Of a stretch of DNA of 32,805 bases, positions 1-32,805 are shown one piece after another. This DNA comes from a virus. A program made the position numbers and the translations under genes. The notes beneath the pieces are model-generated. The model did not search any database and had not been told where the DNA came from. It saw nothing but the letters and a program-made list of their open reading frames with translations. Every line of letters starts with the position of its first letter. Positions within the stretch are counted from its first letter, which is position 1. The DNA lies in the IMG/VR virus record IMGVR_UViG_3300015086_000001, positions 1 to 32,805 of that record. One strand, 5' to 3'.

Positions 1-127
1 CGCGGACCTCGCCGGGGCCGCCGACCCCACCAACATCTACTACGACACCGGTGAGGTCGTCGACACAGCAACCCGCACCCTGGCCCTCACCTACCCCGTC
101 AACAACCGTTACGACCACCTGCAGGTC
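1..127. repeat. 127-bp exact terminal duplication (same as 32679..32805); circular-assembly overlap
   Basis: Read directly. 1..127 (cgcggacctcgccggggcc...gaccacctgcaggtc) is base-for-base identical to 32679..32805. Confidence 0.95.
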
Positions 128-457
128 CGGGTCAAAGCCGCCGGGCTGTGGAGTGCGTGGGCTGACTGCCGGGTGCTGGTGTCCTGGACAGCCCCGATGG
201 TGCCCACCGTGGTCTGCACCCCCAACCCCGCCCGTGCGTCGATCCTCATCGCCGTCACCAACCCGGCCGTCACCGGCGGCGCACCCGTCACGGCGTACAA
301 CGACATCGAGGTGTCCGCGTTCGGCATCGAGTACCGGGCCAAAACCCTGATGGCCCCCAACTCGACGTGGGAGTGGATGCTCCCCGGATCCGGGTGGGCC
401 TACGCGGTCCGCGCTGTAGCCGTGGGCACCAACGGCACGACCGCCAGCAGCGTCTAA
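1..457 (+). CDS. Minor tail protein with FN3-like repeats, 3-prime part of the gene that starts at 31672 (wraps the circle)
   Basis: Frame 2 is open from the window start to TAA 455-457. The frame matches the ORF from 31672 once the overlap is collapsed (32806 = 128). Beta-strand patterns such as WSAWADCRVLVSWTAP and SGWAYAVRAVAVGTNG are typical of FN3-type tail proteins. Confidence 0.8.
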   Translation, partial: ADLAGAADPTNIYYDTGEVVDTATRTLALTYPVNNRYDHLQVRVKAAGLWSAWADCRVLVSWTAPMVPTVVCTPNPARASILIAVTNPAVTGGAPVTAYNDIEVSAFGIEYRAKTLMAPNSTWEWMLPGSGWAYAVRAVAVGTNGTTASSV

Positions 458-474
458 CCCAGGAAAGGCTTTTG

Positions 475-2196
475 ATGGCTCAAATGTCCGCCGGTAACGG
501 CCCGGTCACCCCGAACCTCGCCGCTATCGTTGCCGCTGAGGCTGCGACCGCCCGCGCCGCTGAGGCCGTCGCGCAGGCCAAAGCGGACGCCGCCGCAGCC
601 AAGGCGTCGAACCTCTCCGACCTGGCCGACGCGGCCACGGCCCGGACGAACCTCGGCCTCGGCACCGCGGCGACCCACGCGACCGGCGACTACGACCCTG
701 CCGGGGCTGCCGCCGCTGAGGCTGTCACGGCACGGAACGCCAGCAACCTCTCCTCTGGCACCGTGCCCGACGCCAGGCTCCCCATCACCGCGCAGGCGGC
801 GACACTTAGTTCCACATATGGGACGGCTGGGGAGGTCCGTTCCAAGGTCAAGACGGACGGCACCGACCAGACAGCGATCCTGCAAGCCGAACTCGACACA
901 CTGACCGTATCCGGCGCGGGCGGCACGCTGATCCTGCCCACAGGGACGGTCACGATCAACGGCACGATCACTCTGACCAACGACGGGGCGACCCCACCCA
1001 AGCAGGCCACCCTCAAACTGCGGGGCGCGGGTGCGCACTGGTCCGGGCGCGGCACCGCCCCGGTCGGCGGGACCACCCTCGACATCAAGGGCATCGACAC
1101 CTACGGCAAACTCAAGACCAACGGGCTCGGCCTGCTGGCCATTAGCGGCGTCACGTTCAGGGACTCATCAGGTGGCGCCACCCCGTTCATCTACACCACG
1201 AACACCACACTGCACATTGATGAGTGCGCGTTCGTCGGCTCCAAAACTGGGGTTGCCTGCGACCAGGACGCGATCATCTGCGGTGGCACCGTCAACATCG
1301 AGGGCCAAGGCGACTTCACTCACGGATTCCAGGGCTACGGGACCGTCATCAGCCGTAACTACTTCAACGGCATCCGCCGCGCCGTGTACGGGCGGACCTA
1401 CTTCAACGCCAACGTCATCCGGGATAACACGATGTGGGCCGGCTGCGGGTTCGCCACCGGCGCAGCAATCGAAATCGACGGGACGCTCTCCACCGCCTGC
1501 GGCAACGTGATCGTCGGCAACCTCATCGAGACCCCCAACTACCAGTGGGGCATCCAACTCGCCAATGCCCAACAGAACACCCTCTCCGGTAATGGCATCT
1601 TCGACTGCGGCGCGGGCACCCTCGCAGGTGTCCGCGCAGAAGCGACGGCGCAGTACAACCGGGTCGAAGCCGGGTTCATCCAAGGCAGCAAGCCCTACCT
1701 TGCCGACGCTGCGGGCAACAACACCTTCGTCAGTCACGCCCAAGGTGTCAGATCCGTTTTCGGTCAGGGTCTGACCGTGACCAACGACATCAACCTCCTG
1801 GGCGGAACCGGTGGTGGGGTTCTGCTGAGCTCGTACAACGGCGTGCTGACAGTCGGCGGACAAATCAAGAACCTTGCAGCGGAAAACCTCTTCGGCCCTG
1901 TCACCAACTACCTCGACATCGGGTCACTTGGCACCGGGGACACGTGGGTAGACACCAGAGGCTCTAACGCAAACATCAACCTCAAACTCCGCGCACAAGG
2001 CACTGGTGCTGTCCAGCCGCAATCAGCCATGGCTATGGCCTCCGGGAAGTCCTTCAAAGCCGCGCCAACGACAACTGCCGCTCGACCATCAGCCGCAACC
2101 ATGGGTGTCGGTGCGGAGTTCTACGACACCACGCTGCTGATACCCATCTGGAGCGACGGCACCAACTGGAAGAACGCCGCTGGAACCGTCGTCTAG
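475..2196 (+). CDS. Tail fibre / tailspike with pectate-lyase-like right-handed beta-helix (putative depolymerase)
   Basis: ATG 475 is preceded by AGGAAAGG (461-468); 573 aa. The N-terminus is Ala-rich with an NLGLGTAA fibre motif. It is followed by DGTDQTAILQAELD..GGTLILPTGTVTINGTITL and repeated Gly/Asn-rich strands. Confidence 0.8.
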   Translation: MAQMSAGNGPVTPNLAAIVAAEAATARAAEAVAQAKADAAAAKASNLSDLADAATARTNLGLGTAATHATGDYDPAGAAAAEAVTARNASNLSSGTVPDARLPITAQAATLSSTYGTAGEVRSKVKTDGTDQTAILQAELDTLTVSGAGGTLILPTGTVTINGTITLTNDGATPPKQATLKLRGAGAHWSGRGTAPVGGTTLDIKGIDTYGKLKTNGLGLLAISGVTFRDSSGGATPFIYTTNTTLHIDECAFVGSKTGVACDQDAIICGGTVNIEGQGDFTHGFQGYGTVISRNYFNGIRRAVYGRTYFNANVIRDNTMWAGCGFATGAAIEIDGTLSTACGNVIVGNLIETPNYQWGIQLANAQQNTLSGNGIFDCGAGTLAGVRAEATAQYNRVEAGFIQGSKPYLADAAGNNTFVSHAQGVRSVFGQGLTVTNDINLLGGTGGGVLLSSYNGVLTVGGQIKNLAAENLFGPVTNYLDIGSLGTGDTWVDTRGSNANINLKLRAQGTGAVQPQSAMAMASGKSFKAAPTTTAARPSAATMGVGAEFYDTTLLIPIWSDGTNWKNAAGTVV

Positions 2197-2225
2197 CCAC
2201 CACATATGACCCGGATATCTGGTGG
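2197..2225 (+). terminator. Hairpin directly after the fibre gene stop
   Basis: ccaccacatat (2197-2207) pairs with atatctggtgg (2215-2225) with one mismatch and a 7-nt loop. Only a short TT follows. Confidence 0.4.
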
Positions 2226-2378
2226 TTCCCCCAGAGGTTTAGGCCGCCGAGCAAAACCCGCATAACTCTCCAAAAGCCGGCTCAGGGGCGGCCTAGTTTC
2301 TCCGGAGTTTGTGCGAACCCTGAACCCGGAAAGCCCATAAACCCGCACCATGGAACCCGAGCGAAGTGAGTCTGACCC

Positions 2379-2981
2379 ATGCCCAAGAATCGCCCGTCCG
2401 GGATCGCCACCGACTCCTCCGGCGGCCCAGTAGTCGACCCCACCAAGAACGTCATCGACCTCAACGAGGCGTCCGTCAAACGCCTCGACGACCTCCGGAC
2501 GATGGAGTCGTACTACGGCAAGCAGGTAGCCGACCTGCGCACCAAGCGCACTGACGACCTAGCAGAACTACGGGGCAAGCACTACCGCGAACTGCGCGTC
2601 TCCGAAGCAGGCCGCATCGACGCGATCCTCATCAGCATCGCCGAGACCGCGCAACTCACCTCAGCCGCCGCGGAAACCCGGGCCACCACCCTCGCCAACC
2701 AGGTCACCAACTCGGCGGACACCCTACGCAACCAGGTAGCCGACGCCGCGCAGGCGTCCAACGACACCCTGGACCGCAGGTTCGACCCGATCCAGAAGAG
2801 CATCGAGGAGATCCGCCGGTTCCAGTTCGAAACCCAAGGCGGGAAGACGTCGGTGAACGAGTCCCACGCCAACTGGGGCATGTGGATCGGCGTCGCGGTC
2901 GCGGCGTTCGTCGGGATGAACGGACTGTTCCTGACCGCTCTCGGGATCGTTGGGACATACATGCTGACCAGGCCCCGATGA
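2379..2981 (+). CDS. Coiled-coil protein with a single C-terminal transmembrane anchor (lysis-cassette-associated, function unknown)
   Basis: 200 aa with good GC3. Long heptad-like stretches (DLRTKRTDDLAELRGKHYRELR..). The C-terminal hydrophobic segment is WGMWIGVAVAAFVGMNGLFLTALGIVGTYML. Confidence 0.8.
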   Translation: MPKNRPSGIATDSSGGPVVDPTKNVIDLNEASVKRLDDLRTMESYYGKQVADLRTKRTDDLAELRGKHYRELRVSEAGRIDAILISIAETAQLTSAAAETRATTLANQVTNSADTLRNQVADAAQASNDTLDRRFDPIQKSIEEIRRFQFETQGGKTSVNESHANWGMWIGVAVAAFVGMNGLFLTALGIVGTYMLTRPR

Positions 2982-3085
2982 GCGACTTGGATTCCCTCGA
3001 AGCAAGGCGGCTGGTCTTCCTGGCCGGCCTGGCTATCGGTGCCGCGCTCGCGTTGGCCGCGCAGGCCCGGCTGCTGCACCACTGA
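2978..3085 (+). CDS. 35-aa single-pass membrane peptide
   Basis: ATG 2978 overlaps the upstream stop as ATGA. The peptide is MSDLDSLEARRLVFLAGLAIGAALALAAQARLLHH. It is below the ORF-track length cut-off from this start. Confidence 0.55.
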   Translation: MSDLDSLEARRLVFLAGLAIGAALALAAQARLLHH

Positions 3086-3125
3086 CGGTCACCGCCCGGT
3101 CCAGACAACCGCCGGACGGCGACTC

Positions 3126-3161
3126 GCGCCGCCCGCTGTTTCTTGCTCCGGCGGGCGGCGC
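3126..3161 (+). promoter_or_regulatory. GC-rich 11-bp-stem hairpin between the membrane peptide and the endolysin
   Basis: gcgccgcccgc (3126-3136) is the exact reverse complement of gcgggcggcgc (3151-3161), with a 14-nt loop and no U-tract. Confidence 0.35.
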
Positions 3162-3230
3162 CCACCATCCACGGCCCCCGATCTACAAGCGCCGTCGCCG
3201 TGCCCCAAGCATCGACAGGAAGGTACCACC

Positions 3231-4046
3231 ATGGCCATGGCCCCCCGCATCGTCCCCCGAGCAGCCTGGGGTGCCCGCCGACCCAAGACCACACCGGCCA
3301 CAGTCCCCATCGCCGCACGGACCGCGACCTGCGTCCACCACGACGGCAAAGTGCCCATCAACATCCGGACCGTCGCCGAGGCATACGTACTCGTCCGCCG
3401 CGACCAGAACTTCCACATGGACGGCAACGGCTGGAACGACATCGGCTACAACTTCCTCGTCATCAGCGCACCCGGCACACCCATCGACGGGATGATCCTC
3501 GAAGGCCGCGGCCGGGACGTCATCGGCGCCCACGTCCTGAACTGGAACACCCCGTGGATCGGCGTCCAGGTCGCCATCGGAGGAGCCCAACAACCCAGCC
3601 CAGCAGCCCTCGCATCTGTGCGCTGGCTGCACGACGGGTTCGTAGTCGCCGCCAAACACGTCCTCAGCATGAAGGGCCACCTCGACGGGTTCCCTACCAT
3701 CTGCCCCGGGCCGATCCTGCAGGCATGGGTGAGGGCAGGGATGCCAGTGACAGTTCCTCCGAGCTCGCCCGCCCCCAAGCCGCCGACCCCAACGAAGCAG
3801 CAGCCGACCCCAACAGGAGCCCTTCACGTGAACACCCTCGACTTCTCCCACGTCACCGCGGCCAGCACCACGTGGGTTCGGGGCACCGCAGTGGCGCCCC
3901 TGCAGCGGCTCCTGCAGGTCAATTCTGACGGGCTCGGAGGTCCGGGAACCCGGGCCACGCTGTACGCCTACCAGTCGTCCCACGGGCTCAAACCCGACGC
4001 CGTCTTCGGGCCGGCCACAGCCACAACCCTGCTCGCAGGAAGGTGA
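3231..4046 (+). CDS. Endolysin: N-acetylmuramoyl-L-alanine amidase (PGRP/Amidase_2-like) plus C-terminal peptidoglycan-binding domain
   Basis: ATG 3231 follows AGGAAGG (3217-3223). Motifs: CVHHDG, NFHMDGNGWNDIGYNFLV, GAHVLNWN, TICPGP. A Pro-rich linker is followed by a PG_binding_1-like repeat (DGLGGPGTRATLYAYQSSHGLKPDAVFGPATATTL). Confidence 0.9.
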   Translation: MAMAPRIVPRAAWGARRPKTTPATVPIAARTATCVHHDGKVPINIRTVAEAYVLVRRDQNFHMDGNGWNDIGYNFLVISAPGTPIDGMILEGRGRDVIGAHVLNWNTPWIGVQVAIGGAQQPSPAALASVRWLHDGFVVAAKHVLSMKGHLDGFPTICPGPILQAWVRAGMPVTVPPSSPAPKPPTPTKQQPTPTGALHVNTLDFSHVTAASTTWVRGTAVAPLQRLLQVNSDGLGGPGTRATLYAYQSSHGLKPDAVFGPATATTLLAGR

Positions 4047-4050
4047 ACCA

Positions 4051-4377
4051 GTGAGCCCGAACCAAGCCGCCCGCCGCGTCGACGGCGAGCCCGTCATCAT
4101 GGTCCTATCCGTCCTCGCAAGCTTCCAGTTGCTCTTCGCCGGCGCCGGCCTGTCCGACGTCATCGGCGCCAAGCCAGTGTTCCTCGGCATGCTGCTCGTC
4201 GCCTCCATCCAGGGCGGCATCCAATTTTGGGTGAGGGGACAAACCGTCGCCGCGGTCAACGTCGTCGCCTACGTCGCACCCAACAGCGCCGTCGTCGCCG
4301 GCAGCGCCCTGATGGGTGTCCCCGAAGGGGAACCCGTCGCCGTCGTCGCCACCCCGCCCCCTGTTCTGCCCTCCTGA
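4051..4377 (+). CDS. Holin (two predicted TM helices)
   Basis: GTG 4051 lies 7 nt after AGGAAGG. Hydrophobic segments are VIMVLSVLASFQLLFAGAGL and VFLGMLLVASIQGGIQFWV, followed by RGQTV, as in actinophage holins. The gene is immediately downstream of the endolysin. Confidence 0.7.
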   Translation: MSPNQAARRVDGEPVIMVLSVLASFQLLFAGAGLSDVIGAKPVFLGMLLVASIQGGIQFWVRGQTVAAVNVVAYVAPNSAVVAGSALMGVPEGEPVAVVATPPPVLPS

Positions 4378-4411
4378 CCTTCACGGTCCCCTTCCTAGGA
4401 GGGCAGCGAAC

Positions 4412-4446
4412 CGCCCCCACCTGGTGCCCAGGTGGGGGCGTTCTCG
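4412..4446 (+). terminator. Intrinsic terminator of the late/lysis operon
   Basis: cgcccccacctgg (4412-4424) pairs perfectly with ccaggtgggggcg (4428-4440) and is followed by TTCTCGTT. Confidence 0.7.
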
Positions 4447-4618
4447 TTGAAATCGCAGCTGATTCCCTGCGAACGCTCGTTGGCAGAGAACGCAGGAAAG
4501 AGACGGTCGACAGGTCGATTACCAGCGGGTAGGGTCCACCAGACCAAAGGCGGCCCCGCTCAGTGCGTCCAACACTGAACGAGGCCTTGCCGCCACCAGA
4601 TGTGACCTGGAGACGACC

Positions 4619-5524
4619 ATGCAAGAGACTAACCACACCCCTGCCCCAATAGGTCCCGCAGAGCAGGCCGTAATCGGCTTCCTCGCCCGATACTCGTGCG
4701 CCGGCACCGTCGACGCCTACACGATCGATCTGCGCATCCTCTTCCAGTGGTGCGCCGCTAACGGCGTCGAGCCCTTGCAGGCATCACGCACACACCTCGA
4801 GCTCTTTGCCCGCCACCTCGAGCACGACCGCGGCAACTGCCCGGTCTCGGTCCACCGGCGCCTGAGCACGATCAAGTGCTTCTACAACATCGCCTCCATC
4901 GACGGCTACGTCGGTCAGTCCCCAGCCATCCACCTACGCCTCCCTCGCGTCTTCAAGGACGAGACCAAGACCCTCGGCCTGGACCGTCTCGAGCTCGGCG
5001 CGGTCGTCTCCGCCGCCCGAGCCTCCAGCGCCTGCGACTCGGCGCTGATCACCATGCTCGGACTGCTTGGGCTGCGGGTCTCCGAAGCCTGCAACGTCCG
5101 GATCCAGGACATCCACGGCCTCGAGCGCGGCCACCGCACACTGACTCTGGTCGGCAAAGGCCGCAAGCCCGCCACGATGCCGCTCGCCGTACCTGTCGCC
5201 CGGGTCCTGGACGCCGCGGCCGGTGACCGGATCGAGGGCCCGCTCCTGCTGCGCGCCAACGGCCGGCCCATGAACCGCGACTCGGCTGCCCGGGTCGTGG
5301 TCCGCCTGGCCAAGCAGGTCGGCATCAAGAAGAAGCTTTCACCGCACTCGTTGCGGCACTCGTACATCACTGCGTGCCTGGACGCCGGGGTCCCGCTGCG
5401 CGACGTGCAGATCGCCGCCCGCCACTCCGACCCCCGTATGACGACCCGGTACGACCGCGCCCGCGGCAACCTCGACAGGCACGCCAACTACGTCGTCGCC
5501 GCCTTCATCGCCGGCGCCGCATAG
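4619..5524 (+). CDS. Tyrosine recombinase 1 (XerC/D-like integrase)
   Basis: GGAGA lies 5 nt upstream of the ATG; 301 aa. There is a SAM-like N-domain. Catalytic pattern: GLRVSE (R), GKGRK (K), HSLRH (HxxR), ARHSD (H), TTRY (Y). Confidence 0.92.
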   Translation: MQETNHTPAPIGPAEQAVIGFLARYSCAGTVDAYTIDLRILFQWCAANGVEPLQASRTHLELFARHLEHDRGNCPVSVHRRLSTIKCFYNIASIDGYVGQSPAIHLRLPRVFKDETKTLGLDRLELGAVVSAARASSACDSALITMLGLLGLRVSEACNVRIQDIHGLERGHRTLTLVGKGRKPATMPLAVPVARVLDAAAGDRIEGPLLLRANGRPMNRDSAARVVVRLAKQVGIKKKLSPHSLRHSYITACLDAGVPLRDVQIAARHSDPRMTTRYDRARGNLDRHANYVVAAFIAGAA

Positions 5525-5539
5525 CCCCCCCTCCAGCTG

Positions 5540-5573
5540 CCTGCTGATAGGTCGGACAGGCCGACCCAGCAGG
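5540..5573 (+). promoter_or_regulatory. Composite hairpin 16 nt after the int1 stop (terminator or recombination-site element)
   Basis: cctgctg/cagcagg (5540-5546 / 5567-5573) encloses ggtcgg/ccgacc (5550-5555 / 5561-5566). Confidence 0.4.
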
Positions 5574-5691
5574 ACACTGAACGCCACTCCTGAACCCAGT
5601 CAGGTGGGGGCGTTTTCATGCCCACAGAGGCGACCGATAACGAAGATTCAAGCTAAGCCGTAGCCTGCTACTCAGTCCTCTCCGGACAACG

Positions 5692-5727
5692 CGCCCCACC
5701 TGGTCCCCAACAGGTGGGGCGTTTTTA
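5692..5727 (+). terminator. Intrinsic terminator
   Basis: cgccccacctg (5692-5702) pairs with caggtggggcg (5711-5721), with an 8-nt loop, followed by TTTTTA. Confidence 0.8.
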
Positions 5728-5786
5728 TGCTCAAACCACTGACCCTGATTAACGATTCATCGAACTGAACAGCGAGGCGCGCCCCA

Positions 5787-6428
5787 ATGACCTATCCCGC
5801 GACCCAGACGTACTGGCTTCAGTCGACTAACCGATCCCGGTTCGGGCTGCGTCGCTACTCCTCCCGAGAAGGTCGCACCGGATGGACCTGCGAGAGCGGA
5901 TGGCACGAGGCAAAGGGACCTCTCGTGTGGGAGGGCACAGCGGTGCAGACCGAGCATGACTCTGGCCACCGCACATTGGCCGCCCTGCCGGATACCTCGC
6001 ATGACAGCCCGCTCTGGCCGCGATTCTGCCAAGCGGGCTGCGGCTACGAGTTCGTCGAGAGCGACAACTGGCAGGACACCCAGGACCAGCTCTACCAGCG
6101 CACCGACACCGGCCAGCGATTCACCCTGCGCGACGCTCCGCCCGGTGCCTGCTGGGACGCCTGGTGGATGCCCGACAACTGGCGCGGCGCCGACGGCATC
6201 GCGCTCATGGTCCGCTGCCCCAACGGCGACGACTGGCATGTCGACAGCGAGGCCAGCAACTGCACCCGCAAGGGCGAGACCCACCAGTGCTGGGTCCGCC
6301 ACGGCGACCCACGCCAGGCCAACGTCACCGTCGACAAGAACGGCGACACCTGCGCAGCTGGTGCAGGCTCCATCCTCGCCGGGGACTACCACGGCTTCCT
6401 CATCGGTGGCCTGCTCACTGCCGGCTGA
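5787..6428 (+). CDS. Trp/Cys-rich 213-aa hypothetical protein (moron between two recombinase genes)
   Basis: GAGG lies 9 nt upstream. GC3 is strongly G/C in this frame, unlike the overlapping ORFs 5757..6482(-) and 5956..6921(+). The C-terminus is ..CPNGDDWHVD..HQCWVRHGDP..NVTVDKNGDTCAAGAGSILAGDYHGFLIGGLL. Confidence 0.75.
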   Translation: MTYPATQTYWLQSTNRSRFGLRRYSSREGRTGWTCESGWHEAKGPLVWEGTAVQTEHDSGHRTLAALPDTSHDSPLWPRFCQAGCGYEFVESDNWQDTQDQLYQRTDTGQRFTLRDAPPGACWDAWWMPDNWRGADGIALMVRCPNGDDWHVDSEASNCTRKGETHQCWVRHGDPRQANVTVDKNGDTCAAGAGSILAGDYHGFLIGGLLTAG

Positions 6429-6439
6429 CCTCATTCGAC

Positions 6440-6464
6440 CTACAAGATTTCCGAATCTTTGTAG
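6440..6464. repeat. AT-rich near-perfect palindrome CTACAAGATTT-CCG-AATCTTTGTAG
   Basis: The arms are complementary apart from one bulged base. It is locally the most AT-rich spot in a GC-rich genome and is followed by a second TGTAG at 6469-6473. Confidence 0.6.
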
Positions 6465-6487
6465 CTCTGTAGCACCCCACACACGTA

Positions 6488-6518
6488 GGCCACGAGCACC
6501 CGCTCGTGGCCCTTTTTC
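6488..6518 (+). terminator. Intrinsic terminator after the 213-aa gene
   Basis: ggccacgagc (6488-6497) pairs with gctcgtggcc (6502-6511), loop accc, followed by CTTTTTC. Confidence 0.85.
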
Positions 6519-6577
6519 GTGGGCGCAGATGTGTGGACTAAGAAACCAAATGCCCCAAATTGCAGGAGCTGAGCACG

Positions 6578-7387
6578 ATGGACCCGATCGAAGACCACCT
6601 CGCCGACCTTGCCCGCGACCGATACTCGGACGCGACGATCGACGCCCGAGGCCGGCTCCTGCGCACCGTCCCGGACATCCTGGGCATCGACCGCGCGGGC
6701 ATGGAGGCCTGGTGGAACTCCCGGCAGCTCACCGGCCGCGGCGAGGTCCGCGCCGCGTCCTCCCTGGTCGGCGAGGAGTCCCACCTCAGGACGTTCTACA
6801 AGTGGGCGCTCCGGCACGAGCTCATCAGCCACAACCCGGCCGACTGGCTGCCCAGAGTCCGACAGGCCTCCACTACAGCGACCACCATCCGCGAGTCGGA
6901 GCTCACCGCTGCCATGCGTGACGCCACCCCGATGATGCGACGGATGATCGTCCTGGCCGCCATGGCCGGCCTGCGCTCGGCCGAGGTCGGCCGCGTCACC
7001 TGGGCCGACATAGACCGCGACGCGGGCGTGCTGCACGTCCGCAAAGGCAAGGGCAGCAAGGACCGGTCCGTGCCCCTGTCCGGCGGGCTGCTCGCCGAGC
7101 TCGGCGACCCCGGCGAGGGACGCATCATCTCCTCATCCACCGGCCGGACGATGTCGCCCAAGGCGGTCTCGGCCAGCGTCGGGCGCTACCTACGCAGGGA
7201 GGGCATCGACTCAACCGCGCACAAGCTCCGGGCAAGGTACGCGACACGGTTCCACTCCGCGACGGGTGACCTCGTGGCCACAGCCCACGTCCTCGGGCAT
7301 GCATCGGTGGCCACGACCCAGCGGTACGTGGTGGCCAGCTCGGACACGATGCGCAAAGGCGCAGAGGCCTGCGGGCGGATCGGTTAG
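6578..7387 (+). CDS. Tyrosine recombinase 2
   Basis: ATG 6578 lies 9 nt after AGGAG (6564-6568); the ORF is open from TTG 6560. Catalytic pattern: GLRSAE, KGKGSKDR, HKLRARY, LGHAS, TQRY. Confidence 0.9.
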   Translation: MDPIEDHLADLARDRYSDATIDARGRLLRTVPDILGIDRAGMEAWWNSRQLTGRGEVRAASSLVGEESHLRTFYKWALRHELISHNPADWLPRVRQASTTATTIRESELTAAMRDATPMMRRMIVLAAMAGLRSAEVGRVTWADIDRDAGVLHVRKGKGSKDRSVPLSGGLLAELGDPGEGRIISSSTGRTMSPKAVSASVGRYLRREGIDSTAHKLRARYATRFHSATGDLVATAHVLGHASVATTQRYVVASSDTMRKGAEACGRIG

Positions 7388-7593
7388 CCGGGGTCAGTCA
7401 GCTTCTGCTTGTAGCGCTCGTACTGGTAACGACTCAGCGGCGTCATCGGGGCGTCCTGCCGGATCTGACAGCCGCAGTCATGGCACTGGTACGGGCCAGC
7501 GACCAGGTCGCCGTCCTTGACAAGGGTGTGGGCGGAAACGAGGTGCTGGCAGGCATGACAGCGCCAGGCGTACACACCCCAAGTCGTATTCAC
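7384..7593 (-). CDS. Small zinc-ribbon protein (CxxC..CxxC)
   Basis: GTG at 7593 overlaps the upstream stop (GTGA). The protein is VNTTWGVYAWRCHACQHLV..YQCHDCGCQI.. It is convergent with int2, and the two genes overlap by 4 bp (7384-7387). Confidence 0.6.
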   Translation of the reverse strand: MNTTWGVYAWRCHACQHLVSAHTLVKDGDLVAGPYQCHDCGCQIRQDAPMTPLSRYQYERYKQKLTDPG

Positions 7594-7808
7594 CTGTTCG
7601 CGATTGCGAGCAGCACGTCCGCGTGACACGGCTGATCCAGCCGGCACCAGCAAGCCAGATCCTTGCCCGCGAGTTCGTCGCGGATCTGGCCCTCCGCGCC
7701 AATGCTCTTGATGTAGGCCCGGAACAGGGCGATCGCCATCTCACGGTCGATGAGGAACTCGATTGGGTCCGGGCTGTCTGGCGCGCTCGGCATACGTGCG
7801 CCACTCAC
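7590..7808 (-). CDS. DUF4326-like C-terminal fragment (N-terminal half missing or frameshifted)
   Basis: The C-terminus DREMAIALFRAYI...GKDLACWCRLDQPCHADVLLAIAN matches the CWC..PCH.DVL signature I associate with DUF4326. GTG 7808 or ATG 7793 are possible starts. Confidence 0.55.
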   Translation of the reverse strand: MSGARMPSAPDSPDPIEFLIDREMAIALFRAYIKSIGAEGQIRDELAGKDLACWCRLDQPCHADVLLAIANR

Positions 7809-7836
7809 GGCTGTCGAATGGGTCGGCGTCGCTCAT
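7741..7836 (-). CDS. 31-aa ORF overlapping the DUF4326-like gene in another frame (possible frameshifted N-terminus)
   Basis: ATG 7836 overlaps the upstream stop (ATGA). The peptide MSDADPFDSREW.. contains a PF reminiscent of the GNPF motif of DUF4326 N-termini. Confidence 0.3.
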   Translation of the reverse strand: MSDADPFDSREWRTYAERARQPGPNRVPHRP

Positions 7837-8030
7837 GGCGCTGTCTCCCGGCTGAACGCTGCGGCCACGTCATCAGCGGACGGGATGTGACTGCGGCGGG
7901 CCATGACTGCCAGCCGCTCGTAGCCGCGGCCCATCCGCCTGTGCCAACGAGCGTTGTTGATGGTCCACCCGCTGGCCACGCCGAGAGCCCAGATAGCGAC
8001 CAGGGTCAGGAACTGCACCGCCGTGCTCAT
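7833..8030 (-). CDS. 65-aa protein with N-terminal TM helix (prophage-expressed membrane protein)
   Basis: MSTAVQFLTLVAIWALGVASGWTI.. followed by a basic tail. It lies in the leftward lysogeny-side operon. Confidence 0.6.
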   Translation of the reverse strand: MSTAVQFLTLVAIWALGVASGWTINNARWHRRMGRGYERLAVMARRSHIPSADDVAAAFSRETAP

Positions 8031-8053
8031 GGCTGAGTCGTCACCGCGCGAAG

Positions 8054-8130
8054 GAAGTTCACACTTCCCCTGGATGTGTGAACTTTCAGCTCTGAACCTT
8101 GCATGTCCGTGAAGTCCAGTTCAGTGTTCA
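8054..8130. promoter_or_regulatory. Array of TGAAC/GTTCA half-sites including a perfect 10-bp inverted repeat
   Basis: AAGTTCACAC (8055-8064) and GTGTGAACTT (8076-8085) flank an 11-bp spacer. Further half-sites are CTGAAC 8091-8096, GTGAAG 8109-8114, GTTCAG 8119-8124 and GTTCAT 8126-8131. Confidence 0.5.
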
Positions 8131-8403
8131 TCTCTTCGCCCTCCGTGCCTTGAGCAACGCATCAGCGGCGGCCTGCGCAGACCCGAACGGCCTGCCGCCG
8201 TGGACCATCCGCACCTTCCCGCGGACGATCATGTCCGCGCCCCACCCGTTGTCGTACTCCACGACGTACCCCACGGTCGTGCCTACTCGGGAGACGAGCA
8301 CTGCCCCCCACTTCGTCTTACGGAGGACCTTGCGCGACTCAACCACCCAGGTCCGGCCGAAGCCGGGGTCTGCGAGAACTGGCGCGACACTCTTGGCGGT
8401 CAT
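8128..8403 (-). CDS. 91-aa basic hypothetical protein translationally coupled to recombinase 3
   Basis: ATG 8403 shares its A with the int3 stop (TGATG). The protein is MTAKSVAPVLADPGFGRTWVV...ALLKARRAKR. The longer 8128..9030 ORF is the same frame read through int3 antisense-free space. Confidence 0.6.
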   Translation of the reverse strand: MTAKSVAPVLADPGFGRTWVVESRKVLRKTKWGAVLVSRVGTTVGYVVEYDNGWGADMIVRGKVRMVHGGRPFGSAQAAADALLKARRAKR

Positions 8404-9251
8404 CACGCGGCCAGCAGATCGATCGCGGCGCGGCACTCGGCGTCGTCGACAGCCAGGTAGACCTCGGTCGACGCCAGGAACTCGTGCCTCATCAAGTTCT
8501 GAACCACCCTGATATTCGCGCCCTCGCGCAGGAGCCGCGTCGCGAAGGTATGCCGGCCGCGGTGGATCCCGCCCTCGATCCCGTTGGCTGCCAGCAGTGT
8601 GCAGGTCCGCGCTGACACATGGCGCGCGGACACGTGCCCGGCTTCTGAGGAGCTCGGGAACCACCACCCGTGGCGCGGCATGGTCGACGCCAGCGCCCAG
8701 ACCGCGGCGTGGGTCGGCACGTAGGCGCTGCGTCCGCCCTTGCCGCAGACGAACATCCGGTCTTCCTGGACGTCCTGCCCTCTGATTTTTGCGATCTCGA
8801 AGGCCCTCAAGCCGGAGAACAAAGCCAAGATCAGCCAGGCGTGCTGTCTCGCGCTGGTCGCCGACGCCAGGATCAGGTCGACCTGCTCCGAGGTCAGCGG
8901 GCGAGGGGAGCCCTTGGGCACGTGCGGGCGGTGCATCTTGGTCATCGGGTCGACCGCAACGAGCTCGGCCTCCTCTGCCGCCCAGCCGAAGTAGCTGCGC
9001 AGGTGCCCGTAGAACGTCGCGCGCGACCAAGGCGCGTACCCCGGCCGCCCGAGCCAGGCCGTGATCTCGGCCCGTGTGACGTTGGGGAAGTTGGGGTGGT
9101 GGCGCTCGAAGTCGGCCAGGTGCGCGAGGCGGTAGTGGACGGTGCTGATGGCGCAGCCGTTGGCGCGAAGCCAGTCTGCGAACCCGCTCATGTCTGTCAT
9201 GGGCGCATCGTCTACCAGCACCAGGTGGCGCGCGGGGGATTCGTGTGTCAT
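8403..9251 (-). CDS. Tyrosine recombinase 3 (integrase in the repressor operon)
   Basis: 282 aa. Catalytic pattern: GLRAFE, CGKGGR, HRGRHTF, MRHEF, TEVY. The gene starts 13 nt downstream of the repressor gene. The start could also be the internal MTDMSGF. Confidence 0.9.
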   Translation of the reverse strand: MTHESPARHLVLVDDAPMTDMSGFADWLRANGCAISTVHYRLAHLADFERHHPNFPNVTRAEITAWLGRPGYAPWSRATFYGHLRSYFGWAAEEAELVAVDPMTKMHRPHVPKGSPRPLTSEQVDLILASATSARQHAWLILALFSGLRAFEIAKIRGQDVQEDRMFVCGKGGRSAYVPTHAAVWALASTMPRHGWWFPSSSEAGHVSARHVSARTCTLLAANGIEGGIHRGRHTFATRLLREGANIRVVQNLMRHEFLASTEVYLAVDDAECRAAIDLLAA

Positions 9252-9264
9252 CCGACAGATCCGG

Positions 9265-9585
9265 TTACGCCGCGGTCTGGCGGACGAGACTGAGCCGAGA
9301 ATCGGACCGGACCACCCGCAGGCGTCGGGTTAACTCAACGGTAAACGGGCCGCCCCACATGAGCCAGTCACGGTCGTAACCGGTGCTGGCAGCGATGGCT
9401 GCGATATGCCGGGTCACACCGCGGGTACCTCGGCCCAGTTCCATGCCCTGCCACACGCCGAGTGGCACTCCGGTTGCTATAGCGGCTTCCCTTTGAGACC
9501 AACCCTCTTCATGTCGCAGGGCTATCAGCCGCATGGGTAGGGAGTCGGTGGGAATCCTAGGGCGTGGGTCCGTCTCGGGTGCCAT
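9265..9585 (-). CDS. XRE/cI-type HTH repressor
   Basis: From ATG 9585: MAPETDPRPRIPTDSLPMRLIALRHEEGWSQREAAIATGVPLGVWQGMELG.., a classic HTH_3 pattern. It faces the rightward early genes. Confidence 0.8.
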   Translation of the reverse strand: MAPETDPRPRIPTDSLPMRLIALRHEEGWSQREAAIATGVPLGVWQGMELGRGTRGVTRHIAAIAASTGYDRDWLMWGGPFTVELTRRLRVVRSDSRLSLVRQTAA

Positions 9586-9704
9586 GGCAGGATCGTGGCG
9601 CGTCCAATGGCATCTTGTCAAGCACTTTGACGCTCCGGGCGTGGTTTAGTGCCAGACACGCACGTCATCGCTATTGACGCGCGAATGTGCCAATGGCATG
9701 TTGG
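9586..9704. promoter_or_regulatory. Divergent switch region with repeated operator-like motif CCAATGGCATNTTG
   Basis: Copies lie at 9604-9617 and 9690-9703. The second is embedded in the 11-bp palindrome TGCCAATGGCA (9688-9698). There is also GTCAAgcactTTGAC at 9617-9631. Confidence 0.55.
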
Positions 9705-9988
9705 CCGTTATGCAGAAATCGACGATGCAACTGCTCATAGAGCATCGGTACGGCCCCACGCTCCAGTCCGACATAGAGGCGATGATCGAAGATGGCCTGG
9801 GCTGGCGCGCGATGGCCAAGGTGGTCTCCAAGCACGCCGACTATCCGCTCAGCTACGAAGCGCTGCGCCAGTGGTACGGCCCCCAGGCTGAGCAGGCAGC
9901 CAAAGCCATGAGGGACGCCAAGGCCAAAGCGAACACCACATTGCCCCTGGACGACGACGTCCCCGACAGCGTTGCCACTGCGGTATGA
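9698..9988 (+). CDS. First rightward early protein (Cro-position; possible DNA-binding)
   Basis: The ORF is open from TTG 9674, with ATGs at 9698, 9710 and 9725 and no clear SD (possibly leaderless). It contains ..DGLGWRAMAKVVSKHADYPLSYEALRQWY.. Confidence 0.5.
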   Translation: MLAVMQKSTMQLLIEHRYGPTLQSDIEAMIEDGLGWRAMAKVVSKHADYPLSYEALRQWYGPQAEQAAKAMRDAKAKANTTLPLDDDVPDSVATAV

Positions 9989-10161
9989 GCACCGCGACGG
10001 CGATGACCGTGATCGTGCCGTCATGCGCTGAGTGCGCCTCAGACATGCACCACAAATGCTTCGGCAAGACCTGGGTCGACGATCTCTACCGGCTCATGCC
10101 TTGCCCCTGCGCCAAAGCCGGCCACCAGCGCCAGCTGAGCGCGCCCCAAGAGCCGAACTAA
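9985..10161 (+). CDS. 58-aa Cys-rich protein
   Basis: ATGA overlap with the upstream gene. The protein is MSTATAMTVIVPSCAECASDMHHKCFGKTWVDDLYRLMPCPCAKAGH.. It is below the ORF-track cut-off and is followed by a hairpin. Confidence 0.5.
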   Translation: MSTATAMTVIVPSCAECASDMHHKCFGKTWVDDLYRLMPCPCAKAGHQRQLSAPQEPN

Positions 10162-10165
10162 TTGC

Positions 10166-10200
10166 GGGGCACCAGGTGGCTGGAGTTCATCTGGTGCCCC
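10166..10200 (+). terminator. Hairpin after the first early transcription unit
   Basis: ggggcaccag (10166-10175) pairs with ctggtgcccc (10191-10200), with a 15-nt loop and no clear U-tract. Confidence 0.4.
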
Positions 10201-10534
10201 TGAATGTGACAGGCGAAAGAAAGGTTTTCCGGGGGGCCAGGGAAAAGCCCCGAGCTAAGGCTCTGAGGGCTTAGACAACCCCCGGATTACCTGCTCTCCT
10301 CCGGGGGGGGGTGTGCGGATACGCACGTCTGGCACGGCCCGACGAGTGCACGGCCGCAGGGCGAAGGCCCGCAGCTAAACCGCCACGGGCCTTCTCACCA
10401 ATTACTAGGGCTTTGCGGCCCTGTAATACCCACAGTACCGGGCTGAACCGGGTTTACGTCACCTTAGCGGGGACAGACGTATACCTTATTGCGGGTATTT
10501 TTCGGGGTCGCGAGGCCGGAAAGACATGGGCACC
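10201..10534 (+). other. Structured non-coding region (candidate ncRNA and/or replication origin)
   Basis: There is no convincing ORF and GC is lower than elsewhere. Elements: a G9 run at 10303-10311, mutually exclusive pairings around CCCCCGGA (10279-10286), a 10-bp-stem hairpin at 10401-10427, direct repeats of GCACGGCC, and a T-tract hairpin at 10481-10502. Confidence 0.55.
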
Positions 10535-10753
10535 ATGTCACCCCAAACCTCTTGCCCAACTGGAACGTACAACTCACCTCTGACAAGCCACGACCGCGTT
10601 GCAGACGCTGTCGAGACACTCCGCATATTGTCGGATCAGCGAGTCGCCGGTCAAGAGAAAACCCTTGATCTGCACGGTGTTATCGCCCACATCCACGGCC
10701 TCGGCTACCACCTGGTCCTGGCTCGTGATCTTCCCCGCGGCAGCCGGCCGTGA
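10535..10753 (+). CDS. Possible 72-aa protein coupled to the downstream 423-aa gene
   Basis: Its stop overlaps GTG 10750 (GTGA). GGAAAG lies 11 nt upstream of ATG 10535. GC3 is clearly lower than in neighbouring genes, so coding status is uncertain. Confidence 0.35.
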   Translation: MSPQTSCPTGTYNSPLTSHDRVADAVETLRILSDQRVAGQEKTLDLHGVIAHIHGLGYHLVLARDLPRGSRP

Positions 10754-12021
10754 GCGTCGCGCAGCTGGTCGACCAGGCCCCGCCGGTCGACGTCCTGCCG
10801 GCCAGGACGGGCTTCAAGGGCGCCAAGGTGCCATGGGTGCACGTGCACGACGACGGCATACGCCCGGGGCTGTCCACGAAGGTGCCTGATGGTGCCTACC
10901 GGGGCACTGTGCGCTGGTCGAAGCCTGAGGCCTTCCTGAAGGGGCTGCGTGTAGCCCTGGAGGCCCATCCGGAGCTGCGACGAACGAACCTAGACCGGCG
11001 GACCGGCAAGTACAAGGACGTCCAGGGGCTCGAGCGGTTCATGCGCATCGCCGAGGCCGTGACCCTCGCGGCCGACCATCGCACCGGCCGCGACGTGCGC
11101 GCCCGCAGGAAGGAGATCGCCGAGGCTGCCGGCTGCTCGGTCCAGGACGTTCAGCGGTGGAACCGCATCGCCTCCCGAGTCCTACAGATCCTGGTCCCGA
11201 TCGCCGACGGCCGACAGCTGACCCTCCTCGAACGCCTGGACGTCTGGGCACGCCAGACAAGCCCCCGACTAAAGCAGCACGGCGTCTCCACGGTCTGGGC
11301 GTTCCACGTTCCGCCCTGGCTGCGCCAGATCATGGCCGCTGCAGCGATCCAGGCCCCACGGATGGACGCCCGGGGCCGCTGGCACACCACCTCTGACCTG
11401 CAGCTGAAGGAGTCCGCACCCCATCCACGTAGTGGTCACGCTTTTGAGACAGATCACCTTGCGTACAACTCCCCTTCGCACCCGACAAGCGGCTCGCTTC
11501 GCTCACCAAGCGGCCCGGGCTCCGCCCGGACAGCCCTGATGAAGAAGGGGCGACCCCCGCCGGGCCGGCAGCTCGCGATCAGATTCGTCAAAGCCATGCC
11601 ACTGCTACGTTCAACGTCCCCCAAGCGGCTTGAGAACCGCCTAAAACGGTTCGTCGAGTCCCGACCCGTCTGGACAGCACAGGACCTTCTCGACGCGATT
11701 CAGACCAGCTGCGAACGAAGCGGCCGGAGCGCAACCCCACCCGCCGACCAGATCCACACGCCATGGGCGTTCGTCGGGTCACTCCTGGACAGCATCCACG
11801 AGCACGACGACCACCCACGCCTGCCGTTCGTCGACCCCGCCGAGCTCCGCTGCGGCCGACCTGAGTGCGACTACGGCTGGATCACCCTCGACGACGTCGC
11901 CGGCCGGCCTCTGGTCCGCCGCTGCGACAGGTGCCGCCCCGGCGCATGGCCCGAGCACGAGTCGAGCGCTGATGACCTCCTCGACGGGGCACCGGCCGAC
12001 GACTCAGAGCCGCCGTTCTGA
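10750..12021 (+). CDS. 423-aa DNA-binding protein with central HTH and C-terminal Cys4 zinc ribbon (putative replication initiator)
   Basis: HTH-like RRKEIAEAAGCSVQDVQRWNRIA. The C-terminus is CGRPECDYGWITLDDVAGRPLVRRCDRCRPG. It is the only candidate replication protein in the genome. The function is inferred. Confidence 0.6.
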   Translation: MSVAQLVDQAPPVDVLPARTGFKGAKVPWVHVHDDGIRPGLSTKVPDGAYRGTVRWSKPEAFLKGLRVALEAHPELRRTNLDRRTGKYKDVQGLERFMRIAEAVTLAADHRTGRDVRARRKEIAEAAGCSVQDVQRWNRIASRVLQILVPIADGRQLTLLERLDVWARQTSPRLKQHGVSTVWAFHVPPWLRQIMAAAAIQAPRMDARGRWHTTSDLQLKESAPHPRSGHAFETDHLAYNSPSHPTSGSLRSPSGPGSARTALMKKGRPPPGRQLAIRFVKAMPLLRSTSPKRLENRLKRFVESRPVWTAQDLLDAIQTSCERSGRSATPPADQIHTPWAFVGSLLDSIHEHDDHPRLPFVDPAELRCGRPECDYGWITLDDVAGRPLVRRCDRCRPGAWPEHESSADDLLDGAPADDSEPPF

Positions 12022-12037
12022 TGGCTACCGCCGATGC

Positions 12038-12334
12038 TCACGCGGATGGTCGCTTTCCTTGCGGCACGCAGACAACCGTCACGACCTCTTTGGTGTCGAG
12101 CATGACGACGACCCTGACACCACCTGCCTCGCGGATCTCAACGTTCCATCGCCCACCACCTCGTTTCGTCACCGGCGCGCAGACGACTCGCAGAGCAACG
12201 ATGGGATTGACATGCCGCTGGCTCATCCGCCTCAGAGCGTGTTCAGTGAAAGTCCACTCGGCTGCTTCCGCTGGAAGCCCCTTGGCCACGATCGTGAGAC
12301 CCGATATGTGGATCGTGATCTCATCGTCACTCAT
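12038..12334 (-). CDS. DUF4258-like toxin-domain protein, antisense to the early operon
   Basis: 98 aa from ATG 12334. WTFTEHALRRMSQRHVNPIVALRVV...VRVVVMLDTKEVVTVV fits the F-[ST]-x-HA-x-x-RM-x-x-R pattern of DUF4258. It exactly fills the only + strand coding gap (12022-12397). Confidence 0.6.
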   Translation of the reverse strand: MSDDEITIHISGLTIVAKGLPAEAAEWTFTEHALRRMSQRHVNPIVALRVVCAPVTKRGGGRWNVEIREAGGVRVVVMLDTKEVVTVVCVPQGKRPSA

Positions 12335-12397
12335 CGGACTCGTTCCATCGCGGCATCTAACCGCAGAACGCCAATCACCCCTAGCCCGCGCGCCGTC

Positions 12398-12610
12398 ATG
12401 CTGACTCCCGGTTCCACACGTCTGGCACCAGCTGGCCACCAGGTCGCCGACGTGCACTCGATCGAGGCAGCCAAGCTGCACCGGCTCGACCTCGCCGACG
12501 CGCGCATCGTCCAGTGCTCCTGGTGCGACGCCCGGAGCTTCACCGACCCCTGCGCGTTCTGCGCAGGCCGCTTCCCAGAAGCCGGATTCGAGGATGGAGC
12601 AACGTCATGA
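12398..12610 (+). CDS. 70-aa zinc-ribbon protein
   Basis: ATG 12398. The protein contains ..IVQCSWCDARSFTDPCAFCAGRF.. (CxxC-x8-CxxC). It starts the chain of overlapping early genes. Confidence 0.6.
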   Translation: MLTPGSTRLAPAGHQVADVHSIEAAKLHRLDLADARIVQCSWCDARSFTDPCAFCAGRFPEAGFEDGATS

Positions 12611-12846
12611 GCCCAAGCAGTAACGCACCGCAGAGCGCGTTCAAGCGGCCTCGCCGGGTGAAGCCGGCATACGACATCCAGGTCGGCGACGTCGTGCGCA
12701 TCGGCAACAGCTCGTTGCGCTGGGTCGTCGAGGAGTTCGGCGACCTCACGCCCGGCGTGCCCTACGCCGACCTGCGACCAGTGGCTGGGCCTGGCGTAGC
12801 CAGAGCCACGCTCGACCGGCTCAGCGTCGTCAGCAAGGGAAGATGA
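12607..12846 (+). CDS. 79-aa hypothetical protein
   Basis: ATGA overlap with the upstream gene and good GC3. The protein is MSPSSNAPQSAFKRPRRVKPAYDIQVGDVVRIGN.. Confidence 0.65.
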   Translation: MSPSSNAPQSAFKRPRRVKPAYDIQVGDVVRIGNSSLRWVVEEFGDLTPGVPYADLRPVAGPGVARATLDRLSVVSKGR

Positions 12847-12849
12847 GCT

Positions 12850-13485
12850 GTGACCACTGACCGTGAAGCAATATTCACCGACACACGGTCTCGACGGATC
12901 CCCAGCTGGCTGTCCCATCTGCGGACCGACCGGCGAGGTCTACCAGTGCCGTACGTGAACCTCTGGGGAGAGGAGGACCTGACGAGGGTGCGGATTGCGT
13001 ACGACCGGCATACCGACTCGGAGGCGTTGTTCCTGGACGACGATGACCAGGAGATCCCCGACTTCACGCGGCAGAACATGGGCAGGCAGCGGGAGTGCAT
13101 GGTCGACGGGCTCTGTCAGGTCTGCCACCGCCAGGTGCCGTGGTCACGCCGGTTCGTGGTCGTGTCGGGGATGAGTGTCCAGCCGATCAACGTCCCGAAG
13201 TTCGGCGACGTGGTCGTGATCCACGAGCCGTGGCTCTGCCAGCGGTGCGCCCAGTTCGCAATCGAGGTATGCCCGGCGCTGATCCGCCGTTCCCGCGAGG
13301 ACGAGCTGAAGCTGATCCAGGTCAGCTCGCAGATGGACGTGTCGATAGTTGTCTCTCGAGGTTGGATCGAGGGGCCTCTGGAGGAGGAGACGAAACGGGT
13401 GCAGCCTGCGATGTGGTGCAAGATCCTGCTGACGAGAACGCGATTGGAAATCGGCCGTGGCGTTGAGAGCGCGATGAGCCGATGA
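12850..13485 (+). CDS. 211-aa Cys-rich hypothetical early protein
   Basis: GTG 12850. Cysteine motifs are CQVCHRQ and EPWLCQRCAQFAIEVCPAL. It carries the start-proximal motif at 12857-12868. Confidence 0.8.
   Translation: MTTDREAIFTDTRSRRIPSWLSHLRTDRRGLPVPYVNLWGEEDLTRVRIAYDRHTDSEALFLDDDDQEIPDFTRQNMGRQRECMVDGLCQVCHRQVPWSRRFVVVSGMSVQPINVPKFGDVVVIHEPWLCQRCAQFAIEVCPALIRRSREDELKLIQVSSQMDVSIVVSRGWIEGPLEEETKRVQPAMWCKILLTRTRLEIGRGVESAMSR
12857..12868 (+). promoter_or_regulatory. Start-proximal element copy 1 (CTGACCGTGAAG)
   Basis: It begins 7 nt after the first base of GTG 12850 and encodes T-D-R-E with the CGT and GAA codons. Confidence 0.5.
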
Positions 13486-13826
13486 GCCCGGATGCTGACC
13501 GTGAAGAGATAGTCATTGCCGCCCCGCGCATGTCGATTGCCGAGTTCCGCAGGCTCGGCTACGTGCAAGAGATCAACCGCCTACTGCTTCACCCATGCGG
13601 ACTGGCACTTGAGGTGTCTGTCGCAGAGGATGGCACCGAAACGCTCGGTGGGATCTGGGACTATCGCGAGGACCCCGAGGGCATCTATTACAGCGGCAAC
13701 CTGACTGACGATCTCTCAGCCAAGGCGCTCAGAGTCGCAGCCGAACGGGCTAGGCGCGCAGATGCTCGCATCGAGATGCTCGGCTACATCGTGCAACCCG
13801 TGGACGGCATGAGGAGGCAACGATGA
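13482..13826 (+). CDS. 114-aa hypothetical early protein
   Basis: ATGA overlap. The protein is MSPDADREEIVIAAPRMSIAEFRRLGYVQEINRLLLHPCGLAL.. Confidence 0.8.
   Translation: MSPDADREEIVIAAPRMSIAEFRRLGYVQEINRLLLHPCGLALEVSVAEDGTETLGGIWDYREDPEGIYYSGNLTDDLSAKALRVAAERARRADARIEMLGYIVQPVDGMRRQR
13494..13506 (+). promoter_or_regulatory. Start-proximal element copy 2 (GCTGACCGTGAAG)
   Basis: The CTGACC core begins 13 nt after the first base of ATG 13482. The 13 nt are identical to copy 3. Confidence 0.5.
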
Positions 13827-13981
13827 GTATCGACAGAGTGGAGCCCAGCGCCGACATGCGTCAGAACGCCCACCAGCTCCGGGAGATGTTCATCGCACTG
13901 GTGGAGGAAGGCTTCACCGAAGCGCAAGCCGTCGGCATCATCGGGAAGATCCTCAGCGCCGGGATGGGCAGTTCGTCATGA
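13823..13981 (+). CDS. 52-aa hypothetical protein
   Basis: ATGA overlaps at both ends. The protein is MSIDRVEPSADMRQNAHQLREMFIALVEEGFTEAQAVGIIGKIL.. It is below the ORF-track cut-off. Confidence 0.55.
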   Translation: MSIDRVEPSADMRQNAHQLREMFIALVEEGFTEAQAVGIIGKILSAGMGSSS

Positions 13982-14382
13982 CCGACTCTGCTGACCGTGA
14001 AGGTGTAGTCACGCGCACCCCTATCGCAGCGGTCTGCGTCCATGAGGATGGGTTTGAGCACCCCTCGAGTGGCAGGCTGCCCTGTTCGTGGACGCTCTCC
14101 AGGCTCGACGCTATCCGCGAGCGTGACGAGGCGCGGGCCGAACTGGCTGACGCCAAAGACGCCTACGTTGCGGCACAGGAGGAGGAGGAGCGGCTGACCG
14201 CCGCGTGTGTCCAGTCCGAGGCTGTGATCCGTCGAGTCGAAGAAACCGTGAACACCTTGATGAGACTCAGTGGCGCTGCGCAGCGAGATCATGTGATCGG
14301 ACACCCCAACACGGCGGCCTACTCCGATGCCTACGAGAACGCGATCCGTCTGGTCCGTGCCGCTCTTGAGGAACGTCCATGA
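13978..14382 (+). CDS. 134-aa hypothetical early protein (coiled-coil segment)
   Basis: ATGA overlap. The protein is MTDSADREGVVTR... with ERDEARAELADAKDAYVAAQEEEERL. Confidence 0.8.
   Translation: MTDSADREGVVTRTPIAAVCVHEDGFEHPSSGRLPCSWTLSRLDAIRERDEARAELADAKDAYVAAQEEEERLTAACVQSEAVIRRVEETVNTLMRLSGAAQRDHVIGHPNTAAYSDAYENAIRLVRAALEERP
13990..14002 (+). promoter_or_regulatory. Start-proximal element copy 3 (GCTGACCGTGAAG)
   Basis: The CTGACC core begins 13 nt after the first base of ATG 13978. Confidence 0.5.
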
Positions 14383-14549
14383 GCGACCAGCCTGCTGACC
14401 GTGATGGGATGTTCTACATCCGAGTCCTCGAGGATGGCAGCACAGTCGCGATCTGCAGACGGTGCGGCGCAAAGGTCGTCGACATCCTCGACGCTGCTCA
14501 CGTCTGCGACCCGGCCAGCGCCGAAGACCCTCCATGGCAGGACTACTGA
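14379..14549 (+). CDS. 56-aa CxxC protein
   Basis: ATGA overlap. The protein is MSDQPADRDGMFYIRVLEDGSTVAICRRCGAKVVDILDAAHVCDP.. It is below the ORF-track cut-off. Confidence 0.55.
   Translation: MSDQPADRDGMFYIRVLEDGSTVAICRRCGAKVVDILDAAHVCDPASAEDPPWQDY
14394..14406 (+). promoter_or_regulatory. Start-proximal element copy 4 (GCTGACCGTGATG)
   Basis: The CTGACC core begins 16 nt after the first base of ATG 14379. It matches copies 2 and 3 at 12 of 13 positions. Confidence 0.45.
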
Positions 14550-14878
14550 TGACCCCCGACGCTGACGCGGACCCCACCACATTCCGGGAGTATGTGGAGG
14601 CATACCGGACCGCGGTCAACAGTGAGGCCCAGCATGAGGCCGACACCCTGAAGGACGAGGCGATGCAGCAGGTGAGCGTTGGGGAGCAGGTCGCCGAGCT
14701 CAGTAGATCGCTGCGTCAGAAGGATGCCACCATCGACCGTGTCAGAGCGCTCACCGACGAATGGCACGTGGTTACTGACCGCGATCGCACACACGCACCC
14801 GGCATATGTCACAAATGGCATCCCGACTGCCTGGTGCTCGCTATCCGCGACGTGCTCGAGGAGCCACCTCGTGGGTGA
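14549..14878 (+). CDS. 109-aa hypothetical early protein
   Basis: TGATG overlap. The protein is MTPDADADPTTFREYVEAYRTAV.. A degenerate motif copy, GCTGACGCGGACC, lies at 14561-14573. Confidence 0.7.
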   Translation: MTPDADADPTTFREYVEAYRTAVNSEAQHEADTLKDEAMQQVSVGEQVAELSRSLRQKDATIDRVRALTDEWHVVTDRDRTHAPGICHKWHPDCLVLAIRDVLEEPPRG

Positions 14879-15380
14879 CTTCGACGCCGCCCAGGTCCTC
14901 GCTGAGGTCATCCACTACGCCCTCAACCCCAAAGGCAATGACTTCCAGCGGGAGGCGCGCGCCGTCATCGCGGCCATCAAGGCCGACACGCCGCAGGGCG
15001 CCGAGCTCCGGAGAGCCATCTTTGGATTCGGGCCGGCGCCTGCGCTGTGGGACCGCCTGGACAAGACGGCACCCACATCGGCACAGATGATCGAGTGGTA
15101 CGCGCCGCACACCGCCGAGCTGATCCACTCCGAGCACTTGGCCGCCCACGCTCGCGACATGGCAGGGACGGCCACAGGCACGGAAGAGGCCGCTCTGTGG
15201 ACGCAGATCGCCGCCGAGATCGACGGCTGGCTCGACGAACCCAACACTGCTGACCAGCTGCGTGAGGACAGGGTCACCAGCACCGAGCGTGACGCGGCCT
15301 GGTACGAGGCTCGCCGTGGGCGCGCAGACGACGTGCGCCCGTCCCGGCTAGAAGCGGAACGCGACGCGGACGACTCATAA
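14871..15380 (+). CDS. 169-aa hypothetical early protein
   Basis: GTG 14871 overlaps the upstream gene by 8 nt; the ORF is open from 14679, so the start is uncertain. Acidic C-terminus. Confidence 0.7.
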   Translation: MGDFDAAQVLAEVIHYALNPKGNDFQREARAVIAAIKADTPQGAELRRAIFGFGPAPALWDRLDKTAPTSAQMIEWYAPHTAELIHSEHLAAHARDMAGTATGTEEAALWTQIAAEIDGWLDEPNTADQLREDRVTSTERDAAWYEARRGRADDVRPSRLEAERDADDS

Positions 15381-15382
15381 TC

Positions 15383-15538
15383 ATGGTTATGCACATCGTC
15401 GTCCTGGCACTGCTCATCGTGGCCGCGCTCCTATTCCTGCTCGCAGCCATCGGCGTCTCATCACGCCTGAACCTCGTCGCATTCGGCCTGCTCGCCTGGG
15501 TGAGCACGCTGCTGGTCACAGAGCTGGGCGGCAAGTAG
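15383..15538 (+). CDS. 51-aa two-TM membrane peptide
   Basis: MVMHIVVLALLIVAALLFLLAAIGVSSRLNLVAFGLLAWVSTLLVTELGGK. It is below the ORF-track cut-off. Confidence 0.55.
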   Translation: MVMHIVVLALLIVAALLFLLAAIGVSSRLNLVAFGLLAWVSTLLVTELGGK

Positions 15539-15544
15539 AGACAC

Positions 15545-16330
15545 ATGATGAGCGTCGAAAAGCTCGCCATCTCCCCCTGCGTGCACCCGCGCTGCCAAGA
15601 CGCAGACGGGAACCGGCGCCTCACCACCCAGAACATGTGCGACCCCTGCCAGATCCGGTTCCGCCGCGAGCTGGGCTGGATCGTCATGGACTACGTCACG
15701 CTCAAGACGTTCCTGCCCTCACCAATGCGCCAAGGCGGCCAGACCCGTCACAACAAGAAGCAGTCGTTCGGCCACCCAGCCCAGGACGCCAGCGACGCGT
15801 GCAGCGAGATCGCCTGGATGCTCAACAACATCGAGGCCGGCCTGCGCGCCCACCTTGGAGACCTACCCGCGCCCGACCTGGTGGCCACCTACGGAAGGTA
15901 CGCCATCGGCTACCGAGTGGGCGCGCTCCTGGTGAACCACGCCCACCTCTATCTCGCCGGCCACTTCGAGCAGCTCTGCGACTGGCCCGATGTCGGCTAC
16001 CACGCGGATGCGGTGCACGACACACACCAGACCAACCGCAGCAGGTACGGCCTCACCCGTCCCATCGAGCCACGACTGCCGATGCCATGTCCCAGCTGCG
16101 ACATCGCCATGCTCGTCAGGGACGTCGGGAAGACCCAACAGCAGACCGCCTACACCTGTGAGAACTGTGGTCGGAAGATCCGTGAGGACGAGTACCTGAC
16201 GATCGCACGCATGACCATCGCCTGGCGCGTCCACGTCTACGAGGCCGAACTCCGCGCCGACGTCCTGGATCAGCTCTGCGACCTGTTCCGTGCTCTGGAG
16301 GCATCAAGGTCGGGCTCTGCGACGGCCTGA
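15545..16330 (+). CDS. 261-aa protein with two Cys4 zinc-ribbon motifs (candidate regulator)
   Basis: The N-terminus has CVHPRC..CDPC and the C-terminal part has CPSCD..CENCGRKIREDEY. Good GC3. The function is unknown. Confidence 0.8.
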   Translation: MMSVEKLAISPCVHPRCQDADGNRRLTTQNMCDPCQIRFRRELGWIVMDYVTLKTFLPSPMRQGGQTRHNKKQSFGHPAQDASDACSEIAWMLNNIEAGLRAHLGDLPAPDLVATYGRYAIGYRVGALLVNHAHLYLAGHFEQLCDWPDVGYHADAVHDTHQTNRSRYGLTRPIEPRLPMPCPSCDIAMLVRDVGKTQQQTAYTCENCGRKIREDEYLTIARMTIAWRVHVYEAELRADVLDQLCDLFRALEASRSGSATA

Positions 16331-16350
16331 CTAAACCCCAAACGCACCCC

Positions 16351-16373
16351 GGTGACCTATGCGTTATGTCACC
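16351..16373. promoter_or_regulatory. Inverted repeat GGTGAC-N11-GTCACC plus two more TGTCAC copies downstream
   Basis: TGTCAC lies at 16367-16372, 16401-16406 and 16443-16448, all upstream of the HTH gene at 16453. Confidence 0.35.
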
Positions 16374-16407
16374 GTGTGAAGATGATGCCAGTAGGCGAGC
16401 TGTCACC

Positions 16408-16440
16408 AAACCCCGACCGGATGATCCGGCGGGGTTTCGC
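16408..16440 (+). terminator. Strong hairpin after the 261-aa gene
   Basis: aaaccccg+ccgg (16408-16420, one bulged A) pairs with ccgg+cggggttt (16426-16437). The helix ends in TTT. Confidence 0.6.
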
Positions 16441-16452
16441 CATGTCACGTGA

Positions 16453-16695
16453 GTGGGTGGGCTCTTGCGCACCTCAGACTCAGACACGGATCACCTTCAC
16501 CAGCTGATCAACACTGCCGCAGCAGCCACGGCCTGCGGCGTCGGCTCGTCCACCATCAGCAACTGGGTCACCCGCGGCCATCTGAAGCCGTCAGGGCTCG
16601 ACGAGATGAACAGGCCTCTCTACAAGCTAGGCGACGTCCTCGTTGCTGCCCGTGATACTCGCCGGCGCGCTGTCGGCCATCGTCGCATCGCCTGA
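16453..16695 (+). CDS. MerR/excisionase-type HTH protein (Xis or regulator)
   Basis: GTG 16453. The protein contains ..LINTAAAATACGVGSSTISNWVTRGHLKPSG..RPLYKLGDVLVAARDTRRR, the pattern of small phage HTH_17/excisionase-like proteins. Confidence 0.65.
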   Translation: MGGLLRTSDSDTDHLHQLINTAAAATACGVGSSTISNWVTRGHLKPSGLDEMNRPLYKLGDVLVAARDTRRRAVGHRRIA

Positions 16696-16736
16696 CCCAG
16701 ATCAGCCCGCCTTCTCGCCGGACGACGCCACCACCC

Positions 16737-17123
16737 ATGCCACGAGGCTCAGGTCGGTCACTGCGACCAGGCGGGCCTGACTTCACAGTCCACTTCACAA
16801 CCCTCATCGCGTCGATTGGATCCCCCCACGTGACGACTCGAGACGCCGCCGAGAAAGCAGTCCTGGTCTACAAGGAGACTCAGCCGGCCATCGACGCGCT
16901 CAAGTCCACCACGGCTAGGAACACGGCAGCGAAGAAGACCCTCGGCGCCTACATGACCGAGAAGAACATCGCCACCTTCCGCGGCGTCACCCTGACCTGC
17001 GTGCCCTACGACGGCTGGGACTACGACAAGCTCCGCGCCTACCTTGGCGACAAGGTGAAGACCTTCCAGCGCTCCCTGGACCGCAAGCACTTCGCGATCG
17101 TGAAGCGTCGTGCCCCCAAGTAG
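16737..17123 (+). CDS. Hypothetical protein (start uncertain; GTG 16830 gives 97 aa)
   Basis: Coding quality is good from about 16830 (VTTRDAAEKAVLVYKETQPAIDALK..). The upstream part contains the tandem ACTTCACA repeat and may be non-coding. Confidence 0.6.
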   Translation: MPRGSGRSLRPGGPDFTVHFTTLIASIGSPHVTTRDAAEKAVLVYKETQPAIDALKSTTARNTAAKKTLGAYMTEKNIATFRGVTLTCVPYDGWDYDKLRAYLGDKVKTFQRSLDRKHFAIVKRRAPK

Positions 17124-17337
17124 CACGCTCACCGACAGCAGACCCGCACTGTGGACCGCACGCCGCAACGAGCAAGAGCGCCTCGCCTGGCACCGCCTGG
17201 AGCGCACCACGATCTGCGGCTGCGTCCGCTGCGGTGACCAGAGCCGCGGCCAGCGGATCGACGAGCTGATCGCCGTCTGCATCGCGAGGATCGCCGAGCT
17301 CGAGGACCGGATCTGCGACAGGAGCAGCAGCGCATGA
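17110..17337 (+). CDS. 75-aa hypothetical protein with CGCVRCG motif
   Basis: GTG 17110, overlapping the upstream gene by 14 nt. High GC3. Confidence 0.6.
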   Translation: MPPSSTLTDSRPALWTARRNEQERLAWHRLERTTICGCVRCGDQSRGQRIDELIAVCIARIAELEDRICDRSSSA

Positions 17338-17546
17338 TCCATCTGCCTGCCACTTTCACCCGCTCCCAAGTCATCGCTGCATTCAGGGAGCTTGACCTGG
17401 ACAACGACCTGGTCGCAGGCATTCAGATCACAGCGGCGCAGGTCGAGGTGCAGATGTACGTGCCGGGCAGCGCTGGCGGTCTCATGCAGATGCTCGGCGA
17501 GAACGCCACGATCGTGGTCAGCATCCCGGTCGACGAGGACCACTGA
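17334..17546 (+). CDS. 70-aa hypothetical protein
   Basis: ATGA overlap. The protein is MIHLPATFTRSQVIAAFRELDLDNDLVAGIQI.. Confidence 0.65.
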   Translation: MIHLPATFTRSQVIAAFRELDLDNDLVAGIQITAAQVEVQMYVPGSAGGLMQMLGENATIVVSIPVDEDH

Positions 17547-17625
17547 ACCCCAGGCCGGTGCCTGCACCCAACCCGCGTCGTGAGTACCGCATCTGCGAGC
17601 ACGTAACCCCATAAGGAGCAACACC

Positions 17626-17943
17626 ATGGCCGTCATCACTGCTCAAGCTGCGACAGGCAACACCGCACTCACCTACACCGCCGCCGCAGCAGGAGGCGAC
17701 ACCATCGCAGGGGGCAGCGCCCAGCGCACCACCCTGCTCGTGCGCAACGGCGGCGCATCCATCACCGTCACCCTCGTCGCGGTCAACGCCTGCTCACAAG
17801 GGTTCCTGCACAACGTCCTCATCACCGTTCCCGCCGGCGACACCGAGGTCGCGCTGCCAGCGTCATGCGCGTCCGCGGCAGGCGGATACGCCGTCACCTA
17901 CAGCGCCGTCGCGTCCGTCACCATCGCAGCCATCAACACCTGA
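17626..17943 (+). CDS. 105-aa Ala/Thr/Val-rich beta-type protein, first gene of the late block
   Basis: The strongest SD in the window (AAGGAG 17613-17618, 7-nt spacing). No functional motif was recognised. Confidence 0.8.
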   Translation: MAVITAQAATGNTALTYTAAAAGGDTIAGGSAQRTTLLVRNGGASITVTLVAVNACSQGFLHNVLITVPAGDTEVALPASCASAAGGYAVTYSAVASVTIAAINT

Positions 17944-17947
17944 ACCC

Positions 17948-18196
17948 ATGAGCACAAGGCAATGGCTGCGGATACGGCAAGTCGTCCTAGCCGGCGCCAC
18001 ACACTGCACCATCTGCGGCCAACCCCTCGACTACGACGCCCCACCACGATCATCCAGGCGCCCAAGCGTCGACCACATCACCCCCGTCGAACTCGGCGGC
18101 ACCGACGACCTATGGAACCTGCGCCCAGTCCACATCGGATGCAACAGCGCCAAAGGGTACAAATCACCAACGGTCTGCGCATCACGCGACTGGTGA
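17948..18196 (+). CDS. HNH endonuclease
   Basis: CTICGQPL..SVDHITPVELGGTDDLWNLRPVHIGCNSAKG is a canonical H-N-H with flanking Cys pairs. It lies directly upstream of the terminase, as in cos-type HK97-like phages. Confidence 0.9.
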   Translation: MSTRQWLRIRQVVLAGATHCTICGQPLDYDAPPRSSRRPSVDHITPVELGGTDDLWNLRPVHIGCNSAKGYKSPTVCASRDW

Positions 18197-18271
18197 CAAG
18201 GGGGGCGCCCAAAATAGTTCAGCCATTCGAGGCTGTGCACCCGCTCCTGGCGCCTTTTCTCTCTCTAGCGT

Positions 18272-18289
18272 CTCGGTAGCGCTACCGAG
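18272..18289. other. Perfect 18-bp palindrome CTCGGTAGCGCTACCGAG (cos/terminase-recognition candidate)
   Basis: Read directly. It lies in the 180-bp gap between the HNH and small terminase genes. Confidence 0.5.
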
Positions 18290-18305
18290 CAGCAGCCATG
18301 CAGGC

Positions 18306-18369
18306 GAGCACCGTTGCAACCAAACAGGATTCGAGCAGCGAGCAGCGTTGCAAACACACAGGATTCAGG
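18306..18369 (+). repeat. Two roughly 30-bp imperfect direct repeats GAGCAsCGTTGCAAmCAmACAGGATTC
   Basis: 18306-18335 versus 18340-18369 match at about 25 of 30 positions. A third partial copy (GTGCAACGTTCG) lies at 18377-18388. They are candidate TerS binding sites. Confidence 0.55.
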
Positions 18370-18376
18370 TGTCGTC

Positions 18377-18760
18377 GTGCAACGTTCGTGTGCTCAGTGC
18401 GGCCAGCCGTACAAGGCCAAACGAGCGACGGCGAAGTACTGCAGCTCGTTGTGCCGCACCAGGGCAAGCCGCGCCGGCAGACCGGCCAAAGCTGCACCCA
18501 AGCCCACCGAGACGTACGGCGTTCTCGAGTCCGCGACCAGACGTGAACTCGACGCCGCCGAGTGCCTGGACACGATGCTCGGCTGGGCATCGATCGAGCT
18601 CGCACGTCGGATCGAATCCTCCACCGAGTCGGGGTCTTCGGTGGCATCAATGGTCAGGGTGCTGCGGGACACGATGACCGAGGCACTCAAGGGCACGACG
18701 GTGGCCGACCCTCTGGACGAGCTGAGAGACCGGCGTGACGCCAAACGCAACGCTGGTTGA
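18377..18760 (+). CDS. terS: Terminase small subunit
   Basis: From GTG 18377: (M)QRSCAQCGQPYKAKRATAKYCSSLCRTRASR.., the zinc-finger N-terminus common in actinophage TerS. The ORF is open from TTG 18314, so the start is uncertain. It overlaps TerL. Confidence 0.7.
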   Translation: MQRSCAQCGQPYKAKRATAKYCSSLCRTRASRAGRPAKAAPKPTETYGVLESATRRELDAAECLDTMLGWASIELARRIESSTESGSSVASMVRVLRDTMTEALKGTTVADPLDELRDRRDAKRNAG

Positions 18761-20240
18761 GCCCGCCTATCACACGGCACCGACGTACGCCCGAACCCTC
18801 GGACCCGAGGTCGGCGAGCTCAACGTCCAGATCGGGTTCGCCCCCGACCCCGAGCAGCAGCTGCTGCTCGACGACACCTTCGCGATGGACGACCGGGGCC
18901 TGAGCGCAGCCTTCGAGGTCGCCGCGATCGCGCCACGGCAGAACCTGAAGACGGGCTGGCTGAAACAGGCGACCATCGGATGGCTGTTTCTCACCGACCA
19001 GCGGCTCATCGTCTGGTCCGCTCACAAGTTCGACACCGCACAAGAGGCCTTCCGCGACATGGAGGAGCTGATCAGCGGGTCCGACATGCTCCGCCGCCGG
19101 GTCAGGCGGATCTATCGCGGCAACGGCGATGAGGCTATCGAGCTCCGCACTGGGCAGCGACTGGTCTTCAAGGCCCGCACCGCCGACGGTGGACGCGGGC
19201 TGACCGGCAACAGGGTCATCCTCGACGAGGCCTACGCCTTGCAGGCCAGCCACATGGGTGCGCTGCTGCCGACCCTGTCGGCAGTCCATGACCCGCAGGT
19301 CGTCTACGGCTCGAGCGCCGGGCAGGTCAGGTCGGCGGTGCTGCGGGGCATCCGTGACCGTGGCCGGATCGGTGACCCGCGCCTGGCCTACGGGGAGTGG
19401 TGCAGTGAAGCCCCCTGCGCTGCCATCGACTGCGACCACTCGCTGACCACGACCGGCTGCGCCCTCGACGACGTGGCCAACTGGTACGCGGCAAACACGA
19501 CCCTGGGCAAGCGGATGACCGTTGAATACGTCGCTTCCGAACGTCGCGCTCTGGCCTCCGCTCCAGAAGAGTTCGGCCGCGAACGGCTGGGCAGGTGGGA
19601 CGAACCCACCGGCGATGCCGTCATCCCCGCCGACCTCTGGGCAGCCTGCCTCGACCTCGACTCCCAGATCACCGGGCCAGCGTCGTTCGCCCTGGACGTC
19701 TCACCGTCCCGGTCGTGGTCTGCGATCGCTGTCGCCGGTACCCGGGCCGACGGACTGCTGCACATCGAGGTCACGTCCAAAGACGGCCTGGTCGACCACC
19801 GCCCGGGCACCGACTGGGCTGTCCAACGACTCGTCGACCTCTCGGCGAGATGGCCTGGCATGAAGTTGACCGTCGCCCGCGGATCCGCGGCGGAGTCACT
19901 GGTCCCGGCACTGATCGCGGCTGGCGTCGAGGTCGAGATCCTCAACGGCAACGACGTGGCCGCCGCCTGCGGGCTCCTGTACGACCTGGCCACCACTGCA
20001 GGCCTTCGGCAGATCGGGCAAACCGAGCTCATCTCAGCCCTGGCAGGCGCCCGCAAGAACGTCGACGACGGCGAAGGCGCCTGGCGCTGGGGCCGCAAGA
20101 AGAGCTCAGCCGACATCACACCCTTGTACGCCGCGACCCTCGCGCTCTGGGCGGCCCGGGCAACGCCAGAACCGGAAGCCTCCGTGTTCTTCTTCAGCGA
20201 CCTTGATGACGAGGAGGACCATGAAGCCCCGGATTCCTAA
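18735..20240 (+). CDS. terL: Terminase large subunit
   Basis: 501 aa. Deviant Walker A PRQNLKTG, Walker B VILDEA and a C-terminal nuclease-type region. It lies next to the portal gene. Confidence 0.9.
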   Translation: MTPNATLVEPAYHTAPTYARTLGPEVGELNVQIGFAPDPEQQLLLDDTFAMDDRGLSAAFEVAAIAPRQNLKTGWLKQATIGWLFLTDQRLIVWSAHKFDTAQEAFRDMEELISGSDMLRRRVRRIYRGNGDEAIELRTGQRLVFKARTADGGRGLTGNRVILDEAYALQASHMGALLPTLSAVHDPQVVYGSSAGQVRSAVLRGIRDRGRIGDPRLAYGEWCSEAPCAAIDCDHSLTTTGCALDDVANWYAANTTLGKRMTVEYVASERRALASAPEEFGRERLGRWDEPTGDAVIPADLWAACLDLDSQITGPASFALDVSPSRSWSAIAVAGTRADGLLHIEVTSKDGLVDHRPGTDWAVQRLVDLSARWPGMKLTVARGSAAESLVPALIAAGVEVEILNGNDVAAACGLLYDLATTAGLRQIGQTELISALAGARKNVDDGEGAWRWGRKKSSADITPLYAATLALWAARATPEPEASVFFFSDLDDEEDHEAPDS

Positions 20241-20379
20241 GATCAGCGTCGTCTCCAACACCCTCATCATCACCGCACTGGTTGCGTTCGTCAGCTTCGG
20301 CGGGACCTTCGGCCTTCGGTGGGCGCTACTGGCAGCGGTCCCCGGGCTGGTCCTGCTCGGTGTCGCGGTGGGTGACTGA
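20221..20379 (+). CDS. 52-aa two-TM membrane peptide between terminase and portal
   Basis: GAGGAGGA (20211-20218) lies directly upstream of ATG 20221. The peptide is MKPRIPKISVVSNTLIITALVAFVSFGGTFGLRWALLAAVPGLVLLGVAVGD. There is a TGATG overlap with the portal gene. Confidence 0.6.
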   Translation: MKPRIPKISVVSNTLIITALVAFVSFGGTFGLRWALLAAVPGLVLLGVAVGD

Positions 20380-21632
20380 TGGACCTGCTGACGCGCGGCA
20401 TTCGGGGACTGGTCCGACGCAGCGGCACCGGCCCCTGGGGTGACTCCTCGATCCCCACGAACTCGTTTCAGATGGCCAGCACGTTAGGCGGCAACGTCAC
20501 AGAGGCCGGGGCACTAGCGATCTCCACGGTCATGAACTGCGTGAAGGTCCTGCACGACGACATCACCATCCTGCCGTTTGCCGCCTACTCCGGGGACCGC
20601 AACGGTGTCCGTCGCACGATCCCCGCGCAGCCGCTGATCGTCACCCGCCCGTTCGGAGACCTGCCCGTGGCGGCCGGTATGGGTCAGATCGTCGCGTCCC
20701 TGAAGCTGCGCGGCAACGCCTACATGATGGTCCTGACCACGGATGCGCTCGGCTGGCCCACCTGCGTCCAAGTGCTGCACCCGGACAGGGTCACGCCGCG
20801 CCGCGACGCCGAGGGCCGCAAGGTGTTCCGGATCGGGCAGAAGACCTACACCACCGAAGAGGTCAAGCACGTCACCGGTGTCATGCTCCCCGGCTCGGAC
20901 GAAGGCATGGACCCAATCACCTACCAGCGGGTCACTCTCGGCACCGCCGGCGACGTGAACCAGTACGGCGCGAACTTCTTCCGCAATGGCGCCACCCCGT
21001 CGGGGCTGATCTCGGTGCCCGGCTCGGGTGACAAAGCCAAAGCCCGCGAGCTCAAGGACACCTGGGAGGCCGGAAACTCCGGGGTGAGCAACGCCCACCG
21101 GCCCGCGGTCCTGTACGGCGGGGCGAGCTGGACGGCGCTGTCGGTGGCGCCGGACAACGCGCAGTTCCTGCAGACCCGATCATTCCTGCGCGAGGAGATC
21201 TGCGGATGGTTCGGCGTCCCACTGCAGCGCATCATGGCGATCGTCGACAACGCCTCCCAGGGCGGCGGGAAGGGCCTGGACTCCATCGACCAGGGCTACG
21301 CCACACACACCCTGCTCCCCTTGACCACAGCGATCGAGTCGCTGTGGAACGACATGATCCCCGGCGACGACTCGACATGGTCGATGTTCGACCTGAACGG
21401 GCTGCTGCGCGCGACACCAATGGAACGAGCGGGGATTGCGCAGATCCACCGCCTGACAGGGGTCCGTAACCGCAACGAGATCCGCGCAGCCGAGGGCTGG
21501 GCGCCCATCGACGGCCCCAACGGCGAGGACTACAACATCCCGTTCAACACGAACACCCACCTTCCCGGGATCCTCGAGCCCGGTGAGGCCGGAGACCCGG
21601 CGCTGCTGCCATCGAATGGAGTAACCCCATGA
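20379..21632 (+). CDS. Portal protein (HK97 family)
   Basis: 417 aa. Motifs such as LKLRGNAYMMV and NAQFLQTRSFLREEICGWFGVP are typical of the Phage_portal family. Synteny supports the call. Confidence 0.9.
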   Translation: MDLLTRGIRGLVRRSGTGPWGDSSIPTNSFQMASTLGGNVTEAGALAISTVMNCVKVLHDDITILPFAAYSGDRNGVRRTIPAQPLIVTRPFGDLPVAAGMGQIVASLKLRGNAYMMVLTTDALGWPTCVQVLHPDRVTPRRDAEGRKVFRIGQKTYTTEEVKHVTGVMLPGSDEGMDPITYQRVTLGTAGDVNQYGANFFRNGATPSGLISVPGSGDKAKARELKDTWEAGNSGVSNAHRPAVLYGGASWTALSVAPDNAQFLQTRSFLREEICGWFGVPLQRIMAIVDNASQGGGKGLDSIDQGYATHTLLPLTTAIESLWNDMIPGDDSTWSMFDLNGLLRATPMERAGIAQIHRLTGVRNRNEIRAAEGWAPIDGPNGEDYNIPFNTNTHLPGILEPGEAGDPALLPSNGVTP

Positions 21633-22594
21633 AGGTTCGCGACAAGATCCGCAGTGGCGGCCTCGCCCAGTTCGAGCAGCGGGTCGCCGACGGTGACACA
21701 CGGGCGCTGCGCGCTCTGGTCCGGCAGGCGATGGGACCGAACACCCTCGATCTGCGCTTCGACAAGGGGACCGAGCTGCGGGCCGCACCCGACGGCTCCG
21801 GCGGCGAGAAGCTTCTGTTCACCGGCTGCGCGTCGGTAGTGGATGCGCCGTTCACGATCACCGACTGGTTAGGTGACTACACCGAGATTGTTCGCCCCGG
21901 CGCGTTCACGAAGACGTTGGCCGAGAGCCCAGACGTCATCTACTGCCTGAACCACGCCTGGGGTGGAGCGCCCATGGCCCGGACCAAGTCGGGCACGCTA
22001 CGCCTGAGCACCGACACCGCCGGCTCACTCATGGTCGAGGCCGACCTCGACGGAACCCGAGCCGACATCCACCAGATCCACTCAGCCATGGACGCTGGAG
22101 ACCTCGACGCCATGAGCTTCGCGTTCTGGGTCACCCGTCAGACGTGGTCACCCGACTACGACCAGCGCGACATCCTCGAGGTCGACATGGACGGCGGGGA
22201 CGTCAGCGTGGTCACCTGGCCAGCGAACCCCGCCACCACCGGCACCACCGCGCTGCGCTCCGTCCAGGCCCGCGCTCTCATGCGCACCCGGGTCCCCGCG
22301 CTGATCGCCCAGCGCGCCCGGGCCGAGCAGCGTGCAGGAAAGGCACTGTCCACCTCCACGATGGAAACGCTGCAGGCGGTCCTGGACCTGATCGCAGGCG
22401 CCGACGAGTCCCTCGACGCATCACTGCCGCTGCTGTCGGAGCTGATGGGCGTCCCCAACCCCGACGCGGATGACGCGACTGACGACACGACTTCCTCCGA
22501 TGACACCACGTCGGAGAGTAAGAGCGAGCCCAAGGGCATGTCCCTGGCCCGCCTGCAGCTGCTGGAGGACCCAGCGCTGCGCAACACCGCCTGA
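21629..22594 (+). CDS. Prohead maturation protease (HK97/S78 family) with acidic C-terminal extension
   Basis: FTGCASVVDAPFTI..EIVRPGAFTKTL..VIYCLNHAWGGAPMARTKSGTLRL. ATGA overlap with the portal gene. Confidence 0.88.
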   Translation: MKVRDKIRSGGLAQFEQRVADGDTRALRALVRQAMGPNTLDLRFDKGTELRAAPDGSGGEKLLFTGCASVVDAPFTITDWLGDYTEIVRPGAFTKTLAESPDVIYCLNHAWGGAPMARTKSGTLRLSTDTAGSLMVEADLDGTRADIHQIHSAMDAGDLDAMSFAFWVTRQTWSPDYDQRDILEVDMDGGDVSVVTWPANPATTGTTALRSVQARALMRTRVPALIAQRARAEQRAGKALSTSTMETLQAVLDLIAGADESLDASLPLLSELMGVPNPDADDATDDTTSSDDTTSESKSEPKGMSLARLQLLEDPALRNTA

Positions 22595-22716
22595 CGAGCA
22601 CGCCGGCAGCCCACGCCGGACGCGGATAACGCGCACCACCTGGGCCACCACCTGGACGTCTGGCAGCCACGCACCATCAGCACCCGCGTGGGTGCCCTAT
22701 GCCCTTGGAGGGCCAC

Positions 22717-24177
22717 ATGAATGCTCTGAAGAAGTGCCGCGACCGCCTCATCGCGATCGCGGCCGAGATCCGCGCCATCAACGACGCCGCCGAGAAGGAG
22801 GAACGCAACGCCCTCACCGAGGCTGAGGACACCCAGTACACCGCGCTGCGGGCTGAGCGGACCGTCGTTGAGGCCCGCATCGCCCAGCTCGAGGACGAGG
22901 AGACCCGTGCCGCTGCTGCCGCCAAGAAGCTCAAGGACATCGGGGACATGGGGCCGGCCAAGGTCCTGTCCGAGCCGCGCACCTATGGTGCCGCGACCCG
23001 GTCCTCATACTTCCTCGACCTAGCCCGTGTCACATTGGGCCGCGGCGACGGCGACGGCGGCCTCGGCGCAGCCCGCGGGCGCCTCGAGCGCCACACCGCC
23101 GAGCTGCTGGTAGAGCTCCCCGCCAGGGAGGCCCGCCGTGAGGCCGCCGCGCTGGAGGTCAACGACCGGGAACTTCGGTCCGCCGGCTACAACCGGGGCG
23201 CCCGAGCCAGCGCGTTCGAGACCCGCGTCAACCCCAACCGCACCGACGGCCAAGGCGGCCAGTTCGTGCCCCCGATCTACCTGATCGACGAGTACATCGA
23301 CCTGCCCCGTTTCGGCCGGGCCTGCGCGAACATGTGCAAGAACATGCCGCTCCCGTCAGGCACCGACTCGATCAACCTGCCGAAGATCGCAACCGGCACC
23401 GCAGATGGGGCGCAGACCGCTGACGCAGCCGCTGTGACCTCCCAGGACCTGACCGACTCGCTGATCAGCGCCCCGGTCCGGACCATCGCCGGACAGCAGG
23501 ACATCGCCATCCAGCTCCTCGACCAGTCGCCCATCGCGTTCGACGAGGTCGTCATGGCCGACCTGCTCGCCGACTACGACTCCAAGCTGGACATCCAGGT
23601 CATCAACGGGTCCGGCGCGGCCGGACAGTTGAAGGGCGTCTTGAACGTGGCCGGGATCAACTCGGTTGTCTACACCGACGCGACCCCGACCCTGGCCGAG
23701 CTGTGGCCGTCGCTGCTGCAGTCCGCGTCCAAGGTTGCGACGCTGCGGAAGCTGGCCGCGACCGGGGTATGCCTGACCCCGTCCGTGTGGTACTGGGCGC
23801 TGTCGCAGCTCGACTCCACGGGCCGACCGCTTATCCTGTCGACCCCGAACGCGTACAACCCGATGGCGGGCTCTGGCGCACTGGAGTCCGAGGGTCCCGT
23901 GGGGACGTTCACATACGGTCTTCCTGGGTGCCTGGACGGCAACATCCCGTCCAACCTCGGCGCGGGCGTCAACGAGACCCGCATCATCACGGCCCGCTGG
24001 CAGGACCTGTTCCTGTGGGAAGGCCAGATGAAGACCCGTGTCCTCTCGGAAATCCTCAGCGGGACTCTGCAGGTCCGCATCCAGGTCTACAACTACGCCG
24101 CACTCATGGCGGACCGTCGCCCCGAGGCCATCTCGGCGGTCAGCGGCACCGGCGTCATCCCGGCGGCCGGCTTCTGA
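22717..24177 (+). CDS. Major capsid protein (HK97 fold) with N-terminal coiled-coil delta domain
   Basis: ATG 22717 lies 5 nt after GGAGG. The coiled-coil N-terminus is followed by GGQFVPPIYL..IAGQQDIAIQLLDQSP..VINGSGAAGQLKGVLN, typical of the Phage_capsid family. Confidence 0.92.
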   Translation: MNALKKCRDRLIAIAAEIRAINDAAEKEERNALTEAEDTQYTALRAERTVVEARIAQLEDEETRAAAAAKKLKDIGDMGPAKVLSEPRTYGAATRSSYFLDLARVTLGRGDGDGGLGAARGRLERHTAELLVELPAREARREAAALEVNDRELRSAGYNRGARASAFETRVNPNRTDGQGGQFVPPIYLIDEYIDLPRFGRACANMCKNMPLPSGTDSINLPKIATGTADGAQTADAAAVTSQDLTDSLISAPVRTIAGQQDIAIQLLDQSPIAFDEVVMADLLADYDSKLDIQVINGSGAAGQLKGVLNVAGINSVVYTDATPTLAELWPSLLQSASKVATLRKLAATGVCLTPSVWYWALSQLDSTGRPLILSTPNAYNPMAGSGALESEGPVGTFTYGLPGCLDGNIPSNLGAGVNETRIITARWQDLFLWEGQMKTRVLSEILSGTLQVRIQVYNYAALMADRRPEAISAVSGTGVIPAAGF

Positions 24178-24189
24178 GTGACGCAGTGG

Positions 24190-24211
24190 GCGCCCAGCTA
24201 GTGCTGGGCGC
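24190..24211 (+). terminator. Hairpin after the capsid gene (attenuator/terminator)
   Basis: gcgcccagc (24190-24198) pairs with gctgggcgc (24203-24211), with a 4-nt loop and no strong U-tract. Confidence 0.45.
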
Positions 24212-24264
24212 TCATCTGCATCCCCTCATCTCTCCCAACCTGTTGCAACGAAAGGAAATCCCCC

Positions 24265-24495
24265 ATGTCTGATCGCTCCGAGTACGTCGCTGCGTTGCAG
24301 GTTGAGCGAGAGAACCTGTCTCGCCGCCCGCACTCACCCACCCAGAAGCGCCGCCTCGCAGAAGTTGACGCCGAAGTCGACCAGTTCTCCGAGAAGCCGA
24401 AGGCGGCACCCAAGGAGACCGCCGAGAAGCCGAAGGCGACACCCAAGGAGACCGCGGTTCGCAAGGCGACGACCAAGCCCACGACCAGCAAGTAA
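24265..24495 (+). CDS. 76-aa Lys/Pro-rich protein with internal 11-aa tandem repeat
   Basis: GAAAGGAAA lies upstream. The repeat is EKPKAAPKETA/EKPKATPKETA. Confidence 0.75.
   Translation: MSDRSEYVAALQVERENLSRRPHSPTQKRRLAEVDAEVDQFSEKPKAAPKETAEKPKATPKETAVRKATTKPTTSK
24391..24456 (+). repeat. 33-bp tandem duplication (2 copies, 2 mismatches)
   Basis: gagaagccgaaggcggcacccaaggagaccgcc at 24391-24423 versus gagaagccgaaggcgacacccaaggagaccgcg at 24424-24456. Confidence 0.9.
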
Positions 24496-24506
24496 GCCGG
24501 TAGGAC

Positions 24507-25364
24507 ATGGCGATCGATCTCGGTGACCCATACCCGCTGACAGTGCTGGTCACCGACGATCTGGGTGCGCCTGCGAACGCCGGCGCCGTGGTCATCACCA
24601 TCACCCTTCCCGACTCGACCACTGTCACCCCAGCGGTCGTCAACGGCGCCGTGGGCACGTACAGCGCGACGTACACCCCGACCCTGCCGGGGCGCTACTC
24701 GTGGCGCTCTGTGGCCACAGGGGTCAACGCGTGCGCCTTTACCGACGTGTTCAACGTCATAACCGCCAGTTCGCTGATTAGCCTGGCCGACGCCCGCCGC
24801 GGACTCCGACTGTTCGGCGTGAACACGGTAACGGATGAGGACCTGCGGGAACTGATCGCTGATGCAACCCCGATCATGGAGGACCTTGTCGGGTCGATCC
24901 TGAGCCGGCCGAGGTCTGAAACCTACGACGGGGGCCGCGCGCAGATCGTCCTGCTGCACTCGCCTCTCATCTCGGTCACGTCAGTGGTCGAGTCCTACGG
25001 CTCGACCTACGAGCGGACCCTGACCCTTCAAAACCGTTTCGACGGTTCACCTGTCAGCGCTTACGGGTTCGACTTCGACGCTGAGACGGGATTGCTGACC
25101 CGCCTTGTCTCGGGGGTGGTCGCGGCATTCCCCCAAGGCCGGCGCAACATCCAAGTGACATACATCAGCGGTCGCGTGGCAGTGTCCGGCAATGTGCTGA
25201 GGGCCACCCGGCTACTGATCCGTTCCCTATGGCAACTTGAGCAGCGGGCGCCGATGGGTCCGGGTGTGTCGGCTGAGCCGGTCACCTACATCCGCGGGTT
25301 CGCGGTCCCCAACGCCGTCATCGAGATGTGCGCCGGGGACGCGCGCACGCCCGGGGTCGCCTGA
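24507..25364 (+). CDS. Head-tail adaptor/connector with N-terminal Ig-like domain
   Basis: An N-terminal beta-sandwich pattern (GTYSATYTPTLPGRYSW) is followed by ISLADARRGLRL..DEDLRELIADATPIMEDLVG, typical of gp6-type head-tail connectors. Confidence 0.65.
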   Translation: MAIDLGDPYPLTVLVTDDLGAPANAGAVVITITLPDSTTVTPAVVNGAVGTYSATYTPTLPGRYSWRSVATGVNACAFTDVFNVITASSLISLADARRGLRLFGVNTVTDEDLRELIADATPIMEDLVGSILSRPRSETYDGGRAQIVLLHSPLISVTSVVESYGSTYERTLTLQNRFDGSPVSAYGFDFDAETGLLTRLVSGVVAAFPQGRRNIQVTYISGRVAVSGNVLRATRLLIRSLWQLEQRAPMGPGVSAEPVTYIRGFAVPNAVIEMCAGDARTPGVA

Positions 25365-25807
25365 TGGCCGCTCAGTGGCCTCTTGTCGTGGCGCGGATGC
25401 TGGCGCTGCTGCCATCTCTGCCCGGATGGGGTCAGGTCACCGTGTACGACGGGCCGCCGGTCACTGCCGACATCCCCACCGACTACGTGACCGTCGGGTA
25501 CGTCGACAACGACCAGGCCGGGTCGTACACCCAGACACAGGACCCTAACGGGTTCCAATGGCAGGAGACCGGCACCGTCCGGTCCCAGCTGAACTGTGTG
25601 ACCGGCGACACGGACCTGCCCGGTGTCCGCGCCCGCGTGTTCGCCCTGATGGACGCCGTTGAGGCCGCGGTGCGCGCCGACCGGCGCCTCGGGGTCCTGT
25701 CTCCGTACGGGACGTCAGAGCTCGACGTGGACGTCCTGTCGCTGTCCAACTCCAGCGGCACAGCCCAGCAGCTGACCTTCACCCTGCACTACTTCACCGT
25801 CACCTGA
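25364..25807 (+). CDS. Neck/tail-terminator-position structural protein
   Basis: TGATG overlap; 147 aa. The call rests on position between the connector and the major tail protein. No diagnostic motif. Confidence 0.55.
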   Translation: MAAQWPLVVARMLALLPSLPGWGQVTVYDGPPVTADIPTDYVTVGYVDNDQAGSYTQTQDPNGFQWQETGTVRSQLNCVTGDTDLPGVRARVFALMDAVEAAVRADRRLGVLSPYGTSELDVDVLSLSNSSGTAQQLTFTLHYFTVT

Positions 25808-25820
25808 GAGGACCCGACCC

Positions 25821-26099
25821 ATGTCTGATGTTGAGGACTTCGCCGCCGCGCAGGCCGCCGAGTACGCCGAGTATGTCGCGGTCGAGCCGATCCTGGTCGA
25901 CGGCGCCCGCGCGTACAACCCGGGCGACCCTGTCCCGGTCAGCAACGTCGAGGCGCACGGCTACCTGGAGTCGGGGCTGGTTCGTAAGGCCAGCGACCCC
26001 GACTCCGAGCCGGCAGAGCAGCCGCCGCCGCCACCGCAGGGTGACCCCGTTGTCATTGGCGAACCCGTCAAGAAGACCACCACGAAGAAGAAGGGCTGA
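25821..26099 (+). CDS. 92-aa acidic/Pro-rich hypothetical structural-module protein
   Basis: GAGAGGA lies upstream. Good GC3. Poly-Pro and a Lys-rich tail. Confidence 0.7.
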   Translation: MSDVEDFAAAQAAEYAEYVAVEPILVDGARAYNPGDPVPVSNVEAHGYLESGLVRKASDPDSEPAEQPPPPPQGDPVVIGEPVKKTTTKKKG

Positions 26100-26104
26100 A
26101 CCCG

Positions 26105-26686
26105 ATGACTAACACTGCGCTGGCGCTGCCGGCACTACTGACCGACCCCGGTTTCCTGTACTGGGCGCCGCTGGGGTCCGCGCTGCCCACCCCGGTCTCG
26201 ACGGCGTCGGCGTTCTCCGACACGTGGCCGGTGGCGTGGATCCCGATGGGCATGACCGAGTCGGGGACCGACTTCGACGTGAACAACACGGTGTCCCCGA
26301 TCCTTGCCGCGGAGCTGATTGACCCGTTGCAGTACCGGGTGACGGCCCGTGAGGGCACCCTGTCGTTCCAGCTGCTCGCGCTGACGGCGACGAACTTGGC
26401 GCGTGCGTTCAACGGTGCCGCGACGACGGTCACCGGTTCGGGTGTGACTCTGATTACGAAGGTCGACCCGCCCGTCGTGGGCAGCGAGGTTCGGGCGATG
26501 ATCGGGTTCGAGTCCCTGGACTCGACCTTCCGGTTCGTCGCCTACCAGGTGCTGAACTCGGGGTCGGTGAAGTTCCAGTTCAACAAGGCCCCGGCGAAGG
26601 CTTCGATCCCGTGGACGGGGAAGCTGGAGAAGCCGACCGCGACGCAGCCGTGGTCTGCGTGGACCGCTGGCACTGCGCGCGCCTGA
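26105..26686 (+). CDS. Major tail protein
   Basis: 193 aa, directly upstream of the chaperone pair and tape measure. Beta-rich sequence typical of siphovirus tail tube proteins. Confidence 0.75.
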   Translation: MTNTALALPALLTDPGFLYWAPLGSALPTPVSTASAFSDTWPVAWIPMGMTESGTDFDVNNTVSPILAAELIDPLQYRVTAREGTLSFQLLALTATNLARAFNGAATTVTGSGVTLITKVDPPVVGSEVRAMIGFESLDSTFRFVAYQVLNSGSVKFQFNKAPAKASIPWTGKLEKPTATQPWSAWTAGTARA

Positions 26687-27099
26687 TGGGCAGCATTGAG
26701 TGGCTTGGTGAGTCCTTCGAGCTGAACGAGACCGTGTCCGCTGACGCGTTGGCGGACTTTGCTGCTGCCGCGTCTGACGCCGGTGGCGGGGACGTCAAGT
26801 CGATGGAGACCGTCACCACTGTCCGCACCATGGTGTGGGACTGCATCGCCGCCGGTGACCTTGACAGGTTCAAGGCCCACTCACGGGCTTCCCGGGCCGG
26901 GATCGAGGACTGGATGCTGGTGTTCCAGGCGACGATGACGCAGGAGACTGAGCGCCCTACTGGGCTGCCCTCCGGCTCATCGGATGGGCAGCCGGCCACC
27001 GACCCGAAGTCCGTTGCGAGCTCCGACGACAGGGCCTCGGTGCTGCTCGCTGGCCGTCCCGACCTTCAGCTGTCGGTGCTGCACACCAGGACCGGCTGA
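26686..27099 (+). CDS. Tail assembly chaperone (G-like)
   Basis: TGATG overlap. 137 aa, acidic. The call rests on position upstream of an ORF in the -1 frame and the tape measure. Confidence 0.7.
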   Translation: MGSIEWLGESFELNETVSADALADFAAAASDAGGGDVKSMETVTTVRTMVWDCIAAGDLDRFKAHSRASRAGIEDWMLVFQATMTQETERPTGLPSGSSDGQPATDPKSVASSDDRASVLLAGRPDLQLSVLHTRTG

Positions 27100-27119
27100 G
27101 CCTGCTCGACCTGTGCGAC

Positions 27120-27326
27120 GTGACGTACGTCCTGCTGCTGGAGCGGCTGGAGCGTCAGGTGCTGTCTGAGCGTCAGGTGGCCGCGGCGCTGGCCGCGGGC
27201 GGCGCGGAGGACGTGGAGATGCCCGACCTGGACACCTCCCGCGCCGAGTTCGACGCCGCGTTGGTTGCGGAGCCTGCACCTGAGTCCACGTCTGTGCGCC
27301 TGATGAGAGAGCTGGGGGTGGCCTGA
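27120..27326 (+). CDS. Tail assembly chaperone extension (T-like), probably reached by a -1 frameshift from the 26686 gene
   Basis: This frame is -1 relative to the G-like gene and is open from 26952 to 27326. GTG 27120 is the only in-frame start. Its stop overlaps the next ATG. Confidence 0.5.
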   Translation: MTYVLLLERLERQVLSERQVAAALAAGGAEDVEMPDLDTSRAEFDAALVAEPAPESTSVRLMRELGVA

Positions 27327-27775
27327 TGGCTGACCAGGGTTCGGAGCATCTTGCGGCGTTGGGGAAACGGTTGAAAACGGTGGGTGACAAGACGTTGCGC
27401 CGCGAGCTGCTGCGCGGGTTGAAGGCCGGCGCGGAACCCCTGGTGGTCGCCGTCGCTGATGCGGCCAGGTCGCAGCTGCCGAAACGTGGCGGGCTGAACG
27501 AGCAGGTCGCCGGGCAGAAGGTGAAGGTGCAGGTCCGCACCGGCGCGAGGACGGCCGGGGTGAGGTTGACGACGACGGCCCCGGACACGTCCCAGACGGA
27601 CTCAGGGTTCGTCCGGCACCCGACGTTCGGGAACCGGAAGAAGTGGGTCACCCAACGCATCCCGGCCGCTAAGGGCTGGTGGTCGAAGACACTCGCAGAC
27701 GGAGGCCCGGCCGTGCAACCAGAGCTGACCGCGGTGATGGACCGGATTGCCACCGAGATCCAGTCGAGGGTCTGA
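27326..27775 (+). CDS. 149-aa structural protein, possibly HK97 gp10-like, in an atypical position
   Basis: ..AARSQLPKRGGLNEQVAGQKVKVQVRTG..DSGFVRHPTFGNRKKWVTQ.. resembles the gp10-type neck/tail-completion pattern. It lies between the chaperones and the tape measure. Confidence 0.55.
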   Translation: MADQGSEHLAALGKRLKTVGDKTLRRELLRGLKAGAEPLVVAVADAARSQLPKRGGLNEQVAGQKVKVQVRTGARTAGVRLTTTAPDTSQTDSGFVRHPTFGNRKKWVTQRIPAAKGWWSKTLADGGPAVQPELTAVMDRIATEIQSRV

Positions 27776-29766
27776 TGGCTAGTGAGCTGTCTCTTATCTG
27801 GGACCTGATCGCTAAGGACAACGCGTCCTCCACGTTCAAGAAGGTCGGCGACTCGGCCGACACAGCGTCCAAGCACACCAGCAACTTCGGCACGTCGATC
27901 GCCAAGTTCTTCGGCGGCGCAGCACTGGCGGGTGCCGCTGCCGCGATTGCCGGGGTCGGGCTGGTCATCAAGACCGGTTTCGGTGAGGCGATGGACGCCT
28001 CCAAAGGCACCGCGCAGCTCGCGGCGGGGATCAAGTCCACGGGTAACGCAGCCGGGGTGTCAGTGAAGGGCCTGAACGACCTCGCGTCCAGCATCCAGGG
28101 GTACTCGGGTCAGACGGACGACAGCATCGTCAAGAGTGAGCAGATGCTCCTGACGTTCACGAACATCAAGAACAACGGGGTCGACAAGATATTCGACCAG
28201 GCCACTGTCGCGTCGGCGAACATGGCCGCGAAGTTCGGTGGTGACGCGTCCAGTAACGCGATCGTCCTCGGCAAGGCGTTGAACGACCCGGTGAAGGGCA
28301 TCACTGCGCTGACCCGGGTGGGCGTGTCGTTCACCCAGGGCCAGAAGGACTCGATCGCCGCGATGGTGAAGACGGGTGACACCGCGGGTGCGCAGAAGGT
28401 CATCCTCGGTGAGCTGAGCAAGGAGTTCGGTGGGGCCGCCAAGGCGGCTGGGGAGTCGCTGCCTGGGCAGATGGCGAAGGCGAAGCGGTCGTTCGAGGAC
28501 ATCTCACAGGCGGTGGTGACTGGGTTGATGCCGGCGTTCAGCACCGCGCTGTCGGGGATCAACAGTTTCATCCAGGGTGTCACGGCGAGCTTCAACAAGG
28601 GCGGCCTGTCGCAGGTCTTCACGGACCTTGGTGCGAAGATCAGCGCTGCCCTGCCGGGCATCAAGGCGAAGCTCGCCGAGTGGGGTAAGGCGCTCTGGGA
28701 ATGGGTCAAGGACGCTGTGCCGCCGATGCTGGTGAAGCTCGGTGAGCTGCTGACGTCGCTGGGGACATGGGTTGCGACTGTCGCGTTGCCTGCGATCGCC
28801 GCGAAACTCGTCGAGTGGGGTAAGGCGTTCGTGGAGTGGATCGTCCCGATGATCCCGCCTGTTCTGGCGAAACTCGGGGAACTGCTGGTGCAGCTCGGGA
28901 CGTGGCTGCTGACTGTGGCGCTGCCCGCGATCGGTACGAAGCTGCTGGAGTGGGGCAAGGCGTTTGTCGCATGGATCGGGCCGATGATCCCGCCTGTTCT
29001 GGTGGCACTGGGCGGGCTGCTGCTCAAGCTGGGCGGCTGGCTGCTGACGACGGCGCTGCCTGCGATCGTCGGCAAGCTTGCTGAGTGGGCGTTGGCGTTC
29101 GCGAAGTGGGTGCCGGGCGCGGCCGTGTCTCTGATCGCCGCGCTGGGCGAGCTGCTGGTGAAACTGGGTGGGTGGATCCTGACCACGGCCCTGCCGGCGA
29201 TCGTGTCCAAGCTCCTTGAATGGGCTGGGGCGTTCATCAAATGGGTTGCTAAGGCTGTCACTGACCTGCCCGCCGAGCTCGGGAAGCTGCTGAGCAAGCT
29301 CACGACCTGGGCCGGTGATGTCCCCGGGAAGATCAAGACCGCGCTCGGGAACCTCGGCACACTGCTGAAGGACGCGGGGTCGTCGCTGATCAGCGGGTTC
29401 TGGGACGGCATCAAGGCCAAGTTCGAGGAGGTCAAGACGTTCGTCGGCGGGATCGCGACGTGGATCAAGGACCACAAAGGTCCGCTCGACGTTGACCGCC
29501 AGCTCCTGATCCCGCACGGCGGGGCGATCATGGACGGGTTCAACGAGGGGCTGACGACCGGGTTCGGCAAAGTGCAGGGCAACGTCGGCAGCATGGCCGG
29601 CAGGCTGAGTATCGGCTCCCTGGACTTCGCGTCGTCCGCTGTGCGCTCCAACGCCATCAGTGGAACCTCGCGGGGTGCGACGTCGGCTGACATCGCTGAG
29701 CTTGGCGCGATCATCCGCGCACTGCCCAAGGACTACCAAATGGGTCAACGTCAGGGCGCCCGATGA
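27775..29766 (+). CDS. Tape measure protein
   Basis: 663 aa from ATG 27775 (TGATG overlap). Ala/Gly/Lys-rich and helical, with 45-aa tandem repeats. It is the longest gene of the tail module. Confidence 0.9.
   Translation: MASELSLIWDLIAKDNASSTFKKVGDSADTASKHTSNFGTSIAKFFGGAALAGAAAAIAGVGLVIKTGFGEAMDASKGTAQLAAGIKSTGNAAGVSVKGLNDLASSIQGYSGQTDDSIVKSEQMLLTFTNIKNNGVDKIFDQATVASANMAAKFGGDASSNAIVLGKALNDPVKGITALTRVGVSFTQGQKDSIAAMVKTGDTAGAQKVILGELSKEFGGAAKAAGESLPGQMAKAKRSFEDISQAVVTGLMPAFSTALSGINSFIQGVTASFNKGGLSQVFTDLGAKISAALPGIKAKLAEWGKALWEWVKDAVPPMLVKLGELLTSLGTWVATVALPAIAAKLVEWGKAFVEWIVPMIPPVLAKLGELLVQLGTWLLTVALPAIGTKLLEWGKAFVAWIGPMIPPVLVALGGLLLKLGGWLLTTALPAIVGKLAEWALAFAKWVPGAAVSLIAALGELLVKLGGWILTTALPAIVSKLLEWAGAFIKWVAKAVTDLPAELGKLLSKLTTWAGDVPGKIKTALGNLGTLLKDAGSSLISGFWDGIKAKFEEVKTFVGGIATWIKDHKGPLDVDRQLLIPHGGAIMDGFNEGLTTGFGKVQGNVGSMAGRLSIGSLDFASSAVRSNAISGTSRGATSADIAELGAIIRALPKDYQMGQRQGAR
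28666..29205 (+). repeat. Four tandem 135-bp (45-aa) repeats inside the tape measure gene, plus a partial fifth to about 29330
   Basis: Units start at 28666, 28801, 28936 and 29071. Peptide consensus: KLxEWGKAFxxWxxPMIPPVLxKLGELLxxLGxWLLTxALPAI. Confidence 0.85.
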
Positions 29767-30149
29767 CATCGGTGAGTGTGTCGTTCGGCCTGACGTGGCT
29801 GACGAACCCCGTTACCGGCGTCTCAGTGACCGCCGCGAACCCTGTCCGCTCCGGCGAAGCAGCCAAGGGTGGCGCGTTCCGCATCTACGCGGGCGGCCGG
29901 GTGCGGGTCATCACCAGCCCCGGCGACATCCGCACCTTCCCGCTCGTCATGCAGAACCTGAACGACGCGAACCTGCTGCTCCTCGACTCGTGGCGCGGGC
30001 AGGTGCTGCTGCTGCGTGACGCGTCGGGTTGGAGAAAATGGATCTCATTTTTGGATATCAAGTGGTCTGACCTGCCGGGTAGCGGCGGGATGGTCCACGA
30101 CGTGTCCCTGGTCGCTCAGGAGCTCACCGGGTACAGCGAGGCGGTGTGA
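29763..30149 (+). CDS. Minor tail protein (distal-tail-position, 128 aa)
   Basis: ATGA overlap with the tape measure gene. Synteny only. Confidence 0.65.
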   Translation: MTSVSVSFGLTWLTNPVTGVSVTAANPVRSGEAAKGGAFRIYAGGRVRVITSPGDIRTFPLVMQNLNDANLLLLDSWRGQVLLLRDASGWRKWISFLDIKWSDLPGSGGMVHDVSLVAQELTGYSEAV

Positions 30150-30152
30150 CGG

Positions 30153-31283
30153 GTGCAACTCCTCAACGCGTCTCCCAGGGACCAATTCACCGAGGCGCAG
30201 GTCACGGCACTGCTTCAGTCTGCGAGCCTTCAGGCCGATTTTGGCGTCGAACTTCTCGACGGCAACGACGTGGTCGTCTCTGACATCAGCGCGGACGTCA
30301 CCGGCGGCGAGGTCGCCCGGTCTAACTACGCGGTGATCCACGGCACCTGCAAGCTGGACATCTCCCGGGCGTTGCAGTGGGGCGCGGCTAGGGTCCGCCC
30401 GTATCAGACCCTCACTGGCGCCGGGATCACGGCACGCTGGCGGCTCGGGGTTTTCATCCTCACCACCCCTGACCGGCCGATCGGTGAAACACCAGCCACC
30501 TACCAAACAGTCGGCTACGACAAGCTGTACCTGCTGAACCAGGTCATCGGCGACGCGCACACGGAGGTTGCGGGCGCGGTCGTCCTGGATCAGGTCAAGG
30601 CTGTCATCACCGCTTCGGGTGCCGGTGGTGCGGTGCTGCTGGACTCCACGGCCGCAACTAAGACCCTCGCCTCCGACATTGTGTGGACGTTGGACGAGCA
30701 GAATCAGCCGACGTGGCTGCGGGTGGTCAACGACCTGCTGGCCACGGTCGCCTACCGGGGGTTGTGGGTGAACCAGGACGGGGCATTCTGCTCCGGGCCG
30801 TACGCCGCCCCCGCTGACAGGCCGATCGAGGCGGTGTTCAGCGCGGACGACCCGAACCTGTCCCTGGTCGGCGTGGGCCGTGTGCAGTCCCAGGATCTTT
30901 TTCCGGTCCCGAACTGGTGGCGTTTCATCTTGCGGGGCGCGGCCACTGCCGTGACTGAGGGCGCAGGGCAGTACACGTACCAGACCCCGGACGCTGACCC
31001 GAGTAGCGCGGTGTCGCTGGGGTACACGAAGCGGTCGGTGGTGTTCCTTGACGCAGCCGACCAGGCGTCCCTGGTGGCGCAGGGAACCCAGATCGTCACC
31101 AATGACCGGCAGGTCAGGCAGACCCTGAACGTGACGACCGCGCCGTGGCCTGGCGCCGGCCATTTCGACGTGTACACGTACACCGACGCTGCCATTGGCG
31201 GGTCGGTGAGGGTGCAGGAGGCGTCCTGGACGATGCCGCTGAATGGCTCCGATGTAACTCACGTTTGGGAGGTTGTGTCGTGA
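30153..31283 (+). CDS. Minor tail / tail-tip protein (376 aa)
   Basis: GTG 30153. High GC3, unlike the Arg/Pro-rich antisense ORF 30045..31355. Synteny with Tal-like proteins. Confidence 0.75.
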   Translation: MQLLNASPRDQFTEAQVTALLQSASLQADFGVELLDGNDVVVSDISADVTGGEVARSNYAVIHGTCKLDISRALQWGAARVRPYQTLTGAGITARWRLGVFILTTPDRPIGETPATYQTVGYDKLYLLNQVIGDAHTEVAGAVVLDQVKAVITASGAGGAVLLDSTAATKTLASDIVWTLDEQNQPTWLRVVNDLLATVAYRGLWVNQDGAFCSGPYAAPADRPIEAVFSADDPNLSLVGVGRVQSQDLFPVPNWWRFILRGAATAVTEGAGQYTYQTPDADPSSAVSLGYTKRSVVFLDAADQASLVAQGTQIVTNDRQVRQTLNVTTAPWPGAGHFDVYTYTDAAIGGSVRVQEASWTMPLNGSDVTHVWEVVS

Positions 31284-31459
31284 CTGGTGCCCGGACCGCG
31301 TTCGTGACTGCGGCGTCGCCGTTGACGGTGACGCTGGTCGGCTCGACGACGGCACAGCCAGCCCTGCGGGTTCTCGCGTACACCCCTGTCGTGGCCGACC
31401 GGGTTGCGGTCATTGACTTTGACGAGTCCAAGCTGCTCGTGCTCGGAAAAGTCGGCTGA
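31280..31459 (+). CDS. 59-aa minor tail-module protein
   Basis: GTGA overlap. The protein is VTGARTAFVTAASPLTVTLVGSTTAQPALRVLAYTPVVADRVAVIDFDESKLLVLGKVG. Confidence 0.55.
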   Translation: MTGARTAFVTAASPLTVTLVGSTTAQPALRVLAYTPVVADRVAVIDFDESKLLVLGKVG

Positions 31460-31671
31460 TGGCTGCGGCAGTCTGGTCGATGAATGTTGTTTCAAAGACC
31501 CGTGACACCGCAACAGGCACCGCGAAGCTCGTCGCGGACCTTCTGGACGCGGGTGTGGTTCAGGGTCACGTGACGGTGACGATCACCGCGGACCGTGGGA
31601 TGCGGTTCGACTGGACCGGGGCGCCGGGCAAGCCTGCGTTGACTGGCCTTGAGTGCTGGAGCTCGGTCTAG
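31459..31671 (+). CDS. 70-aa tail-module hypothetical protein
   Basis: TGATG overlap. The next gene starts at the base after its stop. Confidence 0.6.
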   Translation: MAAAVWSMNVVSKTRDTATGTAKLVADLLDAGVVQGHVTVTITADRGMRFDWTGAPGKPALTGLECWSSV

Positions 31672-32805
31672 ATGGCTGTCGCGTACCGCACGTCCGACTA
31701 CTCCGTGTCCCAGACAGGCACGGTCTCGGTCACCCTTACCGGCCTCACTGCCGGGGACCTGCTCCTGGCCGCGCTAACGACGGACTCCTCTGCGGCACCG
31801 TCCACGCCGTCCGGGTGGTCGCAGCTCTTTGAGACGTCACCCTATGCAGGCGGCGGGCTGCAGAAGGTGTGGTCGAAGGTTGCGACTGCGACCTCGGAGA
31901 CGTTCACGTCGTCGTTCAACCCACTCGATGCAGTGCTGATCGTCTCGGCGTACTCCGGTGGCGCGCAGGTTGTCGCCAGCGGCGTCTCCAGCGGTGGGCC
32001 GGTGGCGGCAGGATCTAGGTCTGCGCCTTCGGTGACGGCCCCGTACTCCGGTGTGGTCGTCAGGGTCTTCTCCGACTATGGCAGCGCAGGGTCGGGTTCC
32101 TCGCTGCCTGCGACGACCCGTCAGAGCCAGAACGAGTATCAGGCGTGGGAAGGGCTGACTGACGCGGTCCAGGCTGCGGCGGGCGCGACCGGGGCGCTCA
32201 GCGCCTATCTGGGCGCGGGCGGCTGGGTTGCGTCGACGATCGTGCTGGTCCCCAACCGTGCCCCGAACGCCCCGACCCTGACCAGCCCGCCCACCGGCAG
32301 CACCCTGGACCGGGCGGTGACGCAGCGGTTCGCGCTCACGTTCTCCGACCCTGACACGGGCGACTCCCAGAGTGCGCTGAGCATCCGGTACCGGTTGGGT
32401 GCCGGCGCGTGGGTCACCGTCAACGACACCACGCCGAACGGGTTCCACGACTTCGCCCCTGGGTTCTTCGCTGCGGGCTCGTGGGAGTGGCAGGCGCAGA
32501 CCACAGACCAAGGTTCGCCCGCCTTGACGGGGCCCCTGTCCGCCAGCAGCTTCTTCACGGCTGCCGACTCCCCTGGCGTGCCGTCGATCACGGCCCCCAC
32601 CAGTGGGTCCACGGTCAACGCCACCGGGTCGGTCACCTGGTCGGTCACCACCCAGACCTCCTACCAGGTCCGGAAAGTCGCGGACCTCGCCGGGGCCGCC
32701 GACCCCACCAACATCTACTACGACACCGGTGAGGTCGTCGACACAGCAACCCGCACCCTGGCCCTCACCTACCCCGTCAACAACCGTTACGACCACCTGC
32801 AGGTC
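31672..32805 (+). CDS. Minor tail protein with FN3-like repeats, 5-prime part (continues at 128..457 after collapsing the overlap; 487 aa in total)
   Basis: ATG 31672 immediately follows TAG 31669-31671. The frame is open to the window end (absent from the ORF track because there is no stop in the window). It contains repeated PxxPTLTSP..W.W and APTSGSTV..VTWS strands. Confidence 0.8.
   Translation, partial: MAVAYRTSDYSVSQTGTVSVTLTGLTAGDLLLAALTTDSSAAPSTPSGWSQLFETSPYAGGGLQKVWSKVATATSETFTSSFNPLDAVLIVSAYSGGAQVVASGVSSGGPVAAGSRSAPSVTAPYSGVVVRVFSDYGSAGSGSSLPATTRQSQNEYQAWEGLTDAVQAAAGATGALSAYLGAGGWVASTIVLVPNRAPNAPTLTSPPTGSTLDRAVTQRFALTFSDPDTGDSQSALSIRYRLGAGAWVTVNDTTPNGFHDFAPGFFAAGSWEWQAQTTDQGSPALTGPLSASSFFTAADSPGVPSITAPTSGSTVNATGSVTWSVTTQTSYQVRKVADLAGAADPTNIYYDTGEVVDTATRTLALTYPVNNRYDHLQV
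32679..32805. repeat. Second copy of the 127-bp terminal duplication
   Basis: Identical to 1..127. Confidence 0.95.

Follow-up and report, generated by a model that had tools for sequence, protein, structure and literature searches.

The window, a stretch of 32,805 nucleotides, is a circularly closed phage genome of 32,678 bp whose contig termini overlap by exactly 127 bp, in agreement with the 32.7-kb genome proposed in an earlier sequence-only reading. With its rep gene intact and the contig closed, the window is the complete genome of the non-integrated form of a soil actinobacterial phage, probably a mosaic temperate actinophage. Exactly three tyrosine recombinase ORFs (Table 1) were found in the window with an HMM derived from the three families together, and probing for serine integrases and for long tyrosine integrases reveals nothing beyond these. 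Matches to Pfam PF00589 (Phage_integrase) have E values of 5.9e-23, 2.6e-19, and 2.2e-20 for int1, int2, and int3, respectively, and all three clear the cut-off by a wide margin. Alignments to solved structures of XerD, XerA, and mycobacteriophage Gp33 locate the full R-K-H-R-H-Y set in int1 (GLRVSE, GKGRK, HSLRH, RHSD, TTRY; aligned to XerD), int2 (GLRSAE, GKGSK, HKLRARY, LGHAS, TQRY; XerA), and int3 (GLRAFE, GKGGR, HRGRH, MRHEF, TEVY; Gp33). All three ORFs are present at the positions first assigned to them. Their pairwise identity is 24–29%, and they are therefore not recent duplicates, as had also been proposed. None of the three contains stop codons, and GC3 values of 0.88–0.91 are typical of real genes in this 66% GC genome. 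The dN/dS ratio relative to nearest homologs is ∼0.2–0.3 for each gene (∼0.21 for int1 and ∼0.28 for int2), and purifying selection, as judged from these comparisons, acts on all three. Complete catalytic hexads and dN/dS of 0.2–0.3 speak against int1 and int2 being dead genes.

Table 1. Features of the recombinase region and the adjoining lysogeny region of the window.
Feature	Position	Strand	Description	Further observations
Extra block	4378–8403		∼4 kb: int1, orf213, int2, four small leftward genes	Absent from L127
Intrinsic terminator	4412–4440	+	After holin-like gene, upstream of int1	13-bp stem and T-run
int1	4619–5524	+	301-aa simple tyrosine recombinase	PF00589, catalytic hexad
Intrinsic terminator	5691–5722	+	Downstream of int1	
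orf213	5787–6428	+	Between int1 and int2, own terminator	GC3 0.85
AT-rich palindrome	6440–6464		Just before orf213 terminator	z = -4.1
Intrinsic terminator	6488–6511	+	After orf213	
GTGTGGACTAAG conserved cis element	6531–6542	+	46 bp upstream of int2	
int2	6578–7387	+	269-aa simple tyrosine recombinase	PF00589, catalytic hexad
orf69 (zinc-ribbon-like), DUF4326 gene, orf65	7384–8030	-	Gene calls in L001	Absent from L127
Palindrome AAGTTCACAC-N11-GTGTGAACTT	8055–8086		Downstream of rep-int3-orf91 operon	z = -4.9
orf91	8128–8403	-	Translationally coupled downstream of int3	Gene call in L002
int3	8403–9251	-	282-aa arm-less Brujita-type integrase	PF00589, PDB 5vfz match
rep	9265–9585	-	106-aa HTH immunity repressor, C-terminus ...RQTAA	HTH_31, phrog_2328 transcriptional repressor
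Candidate attP core ACCGTTGAGTTAACCCGAC	9324–9342	-	Inside rep	
Divergent control region	9586–9673		Between rep and first rightward early gene	
orf104	9674–9988	+	First rightward gene, cro position	

Arm-binding domains are absent from all three recombinases. These are simple enzymes resembling Xer proteins, with best NCBIfam names of XerC, XerD, or XerA, and the Bacillus Tyroviruses have been proposed to combine integration and plasmid stages by means of three recombinases (PMC9703825). A Xer-like pair that resolves multimers of an episomal (plasmid) prophage, which the sequence-only reading had considered, is nevertheless highly improbable. The scores of 67–119 bits fall well below the curated NCBIfam Xer cut-offs of 220–371, the three genes never form a conserved pair, both int3 and int1 have relatives integrated in chromosomes, and searches of the genome, Pfam and PHROG among them, detect no ParA, ParB, or other par genes, no plasmid-replication genes, and no excisionase genes. 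The arrangement likewise gives no support for a RIT element, as had been concluded before.

For the lysis-lysogeny region, the closest relative is L126/L127 (identity of 65% for rep, 58% for int3, 64% for the endolysin, and 43% for the cro-position gene), which has an int3-type gene as its sole recombinase and lacks int1 and int2. Only ∼320 bp separate the lysis cassette from the 3' end of the int3-type gene in L127, and since this relative has only int3, the window has gained the ∼4 kb block. Within the block, the position of int1 after the lysis cassette and its insulation, here by strong terminators, are as the sequence-only reading had described, and terminators separate int1, orf213, and int2 from one another. 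Related terminator sequences lie on both sides of int1 (4429–4445 and 5601–5617, 94% identity). An imperfect related terminator copy occurs at 5585–5617, and a separate strong palindrome at 5540–5573 (z = -6.0 for 5540–5575). The orf213 product is an orphan having no Pfam, PHROG, or PADLOC match and no homolog in any fetched locus. The DUF4326 assignment among the leftward genes has E = 2.6e-11.

For int2 the most likely start codon is ATG 6578, which is served by an AGGAG ribosome-binding site and agrees with the N-termini of homologs; TTG 6560 is a less likely start. The encoded protein ends in ...GRIG, without an -AA tail, and is 59–75% identical to metagenomic phage homologs. Its family, from soil phages, usually provides the sole recombinase of a genome, occupying the integrase position alone in L010–L015. 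The AT-rich palindrome that had been noted ahead of int2 is real, but other int2-type genes have no conserved counterpart of it upstream; the conserved element is instead GTGTGGACTAAG, one half-site of a palindrome that precedes int2-type transcription units. The exact 11-mer recurs in L014/L015, where it lies 44 bp upstream and forms an inverted repeat, and in L003 and L120; L010, L012, and L013 carry copies with one mismatch, and L119 has a compensatory palindrome; a background of 1.02 Mb holds 0 exact and 3 one-mismatch matches. The arm kept in the window is the one distal to int2.

These features bear on whether int1 and/or int2 move all or some of the block as a nested mobile or invertible cassette, perhaps via the 17-nt inverted repeats at 4472–4488 and 7939–7955 that bracket int1 through int2 with 16/17 matching positions. 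Such a cassette would account for the absence of the block from L127, the terminator repeats flanking int1, and the presence of the int2-family palindrome only as a half-site, and the inverted repeat was reached in only 1 of 200 shuffles. The shuffling test was post hoc, however, and one repeat copy lies inside the coding ORF orf65. Moreover, the orientation is the same in two independent assemblies, a simple insertion of int2 with its site would leave the opposite arm, int1 and int2 were never found together in any other locus examined, and orf213 shows no defence or cargo signature, making this explanation very unlikely. Nevertheless, the repeat is a hint that the block may be more than passive cargo. 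Beside the 8055–8086 palindrome, at 8094–8123, there is a break in the Logan assembly made from the same sample.

The sequence-only reading placed int3 in a repressor operon, and an HTH repressor gene, rep, does lie directly upstream. The int3 product matches mycobacteriophage Gp33 (PDB 5vfz, E = 2e-38), a chain 99.6% identical to mycobacteriophage integrases, and ends in ...DLLAA, with L280 and A282 invariant in the family alignment (an L-x-A-A ending); -AA is the commonest ending among 120 homologs. Downstream, orf91 has no family match and is not conserved with its positional counterparts. The rep product shares 65% identity with the repressor of L127 and 35% with Bowser gp40. Upstream of rep the control region contains TTGACA at 9621–9616 on the minus strand; TTG 9621, offered by the ORF tool as the rep start, is more likely part of this -35 hexamer of the rep promoter. 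The layout of the control region between rep and the rightward gene matches that of integration-dependent immunity switches (PMC3694055), and int3 with its upstream HTH repressor matches the corresponding layout of Brujita, BPs, and Gordonia Bowser. The rightward gene, orf104, is 43% identical to the same-position gene of L126/L127 and has no Pfam or PHROG match or recognisable domain.

Just 13 bp separate the stop codon of rep from the start of int3, leaving too little room for an intergenic attP. A site at 8054–8130, suggested earlier for int3, lies on the wrong side of the gene, the junction in integrated relatives being upstream of int and inside rep. In six such relatives (L009, L022, L023, L026, L131, and L134) the 5' end of the int3-type gene adjoins host DNA or a prophage boundary and the repressor body is absent; at the L022 junction, ATGAGTTTGACCCCGAG precedes a remnant ORF that ends in ...APAA*, and a partial tRNA 3' end is present in L026. 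The HTH repressor followed by int is retained in free-phage relatives (L007, L008, L123–L128, L030, and L031). Comparison with relatives 36–64% identical points to a candidate attP core at about 9324–9342, inside rep. Across a 1-nt frameshift, L123 conserves the core DNA of the window as ACCGTTGAG-G-AACCCGAC, and ACCGTT(G/C)AGT is common to L125 and L008. No attB, attL, or attR of the window phage was found.

We propose that int3 is the primary integrase and consider it probable that rep-int3 is the lysogeny switch, with int1 and int2 as two further integrase cassettes absent from the closest relative. In this mechanism, integration-dependent immunity as in BPs and Brujita, rep and int3 would be co-transcribed leftward, and integration at the attP within the 3' end of rep would remove approximately the last 20–25 rep codons. 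Loss of the C-terminal -AA degradation tail would stabilise Rep, whereas Int3 itself (...LLAA) would be kept unstable. Endings of the -AA type have been treated as degradation tags (PMC4982277, PMC3694055), and the tails of Rep and Int3 may act likewise, by resemblance of sequence only. Repressors and integrases of Bowser and Melba also end in -AA; some relatives have Rep or Int tails ending -AS, -SA, or -VA.

A different assignment would make int1 the main integrase, acting at a site beyond the 3' end of its own gene, with rep-int3 secondary or partly redundant. The int1 product, consisting of a SAM-like core-binding domain (Phage_int_SAM_1) and a catalytic domain, shares 63–79% identity with homologs from Arthrobacter phages and metagenomes and 41% with gp37 of Gordonia Bowser and gp35 of Melba. 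Its family is very large (4,443 proteins at E ≤ 1e-30), its ...IAGAA C-terminus is conserved as AGAA in 80 of 120 homologs, and its location is the classical post-lysis position. Genes of int1 type are the terminal, sole recombinases of several predicted prophages in isolate genomes (L203, L214, L215, and L217) and of Pseudarthrobacter prophage locus L108, and one lies near a prophage end in Pseudarthrobacter sp. P1. From these prophages, int1 could be an equally good or even the main integrase. However, L127 lacks int1, comparison of relatives found no conserved flank or att-like sequence adjoining it, and in each of the seven cultured phages inspected (Tiff81, Maja, Judy, Bauer, Richie, Melba, and Bowser) the int1-type gene is joined by a second, repressor-adjacent integrase. 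The primacy of int1 is therefore unlikely. The int1 family is one of the two integrases annotated in many Arthrobacter and Gordonia phages, and Bowser and Melba share with the window a layout in which a rightward int1-type gene faces a leftward short Int and repressor.

Three alternative integration systems might instead all be in use, each having its own attP and a different attB or host. All three genes are intact under similar purifying selection, form separate transcription units, and have counterparts that are sole integrase-position recombinases elsewhere (int2-type in L010–L015, int1-type in L203, L215, and L217, int3-type in L007, L008, and L127). Although appreciable, the chance of this is well short of even: neither int1 nor int2 could be assigned an att site, the published two-integrase phages come without functional data (PMC13097055, PMC4982277), and integration by int1 or int2 would leave Rep untruncated and by itself give no immunity under integration-dependent immunity. 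The earlier case for multiple functional systems is weakened by rep-int3 phages which, like L126/L127, lack both int1 and int2 (among them L007, L008, L123, L124, and L128). Under the favoured rep-int3 switch, int1 and int2 would be intact, selected, and separately transcribed cassettes, most likely independent of int3 with their own sites and alternative integration functions, and would probably form no complex with Int3.

The previous statement that a temperate phage normally needs one integrase understates what is known, as two are typical of Arthrobacter clusters FF and AY and occur also in FA and FO, Gordonia Bowser, CZ4, and CQ1 (PMC13097055, PMC11920828, PMC9670964, PMC11582879, PMC4982277, PMC9584220, PMC10868165). 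Among the 34 comparison loci scanned, 11 have two recombinases and none has three, and no sister genome showing stability of the triple arrangement was found. Actinophages with two integrases and Bacillus phages with three recombinases have been published before, and the three-integrase phage described here adds to the former rather than representing a new type of system.

The three recombinase ORFs of the window that a sequence-only reading had described as intact (int1, int2 and int3) are confirmed as real genes, each of which belongs to a known family. All three products match Pfam family PF00589 (Phage_integrase; E = 5.9e-23, 2.6e-19 and 2.2e-20, respectively) and carry the R-K-H-R-H/W pentad and tyrosine nucleophile of the tyrosine recombinase superfamily, with the six catalytic residues aligned to those of solved structures, XerD for int1, XerA for int2 and mycobacteriophage Gp33 for int3. 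GC3 is 0.88–0.91, dN/dS against the nearest homologs is about 0.2–0.3 for each gene, and there are no stop codons. The proteins have 301, 269 and 282 aa, the structural alignments cover nearly the full length of each, and the only Pfam domains present are a SAM-like and a catalytic domain, in contrast to the 442-aa integrase of comparison locus L005, which carries Phage_int_SAM_3 and Phage_int_M. Having no arm-binding domain, they qualify as "simple" tyrosine recombinases by the definition of PMC8138268, in which 27 phages with simple recombinases are counted versus 410 with arm-binding-domain recombinases. Pairwise identity among the three is 24–29%. An HMM trained on all three families detects exactly three recombinase ORFs in the genome, and probes for serine and long tyrosine integrases returned nothing further from it.

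Coordinates of genes and DNA features in the window
Feature	Position	Strand	Remark
endolysin	3039-4046		structural genes run through the window end up to this gene
holin-like gene	4051-4377		
interval between lysis cassette and int3	4378-8403		about 4 kb
terminator hairpins	4412-4445, 5585-5617, 5691-5726		related; CCCCACCTGG...CAGGTGGGGCG in common
17-nt direct repeat	4429-4445, 5601-5617		near-identical; flanks int1
17-nt inverted repeat	4472-4488, 7939-7955		AACGCTCGTTGGCA(G/C)AG, 16/17
int1	4619-5524	+	tyrosine recombinase
orf213	5787-6428	+	orphan
AT-rich palindrome	6440-6464		
int2-linked element	6531-6542		TGTGGACTAAG; extended form (G)TGTGGACTAAG
int2	6578-7387	+	tyrosine recombinase
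orf65	within 7384-8030	-	small gene
palindrome	8055-8086		AAGTTCACAC-N11-GTGTGAACTT; z = -4.9
Logan contig break	8094-8123		
orf91	8128-8403	-	
int3	8403-9251	-	tyrosine recombinase
rep	9265-9585	-	HTH repressor
candidate attP core	9324-9342	-	ACCGTTGAG-TT-AACCCGAC, read 9342-9324
orf104	9674-9988	+	cro position
early region	9674-18700		
large terminase	18735-20240		42-44% identity with terminases of Gordonia and Mycobacterium phages

The window is an actinobacteriophage-like siphovirus genome with a GC content of about 66%, obtained from a JGI metagenome and present also in Logan run ERR4837140. The ends of the contig overlap exactly over 127 bp, and the genome is therefore circularly closed at 32,678 bp. 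Apart from the int1 gene, no nucleotide-level relative occurs among 50,697 phage records, and queries with DNA, a tail-region protein and an early protein returned no sister genome from the phage collection or IMG/VR. Nearly all of the early region is without a detectable family: one of the 13 early ORFs scanned has a strong PHROG match, to a function-unknown family (with a weaker match to a DNA-binding protein), and no replication, partition or excision gene is recognizable in this region.

The int3 gene lies 13 bp beyond the stop codon of rep, the HTH repressor gene directly upstream, and the rightward gene orf104, which has no family match, diverges from this pair at the cro position. The rep start is most likely ATG 9585 as read from the sequence, because the "TTG" at 9621 is part of a TTGACA -35-like hexamer. 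The closest structural relative of int3 is PDB entry 5vfz, "Gp33" (E = 2e-38), whose chain is 99.6% identical to integrases of a mycobacteriophage group and which we take to be the Brujita integrase, reportedly characterized by Lunt and Hatfull in 2016 as a "simple, arm-less, directionless" enzyme (cited in PMC7194413). Mycobacteriophages BPs, Brujita and Charlie and Gordonia phages Obliviate, Guacamole and Bowser form the reference set for integration-dependent immunity, a class of systems said to have been described by Broussard et al. in 2013 for phages such as BPs, Brujita and Charlie. The class (reviewed in PMC3694055; see also PMC4929511, PMC4982277) has as its published hallmarks (PMC3694055, PMC7194413) rep and int in a single leftward operon, a cro gene diverging from it, an attP located in rep, and degradation tags at the C termini of both Rep and Int. 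Like these phages, the window has rep and int3 arranged as a leftward operon with a divergent rightward early gene, and a small arm-less integrase of the Brujita/BPs type with no recognizable directionality factor; searches of the neighboring and early ORFs for excisionase, HTH_17 and MerR matches were negative, which is weak evidence of absence. Rep and int3 end in ...RQTAA and ...DLLAA, tails that appear ssrA-like; the L-x-A-A ending is invariant in the alignment of 24 int3-family sequences, and the repressors and integrases of Bowser and Gordonia phage Melba have the same -AA endings. Of the five features that define the class, the rep-int3 module shows four, and the fifth, attP in rep, is indicated indirectly by its relatives; unlike in the reference phages, no tRNA-like core was found, and int3 is only about 35% identical to their integrases.

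In free-phage contigs an HTH repressor gene always precedes the integrase gene (L007, L008, L123-L128, L030, L031). Six integrated relatives lack the repressor body, and the 5′ end of their int adjoins host DNA or the prophage boundary: L009, the Luteipulveratus flavus locus L022, the Nocardioides locus L023, the Mycolicibacterium litorale locus L026 (where the 3′ end of a partial tRNA is present), and two prophage predictions, L131 and L134. A short remnant ORF (...RSAPAA*) between a host acyltransferase gene and int in L022 is what an attP inside rep predicts. In the free-phage contig L123 the corresponding core DNA is ACCGTTGAG-G-AACCCGAC, with the second half retained despite a 1-nt indel that places it in another reading frame, and this conservation across a frame change argues for a DNA site rather than a peptide motif. 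The junctions in the relatives and the conserved core therefore place a candidate attP core inside rep at about 9324–9342, where integration would cut off roughly the last 20–25 codons of the gene. No attB or integration junction was found for the window's own phage, and a metagenome scan with the int3 alignment returned mostly distant relatives. Neither ARAGORN nor a permissive Rfam scan detected a tRNA-derived attP core in the window, and orf91 was discarded as a candidate directionality factor, having no family match and no conservation with its positional counterparts. A palindrome lies downstream of the rep-int3-orf91 operon, and the Logan assembly of the same sample splits into two contigs beside it. 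This break was rejected as an attP signal; the Logan breaks look like coverage or microdiversity effects because these contigs have their other ends inside ordinary genes.

The int1 family is large, with 4,443 proteins at E ≤ 1e-30 and homologs in 108 phage records at E ≤ 1e-40 and 93–98% coverage. The protein is 62–65% identical to the "tyrosine integrase" of 47 Arthrobacter phage records, where its gene comes after those for structure and lysis, and about 41% identical to products of 61 Gordonia phage records, and homology and position together assign it to the type found in Arthrobacter clusters FF, AY, FA and FO and in Gordonia Bowser and CZ phages. It follows the endolysin and holin genes, as in L004, L005, Judy, Bauer, Richie, Tiff81 and Maja. 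All seven cultured phages inspected have, in addition to the int1-type gene, a different integrase gene beside the repressor (Tiff81, gp32 and gp35, respectively; Maja, gp28 and gp29, the latter a serine integrase; Judy, gp35 and gp39; Bauer, gp32 and gp39; Richie, gp36 and gp40; Melba, gp35 and gp39; Bowser, gp37 and gp39), and the literature records such pairs as two integrases with no defined division of labor (PMC13097055, PMC11920828, PMC9670964, PMC11582879, PMC4982277, PMC9584220). Among 22 int1-type loci in IMG/VR, a second integrase lies within 9 kb in 11 and is lacking in 10. The int1-type gene is the terminal gene in six prophage-like contigs and likewise lies at a prophage end in a Pseudarthrobacter chromosome; the idea that int1 is only an accessory was dropped because int1-type genes are found alone at prophage ends.

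The C-terminal sequence -AGAA is present in 80 of 120 int1 homologs, a conserved tail that suggests proteolytic control of the family. Tails of the form -AGAA, -SSAA or -SVA are conserved across Arthrobacter, Gordonia and metagenomic members (P0241-P0360; Melba gp35, Bowser gp37, Tiff81 gp32) and resemble the degradation tags of integration-dependent-immunity integrases, and the long canonical integrases of the int1-carrying phages lack such a tail. Comparison of 8 and then 21 loci yielded no conserved flanking site for int1 beyond the ORF ends. Where the int1-type gene is terminal, no tRNA gene adjoins it, the one exception being the FF-type tRNA-Arg of L220 (9001–10926), where an int1-type gene and a short tyrosine recombinase gene converge on tRNA-Arg(TCT) in the cluster-FF layout described for QuinnAvery; this layout may relate to tRNA-dependent lysogeny (PMC10865867). 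In the window, int1 is flanked by a direct repeat within two of three related terminator hairpins, which may be a footprint of acquisition of the int1 cassette.

The int2 protein is 59–75% identical to members of an almost wholly metagenomic family whose gene is usually the sole recombinase gene in related phage contigs. Two placements recur there: the border between late and early genes (L010-L015), and a rightward early operon in which the gene is translationally coupled to an N6/N4 DNA methyltransferase gene ahead of it (L003, L021, L117, L118, L120, L121). The latter placement, in soil phage contigs (L003 2074–3539; L021 1977–5047), is an unusual location for an integrase. An exact 11-mer, TGTGGACTAAG, precedes int2 by 46 bp in the window. 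It also occurs 44 bp ahead of the int2-type gene in L014 and L015 as part of the inverted repeat GTGTGGACTAAG-TTGC-CTTAGTCCGC (L014 9957–9982), and at the head of the methylase-int2 operons of L003 (1507) and L120 (581); copies with one mismatch lie upstream of orf75-int2 in L010 (9735), L012 and L013, and L119 (about 3950–3975) has GTGTAGACTAAT-ACGG-ATTAGTCTAC, with compensatory changes in both arms. The background in 1.02 Mb of unrelated loci is 0 exact and 3 one-mismatch matches. The full inverted repeat is found in L014 and L119, and the window keeps the left half only; the element would be a dimer-binding site, either an operator or a core-type recombination site. The AT-rich palindrome that the sequence-only reading had noted ahead of int2 is real, but it is not conserved in any int2-type locus and does not hold up as an int2 site. 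Between int1 and int2 lies orf213, a well-coding orphan with a GC3 of 0.85 and its own terminator, without Pfam, PHROG or PADLOC match or a homolog in any fetched locus; its C-terminal half is rich in Cys, His and Trp.

The closest relative of the lysis-lysogeny region is a 29,795-bp viral contig (L126/L127) with identities to the window of 65% for the repressor, 58% for int3, 64% for the endolysin and 43% for the product of the cro-position gene. It has a single recombinase gene, and its lysis cassette is separated from the int3 3′ end by about 320 bp, where the window has about 4 kb containing int1, orf213, int2 and four small leftward genes. Among 34 comparison loci scanned by HMM over ±10 kb, none has three recombinases and 11 have two; int1-type and int2-type genes occur together in no comparison locus, and pairs of int3-type and int2-like genes recur (L006, L009, L024). 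Strong terminators delimit each of int1, orf213 and int2 in the window. In the simplest reading, integrase cassettes would have accumulated by mosaicism beside an integration-dependent immunity switch. The proposal that all three genes serve functional recombination systems was expected to weaken if relatives lacked two of them, and it is weakened to the extent that L126/L127 has only rep-int3. Several integration routes, one per recombinase, are plausible, although under integration-dependent immunity the repressor would be stabilized only by integration at the rep site. The extra block has no PADLOC match that would indicate defense-system content.

Two of the comparison loci have two-recombinase arrangements of their own. 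On a 102-kb bacterial contig, L006 (7666–10903) contains an int3-type gene with 57% identity whose sequence overlaps the end of the gene for a 418-aa tyrosine recombinase immediately after a tRNA-Gly/Cys/Val cluster, forming a two-recombinase integrative element. In L024 (9983–13461, Nocardioides fonticola) convergent int3-type and int2-like genes (33–35% identical) lie on either side of about 1.8 kb of small genes, adjoining host erpA and with HicA/HicB-like genes close by; this may be a small two-recombinase element.

Alternatively, the lysogeny module might harbor the 4-kb block as a nested, active recombinase cassette that is inverted or moved by int1 and/or int2, possibly via the 17-nt inverted repeats that bracket int1, orf213, int2 and two small genes. 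A 16/17 repeat was reached by only 1 of 200 shuffles, but the shuffle test was post hoc, one copy lies inside orf65, and both independent assemblies show the block in identical orientation, so that we consider this reading improbable. If it were true, integrase cassettes would spread between phages by their own site-specific recombination and not only by illegitimate recombination. The suggestion of a Xer-like pair serving an episomal prophage is disfavored: the best Xer scores of 118.7, 86.8 and 93.3 bits are far below the cut-offs of 220–371 for the curated XerC/XerD/XerA/XerS equivalogs, no partition, plasmid-replication or excisionase gene is detectable in the genome, and relatives of int3 and int1 are integrated. 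Integron integrase, FimB/E-type invertase and gamma-mobile-trio models gave partial matches of 18–52 bits versus cut-offs of 221–600.

Recombinase-in-trio (RIT) elements likewise have three simple tyrosine recombinases close together, but these are adjacent and co-oriented, with two core-binding domains in RitA and an extra C-terminal helix in RitC (PMC8138268). Whereas ritA, ritB and ritC usually overlap, the window genes are oriented +, +, − and have orf213, four small genes and three terminators lying between them, and each family is found singly elsewhere; orientation, spacing and family membership thus all bear out the view that this is not a RIT element. Tyroviruses, Bacillus phages of 160–170 kb (with Psychrobacillus phage Perkons and Vibrio pVv01 similar; PMC9703825), also have three distinct Xer-like tyrosine recombinases per genome. 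The Tyrovirus genomes, however, are five times larger. Their three genes are dispersed, one of them in the tail module; they are conserved throughout the group and linked to genes for plasmid maintenance. In the window the three lie together in 4.6 kb, and its nearest relative lacks two of them.

Closer to the window are Bowser (gp37, gp39, gp40) and Melba (gp35, gp39, gp41), which have two tyrosine integrases and the same core layout: the int1-type gene (41% identical) points rightward and is followed, after a few small genes, by a short integrase gene and the repressor gene, both leftward. The Bowser repressor is 35% identical to that of the window. The Bowser int1-type gene has no assigned function either (PMC4982277), and the window differs from both phages in having int2 and orf213 in between. 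Arthrobacter phages of clusters FF, AY, FA and FO (for example, QuinnAvery, BillyTP, GlobiWarming and Maja) also have two annotated integrases (PMC13097055, PMC11920828, PMC9670964, PMC11582879), but there the int1-type gene is partnered by a serine integrase or by a long tyrosine integrase that has an arm-binding domain, and the repressor and excise are conventional, whereas in the window the partner is a repressor-linked arm-less integrase, plus a third gene. The int1 and int3 layout is thus already known from Gordonia phages, and three tyrosine recombinases per phage are already published; no report of a small actinophage with three was found in open-access text.

Phages with several integrases are a repeatedly described curiosity of actinobacteriophage genomics, in which the second gene has no assigned function, and for specialists the packing of three different arm-less integrase families into 4.6 kb is a modest surprise and not a major one. 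Because the phage is uncultured and its host unknown, the value of the finding is for now comparative. Integrases of this compact, arm-less, factor-independent kind also have a practical appeal as tools for genome engineering. Since the near relative differs by two extra cassettes, the pair provides a clean natural comparison, and the candidate attP core in rep and the palindromic int2-family element offer concrete sites for tests. The comparison asks whether extra integrases give a phage added targets or interfere with its integration-dependent immunity switch.

What the first reader, a model, noticed from the sequence alone, without database searches (positions are those of the whole stretch)
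10201..10534. Roughly 330-bp structured non-coding region with a G9 tract and mutually exclusive helices
In a genome where genes otherwise overlap, this stretch has no credible ORF. The track ORF 10311-10583 has poor composition. GC is visibly lower here than elsewhere. The region contains:
- TCCGGGGGG at 10228-10236 and again at 10300-10308. The second copy runs into a 9-G homopolymer (10303-10311).
- CCCCCGGA between them (10279-10286). It can pair with either flank, giving alternative, mutually exclusive helices as in riboswitch or attenuator logic.
- Nested helices such as CTAAG/CTTAG and AAGCCC/GGGCTT within 10244-10275.
- GCACGGCC direct repeats (10332-10339 and 10348-10355) and CCGCAG repeats.
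- A 10-bp-stem hairpin at 10401-10427.
- A small hairpin followed by T5 (10481-10502), which could end an RNA of about 300 nt that starts after the 10166-10200 hairpin.

The region lies immediately upstream of the putative initiator gene. It could be an origin with iteron-like repeats, a regulatory leader, or a phage ncRNA. The G9 run is also a potential slipped-strand switch and a likely site of assembly error.
Basis: partly seen in the sequence, partly recalled or inferred. Interest (0 to 1): 0.62.

Follow-up and report, generated by a model that had tools for sequence, protein, structure and literature searches.

The report
Conserved structured leader RNA in actinophages
The 330-base gap is a genuinely non-coding, heavily folded element. 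It recurs, with base-pair-preserving mutations, in 12 other uncultured actinobacterial phage contigs, just ahead of their early replication-type operon, and is most likely a new regulatory leader RNA.

Summary
The stretch folds far better than shuffles: z -7.4 for the whole region, -5.4 for the 3' core and -3.0 for the 5' part.

No Rfam family matches. The ~200-nt core (10345-10549) has 12 homologues in metagenomic phage contigs. It always lies after the cro-like early genes. In 11 of the 13 members, window included, it lies directly before a 70-136-aa ORF coupled to a larger gene. In two it lies directly before the Rep-like gene.

Frame-breaking indels exclude a protein. On the 13-member alignment, 92.5% of pair cells are paired and 20 of 46 pairs change on both sides. 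Conserved G.U pairs favour the + (mRNA) strand.

The anatomy is:
- a G/C-run 5' domain, shared by five relatives;
- hairpin P1;
- a ~125-nt irregular hairpin with an invariant U4-6 tract on its 3' side;
- a competing helix, P0;
- a hairpin that buries the small ORF's start codon.

My best reading is a cis-acting attenuator or translation gate for the small-ORF/Rep-like operon (about 0.55). An origin is disfavoured because the motif and the Rep-like gene occur without each other. The iteron-like repeats, the 10-bp hairpin extension and the T5 mini-hairpin are window-specific. No expression data could be obtained.

The parts
10166..10200 (+). 14-bp GC-rich hairpin 5 nt after the stop of the 58-aa early gene. 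It resembles a terminator without a U tail.
   Evidence: Equivalent strong hairpins follow the upstream gene in L013, L002, L105, L107, L108 and L014.
10205..10344 (+). 5' domain. It holds the purine box GAAAGAAAGG (10216-10225), G-run 1 (10231-10236), the inner hairpin AAGCCCC..GGGCTT (10245-10272), the C-run (10279-10285), G-run 2 / G9 (10303-10311) and the hairpin GTGCGGATACGCAC (10314-10327).
   Evidence: Fold z -3.0. Conserved in L013, L002, L105 and L107 with 48 invariant columns. RNAalifold pairs the C-run with G-run 2, and G-run 1 with GGGUCCUU. There is little covariation.
10345..10549 (+). Conserved core of the element, defined as the covariance-model match.
   Evidence: Model R1 scores 177.7 bits, E 3e-49. 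Twelve homologues score 36-194 bits. Fold z -5.4.
10353..10362 (+). Segment A, the 5' strand of helix P0 (GCCGCAGGGC). It pairs with 10410-10419.
   Evidence: 94.6% of cells are paired and 5 of 9 pairs change on both sides. L104 compensates C->U with G->A. A G.U pair is conserved in 9 of 13 members.
10363..10394 (+). Hairpin P1 (GAAGGCCCG ... CGGGCCTTC) with a variable loop.
   Evidence: 95.8% of cells are paired. Two pairs alternate between A-U/G-C and G-C/A-U in 5-6 of 13 members. L007 has a 19-bp version.
10407..10423 (+). Segment B (AGGGCTTTGCGGCCCTG), the shared strand. It can pair with A (P0), with itself (P2, AGGGC/GCCCT) or with C (the B:C helix).
   Evidence: Duplex energies are A:B -5 to -20, B:C -13 to -29.5 and P2 -3 to -11.5 kcal/mol. 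The MAFFT-only consensus selects B:C, with a G.U pair in 12 of 13 members.
10419..10507 (+). Domain II, a long irregular hairpin. It comprises long-range helix P5 (CCCTGTAATACCCACA : TTGCGGGTATTTTTCGGGG), inner helices P3 and P4, and the apical loop CACCTTAGCGGGG. A window-specific inserted hairpin lies at 10438-10451.
   Evidence: The window's ATACCC/GGGTAT replaces ATGCC/GGCAT of the relatives, and L007 has AGGAC/GTCC. Hairpin energy is -15 to -28 kcal/mol in all 13 members.
10483..10492 (+). ACCTTATTGC, a nearly invariant unpaired stretch on the 3' side of domain II.
   Evidence: ACCUUA is present in 9 of 13 members.
10498..10502 (+). U tract (T5) immediately 3' of the GC-rich base of domain II.
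   Evidence: There are 4-6 U in the first 8 nt after the stem in 13 of 13 members, even where the opposing A-rich strand has changed.
10503..10517 (+). Segment C (CGGGGTCGCGAGGCC). It contains the GGGTCGC box (11 of 13 members; GAGTCGC in L101, GGGTTGC in L007) and pairs with segment B.
10518..10539 (+). Translation initiation region: Shine-Dalgarno GGAAAG (10518-10523) and hairpin P6 (GACATGG/CCATGTC) with the start codon ATG 10535 in its 3' arm.
   Evidence: The hairpin's second pair reads G-C where codon 2 is CCN and A-U where it is TCN (window, L004), as read from the sequences. The second ATG is the conserved start.
10535..10753 (+). Small ORF of 72 aa (75 aa if read from 10526). Its last 4 nt (GTGA) overlap the start of the next gene.
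   Evidence: Homologues P0013-P0023. Every one whose DNA was fetched has the motif directly upstream.
10750..12021 (+). 423-aa protein with a winged-helix/HTH region and a C-terminal Cys4 ribbon. It is a putative replication initiator or regulator.
   Evidence: It has relatives. It has no Pfam, PHROG, NCBIfam or PDB sequence hit. Fold matches to winged-helix and RepA_N initiators are not significant (E about 0.5). A distant relative lies next to a ParA-like gene.

Best explanation
Window 10201-10534 (functionally about 10166-10549) is transcribed on the + strand as the leader of the early operon that begins with the 72-aa ORF and the overlapping 423-aa Rep-like gene. It is a conserved multi-domain RNA with five parts:
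1. A 5' domain of G-run/C-run hairpins.
2. Hairpin P1.
3. A ~125-nt irregular hairpin (B:C + P5 + P3 + P4). Its GC-rich lower stem is followed by an invariant U4-6 tract, and its apex and 3' bulge carry invariant unpaired sequences (CACCUUAGCGGGG and ACCUUAUUGC).
4. An upstream strand (A) that can capture strand B (helix P0) in competition with B:C.
5. A hairpin (P6) that buries the small ORF's AUG just after the Shine-Dalgarno sequence.

Inferred mechanism: in the default fold, domain II plus the U tract stops or pauses transcription coming from the cro-side early promoter, and P6 keeps the small ORF closed. A trans factor would recognise the invariant loops or shift the A:B / B:C balance. 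Candidates are a phage early protein, host elongation factors or an antisense RNA. That shift would let RNA polymerase and ribosomes into the small ORF. Translation of the small ORF would then be passed on to the Rep-like gene through the GTGA overlap.

Shown here: conservation, non-coding status, secondary structure with covariation, fixed genomic position, and the alternative helices.

Inferred only: that the region is transcribed, that the U tract terminates transcription, and what flips the switch.
For: - Non-coding: no ORF, frame-breaking indels in the alignments and tblastn hits that change frame.
- Family: there are 13 members. All four newly found small-ORF homologues had the motif. 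The motif is single-copy per genome.
- Structure: 92.5% of cells are paired, and 20 of 46 pairs change on both sides, against 5.8 +/- 1.7 in shuffles and 2-7 in slid controls. An independent MAFFT + RNAalifold run recovers P1, B:C, P5, P3 and P4.
- Strand: there are 45 G.U cells against 21 A.C cells. G.U pairs are conserved in P0 (9/13), P4 (10/13) and B:C (12/13). All neighbouring genes are on the + strand.
- Terminator-like feature: the domain II hairpin (-15 to -28 kcal/mol) is followed by 4-6 U in 13 of 13 members. L008 has a plain hairpin + U5 at the same place.
- Switch-like feature: segment B has three partners, and L104 compensates in P0.
- Start-codon hairpin: it covaries with codon 2.
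- Position: the motif always follows the repressor/cro-like module and precedes the small ORF or the Rep-like gene.
Against: - There are no transcript data of any kind.
- MFE and RNAalifold energies do not separate the two strands. Some pairs, such as the A.C cells in P5b and P1, would pair better on the minus strand.
- Domain II is much longer (46-69 nt) than a textbook terminator hairpin, and the simple scanner does not call it.
- The competing helices P0 and B:C flank the terminator-like stem rather than disrupt it, so no clean antiterminator was identified.
- The 13 members fall into only about 4-6 independent lineages. The main alignment (A6) was fitted to the model, which inflates the pair counts.
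- No promoter could be placed.
Confidence: 0.55

Rival explanations
1. The element is an RNA-RNA control system. It would encode or contain a discrete small RNA, or be the target of a countertranscript. Known parallels are P1 c4-icd-ant, P4 CI, R1 CopA/CopT-tap-repA and pT181/pIP501 attenuation. That RNA would set the level of the small ORF and of the coupled Rep-like gene.
For: - Both strands fold well, as expected for sense/antisense pairs.
- A 72-76-aa ORF overlaps the next gene, as in icd-ant and tap-repA.
- A terminator-like U tract lies just before the ribosome-binding site.
- A sigma70-like site on the minus strand lies at the same position (+119/120 from the start codon) in the window, L101, L104 and L105.
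- A discrete RNA running from after the 10166-10200 hairpin to the U tract would be about 300 nt.
Against: - There is no C4 or other Rfam hit, even at E <= 10.
- The minus-strand promoter-like site is absent in 7 of 11 members.
- The other candidate (GCGACC-17-TAAGGT) loses the essential -10 A in L108, L101 and L007.
- The CCUU loops match the Shine-Dalgarno sequence over only 4 nt, and not at all in the window.
- Conserved pairing of segment C, which lies downstream of the U tract, implies that read-through transcripts matter.
Confidence: 0.15
2. The element is the replication origin used by the 423-aa protein. It would act either as DNA (binding sites plus an easily melted T-rich segment, or single-strand initiation hairpins) or as an RNA primer or R-loop, as in the RNA-based origins of cluster A mycobacteriophage prophages.
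For: - It lies immediately upstream of the only replication candidate.
- It holds the local GC minimum, 0.56.
- The repeat ACCTTA(N0-2)GCGGG occurs twice, about 22 bp apart.
- RNA-based prophage origins exist in actinophages (PMC7157519).
- Distant relatives of the 423-aa protein lie beside ParA-like genes.
- There are weak winged-helix/RepA_N-like fold hits.
Against: - Motif and Rep-like gene are separable. G003 has the motif and small ORF but no Rep-like gene. L008/L009, L010, L011, L030 and L031 have the gene but no motif.
- There is no iteron array, only 2-copy repeats of 8-11 nt.
- The sequence is about 75% conserved between phages whose Rep-like proteins are about 28% identical.
- Long-range compensatory pairing and conserved G.U pairs point to single-stranded RNA.
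- No HUH motif is conserved, so a rolling-circle single-strand origin is unlikely.
Confidence: 0.12
3. The region is an ordinary double-stranded-DNA control region. It would be a stack of terminators that insulates the immediate-early transcript, followed by a promoter with a short 5' UTR for the small ORF. One candidate is a -10-like CATTTT/TATTTT with a start near GGGTCGC. There would be no integrated RNA switch.
For: - An N-A-N-N-N-T hexamer (CATTTT and similar) is present in 12 of 13 members. It lies about 35-45 nt before the start codon, which would give a normal-length UTR.
- Strong hairpins are common terminators in high-GC phages. The P1-type pattern alone matched 61 viral contigs, and only two of them, L013 and L040, were true full-length family members.
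Against: - No acceptable -35 hexamer, and no site passing the promoter scan on the + strand, in any member.
- Compensatory changes occur in the long-range helices P5 and P0, and segment C pairs with segment B across about 85 nt. Neither is explained by a promoter or by independent terminators.
Confidence: 0.1

Closest known systems
Transcription attenuators / regulated intrinsic terminators in mRNA leaders (for example the pT181 and pIP501 rep leaders, or riboswitch expression platforms)
   Same: It is a long structured leader directly before a replication-type operon. A GC-rich stem is followed by a conserved U tract about 30-45 nt before the start codon. One shared strand has mutually exclusive helices.
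   Different: The hairpin before the U tract is 46-69 nt and irregular. The U tract lies inside a longer helix (B:C + P5). No antiterminator that disrupts the stem and no countertranscript has been demonstrated. No ligand-type gene association exists.
Lambda nutR-tR1 and HK022 putR regions
   Same: The genomic place is the same: between the cro-like immediate-early gene(s) and the delayed-early replication genes of a temperate phage. The RNA is conserved more strongly than the downstream proteins, as expected if it contacts host machinery.
   Different: There is no single-stranded boxA (CGCUCUUA / UGCUCUUUA; PMC2724277) and no boxB-type 15-nt hairpin. The GCCCUGAAA string is only a 9-mer coincidence. 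The architecture is not the two-hairpin put fold. No N-like protein was identified. The host phylum is different.
P1/P7 immI (c4 RNA-icd-ant) and R1 CopA/CopT-tap-repA
   Same: A structured RNA lies in the leader, followed by a short ORF (72-76 aa here, 73 codons for icd from my own knowledge) that overlaps and probably couples to the larger downstream gene.
   Different: There is no match to the Rfam C4 family. Loop-to-RBS complementarity is not found. The antisense promoter is not conserved across the family.
RNA-based origins of extrachromosomal cluster A mycobacteriophage prophages (Wetzel et al. 2020, PMC7157519)
   Same: It is a non-coding, possibly transcribed element of a few hundred nt in an actinophage, linked to replication functions.
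   Different: Those phages lack a Rep protein and carry parABS. No sequence similarity to cultured phages was found.

Membership tests
Any Rfam 15 family | Covariance-model score at or above the family's gathering threshold | tested here: not met
   There were no matches in the window or in 10 related loci. At E <= 10 only chance-level partial hits appeared (best 19.5 bits against a threshold of 86).
Intrinsic terminator / attenuator | GC-rich stem immediately followed by a U-rich tract | tested here: met
   The base helix (A/G)CCnUGCA:UGCnGG(C/U) is followed by 4-6 U in the next 8 nt in 13 of 13 members.
Intrinsic terminator / attenuator | Compact hairpin (short loop, usually under about 50-60 nt in total) | tested here: not met
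   The hairpin is 46-69 nt with internal loops. It is not reported by the terminator scan.
Intrinsic terminator / attenuator | Alternative (antiterminator) pairing that excludes the terminator stem | tested here: inconclusive
   Segment B has three partners: A, itself and C. These helices flank the P5 base rather than replace it.
Intrinsic terminator / attenuator | Transcripts that end at the U tract | not testable with these tools
Lambda-type nut site / rrn antiterminator | Single-stranded boxA (CGCUCUUA or UGCUCUUUA) and a boxB hairpin | tested here: not met
   The closest string, GGCUCUCA, occurs in L002 and lies inside the P1 stem (L014 and L105 have GGCUCUCC). Others have GCCUUCUC. No GCCCU-GAAAA-AGGGC hairpin is present. 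Consensus sequences were taken from PMC2724277.
P1 c4-icd-ant type immunity RNA | C4 RNA fold, with loops complementary to the ribosome-binding site of the small ORF | tested here: not met
   There is no RF01695 hit. The CCUU loops can pair with only 4 nt of GAAAGG, and the window's GGAAAGA lacks AAGG.
P1 c4-icd-ant / R1 tap-repA type | Short ORF that overlaps and is coupled to the downstream gene | tested here: met
   The 72-aa ORF at 10535-10753 overlaps the 423-aa ORF (start 10750) by GTGA. The same layout occurs in L002, L004, L005, L107 and L108, and in L101. Coupling itself is inferred.
Antisense-RNA-controlled rep leader | Conserved countertranscript promoter on the opposite strand | tested here: inconclusive
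   A promoter-like site lies at +119/120 in 4 of 11 members. The second candidate is not preserved in L108, L101 or L007.
Iteron-type replication origin | Array of at least 3 direct repeats of about 17-22 bp | tested here: not met
   There are only four 2-copy families of 8-11 nt. GCACGGCC x2 is absent from relatives.
Iteron-type replication origin | Co-occurrence with its cognate initiator gene | tested here: not met
   G003 has the motif without the Rep-like gene. Six Rep-like loci from five distinct sequences lack the motif.
Rolling-circle single-strand or double-strand origin | HUH-type Rep with conserved His-U-His and catalytic Tyr motifs | tested here: not met
   The invariant columns of the 12-protein alignment contain no HUH. 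The window's HVH (residues 31-33) is not conserved.
Riboswitch | Conserved ligand pocket, plus association with genes for metabolism or transport of one compound | tested here: not met
   Downstream genes are a small ORF of unknown function and an HTH/Rep-like protein. The invariant unpaired nucleotides are compatible with any binding partner.

The most novel reading that the evidence does not exclude
The element is a new class of large (about 200-330 nt) multi-domain phage RNA. It would gate the immediate-early to replication transition in temperate actinophages by acting directly on the host transcription elongation complex or ribosome. In that sense it would be a put- or nut-like processive antitermination or attenuation device for Actinobacteria, where no such phage system is known to me. 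Its invariant loops (CACCUUAGCGGGG and ACCUUAUUGC) would be the recognition surface.
Probability: 0.2. Interest if true: 0.75.

Novelty: new variant of a known kind. Interest (0 to 1): 0.5.

Why it matters
Regulation of early gene expression in actinobacteriophages is poorly understood beyond repressors and stoperators. As far as I know, no RNA-based timing device comparable to lambda nut or HK022 put has been described for them.

This element would be a new RNA family with a testable structure. It has 13 members and is absent from Rfam, from 50,697 cultured phage records and from PLSDB plasmids. It sits at the exact place where temperate phages decide whether to enter replication.

If it works as proposed, it would also be a compact, portable control cassette for gene expression in high-GC Gram-positive hosts. 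If it is only a stack of terminators, the finding is of modest, annotational value.

Tried and rejected
**Searches that found nothing**
- Rfam found nothing at gathering or permissive thresholds.
- blastn of the region against cultured phages and PLSDB plasmids gave no match.
- tblastn of the 423-aa protein against phages gave no match.
- Scans of metagenome contigs and genome contigs with conserved patterns gave only chance hits or nothing.
- The TACCTTANTGC..GGGTCGC scan of viral contigs gave mostly chance hits.
- The P1-hairpin pattern gave 61 loci. Only two of them, L013 and L040, were true full-length members. L077, L066 and L089 matched only domain-I-like hairpins.

**Readings considered and rejected**
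- Hidden protein or frameshift at G9: rejected because no frame is conserved.
- Strand assignment from folding energy: uninformative.
- Minus-strand promoter GCGACC-17-TAAGGT: rejected because the -10 A is lost in three members.
- + strand promoters around the T run: no acceptable -35.
- boxA/boxB similarity: rejected.
- Anti-SD-like CCUU loops pairing with the Shine-Dalgarno sequence: too short, and absent in the window.
- T-loop similarity in the P3 loop: present only in L101.

**Protein analyses**
- The structure prediction of the 423-aa protein had mean pLDDT 65.8 and only non-significant winged-helix hits.
- The structure prediction of the small ORF was low-confidence, showing two helices, and was not searched further.

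**Not possible**

Full report
**Context.** The window is a complete 32,805-bp IMG/VR virus record with direct terminal repeats. Around the finding it has the layout of a temperate high-GC actinophage:
- a tyrosine integrase (8403-9251, minus strand);
- a cI-like HTH repressor (9265-9621, minus strand);
- rightward early genes of 104 aa and 58 aa (9674-10161);
- the gap under study;
- a small ORF, then an overlapping 423-aa ORF (10750-12021).

**Observation.**
- No credible ORF covers 10162-10534.
- The 90-aa ORF at 10311-10583 matches relatives only through nucleotide conservation, in pieces that change frame.
- The + strand of 10162-10530 folds to -189.7 kcal/mol. That is z -7.44 against dinucleotide shuffles.
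- The 5' part alone gives z -3.0 and the 3' core z -5.4.
- The minus strand also folds well, z -4.95.
- The GC dip is modest.
- Rfam has nothing, at gathering thresholds or at E <= 10.

**Relatives.** The 423-aa protein has about a dozen metagenomic relatives.
- Their contigs showed 71-78% nucleotide identity to window 10353-10667 upstream of the gene, with 1-, 2- and 11-nt indels that break every frame.
- Pattern scans of IMG/VR added L013 and L014. These come from 41-43-kb phages whose large downstream protein is only about 28% identical to the window's.
- A covariance model built from seven sequences found a divergent copy in L007. After a further pattern scan it found one in L040/G003, a complete 41-kb phage.
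- A profile search with the small ORF gave four new proteins. All four contigs carry the motif directly upstream.
- The family now has 13 distinct members, one copy per genome.
- Nothing similar exists in 50,697 cultured phage records or in PLSDB plasmids.
- An exact-pattern scan of 185,579 species genomes found nothing.
- Rep-like relatives in MAGs point to Actinomycetales / Nostocoides-type hosts.

**Structure.** On the 13-member model-guided alignment:
- 92.5% of the 583 pair cells are standard pairs.
- 20 of 46 pairs show changes on both sides. Column shuffles give 5.8 +/- 1.7, and structures slid by 1-3 columns give 2-7.
- A MAFFT-only alignment with RNAalifold independently recovers P1, the B:C helix, P5, P3 and P4.

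The helices are:
- **P1** (10363-10394). Two pairs swap between A-U/G-C and G-C/A-U in about half of the members, and L007 has a 19-bp version.
- **P0** (10353-10362 with 10410-10419). L104's GCGG->GUGA change is matched by CCGC->AUCGC.
- **Long-range helix P5** (CCCUGAAAUGCC... with ...GGCAUUUUUCGGG). It is compensated in the window (AUACCC/GGGUAU) and in L007 (AGGAC/GUCC). It is retained in L006, where the interior is replaced by a different hairpin.
- **Inner helices P3 and P4**, with the near-invariant loop CACCUUAGCGGGG.
- **B:C helix**, 13-16 bp, joining AGGGCUGUGCGGCCCUG to CGGGGUCGCGnGGCC across the whole of domain II. Its energy is -13 to -29.5 kcal/mol.

Segment B can alternatively pair with A (P0, -5 to -20 kcal/mol) or fold on itself (P2).

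Downstream of the Shine-Dalgarno sequence, hairpin P6 holds the start codon in its 3' arm. Its second pair is G-C where codon 2 is CCN, and A-U in the two members where it is UCN. In L002, L005 and L014 the first ATG is out of frame, so the real start in the window is 10535.

**5' domain.** The region 10205-10344, including both G runs and the C run, is conserved in L013, L002, L105 and L107 and partly in L108, L005 and L004.
- RNAalifold pairs the C run with G-run 2.
- The window's own MFE pairs G-run 1 with the C run.
- Both are possible and there is too little variation to decide.
- G-run 2 varies from 5 to 9 G among relatives.
- The GCACGGCC repeat, the outer half of the 10401-10427 hairpin and the local ATACC/GGTAT hairpin are window-specific.

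**Strand.** Folding energies do not discriminate between the strands. Within the consensus helices there are 45 G.U cells against 21 A.C cells. The G.U pairs of P0, P4 and B:C are conserved in 9-12 of 13 members. This favours the + strand, the strand of all neighbouring genes, with the caveat that the structure was derived on that strand.

**Function.** The element always sits after the repressor/cro-like module. It sits immediately before the first gene of the next operon. That gene is the small ORF in 11 of the 13 members, window included, and the Rep-like gene itself in L006 and L007.
- It is separable from the Rep-like gene. G003 keeps the motif and small ORF but has an unrelated 262-aa HTH protein.
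- L008/L009, L010, L011, L030 and L031 have Rep-like genes without the motif.
- Together with the lack of iterons, this argues against a cognate origin.
- In all 13 members the GC-rich base of domain II is followed by 4-6 U. L008 has a plain hairpin + U5 at the equivalent place.

I therefore read the core as an attenuator-like leader. The default state would be a terminator or pause fold with a sequestered start codon. It would be opened by a factor that recognises the invariant loops or shifts the A:B / B:C equilibrium. The GTGA overlap would pass translation from the small ORF to the Rep-like gene.

The place is that of lambda nutR-tR1 or HK022 putR, but the defining boxA/boxB features are absent. 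The layout also recalls c4-icd-ant and CopA-tap-repA, but neither C4 membership nor a conserved countertranscript promoter could be shown. A promoter-like site at a conserved position occurs in only 4 of 11 members.

**The 423-aa protein.** It has no family or PDB sequence match. Its AlphaFold model has mean pLDDT 65.8. It gives only non-significant matches (E about 0.5) to winged-helix regulators and RepA_N plasmid initiators. A distant relative lies beside a ParA-like gene. 'Rep-like' is thus plausible but unproven.

**Verdict.** The element is a new, small family of structured phage RNA of a known general kind. Its interest is moderate, and would be higher if it proves to be an RNA-based antitermination or timing device for actinophages.

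Noticed in passing
window 10654..10627 (minus strand); same relative position in L101, L104, L105: A sigma70-like site (TTGACC-16-GACAAT) lies inside the small ORF and points back towards the leader. Similar sites (TTGACG / TTGATC, 17-nt spacer) lie at the same offset (+119/120 from the start codon) in 3 of 10 relatives. It could drive an antisense RNA across the ribosome-binding site.
   Followed up: partly
L101 (G003) 1285-6338: A complete 41-kb DTR phage has the same order: integrase, repressor, cro-like gene, motif, small ORF. Its next gene, however, is an unrelated 262-aa HTH protein (3720-4508). A C5 cytosine methylase-like gene lies at 5433-6338.
   Followed up: partly
L011 4423-7116: A distant Rep-like relative (about 33-34% identity), with its own unrelated upstream 75-aa ORF, sits between a NikA-like gene and a ParA-like (CbiA/VirC1) gene. 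This plasmid-like context lacks the RNA motif.
   Followed up: no
L008 1140-1190: At the place of the motif this relative has only a simple hairpin (GGCCAUUUUGCUAUGGGC) followed by U5 and CGGGGUGGC. It lies about 40 nt before the Rep-like start and looks like a minimal version of the 3' end of the element.
   Followed up: partly
L007 9898-10107: A related phage contig carries a 69-aa gene with a Pfam Acb2_Tad1_hairpin hit (anti-CBASS/Thoeris sponge family).
   Followed up: no
window 10158-10177 versus 10485-10495 and 10528-10538: CTAATTGCGGG and GGGCACCAGGT at the foot of the 10166-10200 hairpin recur as CTTATTGCGGG (unpaired box of domain II) and GGGCACCATGT (start-codon hairpin). TAATTGCGGGG also precedes the equivalent hairpin in L013. 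This may be chance.
   Followed up: no
window 10208-10225; L107, L108, L002 5' domains: A box (G)TGAC(A/G) followed 2-6 nt later by GAAAGG opens the 5' domain in four members. It looks like a Shine-Dalgarno sequence, but no start codon follows it in the window, L107 or L108.
   Followed up: no
window 10535-10753 and homologues: The small ORF family (70-136 aa) shares an N-terminal M-P-P..T-Y-x-P-Y-L-T-D motif and a C-terminal ..AI(A/T)EI(R/H)GLG(L/Y)HLV.AREL motif. It has no Pfam, PHROG or NCBIfam hit. Its structure model is low-confidence and shows two helices.
   Followed up: partly

Follow-up and report, generated by a model that had tools for sequence, protein, structure and literature searches.

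A small group of uncultured actinobacterial phages repeats one 24-base sequence near the beginning (codons 1-10) of successive early genes, and the sequence stays the same and in a set order although the genes behind it are exchanged. The element was analysed in a window consisting of a whole temperate phage contig (32,805 nt; 32.8 kb, 66% G+C) and in ten related metagenomic contigs. It is real, conserved as nucleic acid, portable and order-keeping, and both homology breakpoints and a chimeric junction map onto it. That the constraint acts on the nucleic acid and not on the peptide is strongly supported by the sequence comparisons, and the four copies in the window are probably best explained as members of a clade-wide family of start-embedded junction modules. 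Tentatively, and with a likelihood that falls a little short of even, these modules would be “sockets”, conserved in-frame junctions in an early-gene cassette array that is hypervariable, acting as start context and as crossover points, with a core that is perhaps also read.

The 10-mer CTGACCGTGA occurs exactly at 12857, 13495, 13991 and 14395, the four positions given in the initial annotation, and at a fifth, 1771, that had been missed (0.12 expected per window; five or more reached in 0 of 100 dinucleotide shuffles). The offsets reported from the start codons at 12850 (GTG), 13482, 13978 and 14379, namely 7, 13, 13 and 16 nt, are correct, the 13-mers quoted with them were confirmed, and the four copies share one frame, xCT GAC CGT GAx. 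The four gene heads stand, but the genes described as consecutive are four of five successive genes, with a 52-aa gene without a module copy (13823-13981) intervening between copies 2 and 3. The features in the window are:

12850..14878, + strand: the whole early-gene cassette array, six small, tightly coupled genes with ATGA overlaps
12850..12896, + strand: module ‘EAIF’, with a GTG start at 12850, core ACTGACCGTGAAG at 12856-12868 and tail caatattcacc to 12879
13482..13517, + strand: module ‘EEIV’, with an ATGA start overlapping the preceding stop, core GCTGACCGTGAAG at 13494-13506 and tail agatagtcatt
13978..14013, + strand: module ‘EGVV’, with an ATGA start, core at 13990-14002 and tail gtgtagtcacg
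14379..14417, + strand: module ‘DGMF’, with an ATGA start, core GCTGACCGTGATG at 14394-14406 and tail ggatgttctac
14549..14584, + strand: decayed module GCTGACGCGGACC (sequence at 14561-14573) at the start of a 109-aa gene
5738..5761, + strand: probable fossil copy ACTGACCCTGATTAACGATTCATC, borderline (PWM 17.1 bits against a shuffled maximum of 16.4)
10002..10025, + strand: possible copy in another frame, GATGACCGTGATCGTGCCGTCATG (M-T-V-I-V-P-S), in a 58-aa gene
1771..1780, + strand: fifth exact 10-mer, mid-gene in a 677-aa tail gene, in another frame

Four of the six array genes have an intact module, one a decayed module and one none. The ‘EAIF’ module scores 34.5 bits (PWM) and the full 16-codon N-terminal add-on stops at 12896; the L010 orthologue of this gene, which has no module and opens with MKIPNWL, is homologous (81% nt) only from 12897 onwards. 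The ‘EEIV’ module (35.5 bits) is identical at 23 of 23 nt to L010 5212-5234, where it heads an unrelated 147-aa gene, and the ‘EGVV’ module (32.6 bits), the tail of which contains the inverted repeat CGTGA-N8-TCACG, has matches of 36-41 nt with unrelated flanks in the module regions of L008, L010, L011 and L109. The ‘DGMF’ module (30.9 bits) heads a 56-aa Zn-finger-like protein (family D) and is identical at 25 of 25 nt to L093, with cargo that is just 40-61% identical in amino acids among orthologues. The degenerate copy reported in gene 14549 is present at 14561, where GCTGAC alone remains in the window, and the L012 orthologue of the 109-aa protein (53% aa, 73 residues) has an intact ‘DEIV’ module at 7917. 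Beyond the four intact copies, a PWM scan of the window returned no significant match but the one borderline fossil, which lies in a spacer past an intrinsic-terminator-like hairpin, 5' of a gene starting at 5788; the homologous site at L004r 2494 retains a perfect GCTGACCGTGAT (20.7 bits). At 10003, in gene 9985, the reported sequence ATGACCGTGATC is present, with TGACCGTGAT and GTCA in register, but in another frame, and the site was not counted as a member because its 12.3 bits (PWM) fall within the shuffled range. The 10-mer at 1771 is without the flanking consensus, falls outside the top PWM matches and is best read as a chance match.

Across the related contigs the observation was confirmed and is larger than first described. 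The consensus joins a core, GCTGACCGTGAWG, to a semi-conserved tail, nnnTRnTCAC, and 30 copies score at least 18 bits (PWM) in 11 contigs, five of which were found using the motif itself; shuffled windows, the control proposed at the outset, reach maxima of 7-16 bits. The loci found without the motif all carry the module: L010, L011 and L012 (via a Zn-ribbon protein), L123 (via the 211-aa protein of the 12850 gene) and L008 (also via a 70-aa protein). With gene starts inferred from ORFs in metagenomic contigs whose host is not known, 29 of the 30 copies start 3-21 nt past the in-frame start codon of consecutive early genes, and all lie on the sense strand in one frame. Intact copies number four in the window and at most six in relatives, all on the + strand in the early array. 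Each module spans ~24-40 nt, roughly codons 2-10; its core, (G)CTGACCGTGAWG, is invariant and is followed by an 11-nt tail that is specific to the position.

The module is carried by at least 17 unrelated protein families in the 11 contigs, with close orthologues that are without it. BLASTP of 26 module genes gave just four small cargo families, the other 14 being singletons; one cargo protein is a C5 DNA methylase, and ~117 of 120 homologues of the 211-aa protein have no module add-on. In L012 a module stands alone as an 11-codon mini-ORF (MSDDRDWVLTP, then a stop), ATGA-coupled on both sides, and in L123 the module of this mini-ORF instead heads a 216-aa gene. Five sub-types follow a fixed order in 8 contigs with no violation, DWVL < EAIx < (E/D)EIV < (D/E)G(L/V/Q)x < (E/D)GMF, and the arrays of L008, L010 and L012 have genes other than those of the window behind the same ordered modules. 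BLASTN between arrays gave module-only matches of 20-45 nt (80-100% identity) with unrelated flanks. Homology breakpoints lie at core -1 or +22 to +27 (L008/L012, L008/L119 and L123/L004r, the last pair diverging at +27 of the core), though this coincidence is partly trivial, as any mosaic phage should have breakpoints close to gene starts. The L109 junction is chimeric, joining the upstream flank of the L008 ‘EAII’ socket to the tail of the next, ‘EEIV’, socket, as a crossover within the core common to both would produce. A module-shuffling junction had been among the roles initially suggested, and the breakpoints at module edges, the chimera and the fixed order with swapped cargo provide direct comparative support for it. 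L012 and L093r are 99.3% identical beside wholly different arrays, and here the break falls at another short conserved junction, one of two further junctions in these phages:

15372..15396, + strand: second, unrelated conserved junction GACTCATAATCATGGTTAT, at the stop/start boundary of a 51-aa membrane-protein gene
8102..8125, - strand: third conserved 5'-CDS junction, in the leftward integrase operon, codons 3-9 of a 34-aa ORF (8140->8039)

The GACTCATAATCATGGTTAT junction also occurs in L012 (9433) and L093, and the block shared by L012 and L093r (570 nt) starts exactly at it, with unrelated DNA upstream. The third junction, GAACTGGACTTCACGGAC (ELDFTD), is the same at 18 of 18 nt in L004, L008 and L012 with differing proteins behind it; it looks somewhat like the core in reverse complement, but not significantly so by PWM.

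Under the socket reading, each socket would give any ORF fused behind it a ready-made start, consisting of a strong Shine-Dalgarno sequence (SD), an ATGA stop overlap and then the module. Sockets that are the same between phages, with cores that are the same between neighbouring sockets, would serve as crossover points through which cassettes may be gained, lost and exchanged in register, and nucleotide identity would be maintained since homology and mRNA context, not the peptide, matter. Something may also read the core sequence-specifically, with a regulator, a nuclease or a recombinase as candidates; such a reader is suggested by an 11-nt core that is the same without exception in every socket type, and a putative one acting on RNA or DNA is possible. 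We infer that crossover at the sockets is the selected function, that the start context matters and that a reader exists. Several considerations count against sockets: second-order selection for recombination is usually weak, the contiguous identity between different sockets (13-16 nt) falls short of what homologous recombination usually needs to be efficient, many sequences and not one would do for an unstructured start context, and an 11-nt core that is invariant across paralogous sockets with distinct adjoining tails, not easily explained by such selection, has more the look of a recognition site. No recombinase was identified in these phages. A more specific version, possible though doubtful, is a plug-and-play accessory array of ordered, nucleotide-invariant in-frame sockets, in which the sockets would provide any incoming ORF with a functional start, the shared core would allow deletion and duplication of cassettes, the socket-specific tails would hold exchange between phages in register and a dedicated factor (nuclease, recombinase or regulator) may recognise the core. 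If true, this array would be a natural counterpart of standardised expression cassettes and the first case in which the linker sequences reportedly proposed by Susskind and Botstein occur systematically and can be tested.

The module genes had initially been described as SD-less, a premise that is wrong: their SD pairing is stronger than that of other early genes (mean duplex energy -9.2 vs -5.7 kcal/mol, Mann-Whitney p = 2e-5), and 22 of 29 have an ATGA overlap, compared to 24 of 57 other early genes. The module might primarily be a start-associated translational operator, to which a clade-specific protein or RNA would bind just within each ORF and co-regulate (re-)initiation of every cassette, with recombination as a by-product; we regard this as unlikely, if still worth considering. 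Its analogues would be the targets of T4 RegA and the role proposed for the start-associated sequences of cluster K. The strict association with start codons and the sense strand (29 of 30 copies) would fit, as would a position-specific conservation in which the core is invariant and variation always falls at positions 14-16 and 19, mini-ORFs that keep the module translated and coupled, and a clade-specific distribution (the module is missing from relatives L121 and L122) in which copies are mostly well kept (>22 bits) or lost (<13 bits), as for functional sites. However, the conserved block starts past the start codon, with 0-6 variable codons between, and leaves the AUG and the separate, upstream SD, which is not conserved in sequence, outside; in most cases the core occupies +13 to +25 or more distal positions, at or past the edge of the footprint of the initiating ribosome. 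T4 RegA, an RNA-binding repressor encoded by the phage, acts on sites that overlap the SD/AUG in several early mRNAs; here several early mRNAs carry the module too, but downstream of the AUG and with the SD excluded. No conserved RNA fold was found for the modules (Z-scores -2.0 to +0.7), the conserved non-coding region contained no RNA complementary to the module, and no RNA-binding protein was identified. Against E. coli 16S rRNA, from which the 16S of the host may differ, the best duplexes are weaker than those of most shuffled modules, leaving the downstream-box-like role suggested earlier unsupported. An operator of this kind would also leave the two other, unrelated junction sequences of the same phages unexplained.

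Three genes beyond the array bear on a reader of DNA:

15545..17123, + strand: three genes directly 3' of the array, encoding a Zn-ribbon protein (15545-16330), a MerR-like HTH protein (16453-16695) and a 128-aa protein (16737-17123)

These are the only early-region proteins conserved in the module contigs reaching that far, with matches to the MerR-like HTH and 128-aa proteins in every such contig and to the Zn-ribbon protein in all except L008, and because of this co-occurrence they may be considered candidate readers. AF2 models of two of the three gave no significant PDB match. It is rather improbable that the modules form a dsDNA operator array, analogous to the conserved inverted repeats of phiC31, at which such a clade-conserved DNA-binding protein (e.g. 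the 80-aa MerR-like or the Zn-ribbon protein) would shut off or roadblock the array. The asymmetric 13-bp site is stoperator-like in length and copy style, the internal inverted repeat (C)GTGA-N8-TCAC(G) and the degeneracy at core position 12 (A or T, never G/C) are typical of DNA sites, and multi-copy operators have precedent in actinophage early regions. Yet a DNA site need not keep one frame, one orientation and a distance of at most 21 nt from the start, the reverse orientation offers three open frames that are never used, the copies are clustered in 1.6 kb and not genome-wide, and the HTH link is one of co-occurrence in a sample partly collected via the neighbouring Zn-ribbon gene. The immunity repressor (9265-9585), the roadblock proposed in the initial annotation, is disfavoured as reader because L008, L010, L012 and L004, in which neither it nor the neighbouring cro-like gene has a homologue, keep identical modules; moreover, the early promoter region (9560-9700) has no copy at up to 3 mismatches.

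Codon usage bears on the level at which the module is constrained. The codons described as rare are so in the long genes of the window (GCT, 10.7% of Ala; CGT, 10.2% of Arg; GAA, 18.9% of Glu; ATA, 2.7% of Ile; GTA, 3.8% of Val), and the modules use strongly disfavoured codons (ATA 11/11, CCT 13/13), including outside the ascertained 13-mer (CCT for Pro, 13/13; xTA in 17 of 18 non-Met codons). Core positions 3-11 are invariant in the first 19 copies, with a conservation that has no 3-nt periodicity, and T3 is retained across amino acids (GCT, ACT, GGT, CCT, GAT). Constraint on the nucleic acid had been proposed from synonymous identity within the window, and it extends to relatives, where freely varying codons were not found: a codon-blind peptide search returned zero synonymous variants of the module, with 30 copies. 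In seven orthologous pairs the module is 88% identical (third positions 49/56), compared to 60% for the cargo (third positions 233/494), such that synonymous sites are conserved in the module (88% vs 47% of third positions, Fisher p = 4e-9). A peptide tag, i.e. an N-terminal (A/T/G)-D-R-(E/D)-x-hydrophobic-hydrophobic-T acting as docking motif or degron, with codon identity due to common descent, would account for the constant reading frame and the conservative substitutions (E/D; I/V/L/M; F/V/I/L) but is highly improbable, as no synonymous variant occurs despite cargo genes with 85% GC3 and saturated third positions, codon 0 encodes different residues (A, T, G, P, D, S) yet ends in T in 29 of 30 copies, stand-alone mini-ORFs of 11-20 codons leave nothing to tag, and orthologues function without the module. 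Chance, or a recent tandem duplication of one gene start in this phage without function, is scarcely credible: duplication can yield short repeats and the 10-mer at 1771 looks like chance, but five exact 10-mers against 0.12 expected, the PWM scores, the same modules between unrelated flanks in 10 other contigs, in which the proteins in common have just 45-77% identity, and the third-position identity refute such an origin.

Among known systems, the modules look like a rare concrete case of the long-postulated linker sequences of mosaic phages. The modular theory of phage evolution, with conserved boundary (linker) sequences, reportedly goes back to Susskind and Botstein in 1978, and lambdoid examples of boundary sequences were reportedly given by Clark et al. 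in 2001. Like linkers, the modules are short and conserved at gene boundaries with non-homologous flanks, breakpoints coincide with them and a cassette-precise chimera exists; unlike linkers elsewhere, they occur systematically, inside genes and in frame, and are paralogous through a single shared core, with clear synonymous-site selection. Linker sequences are discussed in PMC3029335, and the prevailing view of mycobacteriophages is that boundary sequences are not identifiable at most mosaic junctions (PMC3029335).

The start-associated sequences (SAS/ESAS) of cluster K mycobacteriophages and the SAS-like repeats in Microbacterium phage clusters EC, EF, EG and EI are found in short gaps between genes, 3-7 bp ahead of the start codon, and include the SD core AGGAG (PMC3203893, PMC7302621); their function was still unverified as of 2025 (PMC12699233). 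The module is similarly a short 13-nt asymmetric repeat, restricted to the non-structural half of the genome with many copies that all point the same way, tied to gene starts, attached to unrelated families, conserved across sub-groups and cluster-specific. Unlike SAS, it begins 3-21 nt past the start codon, is translated, always in one frame, has no SD, has a consensus (GCTGACCGTGAWG) unrelated to that of SAS (GGGATAGGAGCCC), has order-keeping, position-specific sub-types and marks recombination breakpoints.

The PeSLs (promoter-early stem-loops), reportedly described by Arbiol et al. in 2010 as mobile regulatory cassettes of T4-type hyperplastic regions, are intergenic, combine an early promoter with a stem-loop, and have repeats thought to drive ORF shuffling. 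Here too a repeated motif heads each small ORF of a hypervariable early region whose contents differ among the window, L008, L010 and L012, but the module is coding, translationally coupled and without a stem-loop, and by eye no promoter-like sequence is evident, the conserved block having no properly spaced -35/-10. As with the downstream box, a post-start element of T7 gene 10, and with leader designs, the module sits a few codons inside the ORF, but it has no 16S rRNA complementarity (E. coli only). The ATGA mini-ORF resembles a natural coupler of the kind used in the synthetic bicistronic designs reportedly introduced by Mutalik et al. in 2013. When fused to a gene, the module resembles a standard N-terminal leader of the kind that shields the start region from the sequence of the cargo, although an insulator need not keep one exact sequence, as the module does.

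Stoperators of L5-type (cluster A) mycobacteriophages were reportedly described by Brown et al. in 1997; 20-30 copies over both genome arms, mostly intergenic, are bound by the repressor and block elongating RNA polymerase, and they include the early-promoter operator and co-vary with the immunity repressor. The modules of this temperate actinophage are likewise asymmetric, 13 bp long and present in multiple copies that share one orientation with respect to transcription, but the four intact window copies occupy 1.6 kb, all are in ORFs, none is at the early promoter and the repressor does not co-vary. Stoperators are also mentioned in PMC3203893 and PMC3029335.

These observations touch on whether mosaic genomes arise via homologous exchange at boundary sequences or via illegitimate recombination, and on the role of actinophage start-associated repeats. 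The clade offers explicit, repeated and ordered boundaries under measurable synonymous-site selection; together with the chimera and near-identical phages with different arrays, both questions are therefore directly testable. Rare-codon N-termini common to unrelated small ORFs are a usable signature for arrays of accessory, possibly anti-defence, genes. Gene callers can misplace the starts of module genes, and the source annotation begins the 211-aa gene 32 codons late, losing its module.

The window is a complete metagenomic contig of 32,805 bases (66% G+C) from a temperate, siphovirus-like phage, laid out as follows.

Layout of the contig
Left part: tail and lysis genes
8403-9251, within a leftward operon: tyrosine integrase
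9265-9585/9621, leftward: HTH repressor
9674 to about 18200, rightward: early region
After the early region: HNH endonuclease, terminase, portal, capsid and tail genes

The window had no Rfam match at the gathering score and no tRNA. A megablast of positions 12000-16000 against 50,697 phage records returned nothing, and tblastn with the Zn-ribbon (15545-16330, 261 aa) and capsid proteins found matches in Mycobacterium and Gordonia phages at no more than 37% identity, leaving the phage with no close cultured relative. All sequences compared are metagenomic contigs, with gene starts predicted from ORFs and third-position G+C; the one genome-collection scan, anchored on a 70-aa protein, gave a single weak and unrelated match.

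The initial annotation had reported four exact copies of the 10-mer CTGACCGTGA, in rare codons, just inside four successive early genes. The copies at gene starts hold at offsets of 7, 13, 13 and 16 nt from the first base of starts 12850, 13482, 13978 and 14379, all in the frame xCT GAC CGT GAx, and the codons at the motif are indeed rare (GCT 10.7%, CGT 10.2%, GAA 18.9%, ATA 2.7% and GTA 3.8% of the respective amino acids in the window). The number and the succession of the copies need amending: the 10-mer occurs five times in the window (0.12 expected), the fifth at 1771, and a 52-aa gene without a copy (13823-13981) sits between copies 2 and 3. The copy at 1771 is read as chance because it falls in the middle of a tail gene, out of that frame and with the flanking consensus absent. 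A copy also claimed in the ORF at 9985 (site 10002, frame b) scored 12.3 bits with the weight matrix applied to the relatives and was not significant.

Relatives were collected through homologues of the 261-aa Zn-ribbon protein (contigs L009, L010, L011 and L012), the 70-aa protein (L008) and the 211-aa protein encoded from 12850 (L121, L122 and L123), and through scans with the motif itself (L004, L006, which is the same contig as L008, L093, L109, L117 and L119); five contigs of the census owe their discovery to the motif. A 24-nt weight matrix derived from the copies gave 30 hits of at least 18 bits across 11 contigs (copies related by descent, and so not independent events), compared with best matches of 7-16 bits in each of 30 shuffled windows that preserved base composition alone; the loci collected without the motif carry 3, 1, 4, 6 and 1 copies. 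All 30 copies lie on the sense strand in one frame; 29 of them sit at the start of small early genes that follow one another, beginning 3-21 nt past an in-frame ATG or GTG. Two more distant relatives with the 211-aa protein (60-64% identity) have no copy, and the element, a start-embedded module with an invariant core and a position-specific 11-nt tail, is therefore specific to one clade. Pattern matches in low-GC viral contigs (for example MAVADRDGVFYAFDT followed by a stop, or internal GEVSDAMLGGADRDAVFE) were set aside as unrelated genes or 15-codon ORFs, as were metagenome matches with the N-terminus MRYLPKSPADREAML, an unrelated conserved protein start that we take to be that of a GcvP-type glycine-cleavage protein.

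That constraint falls on the nucleic acid, and not on the peptide alone, was already proposed and is upheld by five lines of evidence. Among the first 19 aligned copies, positions 3-11 are invariant save one C-to-A at position 7, position 12 is always A (n = 12) or T (n = 7), positions 13, 17 and 21 are fixed as G, T and C, position 20 is T in 18 copies, position 18 is A or G, and conservation shows no three-base periodicity. The first codon varies in its amino acid (A, T, G, P, D, S) and keeps a third-base T in 29 of 30 copies, the reverse of what protein selection produces. A codon-blind search for the peptide DR(E/D)x followed by two hydrophobic residues found no N-terminal copy in other codons. 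Outside the 13-mer used for collection, the preceding proline is CCT in 13 of 13 cases, and the fifth codon is ATA, GTA, CTA or TTA in 17 of the 18 that do not encode methionine. Finally, across seven gene pairs with orthology defined by the cargo (the gene body behind the module), the 24-nt module is 88% identical and matches at 49 of 56 third positions, compared with 60% and 233 of 494 for the rest of the genes (Fisher p = 4e-9).

The module is carried by unrelated genes. BLASTP on 26 module genes stripped of the module left 14 singletons and four small families: one of C5 DNA methylases, one small and Zn-finger-like, to which window gene 14379 belongs, and two without a known function. The 211-aa protein family has at least 120 members, nearly all starting directly at M-x-(I/V)-P-x-W-L-x-H-L-R; the module is added only in the window, L123 and probably L004, where the contig ends 18 codons into the copy, and these carriers include two different module types. 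The orthologue in L010 is 81% identical in nucleotides from window position 12897 on and lacks the 16-codon addition. In L012 the orthologue of window gene 14549 has an intact module; the copy in the window gene has decayed. In L012 a module also stands alone as an 11-codon mini-ORF (MSDDRDWVLTP, then a stop) whose start and stop overlap the neighbouring genes as ATGA, and this module is found again at the head of a 216-aa gene in L123 and of a 20-codon remnant in L004.

The source annotation gives 12850-13485 as 179 aa with a start at 12946, which removes the module and the family-conserved IPxWLxHLRTDRRGLPVPY; the GTG at 12850 is the only predicted start that agrees with the homologues. A homologue of the 211-aa protein (58% identical) in L001 (IMG/VR 3300049491_000822), a 71% G+C element, adjoins a 794-aa ORF with a putative FtsK/Tra-like P-loop motif (by eye), and the family is therefore probably not restricted to phages. 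Several relatives have, beside the array, a conserved gene whose protein begins MSPIS(K/R/T)ENRARYPKDW (L012 6845-7207; L123 1236-1304; L122 4622-4987); its place in L012 is immediately after the module that lacks cargo. The protein looks HNH-like by eye, and its L012 copy had no Pfam match.

The tails resolve into five module types, named by their encoded peptides. Every one of the eight contigs with at least two typed copies has them in the order DWVL, EAIx, (E/D)EIV, (D/E)G(L/V/Q)x, (E/D)GMF. This order is kept though the genes behind the modules differ: the EEIV module heads six genes, five of which were compared by BLASTP and show no mutual similarity, and the gene behind EAIx encodes the 211-aa protein, a methylase or an 86-aa protein. 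The array turns over fast; L012 and L093r share 99.3% identity over 570 nt adjoining the array, yet their arrays differ. BLASTN between arrays gave mostly module-only matches (20-45 nt, 80-100% identity), and longer homologies end or begin as listed.

Limits of homology between arrays, relative to the module
L008 6226-6363 and L012 7802-7939: homology ends at +22
L008 5615-5845 and L012 7221-7445: homology begins at -1
L008 6530-6744 and L119 225-442: homology from +32 of one module to +25 of the next
L123 and L004r: divergence at +27

A junction in L109 combines the upstream flank of the L008 EAII module with the tail of the following (D/E)EIV module and switches inside the shared core, as would be expected of the product of a crossover between adjacent cores.

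The element is clade-specific, start-embedded and nucleotide-conserved. It is portable among genes that are unrelated, its position is stable, and recombination breakpoints coincide with it. Our best, though tentative, reading is that the early genes form a hypervariable cassette array in which the modules are the fixed junctions, or "sockets". Each socket would supply a working, translationally coupled start for any ORF behind it; identity between sockets would offer crossover points, with the shared core allowing cassette loss or gain and the socket-specific tails favouring in-register exchange between phages. In logic, though not in anatomy, the module is akin to the PeSL cassettes of T4-type phages. 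The known system most like the module in its working is the start-associated sequences of cluster K and Microbacterium phages (PMC3203893, PMC7302621), the function of which is likewise unknown (PMC12699233); these lie upstream, contain the SD and have another sequence, so that the module departs from them in both defining position and sequence. It does fall under the definition of the conserved boundary sequences of mosaic phages, which reportedly cannot be made out at most junctions of mycobacteriophages (PMC3029335).

This reading is weak on one point: if the sockets were selected for exchangeability alone, there would be little reason for an 11-nt core that never varies among paralogous sockets whose tails remain distinct. 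Such a combination looks like a recognition site, which opens three further possibilities, one of which, a nuclease or recombinase acting at the core, belongs to the socket model. Recognition of the mRNA by a sequence-specific reader is a doubtful alternative, if one to be taken seriously.

ATGA overlaps mark 22 of 29 module genes vs 24 of 57 other early genes. These genes had been described as lacking an SD; module genes in fact pair the SD more strongly (mean -9.2 vs -5.7 kcal/mol, p = 2e-5), which refutes the module as compensation for a weak SD. Eight copies gave inconsistent RNA structures (z-scores -2.0 to +0.7), and pairing to 16S rRNA, a check on the downstream-box-like element once suggested, was weaker than that of shuffled modules with the E. 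coli 16S, which may not be the host's. A phage-encoded antisense partner in the conserved 170-nt non-coding region (window about 10358-10530) was also discarded, complementarity to the core being no better than in shuffles in either orientation.

A sequence-specific reader on the DNA is distinctly unlikely. The analogy to an L5-type repressor is removed in its defining form, since the immunity repressor and cro-like gene are not preserved across phages whose modules are identical and no module copy lies at the early promoter; the same lack of conservation rejects the immunity repressor as a reader. The clade-conserved early-region proteins, all encoded just downstream of the array, are the Zn-ribbon (no match in L008), a MerR-like HTH protein (16453-16695; phrog_2474) and a 128-aa protein (16737-17123), linked to the motif by co-occurrence alone in a sample collected partly through one of them. 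AF2 models of the Zn-ribbon (pLDDT 76) and the 128-aa protein (pLDDT 77) had no significant PDB match. In place of the Zn-ribbon gene, L008 has a gene at 7965-8753 whose product does not match the window Zn-ribbon protein and resembles the MerR-like HTH protein at its C-terminus (42% identity over 36 residues). This gene may unite both functions in a fusion. Nearly excluded are a peptide tag, very improbable as it cannot explain the portable forms (module-less homologues, the decayed copy, the stand-alone mini-ORF and the 20-codon remnant), and chance, the likelihood of which is negligible.

Two other sequences, unrelated to the module, behave similarly. The first, GACTCATAATCATGGTTAT (window 15372-15396; L012 9433-9457; L093 about 3092-3116), covers an ORF stop together with the start of a 51-aa membrane-protein gene in the window and heads a 9-codon mini-ORF in L012 and L093r. 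It is the exact left end of the 570-nt block these two share, with unrelated DNA upstream, and thus marks a recombination breakpoint at a short conserved boundary sequence. The second, GAACTGGACTTCACGGAC, comprises 18 identical nt at codons 3-9 and heads non-homologous leftward ORFs in four phages, making it a second conserved 5'-CDS junction.

Positions of GAACTGGACTTCACGGAC
Window 8039-8140, (-) strand: 34-aa ORF (MNTELDFTDMQ...) in the leftward integrase operon
L004 6645-6662, L008 1102-1119 and L012 1237-1254: same position, unrelated proteins behind

The ELDFTD sequence (8102), which has some likeness to the reverse complement of the main core, was also considered as a reverse-orientation motif copy and rejected as evidence for a DNA site because its matrix scores (8.8-14.3 bits) fall within the shuffled range. 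The non-coding region at about 10358-10530 (within non-coding 10162-10749) is conserved in L004, L008, L010 and L012, has no Rfam match and has a predicted consensus structure of 47 pairs, 11 with compensatory changes; it could be a novel ncRNA or an origin-like region upstream of a 423-aa gene. At 5524-5790 in the window, the tail genes are followed by two terminator-like hairpins and a probable decayed module copy within a 13-codon mini-ORF (MLKPLTLINDSSN, then a stop), upstream of a gene starting at 5788, and the arrangement recurs in L004 with the module copy better preserved.
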